DNA of 64,000 nucleotides, taken from Raillietiella orientalis. Its lineage: Eukaryota. Both the position numbers and the translations under genes were made by a program. This document shows, piece by piece, positions 1 to 64,000 of this stretch. The stretch spans positions 2,852,001 through 2,916,000 of the forward strand of contig JAYWIR010000021.1 in assembly GCA_036172245.1 (NCBI GenBank), read 5' to 3'. The notes under the pieces are model-generated. The model was given only the letters and a program-made list of their open reading frames with translations, searched no databases and was not told the origin of the DNA. Each line of letters begins with the position of its first letter. Position 1 is the stretch's first letter.

Positions 1-1236
1 AAGAAGACTCCTATTTTTGGAAAATTCCACTTTTTTGAGCCAGGAACGGGGGTCTACTGACTGGCAAGCTCTCATTCACGGCTCCTTTTAAACTCTCCCC
101 TGGAGGCAGAAGAGTAAAAGGAGCGACCAGGCATCCAGAGCTCGCCAAGAAGAAAGGTCGGGCCTCGGTGCTGCTCTCGATCATGAAGAGTGACCCAGAC
201 AATGTGCACAGGTAGTAGTCAAGGGAGAGGAAGGGAGGATGCTTTCAGGTGCATCAGTAGGGCCAACGATGGCACAGACGAGACCTCTGGCAACGTGGAT
301 TATGGACCGGAGGAAGCACGGAAAGAACGAGGAGCGGCTCCGTCTTCACCCGGAGCGGCCAGACCGCTCGCGGAGATTGTGACGTGCCTCTCCAGCGGAG
401 AGGGAAAAAATCTATACAGGTCCTGCTTCCCTCGTGATCTTCATCTCATTTCGTCGGCACTCCGAGTTTCCCTCCCCCCCCTTCCGCTCACGATTTCACC
501 AAGAAGGAAGCTGAAAGGACTTCCTGTTAACACCCGATCATTCCGGGAGAGTTGCAAAGACGTCCTTGTCCAACACAGGGCACCACCAAGTCCTGCGTCG
601 TCACGGCATGGAGTTTTGGGAGAACGCGCACTCTCTTAAAGCAGAGCCCCCCACTGGACCTCCTTTCAAACTCCAAGAAAGTCACGATCGAAAAAAATTG
701 CTTAGGAGGAAGTCGCAGTCACGGTGTTTCCCGACTCGGACACGATTTTGCGGCTTTGCGCAAAATCGTGTCCGAGTTCTCGGTCTTCGAGCAGGTGACT
801 CAATAGGAAGCTGTCGCGAAGCCCCCTCAGAAAAGAGCAGCGAGCACCGTTCATCATCAGCAGTCATCGCCTTCTCTCTGGGAAGCCGTAACGCTCCTTT
901 TTCAGCTGCGGCACCACGCGGCAGCGGAAGGTGCAGACATCCGGAGCAGTCTGCTCGAGACGTTCGCCCATCAGTTCGAGACGTCAGCATTTTCCCGAGA
1001 AGATATGGAATATATGCAAGCATCGAGAGCTTTCCTGCTTCGGGTACCGCACGCGGTCCCTGATGGGATCATAGCTTGTTTCAAGAGAACAGCTGTCTTG
1101 GTAAGCTTCCGGAAACAAAGTTCTGGAGATTGGATAGCAGCACAGGGAAGACGAAAATCTCGAGTAAGTCACTCGCGAGATCTGTGCTATGGCTCGAGAA
1201 TTCTTCAACCTTAACAGGAATTGAGCATTCCTCTCA

Positions 1237-1272
1237 CCCCCCCCCCCCTCTCTCTCCCTCTCTCTCTCTCCT
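1237..1272. repeat. poly-C followed by (CT)n microsatellite
   Basis: A C run followed by ctctctctccctctctctctctcct. Confidence 0.85.
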
Positions 1273-4200
1273 CCCTCTTCCTTTTTCGTTAGTCTTCGGA
1301 CGTTCTTCCCACCAAATCCTCTCCAAGCAAGAGAAAAAACAATAACAAGCCGCTCAAGCCCTGGACAGCCAGCGCTGCGGAAATAATCCCTAAGCGCTGG
1401 ATGTCCGTTCGTCAAAAAAGGGATGAAAACTCCCTGAGGAAATCAAAATCCCTATTTGTTTGGACTCTGCAAAAAAGTCCAGGCAAGCCCAGGTTTGCAT
1501 CGTCTAGGAGGCGCCCTACCGGTGCCCAGACCGGTGGCTACAAGAAGGGGAAGCAGACAGAAACGCAAGCTGATTTTTACGCACACAGAACCGGAAATTT
1601 CGTCGGGGAACGTCGTGAAAGCGATCCTGAACGGTCCCGTGACAAAAGGGTTTAAACAGGGCTCAGAAAGTGACGAAAGAGAAAAATCGAGATAGCCCGT
1701 CGCTTCGACTGCAGCCGGTGAAATTTTTATGACTTCTCCATTGGCTGTACCTGAGTCCACTTTCGAAAAACTGGTTTTGTCTCAGAATAAATGCAATTTA
1801 GGAACGAAAGTCCACTTTGATATGGGAACCTGGATAGAAAGGCCAGCGATCAGTGAGCTTCCTCCTTGTACCATTATTCAGTTTCTTTATGCAATCAACA
1901 GCCTGCTTTCTCTCTGCTGGAAACATTAAGACTTTTAGAGATGATTGTCTTCCAGGATAGGGGGAAGAGCACAGCTGGACCTGTGCGCCTTAATCTTCCT
2001 GTGAACGAGTTGAAGATGTGCCGGGAAACGAGTGTGGTCATATTCTCGCCTAATTAGGCGAACGGAAGTAAAGAATAAAGAGCTGAGATTGTCGATTCCA
2101 TGCCAGCGGACGTGCTCCAGCATCATCAAATGCTCAGAAACTCCGGTTGCCTACTTGCGGACCCTAAAAACGTCCAAGTTGCTTCTATTTTCGGATTTAG
2201 GGGAAAGTCAGAATCTCCCTAAATGATGAAGTCACCGTAGCAGATGTAGCAACCTCCTTTCTTCTTCTGGGTGTACAGAAGCCCACAGTGCCTTGCATCC
2301 GAAATCATCAGCTGGTTTGAGTTTCACCACTGCTTCAGTCGAGCTCCACTACTGTTTGGAACGGGGTACATTGGATGGTAATGAGCCCAATGGCATTCGT
2401 CGACCTTCTTTGCGCTGAAATCACACGTGGATATCCATTCTTTCCCGACTGTTGAGGTAGGCCACAGTATATGGGTCCGCTACATTACATCGTCTGGAAT
2501 GCTGCTTCATGGATGAAGTAGGGTAGATTCGAATTTTTGTTTGAAAGTCTGCAGCATTTGAAGCTGACTGTCGCCGGATGCTGGAATCCCGATGAAGCTC
2601 TCAGTTTGAACAACTCCGATCTCCACATCACATGACGCACTGGAATCCTACCTTTTAAGATGGTGCTGCTTAGTCCCTCACATTTGTGATGACCCTCTTA
2701 TAGCTGTTTTGTAGTTGGGAATTTAAATTCCATCCTCTTTTGAAAATGCGGACGGGAAAGCTTCTTTTTTTTTTACGGGGTGGGGGGGGGGGATAACTGC
2801 CCTGTGATGATGGATGCTAGAAACAAGAGAAATGATTAATGCTGGAAATAAGAGAAAGGATTTTGATGCACGTCTCCTTGCAAGGAATTTATGAATTTCC
2901 TACTGTTTCTTCTCCTCCTGAGTGACGGAGGATCGACGGGGAAACTGCTACCTGACTTGGTTGGTCTTCGGACATTTCTCTGACCTGTGAGGAAGACCTT
3001 TTCCTTTCCTTTCTGAGTGCACCACAGCAGTGCGCAGCAGCACAATACTTTTATCCACAAAAGAATGGCGACTGAGGGAAGAAAGCACCGAGATGAAGAA
3101 AGGAAGCAAAATAGCTGCTTGCAAAATTGGATGAGAGCTTCAAGATGGACCAGAATAGAAAAAAAAAAAAAATGTGGGCGTTCTCGTGTTTAGAAGAAAA
3201 GGAAAAAAAATTGCGACCAAGTTTTCGAAACCTGATTCGTACTCGAAAACGGAAGTCTCCATGAAAGTAAAACGCCCACTCAGTTTACACAAAGCATTTT
3301 TCAGGTAAATTTTCGGTTAGATCTGCTTTTATTTGTGTTCTGTCCGGAATTCTTCAGGAATCTGAGGGTATTTCCAGCTAGGGAATGCCGGTCTTCCGCA
3401 TCTTTTTGCAGAGTTATGAAGAGGCATTCGCTTTCAGTCGCGTCACCGTCACTGAGAAGAGGACTGTCCTCTGCCAAGTGGCTGCTCATGCATGGAAAAG
3501 CCGATTATTCGAAAGCAAATATGGATCCTGCTGAGACAGCCTCTCGAGGATTGGTGGCTGCACCAATAAAAGTGTAAACAGTGATGCTGACTTTTGCCAA
3601 AAGCTCGCAGCGACGTCTCGTGCGAGAAGGGGTTCTTTGAACAACAGCTTCCCACATGTTCGGTTCCTCTGCGTAACAGTGTATCCTTCACGAAATCCAC
3701 TTTCCCGAAGACTGTCCTTAATTCAGCTTCAAGAGCGTGGCTGCCTTTCCGAAGACAATCCCAGTTTCCTTTTTTTTTTTTTCGTGAGGAATTGCTCAAG
3801 AGATGTCTTCTCGTTCCTTATGATTCTCAGCTTTCCTGGAGGAGCTGGGCTTTGGGGCCCTCTTTTTCTAATGTTGCAGTGCTGCCTCCGAGATTTCTCT
3901 TTCTTCAGAAATCCTCAGAATTGCCGCCTCACCTCGAAGAACGGATTTGACGGGCCCTTGGCTTCCGAAATTCTTGGAACTAGGAATGAAGAGAACTTGT
4001 TCTCCAGCAAAGTCCAAGTGGTCTTCGACACTCGACACGATAGCGAATTCTTAGGTGGCCGCAAGCATGAATTGGATCGCTTAGCCATATTCCAAGAAAG
4101 AGTCTGTGTGTAGCCTTTTTCCAGATGAATCCAAAAGAACAAGAATGTGTACATGAAAACATATTTATTGTATTTTTTTTCTTCATAGAATTCTACGTTA

Positions 4201-7200
4201 TGGTGATGGATTCATCATTTTCATGCGCTTTGGCAATTCTTCTGTAAGCACTTGAAGTGTCCTTAAAGTGCTCCGTGCAATCAGGACCGCCCTACGGAGA
4301 AAAACGATAATTGCTTGTGACCACGTTATGGTCTCGAGCAAGATGATTCGAATGACTTACTCCACCTGTCTAATCGAAATGCTTCGTTATCATATTTTCA
4401 TCTCGCTTCGACATCTCCATCTCCGTTCTCTCCGTACAAATCAATATGCCTTTGTTACGAAGAGAGCTGCTCTTTGATGAATGAGGAAAATTTTTTTCCA
4501 CACACAACCGCTTTTCGACCTACGTGGATCTTCAGCCGACACAGCTAGAAACGAAATTAACGCCTTATCTTGTTGTCAAGGCTGCGCCGTGGTGGTGGTT
4601 TTCCGTTTCCAAGCGGTCTGAGCACACCAAGGACCTCCTACCGTCGGCATTCTTAATGACCCGCGTTCATGGTGCCCGTGCTTTCTTCTCGCAAAGAGGA
4701 AGTTTTCCAGGACATGGGCTGTTTCAATTTGTAACTGCTCGCACGTCGAAGGGTCCTCTTCCATTCTCACAGAGTTCTTGCAAACATGGTTTGAAGGCAC
4801 CCTTTCATCGAGTTCAAAAATCGAACCCCAAGAAACATGAGAAATAGAGAGAGTCTCTTCTTGAGATGGGGGAAAAAAAAAAAAAAACAGTGGACATTCC
4901 TTATCGAATTACGAGAAATGAGACTGAAATGCAGTTAAAGATACACAAGCAGGATTTTGATGATTCAGAAACATCGCATTTCTTGATTGGTCACACCACG
5001 ACCATGAAAAATGGGCTTTCGCTGTGTTTCCGTATTTTACGTGGACGAGTGTCGCACTGGTCTTGATTTGAATGACGTGACAGCTTCAAGGAGAACCTGA
5101 GATCAAGGACAATTCCTTCCACAGCCGACAGCACCCTCTGAAAATAAATTTTTGCAAAAACCACAGAGAATACTGCTTGTTGACTAGAAGACTAAGCGAT
5201 GGGAGTATGCAGCAAGTCTTAGACGTCTCTCTCTTCCTCTGATTTATGAGCAATAATCCTCCTTTATCTATGGAAAACGAAAATAATACATTAGTAGTTT
5301 AGAAGCACCATAATTAGTCTGCAGAATCGACAGTGGTCACTATTGTACACTTCTTCGGTACCAATTAATTCCATCCTTCAGCTATGTATAGGTTGCTCTG
5401 CCCTTTATCTGCAGAATTGCATGACTGAAGATGCTTATGCAAATCAGCCTTCTCTCAGATATCTTCACGGGAGGAGGAGCTTTGGTGTCTCTCAAACTTA
5501 TCTGCATTGAGAAGTTCCCCAAGAGCTTTCCTGCTGGACTCTCTTCATTCGCTCGCCTCCGAGATAACGAATCTTTGTTCGCTTCCTTCGTCCTTATGGG
5601 CATGGATTGGATTATTCACCTTTTCCTGGATTCGTTCATTTTGCCTGTTGCACCTATCTTCCTGTGGTTACATTTCATCTATTCCATCTAAAAATAATGG
5701 ATCCAATAATTCCTTCTCTTACTGCTTAACTGAGAAACAAACCTTGAGAGAATGGCTAATGAGGACTTTCAAATTTTTTCTTTCTGTTTGAAGATTCGAG
5801 TTGCACCTGCAAAGTGATCCACACAGAAGGAAGTTGCATGCCCCATCTGATGGTTTTGGTTTGCGTTCGCGAAGCTGAGGTATAACCTTGATTCTGCAGC
5901 GACCTTTCTTAGATCATCTTCGAGACATGGTTTCACATCCGTAGCAGGAACTGCTCGGCCATACTGCGCTTTCCTCAATTTGTCTTCCTTACACTGGTCG
6001 TCCTTCCCAGTCATGAGCCACTTACTGAAGAATGAACGGCGTTATACTAGGGAGAGATCTTTTATCTAGCATCTCTCGTTCTTCACCCATTAGGCACTGC
6101 AATCATGATGGTTCCAAAGATATCTAACCCAGAGAGTTGCTGCTCTCCACCCATGAGTCCTCTTACGCATGAATTATCTCACGGATTCTCAACTCAGTTT
6201 TCCAGAGTATCACTCGGTGAAGCACGGACGAAATGCTGAGCCATGGGCGGAAGAAACGAAGACGTTGTAGATGCAGCTAGTAGATTCTTCTGTTGCATTC
6301 CTACCTTTTGGAGTTTTTAGCATTGGATTGGAACCATCCTGCTGAAACGGTTTCATCAATCTCCTGTCCTGATTGGAAGAAATCAAATCTTCTTGTGGTT
6401 TGTGGAAAGAAAGCACAATTCTAGTTTGCTTGTGGCCTAATCTAAAGTCACTTGCTATTGCAGCTAGGTTGTCGGGAATGCATTTTGCGGTGTGTTCCTC
6501 CGTTACCTGTTATGCATAATTCTGTATTCTGCGAAAACTGCAGTGGGAATCTTCACGATCAGCGTTAAGGAATGACGGCGGCTGAGCGGGGAAAGATACG
6601 CATCGAACACGCTGTTGGTGTTGAATAGTGTTCACTTGGAGATTTTCTTCGAATCCTCCGAGAGCTTTAGATTTGGGAGCATGGCTCGATTCAGCTTATC
6701 AGGTTATTCGAGGTCTCCTTTATAGGAAGCAGCTCTTCTTAGGCATGCCCTTCCAAAACAAGGCTAATCGGTCAGCCTACTATTCAAATTCTCCCTTTGT
6801 TTCCTCTTTCAAGCTAGAAGTGCCTTCCAGCTACAGCCTCAGATCTTCCCATGTGATTTTACGTGCTGGAGTGAGGCTTGCAGCACAGAGCTGGAACACT
6901 TTTCCAGCGAAGGAGGTGAAACGTTTTCCTCGACGGTAGCCGGACCTTCCCTCTGGAAAGAAAGAAGTCTTGTAGCAGCCGACGGCAGGCAGAGCTGTAG
7001 CGTGCAGCAAGCCGTGAGTGAAGAAAAATCATACCGAGATCTTGGAGTATGCATGCATCTCTTCCAGGCTCATCGATCTCTTGGCAGGAAAGGAATAAGT
7101 AATGGGGACGGCCGTGCGGAACGACAGTTTGCCCCATCAGAGATTTCCTTCTCCTTGCTTTCGATTTTCTTGATGCTTTAAGTGCTTCCCTGACTTTGGA

Positions 7201-10200
7201 GGACAAATGGAGCTGATCAAAAATCGACGCTGCCTGATATAAAAAAATGAACGGAACTTCACGGGGAGGAATTGAAGATTCTCGTAGTGCTAACGTCCCA
7301 CTGCTGCAGAAGACACGTTGCATCACGTTTCATTAACCTCATCGTAACATAAGGTGCACTTTGCAGCTACAGAGCGCTGAAGGATGCTGAGCTGCTCTCG
7401 AAAACTAGATGCGGAGTGACAAGCAGATCGCCGATTGATGCGTGGAAATGGCGATCCTTGTCTAATGGATTTCCCCTTCTCTTATTCCCGAGTCGTAACG
7501 TACTGCCGCACCGCAGATTCCCAACAGCCCTCCATTTTTGACCGAACGCAAGCACCCGACGACACACTGAGGTTCCTGCGCTGGGCTGGTTGCAGACTGC
7601 TTTTTAACTTTCTTGAAGAGATGCTCGAATACCAAGATGGAGGCCACAGAAGCATGCAAAGAGGCTTCAGGATTGAAAATTGTCGGGATGTTTGGGTCGG
7701 GATGTTTTGAATGAGAGTGTCATGAGCAAACGTCTCAGGTACGGAAGGATGGAAATGAGAGCAGTGCAGCCTGGAACTAGTTCACTCTGGCGTGTCGTCT
7801 ACTTCCGTCCATGAGAATATGGAAAAATCCAGCTTGCAGTTGAATGCTGCTAGGCATGCAAGATGAGGGTGTTTGAATAAGAGTTTCTCGGCTTCACGGC
7901 CACAAGACTGCATGGAAACGCTGATTCTTCTGAGCTACGCCAAGCAAAATCAACACGACCGGACCACAATCCCAGCATTCGAATCACGACTAGACCTATT
8001 TAGGGGAGTCATAGCATGTCCCTGGGATACATCCCATGAATATCAGATCCATTCTGATAAAGATTCGATTTCCTGAAGCGAAGACTCACCTACCTCACTT
8101 TCATTTTGGGGTCGCACTGAAGCTGCATCAGTTTCTTCAGAAAAGTGGCTTTCCAAGGACACCGGGAGGAACGTCGCATAACTAAGATCATCGAAAGCAT
8201 CATTGTATCTGGAAATGCGAAAATTCCGAGTACGAAGCTGTCGTCGCTCTGCTGAGTTTATCTGCGGACTCGTCTTCAGCCATCGCCAACGGATTCCTCC
8301 CTGAAAAGCGTCAGTGCTGGAGGTAGAGATAGGGTAATCTGTGTAACGGTTATTCATTCCAAGCTCAATTTTTTTTTATTATTAATAATGATTTCCTTTT
8401 TTTTTTTTGTTTTTTTTTTTCGAAGAGCAGTAACACGTGATGTGCCTGTCCCTGCGTACGCAGGTGTATGCACGTACGGGTGTACGTACGATATTCATGT
8501 AGAATACGTCGGGATTGCGTTCTATAACAAAACGTCCATATTTGATGGTGTCGCGAAACATTATTATTATTATTTTGGCACATCTCTGCTACTTCCAATT
8601 ATGTATGCGGCTCATGTTAATTTTCGTATGTAGGGCGAATCGTTTTCAACACTCTTCACCGCTTGCGAATGAGAAAACAAAGTACGCAATGATTCGTACA
8701 CAATCACAGGCGTGTTGAATGTGCCCCTGCAGCTTTTTTTTTTTTCTTCTTCTTTGTCTTTTTTTTTTTTTCTTTCTTTCTTTTCCTTTGTTTTTTTCGA
8801 AACAACGCTCGCTGCACGAACTCTCTGAAATGAGAAATCTCGCCGGCATTCAGCAGCCGACTCCAGTTTCTCCGTGAATCGTTTAGCCTTCGCGGCTGAG
8901 ATCGCAAATGTCGCACAAGAGGTGGTCATTTTTGCAACCGCGGCCTGTGGCAAGCGGGAAACGATCTCGGACGTGCTTGCGTGAGCTCCATTGCGAGATG
9001 CTTTTGGTGGGCTGCTTGTGCGAGGAAGCTGAAGGTCCACGCGCTGCTGCCGCAGCATCTCATGGGGGGGGGGATGCAGAGGACCTGAAAGTGAAGCAAC
9101 GGAACGTCGCTTCCGTCACTTCCAGCGTCAGAATGAAGCGTTTTCAAAATGCACAGTCCGTGAAAACGTATTTTCCTCTCTAAACGATCTCTTTGATTCA
9201 CAAGTTGTTACTCTATTCCTTCGAAGGGCCGTTCCCTCTTTAATATGCAATTTATCTGCAAGATGGAAACTCCCTGCAAATAATTGCTCTCTCATTGTTT
9301 CCTGGTGCAGACTCTTCAGCAGAGTCCGTCGTGATAAGAGCTAACAAAGAACGAAAGCACGAGTTAATAATAAAATGGAAGGGGAGCCATCCATTTGCTT
9401 GTCTGAGGAGCTTTCTCATTCGATGGAGTATTGCTTCCGAAAAGTTCCTATGCATTACGTCATTGTCAGCCATCATGTCAGCATCAGCAGCAAGTTACGG
9501 AGCCGTTTCATCTCCCTCCTCGCCATCCCTCTCTCCTCCATACGCATATCAGCTTCCCCGATGCCTGGAAATCTCAGCCATTCGAAAAATTCGAAACCCA
9601 ATGCTAGTGAGTTCTGGAAAAATCCGGCTGTCCCAACGGATGATGTCGAGTGAGACGACTGCATGCATCTCGCCTCCTTCGCGGGAATAAATACCAGAAA
9701 TCGAATTCATCCATCTCCTCACAAGTGATTTCACGCGGCGCTACAGTGGAACGACGGGTCAAGCTTTTCTCCGCATGACAGGTTTCATTAAGAGAAGTGG
9801 GGAGAAGAGATCTTCTCATCCAAGGACGGAATTTTGAGTCGCATCGCTCTGAATTCTTCAAAATGGCGATCGCCGGATGTGTCGTTCATGAAATCACTCG
9901 AACAAGAGCAAGAGGGCACTCGGACGAATCCCTGATTAGCGAACATCAGGAACGGTGAAAACAAAAGAAATTCGAATCTGCTGCGTGCCTTCCCTGTAAA
10001 TCAGCGTCAACAGCGTGACGTCTTCTCCCTCCTGAAGATCTCGATGGCACGTGATTCGAGAATTCGAGTCCTCTCCTATGCATCCTCATTGAAATTTTCG
10101 TCATCGCACACATCCCAGGCAGCTCGTTTCCTGGATGCAAGTTCTGGAACCTCAGCTTCGAACCTCAGGCTGGAAATTACGCTCTCCTTTTTCCTCACAG

Positions 10201-13200
10201 CTAAACGGTGGGACGTGTTCTTTCTTTCCCGAAAGGAAGCGGAACTGCTCCGGGACTTGATGACCCAAGGAAACCCGCGACCCAGTTTTCTGCTCTTTGG
10301 AATCTTTCCTAGAAGAAGCGGCCTGCCGATATTCCACAGGAATTCCACTGCAACTGACGAGAAGTTCCTTCTTCTCGGCAAAGAGACGGTTCTTCGGGAA
10401 GTGGGGTCCCGCGTCTCGCTGAAGCACCCGAGAAAAAAGGGATCCCAGCTTCCCTTTCAGGATGCACAACAAATCTCGTGCATCCTGCTCCTTTGAACTC
10501 CAACTCCTTCGGATGGCCAGTGCCATTGTTTTCATTCGAGTCCTTCCCATATTATCGTCTCATTCCGATCGTGACCATTCATTACATTCTTCGACTCACA
10601 AGGTTGCGTGCTGTTCTGGCAGGAGACTCCGTTGGGAATGCCCCCGAATTCTCTGAGACCATCCCTCGAGACGATGCTCCACACGCCCGCGTCTCGCTAT
10701 TTTTCCCGGATTAGGTGAGTGAGTCGTTTTCTTCAGAGCAGCGTTCGGTCCTTCGCCGCTATCAGAAAATTCGTTTTGATGCGGAGATTTTGTGCACGAG
10801 ATAAATCAGACATCGCTCGCGAAGCGCCGATCCCGAAATGTCCTGAACCACGCGTGCATGACATCTCGGCACAAAACCGGAAGCTTACTTGGCATCCCAA
10901 GAAGAATTGTCGTGCTTGCTTCAAACTGAAAAAGTATATGCCGCGGTCCAAATCTGGGCTGATCGATTATTCCAGCAAAGAGCTATGCGTTACCCCAGAA
11001 AGCTTAATAGCCGCCGCCGTGGGAGAAAACCAACACCCCTTCCTATGCATATTAAGCAGACTTCTTAGCGTCTACCAGCAACACAAGAAGAAATGCAAAA
11101 ACTGCTTTCCGTAGGAGCTGAAGAACAGCGAATGTGCCATATGGAGAGATGAAGATCAAGGGCTCACGGCAACTGCATGGAATATTCTGGCGATATCGGG
11201 AGAAAAAAACGTCTTCTATTGAAGAAAGTGGAGTTTGCAAGGAGTTTCTTCATTTCCCTTCCTGTTCGTGAACTTGAGCTCAGGATGGTTCCTTCTCTGC
11301 TACCTTTCCACTTCAGTGTTCCCACTAGAGGGTACCCTTGACCTTTGATGTACTGATGCTCTTCATCAAATAGGTTTCCGCATCTCATGAGTGAAGAACT
11401 CGTCTTTACAGAAGTGATCTAACCATGGAACTTCCTGTAGATTCTTACTAGATGTCTTGTAAATCGGGGAAAAACTACGTGTGAATAAAAGAGGATGGAT
11501 GGATGACTTTCTGAGGCACCCGTGAGTTTGTCTTATCCAGAAAATCGAAGTTAGGGGAAAGCACGGGATACTTTGTGATCTGAGAGGCTTCAATGTATGG
11601 TACATCGAACCATGACGATGGTTTCAAAGCGTGGATTCCTCTGATCTTGAGCGTAATTTTGCTTCCTTCGATCCGATACAGAGGGGCTCCTGTAGACCAG
11701 ATCACATAAGAGGAAAGCCCTTTAAATAGACAGGAGGATGAAGTTTGTGAAGACGAGTCTTTTCTGGTGCCTTCAAGGTTAATCGCGAGGAAATTCTCTG
11801 AACGTTTTAGAAAACTTAGCTACTGACCGACGAACTGCTGCAGGGAAAGACGAAAAGAAAAACGATCAGCAAAAAAGGAGGGAAACAGTCAGTGTCACTA
11901 AGCATGGGAGTGTGTAAGGAAGAGAGAGAGAATGGTTATTTAAGTGTGTACAAGTCGATCAGCTCAGCATCCAGAGCAAGAAAATCGGACACTCGAATCA
12001 CCATGGCAATGGTTACCACCTATTTCGAATTACTGTATCTCGGAAATCTTCATTCTAACTTACTTGCTTACGAACGTAACCAGTGAAGATGCTATTCATA
12101 GTTCAATGCCCCTCCTCTTAGCATGCTCTCTACATTCTTCTTTGGTGTGTATTCTTACAGTACTTTTTGACTCGGTACTCATTCTTACAGTATTCTGATC
12201 TCGTACTGGAGAGTGGCACACGGATAGATTTCCTATCGATTGTTCTCTTCTCGCTTAGAGTTTACCTTGAGAATGACCTGGAAGAATAGAATTTCAAGGA
12301 GATGGAATTGTTGGCACGCAAATGAGCAACACTGGGATCTGCTCCTCGTTCTCTGTGAGATTGCAGTCCTCTGAATCACAGTTGATTGCTTGAAGAAGAG
12401 CAAAGCGTCTTCTATGGCTGGTCACGTTTCTTCGAATTCGCAGAAATGGCACTGTCAGAGCGTTCTTTCCAAATATTTTTGAGAGCTGGGACGGTGGCGA
12501 GACACATTTCCTCTTTACAGCCAGCTCAGACTTCGCGGAAGTAGCCAAGAAAGAAAACAGTCAGTCAGCGTGCATTGAGAAAAGTTTTCCAGCTTCCAAT
12601 CCTGAGAGTTCACGTGTTGTTCTCTTCATGATGGTCCGTGAACAGATGCCAGCTGCTTCACCCAGTTTGACGCCATTCCAGCTCTTGGCGCTCTTATCAG
12701 AAGATGCTTTTTTCGTTACTGCGTTAAAGTGGAAATTCGGTCTCCTACTCGTTCTTCCTGGACTGCGAAGTCACTTATCACCCACCGAGAATGCTTTCTG
12801 GCTCATCACATATTTATCAATTTCCTCTTCCTCGTTATGTACTTCCACCTGTTACAATGTTTTGTCAGATGCGCAATCCTTCCTTCTCCTTTGTCCCTTG
12901 GCATCTTTGTTTCCAGTCCTTCTTCCCTTTTGAGTCTGAGGATTGCTGATGACTTTTAGGACTCCATGCAAACTGTGCTCCTGCTCACTTGCATTCGGTC
13001 ACTTCCTATCACTGTTTATGTTGTCCATGAAACTCTGTTTGGTGCTAAAGGACATGTCTTGAGAACTGAACGCCATATGAGCTACCACCAACTTTACTTG
13101 ACTGTTGTAGTGAGGCAACGCATCAGATAATGCCGTAAGGTTTATCTCCAAATAATTGCCAATGATTCAAAAGATTCATGGACCCGCCATTCAAGGCTCC

Positions 13201-16200
13201 ACTCGAAAGGAGTCTCGTGACTTCTTAAACAGCTCCAACACTGATGAGATCTTTGTGATGAGTTACAGGACACTCTGGATTCCCTGGGACCCTTGAAACT
13301 TATGGGCTCTCGAGCACAAACAGCGTTTTAAAATCCTCTTCTCCATCTCCACTTCCAACCGCGACAGCCGATGCTGCTATAGGGCGAAGATGGAAATTGA
13401 TTCATCTCGTGCAGCAACCTTGATGGAAAGATGCGTGCACACTTTCCTGTTAGCTAAAAATGGGAGCCTTTCTCGCATGGAATTCATCTGTACTTTTTTT
13501 CTAATAAGCACTTGGTTTCATCTGTGCATACTTTTGGATTTCGACTGCTTTCCCTGCTCCCCCCCTTCAGTGGGATGACTTTGTTTCAGCTCCGTGCGAA
13601 TCGCTCCGAAATCGGAGTTACTCCGATGCAGATTTGGACAAGGATATCTTCTGATGCCCATGAATTGGGAATCTAGCTGAGCAGATGAGGAGGAAGAGCG
13701 AGATCGCTTTTTGTTGCGTCTGTTCGTATTTGAGGGGAATCCATCACAACCAGTGTAGGCCATATGTGATGTTTCGTTTCATTTGAGATGTATCAAAACA
13801 AACTGAAAGGTACCTGACGTGCATCTCGTCCCAGAGATCTCGGATTCAGCAGCATCTTTCCGTTTGAATTTCCGCTGCTACTTCCACCGATTCTCTGATT
13901 TCCCGATCGAAATCCCATCTGTAGAGATGATGCCCGAGAAGTGGAAGGTGGCAGCAGCGTTTTTGGACCCAAACAGCTTTTGGAATACGTTCCCAATCAG
14001 ACTGAGACTTCGGACTGAAGCTGAAGCTTTCTTGCCTTCTGAACCAGGTGGATAAGACTCCTTGCAAATCAGCAAGCATCTTCGAAAGAGTTTTCTCTTC
14101 TCTCTGGGTGAAATTTCAAAGCAAGTACAACCATGACGACAGCTGAGTTCCAAGAATAAAGCAGGAGAAATTATCCGCTCGATGTAAAATTGGAGTGAGA
14201 AATCCAAACTGTTGAGTGCTTCCCGCGTCCCTATAGGATTTTTTCATTCCAGAAAATCAATACCAGTACATAGAGGATCAGAAGCTACCTGTTTTCGGAC
14301 TTGGCCATGTGAAAACTGCTGCAGGTCACAACTGCAAACATTTCATAAGCATATGCCATAAGTCTTTCAGTTGTTAGCAGCAAATTGCTAAAAGTCAGTT
14401 GCGACTGTCAACATTCCGGACAGGGAGGCAATCCAGAATCCTTTTCCAACGCAGGGACTCCTACTCATTTTTCTCTTCCTGAGCACTCCAAAATATCTGT
14501 GTGTTCACTTTGCTATATTTCTGCATGAATCCTTTGCATGTTAATGAAATAATCTTGTTAAGAAAACCCCTTTTACGAACTAAGTATTTAATACCTGAAG
14601 TATACGGAGCGTCATTTGAATACTCTAGTCAAGGAAATGTGCGCCCATTATCACTTCTTGGGGAACTCTCCATTTTGCATTTACCACGGAAAACGCTCGA
14701 GGCGATTCGAAATTGCTCCAGACGCAGCGAGGAACTCCTGGCGGTCATTCTTCACGTATCGGAGGGTGAAACTCAAATATTCGGTCAACAGTTTCGAGAA
14801 AACTTCTGGTCATGTGAAGCAGCAAGGATATCGCCTGCTTGAGTAAAATCACCCAAGGAACACAGCTATGTTAGATACAGTTGTCTGGACTCCAATAGTT
14901 ATCCAATTCTTTGCTCGTTTTTTTTTTTTTTTTTTTTAAATAATTTTTAAAACTTTTGAAGGATTGTTCTATTCTTCCGAGTTCAACCAATTGGTAAAAT
15001 ATGGAAAATAAATTTCGCACAGATGAGAAAGGACTGAAATTTGTTAGTAGGTATTTCGTTAGACCTTAAGGAAATAAAGCATCTTTTGTTACGTTGATGC
15101 ACGACTATGTTAGAAGATTTCATTTCATTACATGAAACAGAATTTACTCACATAAAAAACATTCCTTCCTATTATAGGAACTCGATTATTAATGCTTAGA
15201 GGTTATCTTTTGGAATTGCACTCCGACATCCTTCTGAAGTACAACTTTATCTTGTATGATGCTCAATCTTGTCATGGGAAGCAATGGTCATAGTTTCCTG
15301 GACCATTTTTTCCTTTATCATGGCTTGAGACATCCAGCTCTTTGCCGATTCTATCAGAAGCTGGAGGAAGTAATGAACGGGACAAGAGAGACGAATAAAC
15401 AGTTGATAAGAGAAAATAAAGAGGATGTTAATAAGGCACACATGGCAAAAAAGGATTTAGATTTTGGTTGTGAAATCTAATAGATCAGCTGCCTGCTCTC
15501 AGAACTGTCTAAGAGGCACAAGAAGTCTAGGTCCACTTGAAGAGGAAAATTGCACTGTTATGGAGGGATATCGCAAAGAGAGTTTTCTTTGTTTGCAAAA
15601 GGCTAAGGTCTTTTGCAAGGGAATTTTAATCGAAATAGCTCCCCCGACACGTCATCCACTGCGTGTAGACAAGCACATTCTATATGGATTATTCGTGATA
15701 TCTCACTGTATGGGAGAGATTCACTCCTGTAGCTTCTGCAGCTGGGACTATTAAAATGAGGTACATTTGCAGTGGTTGAAAAAAAAAGTCTGAATGAACT
15801 TATTTCTCTTCTCCCCTTTCCCGATTTTATATGTTTTGGATCTACTATTCAACCAGGATCGGAACTGGAATAACTGCCAGAATTAACAGGCTGAGGACTG
15901 AACTTGGAGTTTCCTTTTGATGGTTGCTTTACTGAGAAAAGAATGCTACAGAGTTTACCTAACCTTGATTACATATTTAGAAATAAGAGAGCGTTCAATA
16001 AATTCGAGGACATTCCAAACAGAGATGAGAGAATATCCTCTTTCACGAATCTCAGCAGAGACTTTGTCTGACGAGCTATATAAGGACGTCATGCTCTCAG
16101 AAAATATACTTTGAAGAGATGACATGTCATGCTGTACAGGAACAGTTCTTGGAACCAGACAGGAAATGCCAACAGCCTTCGAAGAAACAGAATAGCAGCG

Positions 16201-17301
16201 TATCGAGGACCGTGTATCTTGCAAGACACCAATACCACACCGATATCCAATATCATTTGTTCCATTTTGGAGGAAATGGACAATCCGAGCAAACACACCG
16301 AGGGGAAGAGAGTGAGAAATAAATCCTCTTTGCTGATGTCTACCTTTTATTTCCAGATCGGAAATCGAGTGGAGTGGAAATCGAATTAGCGTAACTTCCC
16401 TAAGGGGTGCTGTAGCTAGACCAGATAAAGAACATAGCTTTCACATATGGTAGGAAAAAAAAAAATGTACTTGTTCTTGTTTGCAGTTGTCGGAAGCATG
16501 GATGTGGCAGGCTTGACTGCAGGTTCGTTTGAGGACCTGACCTTCTCCTTACTCATATAAGACAGGAATTAAAGAAAAATGCTGGAAGCATTTGAAAGCA
16601 TTCCTTGATGAATCGCGTTGATCGAATCTACGAAGCATCTGATGAGATCGTAGCTGACAGCTTTTTTTTTTTCTTTTTTTGCAGCAGCAGCAGCAGGACA
16701 AGGTGAATCCACGTAAAACTGGAATGCCGACACAGGGAGTTGATGTGCCATAATCCTGGGCATGCAGTCGTCAAGAGCTCCGAGGTTCGGAAGAAGATAT
16801 CGGATCAAAATGAACCTCATGCATTTTGCATAGTCGAAAGTAGCTTGTTCATCTGAAGATAACCGATTAAAAGAACCTGTCTTCTGTCTTGTCCCAAATT
16901 CAGCATGCTGCATGCTGCCCTTCTTCCATCAGAAGCGAAAATGAAGACGAGTAGAAACTGAAAACTCGAAACTCCGGGGTCATGGTCCGGTGTCCCCACG
17001 AATCATACGATCCTGTTCAAACTTTCCGTCTGAGCCTTCCTCCGATTCTGCAAAGTCCAAGTGATCAGAGCAACAGTTTCCTTTCTCTTGCTTTGCGGAA
17101 TTCCGTTAACGAGGCTGCTGCCAGCAGGAATGCTGACAGAACAGTAGCACGGCCACAGAAGCTCGGTGCTGGGTTCACAGATTCCCACTGCATTCTTCCT
17201 CCCCTAAATTTCACCCAAGCATCGAGTTTCCCTTTGTGCATGTGAGAATGAATTTATCTTGTGGGAGCATTCCGGAAGGGGGAGAGAAGCTTGGTGGACA
17301 T

Positions 17302-18260
17302 TTAAAGATCGCACGAAACTGAAGAAAGAAGTGAGTAGTAATCGATGAGGTTGCGAGGTAGAAAAGCGCGTTTCTTCTTAGCTCTTCGTTTTGTAAAGAG
17401 CCGTTTCCCGAAGATACGATCCACGAAGCTGCAGACCTGGCTCGCACGGCTGCAGTTCAAGGGCGTTCTCTTCAGCTGCGGAATGGAAGGTAAACTACAG
17501 TTATCGGGTTTGCCCGTGTCGGAGTTCGTGTGGTTGCGGTGGTCTCCGCGCGTGGCACCATGCGTCGTGGGTTCGAATACTCCGAAGGAATCGACGCAGT
17601 GCGCCGTGGCTTCCGATTTCACCCCACAAGATGACGCTGGTCGGCCTACATTCATCCGGGTGCGACATTGGTAGCGGTTCAAACCGGATGCCCCCGGTGA
17701 GGGCCGGGACAAATGGGAGTCGACTTCCATGTTCTTCCAGGAATCACGGAGTGGGAGCTTCCCTCCGGTTGTGAAGGAGCGGACCCCCGGAATAGGGGGG
17801 TCCTCCGCGTCGTACTGATGGAATAGGTGTGTCGCCACCCATCCCTTTAGAGAGTGCAGAGAAGCGAGCCTATTCCTTCGGGGAAGCAGCACCCTTCTGA
17901 ATTTCGGAAGCATCCCTTCTGGGTTCTCTTCAGAGGAGTAAGAAGAGGAGCGGATCCCTTGCAGGAGTCCTCCCCCCGGAGAATAAATCCCAGGATCGGA
18001 TCCTTTCCGGATTCCCATCAGAGAGGAAACAATGGAGCGGATCCCCTCGGGGATCCTCCGGAGAGAATAAGGAAGGAGATTCCCTTCTGGATTCCCCTTC
18101 GGAGACAACCAGGGTGGAGGTGATCCCCATTTCCGGGGACCCCTCCCCAGGCGTGAGAGGAACGGACTCCGAGTCCTTCCTGGATTCATAGGGCGGACCC
18201 CTCTCGGAGTACCCCTATCTTGAAGAATTACCCACCCTGGCGTTGAACCGTTCCGAAGAA
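17302..18260 (-). CDS. Putative terminal exon of an unidentified gene; alternatively a structured 5' UTR followed by a 142-aa ORF (17730-17302)
   Basis: Longest ORF in the window (331 aa in the track). It is preceded by a strong acceptor (TTTATTTTCTGTCTTCGCAG| at 18261) and a GTAAGT donor at 18513. The upstream segment (...FSKFPDDLDLLNQELRCFP) joins in frame in its only open frame. An internal ATG at 17730 has good Kozak context (AACATGG). No homology recognised. Confidence 0.4.
17747..18260 (-). repeat. Degenerate tandem array of about 11 stem-loop units, spaced roughly 30-50 nt
   Basis: A recurring 3' arm GG(G/A)(A/G)TCCG(C/T)TCC pairs with GG(A/G)GGA(C/T)(C/T)C 5' arms, e.g. at 18189-18217, 18159-18180, 18116-18146, 18072-18100, 18034-18059, 17944-17977, 17776-17806 and 17747-17767. 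Linkers are pyrimidine-rich. Confidence 0.8.
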
Positions 18261-21200
18261 CTGCGAAGACAGAAAATAAAGGATTTCCATCATCCATTTG
18301 TATTTTTCCGGAAGAAATGCATCTACTGTTCTCCCTCCCTCACCCAAGTTAACCTGTCTTCTTCCGCTACTAATTCTTCTGGAATCAGTAAAATCACTCC
18401 CTTATTAATCTAAAAGAATTTCAAGCTAAAATTTGAAAAGAAGCCACATGTCAGTAAAACGACCGGCATCCAGAACTTGTGTATTTTACTTAAAACTCGT
18501 GTATTTTACTTACGTGGGAAGCACCTGAGTTCCTGATTTAGCAAATCAAGATCATCAGGAAATTTCGAAAACCTACAGAATGTTTTTCTTTCATGTTCTA
18601 GGAGCCGGAATTCCTGAATCGAGGCAGGACCGAGTCAAAGTAGTCTTTCCCTTATTGTACACTAAGCGTGCTCCTTATAGATTTCATGTGTAGTCTATCG
18701 TCCTTGCTAAAGAATGCCAGACAAATACATTCTTTCTTTTCTGTCTGATGGCAAATTTTTTTAGAACGGAGAAAAAGTCTATCAAATGGAGTGACCGAAT
18801 GATGTCCAACGATCGAAACTCGTTCTTTCGATCATTATAATTGTTTCAGGCAAAGAAAAACAAAGAGAGAATCCTTCTTACATCCTTGTTGTATCGGATG
18901 AGAAAAATTACCTCTATGATGCTGAATGTATGACTTATAGAGTTGGAAATCTCCATCTTTCTAAAAACTTTGAATCTTACTTGGAGAAAATCATGCGAAA
19001 GCAGAGTCTTTAAAACTTTAAAATATGCTTACTACTTACAAATGTGTACCGGAAATGTGATCCTTCTTTTCACTTCGAAGAACCAAGTGCTTCTTCACGA
19101 TCGTTTCTCAAATGGAAGAATCGACTATAATCGCGTTTCGTCTGGAAGAAGGACAAGGGGACTCTCTGCCTGAATCAATCATACTTGGGCACACCTTCAT
19201 CAACTACAAGATGAGCATTACCTTTAGGATTCTTATAGCAATTCATACATGCGCAACTTGGTAGCATCATTTTCTCCATAAGTTTGTTTCTCTTCAATGA
19301 TGGACACTTTTTCAAGCTTACAGACTGCTGTGCTGGTTTGAGTTATAAAAGGCAACATCTTCAGTAAGGAAAGCATTTTTTTTCTCTTCTCTAATGACAC
19401 AAGTCCAGATGGCTATCTGTTAGAGATTTGAGTCGACAAATTACATGGCCGTTCTATGCAGACGAATGATGCTGGCAGTCAAGTGAAATGTTCTGGAAAA
19501 CACAAAGACTGTCAGCACATAATCACTTGGTGCTTCTTGAAAAACTCGACTTGCATCCTGAATCAAAATTAGCTGCAACGAGCGTTTGCACCATCTTTAA
19601 ATAAGTGCTGGATGACAAACATCTATGCATCCTCAAGTCCCCCAGGGATGCAGAGGGAAAATTTTAAAGAAAAATCTTTTGACTTCAGCAATGAATAAAC
19701 TCGCATTCCTGGGTATTTCAGATGTGCATTCAAAACTCTCAAACACAGACTAGATGAATTTTTTATTCTCAAGTCAACCTATGACTCGTCGACTGGTATT
19801 ACAGAGATTTGCGAGAGATTCCAAAGCCAACATCGAAATGCTTCAGAATGGGAAATTTACTACAGAGATCCCAAGTTTTAATTCACCATGTAAGTTCTCG
19901 CATTCTATCAACCTTTTCCTCTACAGTCATTACCATGTTCTTTCTTCTCTTATGCATCCTGCTGAGTTTTCTTCTTGCATCGCAATGGGTTTCACATGAG
20001 TAAGCCAAGCATGCCGTGCAAAACGAAGGTCCATCAGAAAGAAAAATCGTCTTTTGCATTTTGTATTCAAGAGATCCTACTAATAGTACTGGTTGCCTTA
20101 CTGCAACTGCAGAATTACTTGTTAAAACTAAACATTTACAAGTCAAAGAGTTCGTTCTCTTGAATCTTTCAGTTGTCCATGGTTCGAGAAATTGAGTATT
20201 TCAGGGTGACTTTTGTGAAGACTAATTGCTGTCCCAATTCATTGACAGTCTCATGCCATAGACATGCAGTGTCTACACATCCGCCTCCACTTCTTGATAT
20301 TCACCCTATCAATCCAGATATCCATTCCTGAGAATCTCCCATTTTAGGTTTGCAGGAAGGGAAAAGATTCCGCGAATTATCTTTGTGAATGTTAAGAAAA
20401 AAATCTTGAAAGCCGATCGGAAGAAATTCCTGCCTGTCCTTGTGAAACCGAAGAAAATATCCATAACAAATGTGCAAGATGACTGGTTGAGTTCGCTCAA
20501 GTCTTTTTTTACAGCAGTCTGGGGCTTCCAGAAGTAGTCGTTGCAGTAAGGCAAGCTTATCCTAAGGTCAGAATTAACAGAGTTTTACAAAAGTGACTTT
20601 CATGACCAATTAACGCAAATCTAAGGAATTTATCTATTCTGACATGGAGCCGTGTTCGATGATTTATTAATCGCTTAACACACGGCTCTAAGCTTCTATT
20701 AGAAGAGCATGGCATCGGAAAAGAGTGATGATTACCCCATTTAGCGCAACACCCTGATCGATACGCAAGGGACCTTGGAATATTATGATCTCCAGGAGCT
20801 TAAGAGACTATCATACTTGGTGTGAAGGCCTTACAAAACACTAAGAGACCTAATATGAACGAAAAGAACATGAACCCATTTCATGACACTATTCCTTCTG
20901 AGCATCCTTTCGTTACCCATCCAGTTCCGCTTGAAAGCTGACTTTGCTGTTGATCCCTAGGGAGGTGAATGAGAAATCTGATTCCTTCCTCCAGAGAAAT
21001 GAAACGAATTCTCGATCTGATGAGAATACCTGACACCGGGACCACTCATCAGCCAGGAAAACGGACATATCCTAATGGTTTGTCCCAATGGCAAGGCTTC
21101 CAGAATGCCTAATAAAAATAAGAATAAAAGTAAGCATAAGAATAAAAGGCAGTTTGCTATTCTTAAATGACCTAAACCTAAATCTCAAGCTTCCTTCCTT

Positions 21201-23511
21201 ATACTTCTAAATAAGAATGTTCTTTGAATTCCCCATGAAACCTCGACAAAAATAGTATGTAAGAGGAAAGAAACAGTTAGAAAGAAACACAAATAACGCC
21301 TTCAGGTTTGTGATAAGCTATGAAAACAGACAAAAAAGAACAATTAGAGAAAAAACACATAGAAATCTTCTTGTGAAAATACTTACCCAGAAATAATGAG
21401 CTCTGAAAGAAGAGCCACTGTTTTTTTCATTTCAAGAAGCGTTTTGAGAGTGAATGAAATTTTCTTTCAACAAGTTGAGCTCGTAAAAAAAAAAAAAAAA
21501 AAAAAATCCACTTCAGACGTGCTGAAACATTGTAAATAACTGCCAACACTACATAAGGGTCGTTCATTGCGTAGAAGAATGATAAGTTTGCATGGAAACT
21601 TGTAGCCATCGTATGTTGCCTCGAACGATATTCGTTTCTCTGCAGAATTGAATCTTGCTTCACATGATCGCCATTAGACCATTTACTTGATATAAATAAA
21701 TAAATACACATTGAAAATTTCCAAGAATGAAGGGCAGAACATTGCAGTAAGTTCTGCAAGAGCTATACGTAGGCGGAGGAGGAGGCAAGAGGCTGGAAGA
21801 GGCAGCCCAGCAGCCGAATCGGTTTTCAACAGCTTCCTACACGGAAGGCCAAAGGTCAAACAGGTCGCATAGGAGTGATGGCAACAACGATGAGCTCTTG
21901 ACCACGTTGGCGATGGTACTTTTCCTTCCGAGCTACCCACTGCCATACCTTGTAAAGTACAACGAGAAACAAACTTTTACCTACGTGAAAAGCCACTCCC
22001 CGGCAAAGTTAGTCGCTTGCAAATCTCACTGGTGGCATTTTAAATGGTATGTAGTTTATTGTTCGAGCATGCAGCACTTGCAAAAAATGGTAGCTTTTTC
22101 GGAGTAGGACACATTGCTTATAATGAAATAAATGTCATGCAATTTACCTTTACTGTATCCTATTGCATCTAAAATGACTAAACAGATGGTGCCCTAGCCG
22201 AACTAAGCCGGCAGTCCTTTTGCCATGCTTTTATTTTGGATCCCTAGTTAACGCAGTAAACCTAGTTAGTATTTCAAACATCCGGTAAATGGGAAGCTCA
22301 ATTTCGAAACCTTTACAAGCATTTTGCCAAGTAGGCATTTCAGTTGCAGACAGAATGAAATTGTGAATGCTTCCCCATGAATTGCCTTGATTGCTTTGAT
22401 TTTTATCACAACATAATCCCTAAACAATTGTTTTGGAACTAGTTACAGAATTTTAATATAAGCCTACATTGTAAAATAACCCATGGGATCTTTCAAACTG
22501 AAAAGTGTGTTAAACTTACTTGCACAAGTGGTCAAATACTTTAGAGTAAGGAATAGGATAAATGCATTCATAATCAGTGTGTAGGACTGGATGAAGGATG
22601 ATGAGTTCACCACATTTGGCAGGTAGGAAAAATGAGAACTCTAGATGTACTTCAGCATGCAAGTGTGATTATGAAGAGAAAAAAAGCCCTCTTCTTCAGC
22701 AGTGTATATCACAACACATCACTTGACATGAATGCAGCAGAACCAAAATTTGCAAACCTCATGACCAAATTTCAAGCTTTGCTTACATAAAATAAGAGGT
22801 TGATTTTCTGGGTCAAGATAATCTAATGTCAGGAAATTTCTGCTGCATTTCAGTCCAAATTAACACCTGACTGTTCTCAAATACCTTTAATCTGAAAGAC
22901 AGGTTTGTATTCCCTTTGATCTGCTGAAGTCTTGTCCTTGCTCTTACTTCATATCAAGGATTACATTACTATATGTATGCATAACAATACTCTTAGTTTC
23001 TTGTAGAATTTGTAATCCAAGCACATTATAGAGTGAAATGCAAATAAATAACTTATGCATTATAAATATAAGAACCAGAGATGTGAAGTTTTTATAAAAG
23101 TGAAGTGTGACTTCATAAAGATGTTAGCAAAAGATAATGCATTCAACTACATAAAGTAATCTATATTTTGAACCTACATCTGGATTCAACTGTAACCTAA
23201 ATTAATTTAAAAAATTGACCAAGCAAACTAAACATGTAGCATAAAAGAAGTAAATTCAAAATCTCCAGTGAATTATTCTGAAACTTTGGCTAAACAGCAT
23301 AAATAAAGATGAGGTGCTTTCCCTTTACTAGAGTGGATTCAAATTTAGGCATTTAAAAGAAAAATTTCAATTTGAACCGTTTTCCATCTTTTGTAAACAA
23401 TAAGAAATCTGAAAATACAGACCATATAGTACCATCAAAATCACATTTTTGATGAATGCTACATGAATTTATCTTTAAAAAAGTATCATTTGTCATTTAT
23501 ACCTAATAATA

Positions 23512-25004
23512 TCATTTGTTTAATAGATAATGCTGTCTAAGTAATCTCTGCTGCAACTGTTCAACATGCTGTTCTTGCAATTCAGTTAAGGAAATAATGC
23601 GCAGAGTTGAAACATTTGGTAGACACTCAACATCCATTAAGCAATTTAGAGAGATGAGACACTGCTGCCCTCTGTTGACTTTCTGAACTACATATGTACT
23701 AAAGAATGAAAGCTGTTACTTGCCTCTATCATTTGATCACTCCTAATGTTGCCTTCACTCATCTGTTGCTTGAATTCAGCAAAACTACAAGCTGTGAACC
23801 CCAAAAGTTGAGTAATGATACTGTCATCCATGTCAGCTTCACATGACCCAGTACAGTCATTAAGTTTAACTCGTAGATACCATTGGCCATTTCGGATTTC
23901 TAGCTTGGATACCAATGTCACTAGAAATGCTTTGACTCTAAAGACACATCGAACATGACAACTACTAGGATTTGGTAGATCACTAAGATATTGAAAAGGT
24001 ATTGTCCAATCTGCCACAGGGTTTTCTTCAGGAATTGTGGAATTGAAAAGTGAATCAACCAAACAAAAATCTTGCATATTGCAGTCAGATGTTGGAACCA
24101 TTAATGCAGATTCCTGTGAATGTTCCAAAGCTTCTAATTGCTCTTCCAGAGAAGCATTAAGGACAAGCTGCTCATCTGCTCCAAACTCTGGTTCCTCAGG
24201 TTTGTCTTCCATAAATACTTCAGGCAGAGACCTTCACACATTTTACAGTCTCAAACAATTCACTTACAGATGGCGTCTTAGCACATTGCCAAAATTATGA
24301 GTCATCAAAAGTGTATCTACTTCCCCTCCTAAAATGTGAACATTTTCTGGATGCAGGAATAGCACTGATGACCTGCATTTGACAGGACCTTGGATCAGCA
24401 GCTTCTCTGGATATCATACATCTACTCTTGACATTCTAACCTTGGAGCCTGGTGTAATATTCACATCCAGTTGAGAAATAGGAGATACTTCAAGGGCAAA
24501 CACTGTCTGCTTGCCATCAGTAAGCTCCAGATACAAAACACGAGAAGGGTACATATTTGCAGGATTTCCAGTTGATGGAATATCATGATCATCATCACTG
24601 ATATCAACTTTATTTAGTTTCTGGAGTTGCATATATGCAGAACAACTGATATCTCTTGCTGACATCACCTGGAAAATAACAGTCTATATGACGACTACTA
24701 AATCTAGAACAAACACCTGTAGTGCATAAGATCTTAAAAGAGTTGTACAAGCTACATCAAGAAGCTCTGGCAATGCGGGAACCTGAATGTCTCTTAAGTC
24801 ACTCAGAAGCCACTGATGCAGAATATTTCGTTTTAGACTTTCCTCACTATTCTGATTTCCGTCAATGCATATCGGAATCAAAACTAGTCTTACTAGAATT
24901 GCAGGGTCTTGAGAATGAAGCCATTGTACACATTCCAAGCACCATTCATCTGATGTTAGAATTGGGATACTTTTAAGATACATTTGTATTGCTCCAACTT
25001 CCAT
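23512..25004 (-). CDS. RMI1: RecQ-mediated genome instability protein 1 (BTR dissolvasome subunit), 6 exons, ~428 aa
   Basis: Exons 25004-24894, 24851-24717, 24668-24441, 24401-24268, 24231-23724 and 23682-23512 join in frame (1287 nt). The product has the RMI1 N-terminal helical region (DEWCLECVQWL...QWLLSDLR), OB-fold 1 (SRVLYLELTDGKQTVFALE...PGSKLLIQGPV...LHPENVHILGGEVDTL) and the C-terminal OB-fold (PFQYLS...VKAFLVTLVSKL...W.LRVKLNDCTG...QLLGF...QQCLISLNCLM...EQHVEQLQQRL). Introns are 42, 48, 39, 36 and 41 nt. Confidence 0.93.
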
Positions 25005-25624
25005 TAAACCAAAAGTAGTCAACCTCAATAAATTTACTTGTGATTAGATTCGGGAAAAATCGGTAACATATCGTCTGCAATTAGATTTGTAAGCTATGCT
25101 TTTTTAGTGCGGCATTTCTTGTGAAACTTACATCAGAAAACTGGGATTCGACTTTGCGTATTTATAAAACTCAGGAGCCAATCGTATCTATCCATACTGA
25201 CGAAAGGTAAGCTTAAACGTTGAATACTTGAGCTTAAACCATTACACCTGATTGCATACCACTGGATTTACACGACCCAGTTTACATAACGCTGCTGAGA
25301 ACGTGTCCATCCGTAGGCTGACTGCCTATTTTGAAAACAGTTTTCTTAAATTATTTTATTTCCTAAGATGCACGCCAATAACATTAGCAGAGACGCATTT
25401 TCCCACTAGTACCTACTTGCATTAACAAGTTGAACGCTGTTCTACCAACGGCCGTACGTTTTATTCGTTCCCGCTTGAACAGTTTGCAATGCTTCTCAGA
25501 GGAGCTGCCAGACTTTGTTCTTCGTCTGAAGTCAAAACTCTGTAACATGTAAAAAATTATTTATTGATTTAGTTCTAGTTTTTCAGCGCACATTCCAGAC
25601 TCTCATCTTCTATTTTTGTAAATT

Positions 25625-25940
25625 AGAGGTTAATATTTGCTGCAGCTTCTAATGTTAACGGAAATGTTTTTGCCAATCTTACATTACTCGGATTCTTAAC
25701 ATGCATTCTTTACTGTTCACCCATCAATGTTTCCCAATTCCCAATCAACTATCATCAAGCATTTATAACTTCTGTTCTGCAAATTTGTTCTATAATACTG
25801 AGTCAAAGAGAATCTAATGTAATTAAGGTGGCTGGAAATGGATTCAGGGATATATTCAAGTTTAACATATATGCATCTGAAATAATCAACTGGATTTTCA
25901 AAAGAGTAGTTTGATAGATCAGATTCTGGGGGTTCCTTTT
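25625..25940 (-). mobile_element. Probable decayed hAT-superfamily transposase fragment
   Basis: The translation FENPVDYFRCIYVKLEYIPESISSHLNYIRF resembles the hAT 'PEDYYR..Y...LD.I...L..RF' segment. Downstream, LAKTFPLT/(frameshift)/KLQQILTS resembles the hAT C-terminal dimerisation 'TFP.I.KLLQILLT' segment. Stops and frameshifts are present and no TIRs were found. Recognised by eye only. Confidence 0.42.
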
Positions 25941-28589
25941 TTTGCAAATTTAAAGCCAACATTGCGGTGACTCATAAGGATTAGAAATGGTTGGGAATGA
26001 AGTCCTACAATAGTAATGACTAATGTGTAGTAGGTAAAACTGATTAACAAAAGAGGAATTAGATTGATTTGATGATCAAGAAACCAACAGTGACCAATAG
26101 GCATTCAAATTAGGTGGGGCAATTTTCAGTTAGAGATACTACGTGGTAGAGCCGTGGTTATATTTAGTTATCCTAGAGAAGGGAAAACGGTGGTGCTCTC
26201 ATTCAGATTTTGCTTACGAAATCGTTTACTAATGCAGATCGTTGTCTTAAATTGAGCTTTTAATTATTCATGAAAATGTTTAGAAAGTGCACTCTAGCAA
26301 CTTCACATTTCCAAGAACTCAAGATATAGAGAAAAGTATAAGATTCAGTCATATGAATCTCTTAACTAGCTCATCAGGTATTTAGTTAGCTGAGAATCTT
26401 ATAATAGAAATGCATGGATCCTATGTAATCATATTTACTGTTTGCAACTTGATTTGTGCTCACATACTTTTTAGACTTAATCACAAAATTGGCCTTTATA
26501 TTCGTGCAAGGCATCTGGCGCCATCTTTGCACGAACTCGCTGGATACATTTCAGATGATTAAATTGGCATTTTCATACTTGATTTCAGTATCCAGAACTG
26601 GATGCAATTTGAACGCATCTTAAAAGCATACACCTGCTACAGCACTGAGTAACGTCTGAATTGTATCTCATAAAAATATTTCGTACAGAATAATCAAGCG
26701 ATAATAAGAAGGTTTTCTGTCAAAGTCTTAAACTGATGAAAAATCTACTTCATATCTATAGCAGCAAATAAGCTGTGAATGTGTCTTGCAAAAGCGACTC
26801 GAAAAATATGGCTTCCACAAATAGTAATTTCGAGTTTTCAAATTAAGGAAAATATATGTATTTTTTTTTTTTTTTCAAGAAATCAAACAAAGAAAAGGTT
26901 TAGTAATAATCAATGTTTTTGTGGCGTTTTGCTATGTATGCCTAAGTGCCAAATGGTTTGAAAAACATTATTATAAAACAAAGTACGTGGAACGGGTGTT
27001 GTCAGCATAGCATTTGCATAGTTTTTATTGCATTAACTTAAAAGTGCATTGCTATGATTCCAGGTCTTTCGATGCATCATAACGTCTATTCACAGTTCCA
27101 TCAGACAATCAAACATATTGCTCTGGGTTCAAGGAAAACTACATTTCACGTTATAGTGGTACGCTCTGGTGTTTGTAAGATGGCGTTCAAAGGAGTAATC
27201 GTTGAAAAATGCGAACTTGAGTGGTAAAAAGTACATTTCTATATGAGGCATCTGCAACATATACATGATGAAAGCATGTGAATTCAGTATTGTATTATAC
27301 GAAGGACAGGATCAGCGTAACGTACAGGAAACTAGTAAAAACCTGGAAATAGGGTCTTCAAAGCTAGCAGAAAAGTATTGGATTAATTGGAAATTATGAC
27401 CCACACGTGCAAATCTTTAATGAAAACGTAATTAGCTTAATTTTCAATTAGGGTTTGCATCCTGGAAACGTTTTCAACAATGTAAATGCTTTACATCTTA
27501 CCACTTTGACTACTTGTGTAGGTGTTTTGCTATTCATTATCCTTAAAACTACAGAAAACGGTAACAGTTTGAAATCGACAGAAAAATTAGGAGACATGAT
27601 GCTGTTTCATTTTGGAAAACGCGCGTTAATTGAAACAGGGATCAATGCAAAACTCGGTTTACATTATGAACTTTAGTCTTAAAGTAATGAATCCATGGCT
27701 TAGCTAGCTTCAGCATTGGGCTAGTATTTATCTGTTGTACCTTTAAATCTTCAACATGAAAAAGCCTATTTTGACTTGGCTTTATGACAACGTAAACAAA
27801 GTGTAAAAGAGCATTTATTTCATCATGAAGTTGTAATGAAAATTTTAGGACTCTGTACAGAATAACCAAAGCTATTGCTGGGATATGTACCTATCAACAC
27901 TTAAATTCCGCATATGAAGAAAGGATTATTGCAATCAGCATTCATAATTTTTTGCTGTGAAATGTAAATAATAGTAGTCAAAACTTATGCTTAACAAACC
28001 AGAAAAAATGAAAAGTTTTTAGCATGTCCTTTCTACTGCAGAATCTACTTATTTTTGGGTACTGTACAGCTACTTGCTCTGAAATTGACTGATTATGGAA
28101 AGATTACCTCATCCATGTGAAGATAAGCGAGATCTGTCTTTTCCCTTCTTACCAGCTAATTCACCAAATTAAATTTCTGTCATTAAATGAGTTCAGAAAC
28201 TACCATACATTGAATATTGTATTCTCTCAGCAGAATCAGTCTCCTCTCCTGAGTTACTTATTTGGAAGCTGTTTCAAGAAAAATTTGATTTCAATTTCTT
28301 TCAGTTCCAGTCTCGAATTTCAAGATAAAAGGACACATGACGTTTTTCAAAAAGTTAATTAAAAAACTATCTATCATTAGTTTTGAAAACCACAGTAGCA
28401 GAAGAATAAAATAAATACAAAATGTTTGATAAGATGGGTGGTTTAATAAGTTAGTTTCAAAAATAAATTCTTTATGTACAAATATCTAGAATACACCTAA
28501 GAATAATATATAATCTCTGGGAAAATGGCAATATGGCCTTCAAAAATTAAAACCTATAAAATTTTCTTACTGCAAACCAGTAATACGTA

Positions 28590-31500
28590 TCAGAGGTTGC
28601 ATTTAGCTTGGCTCAAAATATCATTAAAAGCTTGCTCAAAGCAGGTCTTCAGTTCTGCATAACTAACCACCAAAACATTCTTCTCATCTCTTGAACTTAA
28701 GCAGATCTAAAACAATAGATAGAAATGAACTCAGTGAAAAAACTGATTACTTTATCTGGTGATCCAACATCCAACTTATTGAGGCAGTGGACAACATGAG
28801 CAAGATCTAACCAAGGTTGGCCCTCATTTGTAACTTGATGCAAAAGATAATCACGGAAAAGTTTCAACATATATCGATCTCCTGTTTCTGACCAATTGGG
28901 ATCCATATTAAGCCTTGATAGAAGTTACACTTAATATTAACAAATTGTTACATACTCTGGTCTTTCAATAATAGTACCCAATTTGACTAACAGCCTGAAC
29001 AACCGACCATTTTCCACTTCTTTGGCAAGTTCCCCTTCGATGACATCTGCTCTCATCTGTACAGCATCCAGCTGTGTATAAAAACGTGCACCAATCATAG
29101 GCATGATATCATTGATTGATTGTGCCCTATTGGTGCTATAAAGCAGGTACAAAATGAGACTCCGCAGATCAGTGGAATAATTCCGGGATACTACTTTGAT
29201 AGAAGCTTGTATATTCTCCCACTGAACAGCTAGTAATGAATTACATGCTAGAGACAAGACAAGCTTGCCCAGGGCTACCAAGTCTTCTTGCTACTGAGAA
29301 GTAAGATATCTTCACTTAATTAGAAATGTCTAACCTGATATCGTGGCACCAGGTCCATTCCATTTCCTTGGTTGGATTCAAAATCAAGTACTTCAGCCAT
29401 ACCACAACAATTAATGCGTAGTCTGGATTTGCCTGTAACCAAAATCTTAGTGGCTTCTAGAGTACGGCATGCAAGTCCTGTAGCATGAATGGTACGCAGG
29501 GCTGATGACAGCTGTATTACATAATTCCAAATCAGACTTTCTGGTAGTAAACCAGCATGCTGACGAGGCCTAGATTTGGAAATTGGCCTTCTTGCTGCTG
29601 ATTCTGAGGGAAAGCAGTTTAAGAAATTTCTTGATTGTGCTTGTTGACTAAAGTGCTTGCAATACAGAGTCTCAGCACCTGGATGGTAGTCATAGCTAAA
29701 TACAATAGCTGCAAGAAAAAGTGCAAACGCTCAGCACAATGTACAGCCTACAATGATCTCCAAATTTTTTTGTGGTGAATACCTCACGCAGCTGAACAAT
29801 ATTTGAATGGTGTAGTTTTTTCCACATCTCGACCACTGACATGAACTTAGTATTGGTCACACGGAAACCTAAATATAATTAATAATGAAGAATGATATAC
29901 ATCACCAAATACCGTGAATACGCCACAAACAATGCTTATCACCGCTCTTTATATGTGTGCTTTTGTACACACTACCTGCATACCCAAAAGTGGCGGATTT
30001 GGACACTGAAGCAGTTAATGGCTCCAGAGGACAGAGCTCATGATAATCATCTACTTCAGAAGGGAGATCTGCAAGTACACATACCGAATGTTCTGGCTTT
30101 CCAAAATAAACAAAAAAAAACAATACATATACCTGAAAACTGTTGAGGATCTGCTTGAGCCAACATCAATGATTGCTGGTGCAAGATTTCCAAACGTAAT
30201 TCATCAGGCATAAAAAATCCTGGAATGTTGGCCTTGGGTTTAAGATTAGCAAGATGACTAGGAGCACCAGCATACACTTGAAAGCTAGGCAGCACAACTG
30301 CTAGTTCTGTGTCATTTTCCACAGTTGGTGTGTCATTCATGGCTGTATAGTAATAAATGGTACCACCTACATTCTCCTACCGAGAAATTCTGTTATTTAA
30401 CAATTGTTTGACTCACCTGGAATGCTGCGACTCCCTTTGTTTCAGTGCTTTCTTCAATACTTTCAGAATCCATATGTTTGTTGAGGATTAAAGGTGATTT
30501 CCTTTGTAGGGATGGAGATGATGGAGGAGAAACATATGGTGAAACAAGGGGAGGAGTGACATTGAGATCAGAAGTAAAAGTAGATGCGTTCTGAGCTGAT
30601 CCCATATTACTGGATTTAGTACATGGATCAACAAAGAAAAAGCAGTTGGGCAAAAACGATGGCGAATTGGTGCTATTTTCCAAATCACGAAGATTTAGCA
30701 TGCACACTGACTCATCACCAGCAGTCCCATCTGCCATTCCAGTTCCCTAAATGGAAAGCATAATTTAAAAAAAAAACTACTCTAAAATACGGATCTATAT
30801 CTGATACACAAAATGCAATTGCTATGGGCCTTCTATGCAAAGAAAAAAATACTGGTAATGTTTATTAATTATTAAAACAAAAAATACCACATAATGAAAC
30901 TAAAATAATTCCAAATAATAGCATTCCAACCAGCCATAACTAACAAATAATAATTTTATTGTTGTGATAACACTCAGTTTGTAAACTAAAATAAATCATC
31001 ACATCATCTGAAAAAACCAACTGTTTGTACTTCATACAATAAAAAACACAGGAACACTTAATTTCAAACTCTTGATGCTAATTCAAACCGGTGTGACTTA
31101 CTAATTAGCATTAATAATAACACTAATTTTCATTCAAGCAAATAAATTTACTGAAGTGTAAAATATGAAAAACAAAGAATTTATTAACAGAATAGTATGA
31201 TACTTTGAGCATGCTAGTCTGCAAATAAAATAGCGTCCAGCTTCAATAGGTTTCACAGAAAAACATTACAAACTTAAATCAAAACATCTCCCCCCAAATC
31301 TATTAGTTTTTACACGAAAGTTGGACTTCAACAACCTGATAGTTGGTAAGTACATTCATTACTGTTTTCTGTCACTATTAAGTGCTATATTTAAATTGTA
31401 ATGATTTTTTTTTTTTTTTTCAAAACTTCCTTAAGTATTTGCTGCTATAATACACATAAATGCTCTTTATATAAGCAACAAGAATCAAAACATATTTCTC

Positions 31501-34266
31501 TCACTGTACCTGACTTATTCTACTTTCTCTGTTTCCAATGTACCATTTACCTTATCTTGATCACTGACTTTCAAAATGATCTTCCAGGAAAATTTAATCA
31601 TTGAATCTTTAATGTACTTTGACAGAGAGCATTATCCACCAAAATCCAAAAAATATTTTAAATTTAATTTTTTTGAATTTTTTGTTTTACATGCCATCAG
31701 TTTTAATCACATGGTTAATGGTTATTTGATCTAGTACCTTCCACATGCAATGCTAGTTACATTCTAATGATCTCACTACTAGGAACTAATTGTGTTTTTT
31801 CTGTTAATCAACATAGTTGAGCTTGTTTTATATTCAGTTAGTGATTCTTTAAAAGATCAGTAATTGCATCATTGTAAAATTAAACCAACAAAATTGGAGT
31901 TTCAATTCTTTCTTATCTAATTTCTGAAACTTCAGTCTATTTCTTTCTTTCTTTCTCTCCTGGAGATAAGGATTAATTGCAATCACTTTTCCATCACTTA
32001 TTTTAAGATGATCAGTAAAAGTCACTTACAAATGACTAAAATATATTTAGCAGATCATGATACCAATACGTTTCAGAACTTTCATTTATTCAAAAATGAT
32101 TTTTAATTTCAACAATACAATAATTACAACATTTCAATATTATACCAGCTTGAATACCATAAATGTTAATTTCAGAAGTTAACATCAAATAAACAAATTA
32201 TAATGCTGGCTTGCATAGTTTTCTGAGATTTCAAAATATGCTCCAATTGTAAAAAACTTTTTTTAAAAAAGACAGCCAAATCAACAAATCGTTATAATTT
32301 TTTTCTCTTGTGAGATACAGTTGTGTATTTAATAAGAATTTAGGTCATAACTTCTAATTACACAGAACAAATTCTAAAATTCTTTGGCAAATGGAGTTTA
32401 TCATTCTTTAATTTTTTGTGTGTAAAACATTAAACTTTATTATTCATTTACATTTTCCTCTGTTTTCCTACAAGTCTTTCTATCTTTAAATATATTCATT
32501 TTTCACTGTTTAATTTTCAAGTACTCCCTTTATTAATGTTCACTTTTAAATTAAAATCTGAGCTTCACATCTGTTTTCAATATCCTTTTTTTAATATCTA
32601 TCATCAGATTTTTGACATATTATATTGTGCATATAAGCGTATAACTGTGAAATTTTATCTAACAATATAATGTGTCTCACCTAATAGAATACATGGCATA
32701 CCAGAAAAAACAATTTTATACATCCAGCTATTAAATTCAAAGTTCTTGATCTTAATTCTATAGCAAGGATGCACTAAACCTTGATCATATGAACTCCAAA
32801 CAACACTGTGAGTTAAACTGCTAAGAGACACTTGCAAAACTTGATGACATATTTTACCAACTTCTATTTTCACAAATTCTTTTCGTACATTTGCTCTTAT
32901 GTTGAGTGAATTTTCTAAATGTGTGTTCTTCAAAGAACAAATCCATGCTTTCTAGCAATTATACTTTCTTGAAATTTGGCATTCAATACATATCATGCTC
33001 AGATCTACAATTTTCTTCTCATGAACTCGAAAAACAATTCCAAATGTGTTTTCTCTCATGTTTATACAAAGTTATTATTGAATTTGTAACTCTAACCTAA
33101 ATCAGAAATAAAACACTCAGAAACATGTTCGGAAAACAGAATCTCTGATAGTTCCATCACTCTTGTCATGAATAAAAACCCTCTCCTTCATTTCTTGTAT
33201 ATTTTTTTTCCTTTATTCATCATTTTCTCAAAAATTTCACTCTGCATGCCACATAACTCAATCCTGAAAGTTTAATATTTTTACATTTGACAATGGTTAC
33301 AAGAAGAAAACATGAAAAATACATACAGATTTTTGTACATAAAAGAAAATGCATCATTTTCTATAGAACTGTCATTTCTATGGAATTAGATTTTATTGAA
33401 TCGAATTTCCATTTCTGATTCACAATGTGTGCTCAAACAAGCCCATCAACTATTGCAAGAATACCAAAAACAATGCAAGCATACTCAGGAAATGACTTCA
33501 TGGAAATAACTCAGCAATAACTTTCATTGCTGATATGAATAACAAAAGGAGAGTACTACAAAATTGTTGTTGATAAAATTGTTTTTTCTAGGTTAAAACA
33601 AGAAATTTTAAAATCCTAAACTTTAAAAAATATTACAATATCACGACAATTACACAGCTGTACAGTACTACTTCATCAGCTGAGATTTGCTTTTCAAAAT
33701 CCAAATGCATCTTTGAATTATTCATTTTTGAAATACCTGTAATAATGAAAAATACAAACTAATCCTACTAGATAAATTTAAATTCTCACAAAATCAGGGC
33801 AAAAGCTTTGAAAACAGCTCAAATGTATGCTTTGTACTAAAAAATTATAATTATCATACAAAGAATAGAAAATGAAAATACATATAAAATAAATCACAAT
33901 CAGTCTATCACACTTGTAAAAACTTTTATGCTAAGGCAATTAAAAACTTTCTGTTAATGTGAAATAAAAGCTTTCACCACATGAGAGTTAAGATCCATTC
34001 ACCTGAGGTGATCCATTGATAGCAAGATTAGCAATACTTTTGTAAATGGGTGATGTGGCTCTAGAATCATCTTCTTTGATTTGGCGATTCTGAAAACATT
34101 AGTTTTATTTATGTACAATACAATAATTCACAGATGCATGTAAAAGCTATGCAATAATCTATAAAATTTTACCTACATTTAAATAGGTAAGAAGTTTTGA
34201 CTCTGGAGGCAAGCCATTGGTAACTAGTTTCTGGGAATCCAAGAATGGATGAGAAAAGGAATCCAT
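28590..34266 (-). CDS. PAN3: PAN2-PAN3 deadenylation complex subunit PAN3 (pseudokinase plus C-terminal knob), 10 exons, ~670 aa
   Basis: Exons 34266-34177, 34089-34003, 30746-30417, 30376-30133, 30068-29913, 29868-29752, 29708-29335, 29290-28956, 28913-28751 and 28706-28590 join in frame with GT-AG introns (2013 nt). Motifs: QENVGGTIYY, FFMPDELRLEIL, DLPSEVDDYHELCPLEP, CLWRIHGFR, YDYHPGAETL, RQHAGLLPESLIWNY, QQEDLVALGKLVLSLAC, DIMPMIGARFY, KEVENGRLFRLLVKLG, WSETGDRYMLKLFRDY, SRDEKNVLVVSYAELK. The first two exons are less certain than the core. Confidence 0.95.
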
Positions 34267-37200
34267 ATTATACCAATATGTGTGTATTTTGGCTCGAAAT
34301 TAATATCACTTTGCATTTACTGCAATAATTGGGATCTCACAATGACATAACGGAAACTGGAACGCTCATACATTTCATTATGGAATATAACACAGAGAAT
34401 GTCACATGTGTTTCATAGTCTGAATTCTTACATGCTTTGATCACAGACACGGTTCCTCAAGGGTGGGCTCTGATACACTTTCACATATTGGAATTCAAAC
34501 AATTATTAATGTATTGAGTTTTATTAGTGGGAACACTAATTCTGAAATTCACATAAACCTGGCCTTTTTTTTTTTTTTCTTTTTTTTTTCTTCACTATCT
34601 TTAAAACACTTCCGTTAAGTCATACTCATCCTAAAAATAAAAGCTCATATACTTCATTAAACATGGAACTGAAACCTCGACGGAACGTTTACGCTACAAA
34701 GGTATCAACCATTCTTTGACTATCTTATTTAAGGTGCACATGCACATGACCATACGTAAATCACTTGCAATCATTTGAAACGAAATTATTCAAAATATTA
34801 CCTTTTTATAAACATAAACCCCGTGATAGCTATCAAAGGTATGACCATTCCTTGTCATACAACGTTCGTAAAACGGTGCACACACATACGCAAATCACAC
34901 ACACAACGTAATCCAGCTCCTAAGCGCGATATAGCATAAACATAACCGCATGAATTAAACAATAGAGCATTCATAAAACGGAATTACCAGGGATTACTCC
35001 CCAAGAAAATAGTACTGTTTGGGAAGATTAATTTTAGTGGTTTCACCTATAATAATGGAAAAAACTTTCAATTGCATTTGCAAATAAAGTTTACTTAAGC
35101 TTTAAGCTTTTTATTTGAAGCTGTTTTCCATTTTATGCACTAAAAAGGTCCTAAATGTTCACATCAACAATGATATTTGTTAATTACCGTACGTGATAAT
35201 CAAGTGCATTATAAATCAAGCAAAGCTTCAAAATACTAGCTATAGAAAATTTACTTTAATGACATGCTGGCCTCTACTAGATTTTCATTGCTATTCATCG
35301 CACCAAGAGATACAGTTGGCTTATTTAGTTGATATGGACACGTGTTTGAAGCACGTTATTGGAACCTTCTGCTTAGGGGCGGCAGACTAATTCTTGGAAT
35401 CAGGAACCAGGAAAGAAAAGACTTGACATCGGGAACTTGAAGAAGATGAAGACTGTATTCAAAACTTTAGTCAGAAGCATTCCGATCATTTGGAAAATAT
35501 GCAGAATTCAAACAGAAAAGTGAAACCCTTCTTCACAATCTTTATTGAAGTATTCGGAATATTGTTTAATAAAATATGACTGTAGATCACTGTAGCCACA
35601 TTTTGATGTATGAAACGATGTGCAATGTGGCCCTCTCTGAAATTATTGTATCCTAGAATCGAGAACCTGAAATACTTATGTCATGACTGTCGATACCCTT
35701 TCGTTCATAAACTACTAAAATCATAATAGATGAATTATTTTGAAAAGACCACTATACTTAAGAAAAACTTCTTGATTATGAAAAAATCTTTGGTGGCTGT
35801 GAATCGAGGGCATAATGTATGCATTTTAGAAATTTAGGAAATATTTTGCTAGGGATACTTACCTTCGTTATTTGTGCTCCTCAGTTTTCATAGAATACGT
35901 GGATCTCTTAATGGTTTAGGAAGTCAGTAGAAACCAGTAGCTGATATACAATGCACGTTTTGAAAACACATGTTTAATTAACATTGCAGTTTCAGGTTAC
36001 AATGGTGGACTTCAGGTGCAAAAATGAATTTGGAAACCAAAGGAAACATGTTGCAAGTAATTTACAACGTGCTTCCTTTCCGAGCAAAACGTGTTGGCCA
36101 AAATATATCCTCAAATATGACTTTTTCTAATCTTTCTGCAGATGGATTGGGGTATTACTGGCATATTGCAGGCATACTTTATATATTATTCCATTATTGT
36201 TTACACAGCGTATTATCAGCGTGCTAATGATTTGCAATTTTTCAAAATGCTGCAGTTCAATTTCGGGAGATGCGATTCAATTTTTGTACGACGAGTTTAC
36301 AGATCTTTGAACTGTTTTGAAACAAAGCAGCTTATACCAATGAGTACGAAGCACTGAATTTATTAGGCATCAAATTCAGCTAGTGATACTCTGTCCTCCA
36401 TGAGTAACGACATACACTTATAGTATTCTGATGCCACCTATACGAAATGCACCAAGTGCATTGGTAAGAAAATTCGTTGTGAGCCAAATTTCTGGACTGA
36501 ATTCCTTCCAGCAACAAAAGTGTCAATACCCGACCACTGGTACTATGCTTTATTTTCACTGAATCGTGGTTGTTACTTTTCTTTGAAGAGCAGATGCCAT
36601 AATTCAATTCATTATGAGTTTGAGGATTTCTTCCCAAGTGTGCAATGAAGATTCGTACTTGATAGGGTGCTTAGTCACTCTTGCCAGGATGTTGAAAACT
36701 GACTTAGCAAATGACCAGACGCGTATGACTTTTTCACTAAGGCATCATACAAAAGGATTCTTTTAGGTTATCTACCAACACAGCTTTACATGATTGAAAA
36801 ACTGTACCGTGGGCAGTTGGGTTTTCCCAAGTTGTTAGTGCATACCTGGACTTGGGAAAAATCCAGAAAATTTCAAAAAGAACGCACTTACTGTTGCATG
36901 CAATGCGCTACAGTAACTGCAAGAGTCGATGAAGAATATGTGAACTGAAGAGCTTTGTGATTTCTCATGATCAAAAACCCATCTCTCGGAGGTAAGTGGA
37001 TTCGAATTGCACTACTTGCCAGAGCCATTCAACTGGAAATAAAGGAAGAGGCATCAACTGCACCCAAATGTATCGAAGAAAGGAAACTTCTTTTTGAAAA
37101 GTAGTGAGCTATTTGCATTAAAGGGAGCTTCGATTGCAGATGGCTCCACACCCAAAAGAGCAGACTGCTCACGAGAACTTCCTCAAAAGGTAACGCTGGC

Positions 37201-40200
37201 AGCAGGAAATCAAAATTTCTAGACCAAATTCCGAAAAAGGAAAGCAAATCTGTCAATCAAACTGGACTAGCTGATAACTATCTTCAAGGGAACAACAGCC
37301 AAATGGGTAGATGACCAACCTGAGAGACCTAAATAGAGAACTTCCTCCTTAACTACAGAAGCAAAAGAATTGAACAGGTAGCTGTTGTCTGAGGTCACCA
37401 ATATAATTAATCATCAAACGATAAATTACCTGTCGAAAGCACAGAATAACAGAATCATATTCGTTTATGAAACGATACTTTGCATATGAGAAAATGAGAC
37501 CTTGAGTTTTCTCTTCTTGCTAAAAGAGCCAAAATAGGCAGAATGTTTCGAAGCAAGATTCCTGGTGAATCAGTGGAAAAAAAAAAAACTTGCATTGCCT
37601 TATGCCAGGATTATAGCCAAGTAGCCAGCGAAAACATGTGTCATGAGGAGGCCGCAAATTTAAATGCACGAAAGAAAGAACGGGGACTCTTTCGGAGAAT
37701 CCTGAAAATATCATTTATTCACGTTTCTGAAGGAAATGAAGCTTAGGACCATGTGACAGTCATCAATACTTATAATCATCTCAATTCCCGTAAATTCATA
37801 TGAGAGTAAAGCTTTGCTGTGGGAAGGCGGAGGGGGGCGGTGATCATAGGATTTTTTGAACATCTCCTGAATCCTGCAACATTTCCAACCTCATGCGGCT
37901 GTAAGGATGGTTCTAGGTCGATACAGGAAACTGTCAAGAGATCCTATTACGAATAAGCAGCTTGAAGTATCCTACCAGTCTCTGATGTACTGCTAGAATG
38001 CGTGCTTCAGGTGTTTTTAATCTTTCCGAAACGATGATTCTGCTACATGCCACCTGTGGACGTGGGTTAATGAGTTCATTCGAAGTTTTGTTAATCACTG
38101 AAGAGTAATAGCTGTCATTATAGGAAATCAGATATTGTAGTTTGATACCCATGAGTGAACAGATCAATTTGGTGCAGCCTCCCCCCTCTGGTGTATTGGT
38201 GCGTTCATTCTCCTCAGTTCATTCCTCCTGTTGATCATAGAAAATTTATATATGATCAAGGATAACTTAAAAATACCTCGGAAATGACTTTCGCATCAAT
38301 GATTTCCGCCATAACTTTGCAAGTTTGCCGTCATTCTGAATTTATTAAATAAGATACAGTTTCGATCCCTTAAAATGAGATCACGACGAGGACGGGTAGG
38401 CTGCGAAGTGCAGGTTTCCTTCGGATACAGCAGCATTTTCTGTGTGACCCCACGTGACCCCGTACCATCCACTACTTAGGAGCATCCTTTTCCCCCCCCA
38501 ACACCATTCGAACCTAACACGCTTTTAAGAAATTGGCTTTCATGAACTGCAGCATTACGGACCAAATACGAACTGATGAACTGCGACGTTTGAAGGGGTT
38601 TTTATTTTGGCCACAAACCCACCAAGAGCTGCCGCGAGCAGCAAAGCACTTGGAAGCGATCGTTACGAGCAGAGACTTTGCTGATGTCGTCCGAATCGAA
38701 ATCATAAAATCTGGTGGTGGCTCACGGGCTTTCAGCGCTTGCCCGCTCTCGAGAGATCTTAGTTCTCACTCAGCCTTCCGTAGCATGGTTTCATGACTTC
38801 CCCTCCCCCCTCCCTTCTGCTTTTTAGCAGGAAAAAAAAAAAAAAGTCCGACCTCGTCCAGACCGGGCTGCAAATCAACGCATCGGATTTCGCCGCGTGT
38901 TCGGAGGAGGAAAAAAAATCGAGGTGGCCGTTTCCTCGCAGATAAAGCTGTCGATTCTGGTTTACGAGTCATTGGAAACAAATCACATATCAAAGCAGGT
39001 ATCCAAATGAGGCACTTGCCCGCCGTTTCCCAGCCGAAATTCGAAAAGAGAGACTGTGGCAAGTCACGCATGTGGTAAAATTGTCGGTCACAGCCGAAGT
39101 GAGAATTGGACTTCGTGACAAATCCTATAGCAACCGACGGCGGTTGTTAAGCGCCTTCGGTTCCACCTTCCCATCTGTGCGGAACTTGTCTGGCAGCTCT
39201 TCGAAGTGGGTCATAACTTGCAACTGAAATTCATCGTGTACGACAACAGTTTGAGTGCAGCCAAGAGCTGCTCGCGCTTAACGACGGTAACTAAGTGCGA
39301 TGCTACCGCGGATGCAGGTGTGGCATGACACTGAGGTAGAAGTGCCGACTGACTGTGAGCAGCCACGAAACATCGTGTGCATAGTGGTAGTAAAGATTCG
39401 ATGGATCTTTGCTCTTCGGGTATATGTAGCTGCATTATAATAATTGAGTGGTGATAAGCAGATTATGAGATAATTGTAGCTGAGGGTGCTTGTTGCAAAA
39501 GACATGCTCGGAAACTTTCGGTTCCGTAAAGAGAAGAGTTTGCTACGGACCACTTAGGTGAGATTTCGATGGGGACAGGAAAACGACAACGGCCGTCGAT
39601 CGGACAGATTCGCGCCCAGAAGAATGTCCCTCCTTTCTCCTTCCTTCCCTCTCCTCCCCTTTCACGAGAACACGGGCATTCTAGAGATCGCACATCTCTT
39701 ACAATTTTTCTTTGTGTGTGGACACCATCACAGGAGCAAAGCAGCTAATACTTTCATAGTTAGCTGGAAATGCTCTCTTGCATGAGGATGTTTCTCACGC
39801 TGCCAGACTCCTTTGATCGACATGCGACCCACTGTAGGGGATATAGGGAAGGGGGACTCAAGAAGAGAAGCCGGAGATCCCAGTCCATGGATGGGTCTCT
39901 TCAAGAGTCAGGAAAACGACCGATGAGTTGGTGGATTCCAAATACAAAACGAGGAAAGGTCAAGTACACTGAAAGCTGGGACCTACAAGGAAGGCTCCCG
40001 ATCGTTGGACCGGTGTCCTGGTACAGGGGAGAAAGAACCACTATGCAGATTTCCTCGAGGAGATCGCTGTTCCCAGAAACCCTCTATGCAGAAACCATGG
40101 AGAAAAAACTGCTCCCGTTCTTCCTCAGAATTCGAAGCCGGTGGTCGTCCCTACAGGGTGGGTACACACGCACAGAGAGGCTTGGATAAAGCAAGCTTTC

Positions 40201-43200
40201 CCCTCTCTTGACTAGAAATTTCCGGAGTAAGCACGGGGAAAATAGTAAGAGCAGGAATCAAGATGCTGCAAGGATATGAATTTCCGACAGATGGGATCGT
40301 GCGGAGAAGATTCCTGAGGGGCTGGTTCTTAACGTAGATTGTTTTAGCAAGCAAAGGAGTTCAGATAGAGGCAGGAAGCCGGTACCGAAATACAGGACGT
40401 TTGCACTCCCACTAGAAGATGGAACAGCAGTGACGTCATCCAACAACTTGTGAAGAGGATAAAGCAATCGATGGAACGGAGAAGGAACTATCTGTTGAAA
40501 ACTGCAGCATAACAAATTTTCTGGTTGGTATCAAGTTTTGACCTTCATCGAGGAGAATATTCTACAGGACCAAACATCGCAGCGAGTGCTCTGCGGTATC
40601 GAGAACATGGCGATCTCTTGGATCCTCTTGGCATACTGGGTAAGACTTTTTGGCATATGACACCATGGAAAGGCTACCACCGTACTAGAAGAGGTCGTGA
40701 TGCTTGCGGATTATTGTTTCTTTCGGTTTCACAGAGACGACCTCTGGATGCTGTTAAAAATTCTCCTTCGACTGTCCTCAGCCTTTCATTCAAAACAGAA
40801 GCAGTGTATGCAAAGGTATGGTGGAGTCGAATTCAACTTGTCCCATGGAAGCTGCGAACCCCTGTGAAATTCTTCCAGAACCCGGGAGAAGTGGAAAGGA
40901 GTCCGTGTTCCTCTCTCAAGTCGTTTCAGAGATCTCCTTTTCTCTGGAAGATTCGTTTCAACTTCCTTGGATTCCCTTTGTCAGACTCAACTTCCATTGT
41001 ATCCTTGTTCTTCACTTGAGAAATCTCCACCTTACTTTGTAAGCTAAAATCTGAAAGAAGCATAAAGTAAAGAGATCGATTCACGTTCCTTCCTCCCGCC
41101 CCCCCTACTTTCGTTGTACTCAGTGGATGATCCAGGTTCCGGAGGAAATGGACCCACCTCCTCCTAGTAAGACTTCCCGTTGGAACTGTGGACGCGAGAG
41201 AAGACAGGCGTAGGCGAGCCTTAAGCCATCGTGGCATTCTGACTGCGGCAGAGTTTCCTCTTGCATCCTAAGAGCCGTTCTGTAGCAATGCAAAGGTGAT
41301 AGGTAAGCTATGCCGTCCTCATTTTGCGTCGGAAACCGAAGAATCTCTACCAGCCATCACCAGCATTTCGAGTGAAGTTAACCGCAGGAATCACGCCCAC
41401 GAAACATTTCGGGGATTGGAATCTTCCGCACCTAAGAAAATCATGGTGTTTTCAATCGCACTCTGGCGCTCATTTCTTTCCAATCGATAGTTTCACACTT
41501 ACTTCCTGCATCATGGGAAGAACATTCCATCCGGCCATCTTCTGGTATCATCTTCACAGAGCTTACCTTAGTAGCTTGGTACTTAGCCGGACAATCGATA
41601 TAAGACATCAGCTAACCAATGACATTTTTAATCGAAATCTGCTCTTGGGAAGTTCTTTCATAGACGTTCAAGGACTTGTAAGTGTTCCTGAAAGCCCTTC
41701 TGTAAATTACTGAGACCTAAGTGGTTTTGCACGTTGGCTTCCCTGAGTTTCTAATTTGATATCCGTAATCATTATCAGCATGGTTCTTTGCTGCTGCTCG
41801 TCTGGATGCAAAATACAACTATCTGTTAGTAAGGTCCTTGTTTTCTCCTTAATAATTATTCCACTTCCCAATCGGTATAGGTCTGAGAAGTGAAAGGTGG
41901 TCTCTGAAAACCTGCAATGCAGATGAAGTGTTGCTGATGTGGCAGTGTGGATCAGGTCTCAAATATTCCCTTAAAAAAGATTCCAGTCAATTTCCATGCA
42001 GCACCTGCATTCTCTCTCGGCTGTACTCTTCTTGAGATATAATCCTGGCTTTAGCCGGGAACTAAGTCCTTGCTCCGTCCTGGAGAAAAGTCTTGCCGCT
42101 TGCAGGTTCCTGCAGGGCATCTGGTTTGGTTGCTGAAGCAACCAAACCAGACTCAGCTTCTCCCTGGAGAAACCATTCGGCTACTCGAAATTATTTTGTA
42201 GAGACCCTGGAAAAAAAAAAAAAAAAAAAATCAGAAGTGGATTACGCGATCTTTTCGAGAAAGAGAATAAAATCGTTTTGGGCTTCTGAGTTTCAGGAAG
42301 AGAAGGAATCGCGTTGCCATAGCTAGGCTCCCCTCCAGACAGCGAAAATTTTGAAGCCATCCTAGAATGTCGTAATTCATCCCGAGAGTAGTTACTGTTT
42401 CCCGTGCTGAATGCGATGCTTTGTTTCTTTCTTCTGAAAACGGTCCCCTCAATCGTTTTCATTACTTAAATTGCTTCTTTGGCTAAGTGGAGAGCATAGC
42501 GTCTCCATACAGCCGCGAGTTACTAAGTCACATATGAAGATGGTGCGAGTTTCTCGAGTTCTTCCTTCACGCTTTCTTTTCGACATCCTCATGATGGCAT
42601 TTCTGTAAGCACAGCGGAACATCCCCAACTGTTCTTCTTGGCCCCTTATTGCAGCTGCCTCTTTGTTTCTAAGAATTATGTCGTTCTAAGGGGGAAAGAA
42701 ACAACGAAGTGCTGACATTAAGCTACGATTTCCTGCGTTTAAAAATATTTGGAATCTTTCGAAGATCTGATCTCTGGTAAAAGCAGTTCCCAAGGGAACG
42801 AGAGGATAATAGGTTGGCAAAAATAGTGTTTTCCCTTTTTTGACATCAAACTTTCATTGGAGGTACTCCCTTTGAGGAGTTATGCAAATGTCCAAGGATT
42901 TTTCTCGCACCGCGGGATGTTTTCTCCTGCAACTCCTGAGGACTCAGATAAGAAATATGACGCTGTCACTGTGTTTTCACGTGTTAAATGCAAGCTCTTC
43001 AGAAAAAGAAGATCCGATTCCTTTGAGTACCCGAGAAACTTCGCCTTAGCACTCGAGTACTCGCTTCCCACTTCGACTTACACGAACGCGCGAAGTCTGC
43101 ACAGCGAAGATGGCTGCGCAAACTCCCTCCGAGAGCAGCCTTCGTTGACGCCGAAGATAGGTCCGCACTTCAGGAGACAAGTGGGTGCCTCAGCAGCGGC

Positions 43201-46200
43201 AAGGTAACGACAGGAGGGGAATGAAACGCAACATTTATGGCTCGATGTACCGTTCAGCATGGCGGAGAGCCGAGAGCGTTGCTTAAGTGGGCTGCCGCTC
43301 AGATGCAAAAGAGCATCTTCCAGATATCTTGATGCAGAGCAGCAGCAACGTGCTCAGTTTCTCGGCTGTAGCGTTGCTCTCCTTCTGCTTGGAGAGTCCT
43401 TTGGAAAGCTGGCCGCAGCTTACAAAACCTTCTTGGTTCCCTGCACTCTGTTCTCGACTAGGAGGATCGATCGTTTCTTTTTTTTTTTTTCTTGTCATTT
43501 AATCATCTTCACAGGGAAATCCGCAAAAGAAAACAAACAAACAAATCATTCGAATCAAAACAGTTGATTTCGGCTCGCTTCTGAAAACTGCCCTCTGTCA
43601 TCTGCTAATCTCGCCGGGATGCTAGGTTAGCTTCTCGGATCACGTGCAATCGAAGAAGTTTTTTCGCACACGGCGCCTTTCGCATGCTCATACCCTGAGG
43701 CAGAAAAGGACCTACAGTGCAAACACAGTGACACTTATTAAAGTTCAGATGCAAAGCGGTGATAAGATTCAAATCGGTGGGGAGTATTATCTTTCAATGA
43801 CCTGACGAAAATCCACATTTTGTCTGCTGAAAAAGAATCTCTTTCGAGACTGTGAGGTTGCTTTGTGACGAACTCTCGGTACTCACGAATTTGCTATTCG
43901 CTTTTTCTTATCTTCAGTTGAACCTTCATGTTTTTTTTTTGTTTTTTTTTTTTTAATTTGTCTCTCTGGAAATATGCTAAGGAAGCATCCACGTGCATCA
44001 TCCACATTTTGCGGCTTCTTCATGGCATCCTCAATCAATTTGTTGGAGCTTTCGAATTTCCGGTACCTAAGAGCATGGCCGTCTTCAAGTCACTCCACTT
44101 CTTGATACAAAGTAATCCTCCTCTCTTCCAGAATAATCCCTCCTTTCGTTAATGGCAAACACAGAAACACATTCCAAAGTCATTACGCATTGGAAAATGA
44201 CAGCGACGTGACGCTGCTGCTTGTTTTAAGAAGGCCTTTTCTATGAGAATCATTTTTTCAGTTTACACTGGTGCACCCTAGAGCAAAGTAAGGAGAATGT
44301 GTCTCTTTTATTCTATCGGATCCTTCTGCAGAATGGTGACCAAGTGACCAAAAAGTGCTGTGACTGTTGCAACTGCATTCTTTACGAAGAGGGCTGCATG
44401 CAGACTCTTTTATCTGCATGTTATAGAATGTGCAATAATCTTCTAGGATCTTCAGCTGATGATCTTGGTTTCCTTCTCTTAGGAGGAGTAATCAAGCGGG
44501 AAATCGCTTTTCCTTCTTACCTTCCGATGTCTGTTGTAAAGCCTTCCTCTAACATGTCCCACTGATTCGGAAGGAGTAGCGCTCCGGGGCAAGCTCCTTC
44601 TTTTCTTCCAGATGGTTTTGTTGGAATCACTATTTCCTGTCCTTCGGAGGGAAATTGCAGCCTCTTTTGATGATCTTATTGCAGCCACTTCTGAGATCCT
44701 ATACTTAGAAAATGCTCTGAACCAATGTGGCTTCTAAGGATTGCTCCGCGGTCTATCCGGAGCTCAATTTTTTTTCTTCGTGGTTTCAGCAAATAAGCCT
44801 TGAAAAAGAAATGAATGACTCGTGTAAACAAAAGTCAATGTGGTCTCTCCGTCTTTTCAACTCAAATCCTCCTGAAGGTATGGAACAACGCTCGTTTTTC
44901 TGGAATTGACTTTGGCCTCCTTTTTTTTTTTTTTTTTTTTTTTTTTCTCTTCTAAATTTGTCAAAAAGGAAAAGTTCTTCCTCACTATCATATATAGCAG
45001 TGGACCTTGTTATTGAAGCCAACTATCTCCAAATCAGCTTCACGGGACGCAGACCTTCTCACACCCTGCACTAGGAACACTTTCCTGCGGGGGATGCTGG
45101 GATGACCGAGATGTCATACGGTGCTCTCCAACGCTACTCTTATTCGAATGTTGAGGAGCTCAAAGATGACGAAAATCACGGTTCGTTTTCCTAAAACTAT
45201 CCTCTGTCCCTGGGGCGTAGTCCCACGAACATGTCCAGAGAAAGAGCGCACAATGCTCATTACTGTCTATTGATGAAGAAGATCAAAAGGGTGCCTCACA
45301 TTCATACTCCTGCCCCTCATCTAGGAAAAGTTTTCATCTGCTACTCAAAAGATGCAGTAATCTCTGATAGATCTCCGAACGCGCTCCTTTGGCACTCTCA
45401 TTCCTCATTCTCTTGAAAATTATGAACCCCACGGGAGGGAGTTTATAATTTGCCCCTGATGACCTGACGTCTTATGCTTGCCTATTTAAGTTCAGACCCA
45501 TTTTTAAAAGAGCTTTAATTAGTCCACAAGTTCTCTGAACAGGACGACGATCTCCAAAAACTGAATCCAATATTGTCTTTTAATAAAGACATTCAAATCG
45601 CCGAAAGACAATCACTTCAGTGACGACAACTGCCAACCAGCACTCGAAGCTTTTCTTCTTTGAAATTAGATTCATTCCTTGTTTTTTTTACTGGGTTTCT
45701 AAGCTTTCTCTTGCGACTCGTCTTTGCATACTTTCGTGTCCTTAGCTTGTTCTGTTTGCTTCTGATGAAGGGAGAGAAGAGTCCATGGCTGCAGTTCGGC
45801 TACCGAGGAACACGCAGGCATCCTGAGGAGATAATAGGTCTAGCAATTCGATGAAGACAAAAGGAAAGAAGCAACAGTGGATTCCAATTGAAGGAAGAAA
45901 GAATTGGTCTACGGTGCTGGTGAAAATAGACGGATAAAGCAATCGGCTGGTACTTTGCATCAGAAGCTTCAGATATCAGTGATTCTTGCAACCAGATCAT
46001 GGTTCATAAACTTCTAAACTGATTATCCGTTTACTTTTCAGGAGAAAAAGGAAGCAAGTGGCAGAAGAATCTTTTGAACATAGAGTTGATGATGATCTCT
46101 TCTAGTTGAATATGCAAAAACGCCAGGATATCCCGAGCGATGAGGATAGAAATTTTCACAGGGGATTTTTGCTGGAGCGCAAGATCTTAGTGGACCTCAT

Positions 46201-49200
46201 GCAACTACTTGAGAGATTGGACCCGTGTTGCAGCTAGTCAAGTCGGATAAAGAGACAAAAGCATATGCTAATTTCCTTCTGGGTCCCCAAATGGGAAAGT
46301 TCGAACTTTTTGCTTTGCTAATCCTGCCTGGTGCAGCCTCCGTTCCTGCTGCTTTTCAGGTAAAGCCTGTGCTGCCAAAGCGATGGATGCGAGAGAACAG
46401 AACGCAGGGAATTTCGCAGCTACTGACGAAATTCCGAAGGTCTGTCAGTGGTTCTTACGAGCATAAAATTGCAGTTTGATAAAGGAGGACTCTTTTCCAA
46501 GTCGCTACGAGGAGGCAGACTGCATTTTGAAATTGGCGTGCTGGCACCCTCACAAGTTCGTAATTTTATGGTAGGACAAGTCATGGTTATTAATGAGCGA
46601 CCTTTTGATCATACGAGTAAATCTTGTAGCAGTTCATGGAGCTGCCTTCATCATTCTTGTTTCGGGCATCATTGGTGTCTCCCGTGCCTTTGAGCTTTGG
46701 TGCACCTCCGCATTCCTATTGGAAACCATTCGGTTTAAACGTCAGAGGAAGGTATCATTGCAAATGAATTATATCAAGGAAGCTATGCCGAGAAGACATC
46801 TAGATTTCTATAAAGTGTCTCATCATATCAAAGATGAAAGCTGTGTCCCCTTCGCCTCTAGGTATCTCATCCTATCAGTTCTGACATGATGCTTGCAGTG
46901 CAGCTCTCGTAGGAGATTTGACAACCAGTCATAGGCTGTTGAAGAACAGTAAGAGACGACATCCCCTTCGCTCTGGACACTGGAAATTCCTCTATTTCCG
47001 GGATAGTCTGATTCTCAGCCACCAACTCCCAGGTTTTCAGGGTAATGTCTTCAGCTGAGTCGCCAGCTCATCACACTTTTTCATAATCTCAGTCTGGTTG
47101 TTGGGAAATCTAATGAGAATGTGATCTGGGGGTTCTTTCCATCTTCTGAGCCTTCTGCACACGCGACCAACGCAGCCCTGAAGGCAGCGCCTTTGCTGAG
47201 TGAGGTTGGTTCTGGAAGGTTGAGTCTTGCTGCATGAATACATCTACAGTCTGGGAATTGAAGGTGTTAACCACTGGAGGATAAATTCCTGGAAGAATGA
47301 TGCTCGATGCATGACGTGGCCTTCCTTTCGTCCAAGCGTTTTCCAATGGGCGTGAGTTCCACGCTGCCATGTGCTGAATTGAGCCCAGGCTCGAAGTAAT
47401 TTTCTTTCTCAAATGGACACCAAATGCGATCTTGAGTATTTCTTTTCAAAAGTCCATTCGGAAAGTCAACCAATTCATTCTACTTTTTCCACAGTTCTAG
47501 GTAGGAGCTGGCTGTTCAATGTCTGGGTTAGTCGATTCATCTGAAGTTGGAGGCTTGGAACAAAATCACCTTCATACTCATTCCAAGACCTTGGGTTTAT
47601 GAACCTTCTAGCATTTTAAGGCCCACATGTTTGTGGCCTGCAAGTTGGCAGAAAGAACCCATAAAGTTCCTATGAACAGCTTGCATTGCATGGGGGTGCC
47701 ATCAGCGACTGCGCTTCTAAAAAAAAAAAGCTAAAAAGAAAATGCCTTTAGACGACATGGAGGGAGATTGTACGGTCTTCATAAGAACGATCCATCTTGT
47801 AAATTGTCAATTCAGTAAACTGTGGTTTATCATTTTACATCCTTTTTATTTCCGCTGTACAGCTGTTTGAGTCTCAAGAAGTCATTAGTTTGTTCTTTTG
47901 AACACGTGTTGTCATGGATGGAAGCAAAGACAGAATGTGTTTAAGATCTCTAAATTATTCCTAATTACTAATAAAGAAGATTTACAGGATATAGAGGAAC
48001 CAGTTTTTCAGTATGAACTGCAAGATGCCTTTCATGTTAGATTCCTGGCAATGTTTGCCTAATAAATCAATCCGAGGTTCGGTCGCACTTTCGAAAACGG
48101 GAATTATTACTGATAAAATTACGTATTTGTACTTGGAATGTTTGCAATGTGATTTGTTCGATCATGCAGGTGTAACTCAACAGAAGAGGCACTGCAGCAT
48201 CCCCTAATTGAATTGGAATTCTTTATCAATTCGAAGCGTTTGCTAAATATTTCAAAGATGGGAAACACGATCCACGAAAAAAAGGATTTAGACGCAAGGA
48301 ACCAATAAGCACGGCTTTGAGGAGCTCGGGAATTTCAAATTCTAAGATGAGGCAGGCTGATTTGAACAGAATCTAAGAAAGCAGAGAACCGCAACTGAGA
48401 TCCTGTCTGTAGTTCCCAGTGCTACCCATATTCGATTGTGCATTGGACCAAGATGAAAATCATCATCTGCTAAAGAGTGGACTGAAGACGGAGAAATGGC
48501 ATCTGCACCACGAGGAAGGCAAGAATGGTGTTTGAAATGACTGTGGAATAGCAGAAAAGGTGAACTTTTGTGGTCACAGGTCAGAGGATCTTAGGTCACA
48601 GGATTCCAAAGCAAGCTTTCCGAATTCTGGGAGGAGCTCAAAAAGACCTTATCTTGTTGCCATCGTTAACTGAAGGCATGGGCTTTCATCAGGCAGGAGG
48701 ATCCGAAAACTATAAGCGAGCGCGCAGGGTTAACAGGAAATCAAAAGGAGAGCCTATTATCACGATCCATGGTTTTTGGGGTTGAAAATTTCGTTTCCAT
48801 AATTGTGCTCTCGTCACTGCAAATCGTGAGAATAAGTGCGTGAAGAACGATAATTGCCTTTAGAAGAATTTTTTTCTCTTCCTCGTGCTTTTCGAAGACC
48901 GCAAATTTCTTCATCCACTTTTACGGACTCTGCTATTATCTACAAAGAGCGTTCAAGGATCTTTAAGAAGACTTTCCTAAAGGCAGTAAGAAATTTTAGA
49001 AGCAATTTAACAGACCCGTTAGGTGTTTCCTCCTGAGGAAGAATATGGAAAACCGAGCGCAAGTGCATTCTACGAATTTCCTGGAACCTCACGATCGTGA
49101 TGACCTCACGGGTTTCAGGTGTGGTCCGACCCCCTTCTCGCCGTCGAAACCCGACTGTCTCATTTCGCATCGTATTCTTTAGGAATTTTCCCGTTTCGCT

Positions 49201-50839
49201 TGCAGTCGGATGTTCAGCTCATCTGCATTTCAACTGGAGAAGGGAACCGAAAACTCTTATCAGAGTGGAATCGCATGCAGCATCCGAAAGCCGTGGCATC
49301 CCCCCTTGATTTTTGCCCGGCATCACGTGAAAAGGAGGCAGCTGAAAAATTCGGGGCAATTTGAAACGCTCAATCTCCAAATGAAGACAGCTGATAACGA
49401 GCGCATCGATTAATCACGGTACTTTATCGACAGCTTCCGAGGCACTTGAATAGCAATCAGCTAACACTAAAAAAATCGAGTTACAAGTTCTAAGTTAGTT
49501 ATAAGTCAATCATTAACTTCGTTGGCTGGCCGGTCATAAATTACGGTGCAGGTCCTCTTACGAAAGTTTACCTGCGAGTTTCGGATAAACATCTCCTGAG
49601 ACACCCTCTCTGCTGGGGAGGAGAAGTGGGGGGGAGGGGAAGGGAAGAAACTGAAGAAAATTTATTCGAGAATGCTCTCTCGAATTTTGTCCGAGTGCAT
49701 TGCCTCGGAAACGCTTCCCTTCGACGGTTCCGATTCAGAAAGACGAACCCTTGAGAATAGGGGGTTTCTATTCTTCCAGTGTTTAAGGGACGCGGTCTTG
49801 AGGAGGCTTCGAAAACAGTTGAGAGTGGTACTGCGATCTGTGCTTGCGAAACCTGCTGCTCAGAGAATCGGATCCTCTTCAAGGAAGTGGACGCGGGATT
49901 CTTCGGTTCCCGGCTAGGGGGGTTCCGATTCTGCTCCAGGCAGGTGATTGTGTTCTTCGCCAGTGGGGATGGAAACGCGTCCAGGCAACTTGGATCAATG
50001 TGAAAACCAGGAGCCATAGAAACGGGCGGATACAATACGCCGCAAACCGATGGGAAGTCTTTTTCAAGAGGGACCTGGACCTCTTGCCTGCGCCTGCTGA
50101 GGATCTTGCAGATTGGGTGAACTGCTTCTCTCCCCCCCTCCCCTCCTTATTCTTACATCCGGATGCGTTTCCAAGAGCCTTTTTAGATATCCGGCCGTGT
50201 GTGCTTGGATCTGGTTTTCACCTCCCACGTTGTTGAGGCTCCAATGGCTCAAACTGCAGTTCAAAGGTTCTTCCACGTCCTATTGGAAAGAAGGGATCAT
50301 ATAGAATGTGACTGAATAGAAGGACCGGTAATCAATTCAAAAATCTTCGAGGTGATGGTTGACAGCTCTGGAGACGGATTTTTTTTTTTTTCTCTCTTCC
50401 TCCTAGGAAGACCGATTTTCAGCTTCACATACCAGCAAGCATAATAATAAGATGTAATGGCGTATCAGAAGTGGTGGAACGCAATAGCATTCGTAGCAAG
50501 TAGGACTGGTGCATTCTATAATTAGAGCTAACCGCTTCGAGGGAGAAAGCAGAAAAGACCTCACCCCTTCCCCCCCAAAAAAAAAAATATCCAGGAAAAA
50601 TTTCGTTTTTTTTTTTCCCACTGGAAATGGGAATCTACTCCCGAACTCAGAAGCATCAATGGCTTCATATTTAGCGAGTCAAGCAGAAGGCCCGTGGCAA
50701 AACAGAGGACGATGCTGTGTGGATGGGGTTTGCACCCTTTGTGAGGGATCGTCTTCATTCGCTTACATAATTCATAAACGAAATGTCAAAAAAGATCGAG
50801 CTGCATCAGTCGCAGCTTGATTAAAAAGGAAGACACCAC

Positions 50840-50844
50840 AAAAA
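50840..50844 (-). terminator. RNA polymerase III terminator (T5) of tRNA-Glu
   Basis: TTTTT on the minus strand about 10 nt downstream of the tRNA 3' end. Confidence 0.75.
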
Positions 50845-50853
50845 CGCCAGCGT

Positions 50854-50925
50854 TTCCCATGCCGGGAATTGAACCCGGGCCTCCTGGGTGAGAGCCAGGT
50901 ATCCTAACCACTAGACCACATGGGA
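50854..50925 (-). tRNA. tRNA-Glu (anticodon CTC)
   Basis: Minus strand reads TCCCATGTGGTCTAGTGGTTAGGATACCTGGCTCTCACCCAGGAGGCCCGGGTTCAATTCCCGGCATGGGAA (72 nt). It has a 7-bp acceptor stem, A-box TGGTCTAGTGG, anticodon arm CCTGG-CT-CTC-AC-CCAGG and T-arm CCGGG-TTCAATT-CCCGG. Confidence 0.97.
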
Positions 50926-53900
50926 CTACGGGTAAGTTTTCCGCTACGAGAACATTAAACGAGCTGTACGAGTTGCAGAGCGCGGGGATGTGCCGTTGGA
51001 GCTGCCAGCGGGCATTGTGAACACTTCGTCACGGAACTTTTGCGCTCACTGAAGAGCTCCGCCAATCTGTTTCACCGCTCGAAGCATCGGGCTGGAATTT
51101 TTATTTCTCCCTTGGTGTTTCCACTTGCAGCCCCTGAATTCTGGATGCAATTTCAAATCTGAATCCTCCCATGCTGAGGATTCGGACAGAAGATGCAACA
51201 GGGAATTTCGGAAGAGTCGATTGCTCCGCAGCCCAGTTTCCTTTGGCACGATCTCGGCTCATCTGGATCCAGCGATGGATCCAGATGATGGACGGAACAC
51301 CTGTAAACCCGTCATCCTGGATACTGCTAAAGCTGACACTGTGTTTACCTCACGGAACATCGCAGCTGAAGCCAGTAGGACTTTCTAAATCCACGTCAGG
51401 GAGGCATTTCAAATATCGAGTCACCATCACACTTGCGTGAGGGTTGAGTAACGATGTCCGTTTACTCTTTTGGATGAGGAAGAGATCAAAAACAAAAACA
51501 AAAAAAGCAGTCTTATTGTTTTCGAAAAAGAAAAAAAGAAGGAGCGAGAAGGTGCTAATAGACAGCACATTCTGCGACTAAATTGGCTTTTATGATTCGA
51601 TATCTTCCATCTCTCTCTCTTTTCCCAGATTCCCTCGCTCGAGTCTTCGAGATTTTAAATTTCGGAGTGCTTCCTGGTCGCTAGGGACCGAATATTTTGC
51701 ACTTCTTGAAAACTCCAGCGACTGGGTTGACGTAATTGTCTCCCAGAGGATTTGAAACACGGTTGGTGGAATTACTGATCCAGAAGGGACAAAAACCAGG
51801 AGAGAATCCAGCAGTGGGATAATTAGCCGCTAACCTCCGACTGATTGGATGCTCTTCGGATGTGCTCCTAAAGAACCTGATGGCCCCGCTAAGCCTCCTT
51901 AGCTCCCGAGGGCACTTCTGACTTCTTCAGGTGCTCTGCTTGCTGCCTCAGAGTCTGCAACTGAGAGCTGCATGCACTCTTGCCAGTTCCTCAGAATGAA
52001 GTCCGTTTCGTCTCGGTGTCAGCCTGCAGGCATCCGGACGTTTAGGAGAAAGGGTCCATCACCGCTCTCGTAGCAACAGATGCCTGTCTTTGCTCCTTTT
52101 CCCCCTTTTCACTCTGTAGAGCGACAAGTTCCTCCTCGTGCAACATTCTAGAGGCACAGAACAAGCAACCTTTTCAAGGTCATCTCTCGTGACGATGAGC
52201 TTCTTCTTCCGGCTTGCGCATTTCATTGGATCTCCCCAAACAAGAGCAACTGCTCGAACTGAGAACTATTTAGAGCATCCGTTTGAATAATTGTGTGGCT
52301 ACCCAAGGATAATCGGAATATTGTATGGAACCGCTTGAGTGACTTCAAGCTGGGGCTTACCCGGGGCAAAGCTGTGGTTTCCAACATCAGGGGAAATACC
52401 GGCCAAGTTTGAAAGCCAGAAACAGCTTCCAGGGCTCCTGATCTTCTTCGCTGGTGTGAATTCACATTCCGAGATTCATGAGCGTCCCGCCCTCTCCTTT
52501 CTAAAACGACCGGAGATTCCGGAGCTGAATGCTTCGTTCCGATCGATCTTCACAAGTGCTCCAGCTTTTGCTATGATTTTTTCCATCCCACGTACTCGAT
52601 CCATTTTCCTGCACCAGCGATTCGATTCCTATTCATTTTTCAGAATACTCAAAGAGTTCTCTCAGCATTATCGTGATGCTCTGTCCTTCTCTCTCTGATC
52701 TTCATCTCAGTATCGCCCTTCGATGTGTGGGCCGAGCTAGATGACCCGAAGATGCGGGAAGTCATTATGATTTGCAGTCGGAGGGCAAGAACCTTCCGAA
52801 TTCGGGAATGCAGAGTCATCCAGACACTCACCGATACCCCTATCCAGTCTTGCAGCCGTTATTATCTTCGGGTTTCCTTGGCCATCGACCAGGGCTTCCT
52901 TTGTCGAATTTCATTCTTCGTAGAGTTGTCTTCCTGTAAAGATGGCAGGGCAACAACGAATTTTTCAAGGATGCCGAGGACGAAACGTGCGTCAGCTAAG
53001 AGAAGTCTGCTTTGCAAAGGCTTGTTCCGTCCAATTTTCTTTTCCGATTCTCTTTGAAATTGCCTTCTGTCCTGTTAGCTGCAAGCTGTTCCTAGGAGAC
53101 GTCCTCCCCTAAGATTTTCGAGGCTTGTTTGTTTTGAAGAAGTCTCTGTGAAACAGCGCAGAGTCCAAACACCTTGGAGGAGGTGAGTCATCTCTCTGAC
53201 GGCTACTGCTCTTCGGCGAACTTCCGGTTTGGTTGTCAAATGCTGACGTTTGAACGCATTTCGAAAGCATTTTCCGGAAGGATTTGATGTGACTAGCCTT
53301 TTGCTCTTTGACCTGTGAAGAGTCACTTGATATGGTTTCTTTCGGCCAAACAAAATTTCAGATGATGGCCAAAGAACCGGATTAAAAAGTTATTTGAATC
53401 TTTATCTCGACAGGCTTTTTCTTGATCTCGAAGGAAACAGAGTAACGAAAGCGTTGGAAGACAGGGGAATAAGTTTCCCAGGCAACTTGAGAATAATTGC
53501 AGAATTAGAAGAACAAGCAGCGGGAGCTCTACAAACACGAAGGACCACGGAGATTCACGCAGAAACCTAATGAACTCACTCGACTACCGACTTACGAACT
53601 TTTGAAAACATCCGTGTGGCGGCTTATTTTAGTCGATGGGAAAATTCCTCTCGAGTGAAGACAGATCGCAAATGATGCAAGAGCATCCTCTTCTGAGAGG
53701 AAGCTTAAGGAAGATGAAAAATGAGCAGTTTTCAGACTATGAGATCATGAAAGCATTGGCAAGACTTTGGTTCTTCCTCCTGGTATGAGCCGACGTGAGC
53801 TCCTCCTTCCATCAGTCTACTTTTGTGAAAGAGGCTGACTTCAGGGAACTTACAGGAATGGAAGGCAGGATGGGAATAGAAGTGTGGATGTAGTGCGTGC

Positions 53901-54839
53901 GTTTTTCAAATTAATCTGAAAGCAGGAATAAACCAAATTACAGAAAACTGGAATCATGTGAGAGCAAACAACTGGGGATCTTGTCCTTGCTGCAAACAAT
54001 CTTCGAAACAATTACAGAAAATGAAGACAGACTGTCGTTGCTTTTATCGCAGCCAGACGCAGAATAGATTGTCGGAGTCCTTTCCAGGCGTGAACACATT
54101 ATGGCATCCCTGAAACAGGCTGCTGTTACCAAGACAACGGTTTGGGATGCGATATTTTAAGCTTTCATTTCTATCGTTGGAAAATAAGGTTTGCGGTTTT
54201 TCTCTTAGAGAAATTCACTCTCATGTCGCAATTACACTTATACCAATCAAATGAAACGCATGTTTCGGTTCGTCCCAATGCCGCTTGTGAAGTACATACG
54301 GATGTAGAAAACGCAAAAGCAGCGTTCTCTAAAACATTTGGATTTTGTGGCTCCAGGATGTGCTCATAGGAAACCTTCAGAATGATCTTTCTTGAGACCT
54401 CTCCGACATCTGATGCAGCCTCAGAACTTTCACGATGGAATTTGCTTGTTACTGTTGCTTAGCACCGCTCTATCCATAGCAAATTATGAGCAACCAAGCA
54501 ATTTCAATAAGTAGGGCGTTGCATACTTTAGTTTTTCACTTTGATTTGGCTGAACGCGTTGAACCGTGTAGTTGGTGCGTGTCTCGAGCAAACGAAGTAC
54601 CAGGGCAATACCTTGTGCCAGGGAAGCTGACCTGGACCTCCAAACACTTCAGCACAAAAAAACCCTTCGTTTGGCACACAACTCGAGGAACTGGACTTCG
54701 TTAACAAGAGCTCTGCAGTCCATAGAAACCTGAGAAGAGAGAGTTAACAGCAGACAGAATACCAAATACTCTGCTTAAGAATTCATCCACCCTCTGAAAC
54801 TGCTGAATCTTCCACCAGATGAAACGAGAACATAGTAAA

Positions 54840-54871
54840 ACACACACACACACACACATACACACACACAC
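54840..54871. repeat. (CA)n microsatellite with one interruption
   Basis: acacacacacacacacacatacacacacacac. Confidence 0.9.
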
Positions 54872-57800
54872 GCTCTTTTTCGTGTTCGAAATGGACACCG
54901 ATCTCAACACAATTTTCGGATATTTGTGTAATAAACCGGATGAGGATTGGGGTAAAAGTGGAATTACAATGCTACCAACTGAAAGTTGTACGCTCTTTTC
55001 ATTCAGTGAATAATCAGTTTTCATGACTTTAGAAGAATCATAATCAGAAAATGGTCTACAGCACTGTTCAAACCTCCAACAGATGATTGCACGTCTCTCT
55101 TCCTCTCTTGAGTGGCTGCTATCATGGTGAAGAATTCTGCTTATCGCAGCAATCTCAAATCTTGACCTTTACAAGGAATGGCACAAAAAAATGCTTCATT
55201 AAGAAGACTTTTGTGCTAATAGGATTCCTGGATGATTAATATTCTTGAATTGGTGATGTTCGATTAATCCTAAATAAAACATGAATTCTGTAAGGTTATG
55301 ATGAAAGCAGCATTAAATCACTCAAGATCTTTTTTCTTCTTCAACTTTCTTCAGCTGACGGTTCGCAAGCTAGACAAGCGTGTCCTCCAGCATAGGAATG
55401 GAAATTATCAGTACCTACGCCTATATCAGTACGACTTCTACCATTTTCCTTGTCTTAATCTGGATTCGCATGTAGATTTCAAGAAGACATAAGTTCAGAA
55501 GTGGCAATCGTCCATTTGGCTGCTGCAGTGCACGAGATCCTTATTATCCTTATTTCGTTTACTTTTGCACCATGACCGCTCTTTGGTTCCCTTCATTTCT
55601 TCGCACTCTTCTAGAAGTCTCAAGTTCAATCTTCGTTTGGGAGTCTGGAGTTCCATGACAAAAATAAAGGAGCTAAACTCAGTTCTGAATCTAAACCAAA
55701 ATCCAGGTGAGTTCTTGCATCGATAATGAGTGCTTCTTCCGATGTCAAAACAATCTAATCCTTCGGGAGGAGCATTTCAAAACCCATCTGCACCTTGCTT
55801 TCCGAAGTACAATCTGATCTCCTATTTTCGTCACCCCGCAAAACCCCATCTATTCCAGATTAAGAAGGTCCACTATCCCTATGATATGGATAGGGTAGCG
55901 TGGACTGATCTAAGAGAACTTTTGTGGATGAACTAATCCATACAAATCACTAGAAAATCATTCCTCGGAAAGCCCCTCGATAATAATTCTATTTCGAGCT
56001 CCGAGTTCTTCTCTTTGTAGCATTTGACATATTTTATTTTTTGTCCAAATCTCTCAAGACATTAAAATCATTGCTCTTTCGAGAAGGCTGCTCTGGAAAC
56101 TAGGAATGTTCTTAGTTATTCTTTAGCCGTCTAGAAGATTTGAAACTAAAAGAGCACTCATCGCTGAAGAAAGACGGCAGCTCAAGAAGGACTCCATCCA
56201 ACTTGAAAATTAGACACATCTGTGAAGGGAGCACCTTAAACGGTGAGATGATCTTCAAAGAGCACAACTACACAGAAGTCTGCCTCCTTCTCAAAGTAGC
56301 ATTAGGAAAACTTCGATGAAAGAAGTAAGAAAGGTATCTCCACGGATGCCAATGCAGCTCCTAACAAAAGAGAGTAAAAGAAACGGATGTTTTCCACGGT
56401 AGACAACAAAAAAATGCGTCAAAAATTCTGGCAAAAGAAGTGTGTGAGCTTCCCAGTGTATGAGCTGAATGTGAATGTGGAAAGTGATGAACATATTTTA
56501 AAAAAGATGAACTTTTCGAGGCGTCGGAGAGATGAATCGAGAATGAGATGAAATGAGAATGACACTGCATTGCCTTCAGATAAGGATAGAGTGATCTACT
56601 CTACTTTTCCAACTATGTAAGACCTGTTTATGAGAGTTATTTGTTGAAATGTGTGCTCTCTAAATAAAGCCTATCATCATAATTCTTCTCTTCACCCTGC
56701 CATCTATAAACGGCATTCTTCTCGGCCTCCCACACCTCATACTCTAATTCCTATCTTGATGTCTCATGTCACAGAAAAAATTGAGCCGCCTTTCTCATAC
56801 TCTGACAAGTTTGTGATTGAGAAGGTTTCCTTGACGTTTCCATGGTGTTGTCTGTGGCCGTGAGATGTTACATTGCTTGATCTAGAGTTCATTTCCTTCT
56901 CTCGATCTGGAGAGGGAAAAAACGAGCGAGTTTCCGGTGGTCAGAGAGGTTCTCTCAGAGGAAACTCAGGAAAACACCCCCTCAAGAAACGCTTCCCTTT
57001 ATCCGAGAACTCCCACCTCCGACACCTCATGGGGAGGTGGGAGAGGAAGGGGAGGGAGGGAGAAAGCCTGGCAGAGCACGTGGGAAGGAGCACGGGACTC
57101 CTGGAGTCCGTTCTCGGAGACCTAACCTGGGAAGCATCTTCTGAAGTAAATGCACAATGGGAAGCTGGCAAAGTGACGGCAACGGCAGGGGACACTTCAT
57201 CCCTTCTCTGCCGTGCTTTCTGGAGAGAAAGAAGCTCCTGGGACGGAACGGAAGAGCTCCCAATTTTGTGGAGTATTCAGAAGGAAGGGCTGCTGTAGGA
57301 ACGAAAGCCAAAGGAGGAACCAGAGAGAATGCACAGCGGCTAAGGACGAAAAAAGGGGACCTGATACCCTTTTTAGAGCGAACGGCGAAGCAGGAAGAAC
57401 CGGAGCAGACGAGGATTGCTTGCCGAACTGTTTTGGCGGCGAAGAATCGAGCGCATGGTCTCTACCCGGGCTTGCTGCTCCTCGCAGCAACCTAGTTGAA
57501 CGGAGCCAGTCGTGAGATGAGGCAGCTATCGCCAGATCAGGATGACTCTCTGGAAGAATGGAACGCGAAGGGGTCCTCGGACAGAGGTACTGCAAGTACG
57601 GATCTCGAAAGCTATCTAAGAACTGGAACTTGGGCATCTAAGGTTCTTTGTGCCTTCGGTCTTCATTCTCAACATGGAGCAAGTGAGAAATTCAGAGTGA
57701 GTCACGGAGAGCACGAGAGGCGCTTCGGAAGCTGCTTCTCTTTGGCAAGGACTGCCAAAGAGTTTCCTCAGAGAGAAGAGAAAGGCTCGGGGAAGTTAGC

Positions 57801-60800
57801 CAGAGAGCTACAGGAACGGGTCGTGACTTTCGCTTCCATTGGTCATCTCCAGATTGCAGAGGAGAGCTCCTCCCCTTGGAGCTTGTGAGAGTGACTGCTG
57901 CTTATCAGGGAAACGCATAAAAAAAATTCGTGTGCAAACCAGCTAATTTTTACCTTTGTGGGCAGTCTAGACTGCCCTGCCGCATGTGCGGATAAGCAGA
58001 GCAGGCTTGCATCTCTTAGTACAGCAGTTCAGCATACCCATGAAAAAGGTAGCGAAAGTGCTCTCTGTTTATGAGAAGAAATCCCTTCCATTTTCGATTC
58101 TTGCCATTTCCTCATATTTCCATTTTCACGTATCCGTTCAGGACCTTCCCCATCCCTCATCCTCCCTCGTCCCGTTGGCACTTTTCCCGGAAGCGCAGTC
58201 TTGTCCATTCATTTCCGGGCAAAGCCTCTTCTCCTAGAAGCTTAGACTTAGAGGGCCCATTCCTAGAGGAGCAAAAACCTTCCATGACCAAGAACTTTGT
58301 TAATTTCAAGATTCTAGAAAGTATTCCGAAGATGGATATCTTAAAGGCCTTCATGAAGACAGTCGAGTACTCGTGATCACTCCTGGACCTTTCGAGATTT
58401 GAAAGCGCGTCCAAAGAGGTGAGTCTTTCTTCCACCGCCAACTCCCGATGCAACCCATAGGCAATGGTCCTCAGAGTTGATAAGCACACTTGCAATTCAT
58501 TTGCGTTGGTCAGTCTCCGATATGATCTTCCCAAAAGCTTATGTAGGAGGCACTGTCAAGGAGAGGCACTGTTATTGTGATGCCATTAACAGCCCTTCTA
58601 AGAACAAAAGACATGAAACCTGAGGAGCCCTGCTCAGGTATCTGTTGAGCAGATCAAACAGGATAGTGAGGAATTTCAAAGGTCTCCATTTTAAGATGGA
58701 GGGAACTTCCTCTACTTTGGTTAAGAGTTCACCAGCTTGCTATGGCGGCCCCGTGCAAAATATTTGCAGTTGTATGCAAAATTCTTTTTGCAGCTTGTTA
58801 GTGTCCATCTAATAAAATGGATCCTAGATTCTTCGAGCTATTTAAAACAAGATCCGGAAGGTGGGAATGGAGAAGCATCTTTCGTCTGTTTTCATCTTAT
58901 GGAATTCTCTGCGATTGGAAAAATGATTGGGCTGCTTTGATTTAAGAGATGCGGCTGCTCTGTGAATTTAACGACTCGTTGCGCCAGATGCCTAGAAGGC
59001 AGAAACTGGATGAAGTTCAAGGTCCTTCAGCCGCGAAGATTCTGAACAATAGTAGGTGGTCTCTCAGAGATGCAGCACAGCATCCTGAAATCGAAGTTCA
59101 AGCTGTTTCACGATATCCGGGACTTTGAGGACAGTTCCTGTAGCAAGAAAGCTGCCTTACTCTGGTATTAAAAACTGCCTTGAACATTCTTGCCATGCTA
59201 GCAAAACCTGGAGGAGACATCCCTTAAGGAGTGTGGAGATGTCCTATAGCTAGCGATAGAGCAAGCTTCTAAGGTTTAACTTGCATCTGAAACAACTACA
59301 ATTAGCAGCATATCCGTCAAGTCTCATAACAAGACAAAGGAAAGCCTCAGGGTCGTGGAACGAGTTCCAGTCAGCCACAAATAGAAAGAGGGAAGAATAC
59401 GAGGCGGGATTTTTTTTCCTGAATGGCAGTGTGATGATTGTTCTGGCCAGAGTTTATGAGGTGTCAGGAATGCGCTAATTAGTGTTGTACAGTGATTCCG
59501 AAGCTAAAGTTTCAGTTATTCCAGAAGACTTGGTGTTTGATTTAGAAAAAAAAAAAAAAAAAAAAACAGAAATAAAAGAACACACGCGTTCGCATTAAAA
59601 ATTGCTCTCTCAGAGAACAGTGGACGACTTGCAGTTGCGCACAGAACACGTACACCTTGGAGGATGGAGGAAGAGGACACAGTAACAACTTTTTCAGTGG
59701 TAACGTTTTTTTTGAAAGTTTTTCATGAAATTTGCGGCTTAAAGAAGAACTTGAGAGAGAGACTGTAAACTCTTCAAATGGAATTTCCAACTCAGTTTTC
59801 ATCCCTTTTAATTTGGGTTTTGCTCCAAATCCAGATATGCATGCCAGGGTGAGAGGTGAGCTCACCAAAGTCAGAATTGCAGCTCAGGTCCATGTTTGTT
59901 TTCCTGCATATGAGAGAAAAGATCGTGGTGGACCATTTGATAGCAGAAAACAGGAGGACTGGTGCATTTTTCTGCTGAACAGATTGGGTACTTCTGAGCT
60001 ATCAGCAAGAAAACTCCACCTCATTTGACTTTATTTTAGTAGGAATAGATTCCTCTGTTTCCAAGATTTCAGTTCTCTCTGTTTCTAAGTGATCTCTGAA
60101 TGCTGGTTTGCAAGAGTCCAAGCATATCTATCCAAGTAGCTTAAATGATGAGGATTGGTGCTCTTTTCAAATTTTGCTGGACTTTCTACTCGCTGCCTTC
60201 GTGCTTTCCGCCATGTCATCTTACAAAGTGAATTCAGTATTTTCTCTCAAAAGTCAACATCTAGTGGATCAGCAGCAAGAGTTATTCGATCAAAAGTTAA
60301 GCGTAAAAAAAAACACTTCAGCTCTTGCAGGGAGTTTTTTTTGGAAAAGGAAGCTATCGGCAGCAGCTTTGGGTTTGGTGAAAGTACAGAAAAGCTCTTC
60401 AGCCAATAAAGAAAGCGATGGTGGCTCAGTGGAACTCTTGGCTTGCTGCTCAGCATCCATCACAATCCTTTCCGTGGAAGGAAGCAGAAACATGGTCAGA
60501 TTCATTCTGTTGCAGCATCAAGGGAGTATCTGTACGTAAATAGAGCATCGAAATAGGAGGCGTGAGCATAAGCAAGGGCATCTGTCTTTGGTATGTGTTA
60601 TCTTTTTGGATAGATTTCTCATATAAAACGAGTTTCCGTTTGGCCTCGAACGAATCTCCTTCTAGAAGTGGATCGCAATTGGAATCACTCACTATATGAT
60701 CCTCCCTTCAAAAAAAAAAGCAGGAAAGGCTCATGCTTCATGCCTATGGCATGCCCCTTTTCATGCAGTTGCTTGCATGCTTGAGGATGCTGACCGCAAC

Positions 60801-62537
60801 GCTTTCAGCCAGCTAAGACCTCTAGGCATTCGTCTGCTTCCCATCGTCTCCAGGAAATGCAAAGAACTTCGCCTGGGAAGTCAATGTTCGATGGAAAGAG
60901 TAAGAAAAGCAACAGAACTTCCGTTCTTGAGATTATCTTCAAGAACGGGGGTTTCATCCACGATTCAGAGTTTTGCCTCACCTCGGTGCAACCCGAAAAA
61001 TCCGGAGCACTTCAGAGGTAGAAATGGACAGGAATGGTTCTGACCCCGGTTCATCTGACACCCAGCATGGCACTCCTCGGAGTATGCAGAAGCATCATGT
61101 CTAGGAAAGAAAATGCCTGCTCTCGAACGACTGCGCAGAATAGATCCTGGGAAACCAGAGGGAAGGTCGATGAGAAAAAAGCATCATCTCTACCTCACAA
61201 GTACACCACATTCCTTTTTTTTTTTCGAAAACAAAGACCTTTTCGGATAAATGGCCCGAACCCGCAACCTGATTTTTCAGGATGAGAGAGTCTCCGGAAG
61301 ATCAGAGATCTCGGTTTACTTACGGCGATGCCATGGCAAAGGTAAACTCTCCACAGAGCTGAAAATGTCGCAAGATGAAGAATCGAAATGTAGTCTCATT
61401 CGACCTGAATGCTCCCTTGTGCCTCCGTTCGTGTACTTCTTGCCTGCACCCTGCCGGAGAATGATCGATTTTCCAAACGACTTAGAACCTCAGTTCTCTT
61501 CTTGACATCGCCGCCATCCCGTTGGTTCGTTCCTCCTGAGCCACACGAAGGAGCTTCCAGAAGAACAGAACCCTTTAAAAATGTTTCAAAAGAATCGCTC
61601 GCTTCCTTAAGGGATCCCCCTCCCTCAAAGAAGCAAAGCGCAAATTTTGGATGACAGCATCCTTCCTTCCTTTGAAAGAAAATCGTTCATGGATATCGAT
61701 GGATCCCACACGAGACTCGAAGATCGGCAGGGTTACATGGCAGAAGATCTCAATGGACGAGAGCACGGCGGAAGAACGGTTCTGTGACCAAACGTCCGCA
61801 TCGCGGTGCGTCGTCGTTTTCGTGGCATGACTCCTTGTCCAGTGTGTGCCTCGGCATGACGTCATCGTGCAAACGCGGCTAGTCGCTTTTCTCGTTTTTC
61901 TCGCCCCCACGCCTCCTCCGAATTCGTCATGGACACCTAGGTGAACGTCCTTGTCTAAAAAAGATGGAGATTCCTATCCGAGCTCTGATGAGATGGCTTC
62001 CGAGTCGTTCTATTTAAAATCCCACTCATGAACCAACGTTCCTTCGCGCGTGTGCACGGGTCTGCCATGCACGCATGTGCTCAGACCTGAGTGAGCGCTT
62101 GGGTTACGCAGAGTGCTGTCCATCTGCTGTTTGGACCGTTCGGGTTAGAGGAGCTCTCGAAGAGCTCCATGAGGGAAAGATAAAGAGATAAAGGAAAGAA
62201 GGTGAGCGAACATTCTCGATCCCGGATCTCAGGAGAAAACCGAAGAAGTAGATCAGCAGGTTGGCAGGTTCGAGGGGTTTTGTTACCGCTTTCCTCCAAG
62301 GTACATTCGCCAAATGATGCGGGGGAGCAGGACCGGCAGAACCTGCTCTGAGTCTCATGAGAAAAATTATGTGGGGCGTACGAGGAGAGGAAGTGGGACA
62401 ACATTCCTTCCAAGAAGAGGTTTCTAGCCCATTTCCCTCCACCACCACTGGAGGTCCTCTTTTTTCCCTTTTCCTTTCGACCACTTTCCCTTGACGCACA
62501 GTGGCGAAAAGTTCCCTCTCAGTGGGACCAGAAACTC

Positions 62538-62570
62538 CGATTGGTCAGGCAGGAACGATTGGTCAGGCAG
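62538..62570 (-). promoter_or_regulatory. Tandem duplicated CCAAT-box-like element
   Basis: Exact 15-nt direct repeat CGATTGGTCAGGCAG at 62538-62552 and 62556-62570. The minus strand reads GACCAATCG twice. Confidence 0.35.
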
Positions 62571-64000
62571 CCTTCGGCTACGGATGCCTTTGGAAAGACC
62601 AGTTGTCGAAACGAACATCTGAGGTAGGAAGCAAGAAGTGGGGCGAAATAAGTCCCCTTCCTTTGGACTGAATGCAAGTTCAGTGCTCTGCTGTTGCTGC
62701 TGTCTTCGGAGCATGGAGAGGGAGGGGGGAGGGAATTCCATCCCCTGTCCACGGCAATCGGCGACGGGAGGAAATCCTTGCGCCTCTTGCAGAAACTTTG
62801 GAGAACAATGCGGTGAAGGAAGAGGGGGAATGGTGAAGACCGTCTTGATCTCTACATGGAGTATTGAGATCGGGACTTCCCAAAGACACGAAAAAGACGT
62901 CAGAGCCTTTCGCGTATTGAGACGGTCACTCCCCCTATTCCCTTTCCCCGTGCCGTATTTGGTTTTCCAGAAAACCGATGCATTCAGGATCTATGCCATT
63001 TTTACTGGAAAAAGAGGTCCAAAATCTTGTCTCCAGTAAGAGCAGGTTTCTCCTTCTTCTTCGTAGTTCTGAGAGCCAGAAGCTCCCAACTAAAGCGAAG
63101 GAGAGTTCCAGAAGGATGTGCGAGAACTCACTGGAGATCCTCTGTGCTGAGGTATGAACGCGATGATTTCAGAATTTTCGTTGTTTTCTTCGAGAAATCT
63201 CGAAAGTTCTGACCAGAAAGACCGAGAGCATCCTGCAACCTTCGTTGCTCCTTTTTATCCTCCCCTCGCCCCCTCTACTCGAAGGAACTCTAGCAGTTTT
63301 CGGTCCTGCGAAGGCTGCGGAGTAGCACCATGGTCGGAGATCACTCCAGACGGTCTGCTCTAGGATAGAAGAACAAGATCCCAGAATGCCCTCTCCGTTG
63401 CTCTTCGTCCTCTTCACAGAAAGTGCTTCGCAGAGAGTTGCCAGTCTCCTTTTGTCGCCTGAGGAGGAGCTAGGGAAAGCCTAGAGAAGACTGTGCAATA
63501 ATTGTGATCCATAGGGAGGAACAGTTAGCAATCTTTGAAACGGCTGCTCCGTTCGCTGATAAGGGGCCGTTCCTGGACTCTCCTTCTCTTCTCCCTCCCT
63601 CCTTTTTCCTCCCAAATGACTACAGCCACCTGAAAAATCGATCCCGCACTGGGGGCGCTAATTGAAAATTCTTCCTGTTCTCTCCCGATTTCCTGTGCTC
63701 GCCTGAAGCCAGGATCTACAGACTGCACTAAGGGCGATCGACGATCGACCGGAAGTCGGCCGTTCCCTGTTCTCGCCTCGGGTTACCTGCTAATCACTCG
63801 ATCCAGAAAGCGGAAGTGCAGTTTCCGATTTCGGATGCTACAATCTGTCCCTCTGACAAAAGTAAGGAGAAGTAGGGATGAGGGAGGGGTGAGCTGCCTT
63901 CAAAACACCTGAGAGAATACTGTCGTTCTGGAAAGGTCAGACGAGTTGTTACTGCAAGTCCGTTGCCCTGAGTTAGGGGATATTCAAGGAACTTCGTGTA

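Follow-up and report, generated by a model that had tools for sequence, protein, structure and literature searches.

Location and build of the array

Positions 17747–18218 of the window (the whole stretch of DNA analysed, 64 kb) are occupied by a degenerate, decayed tandem repeat, about 470 bases of non-coding DNA that on the minus strand consist of 12 hairpin units (U1 to U12) spaced about 41–46 nt. Each unit is a GC-rich imperfect palindrome followed, on this strand, by a pyrimidine-rich spacer. The array adjoins a segment that is GC-rich and CpG-rich by composition (17300–17746, 56–61% GC), where the observed-to-expected CpG ratio is about 1.3 (at 17300–17700), compared with 0.74 for the whole window and 0.55–0.70 within the array. 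Array and adjoining segment form a single GC-rich block of about 0.85–1.0 kb in AT-richer surroundings, with a G+C content of 56–64% at about 17400–18250 and 32–46% in the flanks. Both are spanned by the longest stop-free frame of the window, a minus-strand frame of 345 codons (17302–18339). A pyrimidine tract that ends in CAG (18261–18280), spotted by eye only, is a putative splice acceptor immediately upstream of the array as read on the minus strand. The same strand has an excess of G+T that begins at about 38 kb and continues down to the GC-rich block, at about 18 kb, where it stops.

Most likely, the array sits in a gene-poor interval downstream of RMI1. A Pfam search identifies no match for any of the 99 open frames of 40–74 codons between 11 and 23.7 kb, and none for the longer frames of this interval except for one weak match to a DUF; the array could not be assigned to a known gene. 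A search for longer proteins with the RMI1 exon as the query finds nothing, and a PAN3 exon matches generic kinase clusters only.

The consensus unit, derived from a MAFFT alignment and read on the minus strand, is GGAGG-GGATCCCC-GAA-GGGGATCC-GC-TCC. Unit lengths, measured from start to start, range from 33 to 50 nt with a mode of about 41, and the spacers between the units are 6–17 nt long and mostly pyrimidine-rich (in 7 of the 11, pyrimidines make up at least 64% of the minus strand). The 4-mer autocorrelation peaks at lags of 41–42, 46, 82, 87 and 123–126 (z up to 9.7). The sequence itself, its periodicity, the spacers, the consensus and the hairpin scan against shuffled sequence described below all delineate the same array, a minisatellite with head-to-tail units that share a consensus and a period. 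Tandem Repeats Finder does not call the array at a score of 30, which indicates that the copies are less than about 70% alike. The covariance model R1, built from the minus-strand units, recovers a unit outside its training set, U8, at 14.0 bits; its eight best matches are its own training units and, given the strand of these units, the lower scores on the plus strand do not constitute a test of strand.

The original prediction had described about 11 related minus-strand hairpins. Those that it quoted are present on this strand at the stated coordinates, and the energy scan also gives 11, the array comprising 12 units. The unit nearest to the consensus is U5 (18034–18059), with the lower stem GGA/TCC, a GC bulge, the upper stem GGATCCC/GGGATCC and a CGAG loop (-14.7 kcal/mol). 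U11 (17776–17806; -18.6 kcal/mol) has the same lower stem and bulge and the upper stem GGACCCCC/GGGGGTCC, in which a T-A pair of U5 is replaced by C-G on both sides. In U2 (18158–18181; -10.6 kcal/mol), the lower stem GGAA/TTCC and a G bulge are combined with the upper stem GGACT/AGTCC, which differs from GGATC/GATCC by two pairs, each altered on both sides. The three units with GNRA loops are U1 (18188–18218; -14.7 kcal/mol), which consists of a lower stem, a 1-nt 3' bulge, an upper stem with one G-U pair and one mismatch, and a GAGA loop; U3 (18116–18146; -22.6 kcal/mol), with the lower stem GGAGG/CCTCC, an A bulge, an 8-bp upper stem with two G-U pairs and a GAAA loop; and U7 (17945–17977; -16.7 kcal/mol), with a 6-bp lower stem that includes two G-U pairs, the upper stem GGA-C-TCCT/GGGATCC with one G-U pair and a GCAA loop. 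U4 (18072–18100; -14.2 kcal/mol) has an 8-bp lower stem with one G-U pair, an internal A.A mismatch and a 3-bp upper stem; U6 (17994–18019; -10.2 kcal/mol) has the lower stem GAT/ATC, the upper stem GGA-A-TCC/GGATCC and a GGAAA loop; and U12 (17747–17767; -9.1 kcal/mol) has the lower stem CGGAG/CTCCG, a bulge and a short upper stem.

The remaining 3 of the 12 units are weak or differently built, namely U8 (17907–17931), a decayed unit with GAAG...CTTC around CCC-AGAA-GGG; U9 (17863–17895), an irregular, weak hairpin (-9.5 kcal/mol); and U10 (17820–17845), a 10-bp stem with two G-U pairs and no bulge (-15.0 kcal/mol on the minus strand versus -6.4 on the plus strand). The build of U10 is so distinct that its homology with the other units is doubtful. 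These three weaken the common architecture that had been proposed for the units. The GNRA loops noted for several units number 3 of 12; they contribute nothing to the computed energy and are variants of one purine-rich ancestral loop, hence not independent events.

Hairpin energy, arm matching and strand preference

A scan of positions 17747–18260 for non-overlapping hairpins of at most 34 nt with a free energy of -9 kcal/mol or lower detects 11 hairpins on the minus strand, with a summed energy of -167.9. For 60 dinucleotide shuffles, the mean is 8.1 hairpins and -107.6 (standard deviation 18.1, best value -156.3), and none of the 60 reaches the value of the real minus strand; neither does any of 40 shuffles that preserve trinucleotides or of 40 that preserve tetranucleotides (z of -3.4 and -4.7, respectively). 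The plus strand, with 8 hairpins and -113.7, is not an outlier (z of about -1.3, -1.1 and -1.3 for di-, tri- and tetranucleotide shuffles), its value being reached by 6 of 40 trinucleotide and 1 of 40 tetranucleotide shuffles. The minimum free energy of the whole region is -230.1 for the minus strand (z of -2.20, with 1 of 100 shuffles as good) and -209.7 for the plus strand (z of -0.89, 20 of 100). When the GC-corrected folding energy over 40 nt is compared across 256 bins of 250 nt, the two bins of the array rank first and second on the minus strand and fourth and fifth on the plus strand. The folding advantage that had been predicted for the minus strand is therefore borne out, both against the three kinds of shuffles and against the opposite strand.

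The suggestion that pairing is kept despite differing primary sequences also holds. Chimeras that join the two arms of one and the same unit average -14.4 kcal/mol on the minus strand, compared with -8.65 kcal/mol for arms swapped between units, and none of 20,000 permutations is as good, although the arm boundaries come from each unit's own fold, which somewhat favours the own-arm chimeras. The same test on the plus strand yields -12.4 versus -8.0, again with none of 20,000 permutations as good. The arms co-vary equally strongly on the two strands, and their co-variation is accordingly a property of the DNA palindromes. This alignment-free test was used because alignments of the units fall out of register: RNAalifold predicts no pairs from the MAFFT alignment of the 12 units, which differ in the size of the bulge and in the lengths of lower stem and loop, so that MAFFT loses the structural register, and an alignment fitted to R1 also misregisters some units.

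The preference for the minus strand is due to G-U pairs only, at about 10 positions, and is marginal (p of 0.04–0.09). There are 10 G-U pairs on the minus strand and 3 on the plus strand (binomial p of 0.09), and the paired unit energies differ with a Wilcoxon p of 0.042 in windows picked on the minus-strand fold, which favours that strand. When G:T and A:C receive the same score in a palindrome alignment, the counts are 15 versus 12 (p of 0.70), and with G-U pairing forbidden the two strands fold equally (-127.8 versus -124.7). The excess of G-U pairs emphasized in the original prediction is present in the counts and vanishes under strand-neutral scoring. The further claim, that selection acts on a minus-strand RNA, goes beyond these results: the co-variation is equal on the plus strand, and the only strand-specific signal is the marginal G-U bias. 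Stems can also be kept matched without selection, through a replication-linked mechanism (PMC8794818).

Searches for RNA families, further copies and mobile-element hallmarks

At Rfam 15 gathering scores, the window yields a single match, a tRNA at 50854–50925, and the array is unmatched; between 16800 and 19000, the best Rfam matches have E-values of at least 1, far under the gathering scores. This agrees with the earlier statement that no known RNA family could be matched, and no known satellite or transposable element is matched either.

SINEBase defines the head of a SINE by an identity of at least 60% to a tRNA, 5S rRNA or 7SL RNA across a stretch of 60 nt or more (PMC3531059). No Rfam match to such a head is detected at E-values up to 10 on either strand of 16800–19000, 17470–17720 or 18230–18480. 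ARAGORN finds nothing at the default or the 90% threshold; at 80%, four of its calls lie within the hairpins or close to them, against a total of 32 low-grade calls window-wide. Thus, the block carries no recognizable head in the sense of this definition. A candidate tRNA-like head on the plus strand at 17519–17587, with acceptor-like TCGGAGT/ACTCCGA and a B-box, is supported by neither Rfam nor ARAGORN, and the B-box-like GGTTCGAATAC at plus-strand position 17570 is at chance level (3 matches versus 2.76 expected).

The SINEBase definition also includes a 3' tail of simple repeats; neither end of the block has a clear A-rich or simple-repeat tail, which an old copy could have lost. Target-site duplications are usual for retroposons; the flanks of the block have three 9-mers in common, with about 1.5 expected, and here, too, an old copy could have lost the duplication. 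No convincing terminal inverted repeats are found. No second copy is detected in the window by blastn with a word size of 7, and a covariance search of the window with R1 gives nothing above 13.9 bits (E of about 0.9) outside the array. An index of other DNA windows contains no look-alike stretch, either by place or by sequence, the latter at a sensitivity limited to about 90% identity. A metagenome scan with a degenerate unit pattern returned two loci and was set aside; one of them is a bacterial-looking sequence, high in GC, that contains one chance match. Publications on SINEs with tandem hairpin bodies and on the tick SINE Ruka, a literature covered too narrowly to claim absence in print, describe no such family.

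Origin of the array and comparison with known systems

The explanation that we favour, tentatively, for the repeat structure, the hairpin excess, the arm matching at the DNA level, the compositional block and the lack of coding or known-RNA signals is that the array represents a palindromic minisatellite inside an insertion that is old, GC-rich, non-coding and about 0.85–1.0 kb long (about 17300/17400–18260), probably a mobile element. The insertion would most likely be a dead, non-autonomous element in minus orientation; its mobility, its orientation and the process that matches the arms are what we infer here. A unit of about 41 nt, made of a 26–31-nt near-palindrome around GGATCC and a CT-rich spacer, would have been amplified in tandem, and the copies would then have diverged. 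Two processes may have kept the arms matched. Units formed during the active life of the element may have been near-perfect palindromes from the start, and hairpin-templated DNA processes, with template switching during replication, may also use one arm as the template for the other. That G-U slightly outnumbers A-C on the minus strand would be a relic either of the strand that was the RNA sense of the element or of mutation with a strand bias, and need not imply present selection.

This reading is consistent with the autocorrelation peaks at 41–46, 82–87 and 123–126 nt and the consensus common to the units, with arms that match on both strands and strands that are equal once G-U pairs are forbidden, with the compactness of the GC-rich block (56–64% versus 32–46%), and with the lack of an Rfam family and of any coding signal beyond the open frame; a mechanism that makes and maintains stems without selection has been published (PMC8794818). 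On the other side stand the single copy in the 64-kb window, the lack of a look-alike in the index at about 90% identity, and the lack of a target-site duplication above chance, terminal inverted repeats, a clear tail or a tRNA-, 5S- or 7SL-like head; moreover, the minus-only hairpin excess (z of -3.3 to -4.7), together with a frame of 345 codons on that strand, would also fit a transcribed, constrained minus-strand sequence.

A single copy in the window, with no ends, tail, head or target-site duplication found, is compatible also with a locally born, non-mobile palindromic minisatellite that arose by slippage and unequal exchange, is functionless and unrelated to any mobile element, and has its hairpins kept by template switching, a mechanism in print (PMC8794818) that is in line with DNA-level arm matching on both strands. 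We consider such an origin unlikely; it leaves unaccounted for the neighbouring 450 nt, a CpG-rich and GC-rich segment free of repeats that belongs to the same block and open frame. We regard it as rather unlikely that the array functions as a structured domain within a minus-strand RNA, be it a long non-coding RNA, an untranslated region or a 3' exon. In such a domain, some ten short hairpins that tolerate G-U pairs and are separated by CU-rich linkers would offer an RNA-binding protein a multivalent docking platform, in the manner of the Xist A-repeat. Such a domain could explain why the minus-strand hairpin energy lies beyond all 60 + 40 + 40 shuffles and the plus-strand energy does not, as well as the 10 versus 3 G-U pairs, the Wilcoxon p of 0.042, the arms that co-vary within units, the pyrimidine content of 7 of the 11 spacers and the putative acceptor-like tract; the G+T excess between about 38 and 18 kb could mark a minus-sense transcription unit ending at the block. 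However, the co-variation is equal on the plus strand, strand-neutral scoring (15 versus 12) removes the G-U bias, which involves some 10 positions with a binomial p of 0.09, the per-unit windows were chosen on the minus-strand fold, and there is no Rfam match; furthermore, the units are paralogues of one array rather than orthologues, so that their loops and stems are not independent samples. A more specific version, which we regard as improbable, would make the array one module of a lineage-specific structured-RNA family. Each module, a row of about ten GGAUCC hairpins that are bulged and tolerate G-U pairs, with CU-rich linkers, would have spread by retroposition; the one described here would be part of a minus-strand transcript and serve as a multivalent docking scaffold, similar in logic to the Xist A-repeat, its arms being kept by selection on the RNA.

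It is very improbable that the array acts as double-stranded DNA, that is, as a set of candidate palindromic sites for a dimeric factor (e.g., Rel/NF-kB-like) in an enhancer or boundary-type element. The consensus of Rel/NF-kB-like sites is GGGRNNYYCC, and 6 of its 16 matches in the window fall inside the 514-nt array, where the palindromes are symmetric at the DNA level and regularly spaced; however, stems built as GG...CC give rise to this motif by themselves, the count for the window is not above chance (16 versus 10.2 expected, with 14 of 100 shuffles reaching 16), and the G-U asymmetry is not predicted. Least probable of all is that the block is a protein-coding exon, with the 345-codon frame encoding a disordered Gly/Pro/Arg/Ser-rich protein and the hairpins being incidental. 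The frame lies on the strand with the better hairpins, and its length is reached by none of 500 dinucleotide shuffles of 17250–18400 (best 308). Nevertheless, stop triplets are scarce in all frames of the region (7–12 per frame over 1150 nt), and the chance of one open frame at such a locus is roughly estimated at about 0.005–0.015, so that such a frame is not rare genome-wide. Pfam identifies no family for this frame, nor for 150 + 99 other open frames (one weak DUF match aside), and a word-indexed search of 5.8 billion clustered proteins finds no relatives. The sole match among 1.84 billion representatives is an artefact, a translated satellite that hits one 37-residue stretch many times. 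Finally, the unit lengths (33–50 nt) are not multiples of three, so that the repeat is read in shifting frames. In these searches, the open frame has neither a credible relative nor a known domain.

If the block is a fossil repeat only, its value is modest, as a clean case of minisatellite units that diverge while their arms stay matched. Matched arms despite divergence are a pattern usually taken as proof of selection at the RNA level; the equal matching on both DNA strands calls for caution in covariation-based RNA gene finding, and the array may offer a natural case in which to test whether template switching maintains stems. If, on the other hand, the minus-strand bias is real and the block is transcribed, the array would represent an RNA scaffold built from repeats, of which, to our knowledge, almost none are known in this arthropod lineage.

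Among known systems, the A-repeat of Xist, a mammalian long non-coding RNA, has GC-rich cores of about 24–26 nt. Human Xist contains eight and a half such repeats, with conserved cores, U-rich linkers and sequence variation between repeats, and the A-repeat is a multivalent protein platform (PMC10870365). With its 12 GC-rich cores, CU-rich linkers and similar period, the array shares this build of repeated cores and pyrimidine linkers; it differs in phylum, in having no sequence or Rfam relation to Xist in our searches, and in its longer stems with a bulge and a GGATCC core. SVA of hominoids is a composite retrotransposon that bears a VNTR, a GC-rich minisatellite middle with units of tens of bases. 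The block resembles it as a candidate mobile element with a middle of this kind; unlike SVA, it has no Alu-like or SINE-R parts, belongs to a different phylum and is only presumed to have been mobile, and we know of no description of SVA units as bulged palindromes. Compared with SINEs as defined in PMC3531059, the block lacks, in our searches, a tRNA-, 5S- or 7SL-like head, and it shows no clear tail and no target-site duplication above chance; it resembles those tRNA-related SINEs whose body is of unknown origin in being shorter than 1 kb, non-coding and GC-rich in AT-richer DNA. The work on template switching (PMC8794818) concerns RNA genes compared across species rather than tandem arrays; the mechanism accounts for matched arms and for compensatory changes of several bases without invoking selection on the RNA, which fits the equal matching of arms on both strands of the array.

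Anatomy and folding of the hairpin array

The array is a tandem repeat of 12 units, numbered U1 to U12 from 18218 down to 17747 on the minus strand, and the hairpins quoted in the original prediction are present in this GC-rich row as described there. The 4-mer autocorrelation has maxima at lags 41-42, 46, 82, 87 and 123-126; the copies are too decayed for TRF to call the array. The MAFFT consensus unit is GGnGGAATCCCC-nAA-GGGATCCGCTCC, followed by a spacer of about 12 nt that consists mainly of C and T. In nine of the 12 units the proposed common architecture holds: a GGAG-like sequence pairs with a CTCC-like one over 3-8 bp to form the lower stem, 1-2 nt are bulged out 3', the upper stem is built on GGATCC, and the loop has 3-7 nt. 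U8 and U9, which are decayed, and U10, which has a different build, do not conform to it. GGATCC, the core sequence, reads the same on both strands, so that the arms are direct and inverted repeats simultaneously. The CTCC at the spacer ends is able to pair with the GGAG of the next unit, and longer-range alternatives to the hairpin pairing exist as well. Three of the 12 loops are indeed GNRA. These cases are not independent events, however, since every purine-rich loop looks to be derived from a single ancestral loop of the GAA type.

The hairpin content of the array is above chance. A scan for non-overlapping hairpins (up to 34 nt, dG of -9 kcal/mol or lower) identifies 11 on the minus strand, with an energy sum of -167.9. 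The best of 60 dinucleotide shuffles stays at -156.3 (mean -107.6, sd 18.1), and shuffles that preserve trinucleotides (0/40, z -3.4) or tetranucleotides (0/40, z -4.7) do not reach the value of the array either, so the excess does not come merely from GGA/TCC-rich words. The control suggested with the original prediction thus separates the strands: the plus strand, with 8 hairpins and a sum of -113.7 (z about -1.1 to -1.3), shows no significant excess. The fold of the entire 514 nt (17747-18260) has -230.1 kcal/mol on the minus strand (z -2.2) and -209.7 on the plus strand (z -0.9), and when the 256 minus-strand bins of 250 nt are ordered by GC-corrected local folding energy, the two that cover the array come first and second. 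Folding stronger than G+C predicts is also seen in bins 10251-10500 and 1251-1500 (minus) and 44251-44500 and 42001-42250 (plus); several short hairpins are visible by eye at 10150-10560 on the minus strand, where R1, the covariance model of the unit, scores no higher than chance.

Arm matching and strand preference

Structural register is lost in both MAFFT and model-fitted alignments; hence an alignment-free arm-swap test was used, in which the 5' arm of one unit is joined through a common loop to the 3' arm of the same or another unit and the product is folded. On the minus strand, own-arm chimeras average -14.4 kcal/mol vs -8.65 for swapped arms, with none of 20,000 permutations as good, the arm boundaries being taken from each unit's own fold, which gives own-arm chimeras some advantage. 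The plus strand yields -12.4 vs -8.0, again with 0/20,000. By eye, four units have T-A and four have C-G as the fourth pair of the upper stem, two adjacent pairs are swapped in U2, and the lower stem occurs as GGAG/CTCC, GGAA/TTCC, GAAG/CTTC and GAT/ATC. Pairing is thus retained despite sequence divergence, as anticipated, with several pairs altered on both sides.

The minus-strand bias is real, if marginal. Seven of the 12 units fold better on the minus strand, by 2.9-8.6 kcal/mol, and in no unit does that strand lose by more than 1.3 (Wilcoxon p 0.042). When G-U pairs are forbidden, the energy sums become nearly equal (-127.8 minus, -124.7 plus), so that the entire strand difference comes from G-U pairs; turning off special-loop bonuses leaves the result unchanged. 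The predicted G-U preference for the minus strand is supported by the count of 10 pairs vs 3 and by the Wilcoxon test, but the binomial p is 0.09, and a palindrome alignment that scores G:T and A:C alike gives 15 vs 12 (p 0.70), a count to which positions near the loops also contribute, although these mean little. The bias is not explained by base composition, as G+T makes up 50.6% of the array's minus strand.

The GC-rich block and its surroundings

The array adjoins a GC-rich, CpG-rich, non-repetitive segment of about 450 nt (17300-17746, CpG o/e ~1.3), and together they form a 0.85-1.0-kb GC-rich block amid AT-richer DNA. Through both runs an open frame of 345 codons (17302-18339, minus strand), the longest in the 64-kb window, of a length reached by none of 500 dinucleotide shuffles. 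Its sole match in a library of 1.84 billion representatives is a translated satellite with a 55-residue unit, in which one 37-residue stretch is matched repeatedly. This protein (P0001 in the representative library; 891 residues, 16 copies of the unit) is evidently a translated 165-bp satellite, and its E value of 7e-7 is attained only because a single weak alignment of 37 residues is counted 13 times over, a case of how repeats can inflate HMMER scores. Stop triplets are few in every frame of the region; the frame is unexplained, and chance and composition probably account for it.

Directly 5' of the array lies a pyrimidine tract ending in CAG (18280-18261, minus strand), and in the AT-rich DNA just past the 5' end of the array, as read on the minus strand, a 20-nt unit, AACTCGTGTATTTTACTTAA, is present as a tandem duplicate (18474-18512, 94% alike). 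Elsewhere in the window there are a CpG-rich patch at 8200-8800 (o/e 1.4-1.66, vs 0.74 window-wide) beside a long T-rich tract of low complexity (8733-8798), and an (AC)16 microsatellite (54840-54871).

Upstream on the minus strand are exons of RMI1 (25043-23691), encoding an N-terminal helical domain and N- and C-terminal OB-folds, and of PAN3 (about 30746-28940). The PAN3 exon is closest to tick, scorpion and spider PAN3 (73-79% identity; 60-66% for Drosophila and human, by eye), which gives this animal genome a chelicerate look; for the RMI1 C-terminal exon, a word-indexed search for longer proteins found no relative. From 11 kb to the stop codon of RMI1 (23.7 kb), no Pfam-recognisable exon was found except a weak DUF7882 match (13849-14115). 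The cumulative minus-strand G+T excess falls from ~2 to ~18 kb and rises steadily from ~18 to ~38 kb, reaching its lowest point at the GC-rich block; RMI1 and PAN3, both minus-sense, lie within the rise. This turning point could reflect convergent transcription or a replication feature. If the skew tracks transcription, the array may lie at or close to the end of a minus-sense transcription unit, and such transcription could exert a strand-biased mutation pressure that on the minus strand favours G-U rather than A-C.

Origin of the array

Our tentative preference is for an old insertion, GC-rich and non-coding, with the array as its palindromic minisatellite body; probably it is a mobile element, now dead, that lies in minus orientation. 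The arms would have been matched through the birth of units as near-perfect palindromes, and might also be kept matched via hairpin-templated copying, which is shown for RNA genes in PMC8794818. Around the block, neither terminal inverted repeats, nor target-site duplications above chance, nor tails at its ends were found; the 64-kb window contains no second copy of the array, and sequence look-up detects no near-identical stretch in other DNA windows. A purely local minisatellite is possible too, with a lower probability. A coding role for the block, to which the length of the open frame might point, is unlikely: the frame has neither a Pfam family nor a relative in a word-indexed protein search, and, with unit lengths that are not divisible by three, the reading frame shifts along the repeat.

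Only slightly less probable than the local minisatellite is a working minus-strand RNA scaffold, by analogy with the Xist A-repeat as outlined in PMC10870365. The arms do co-vary, in line with the selection on a minus-strand RNA originally proposed, but the arm-swap effect is as strong on the plus strand; the co-variation therefore belongs to the DNA palindromes and by itself does not point to RNA. Service of these palindromes as an array of DNA-level binding sites is unlikely. The original prediction could not match the array to a known RNA family, and an Rfam search of the window, array region and flanks gives no match there, the only one at gathering score in the window being an intact tRNA-Glu (CTC; 50854-50925, minus strand). 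On the plus strand, a motif resembling a B-box was dismissed as occurring at chance frequency. Returning to the putative mobile element, the 'Definitions' of SINEBase (PMC3531059) make a tRNA-, 5S- or 7SL-like head a defining feature of SINEs; Rfam and ARAGORN find no such head on either flank or strand, and on this, the one defining feature tested, the block differs from a SINE.
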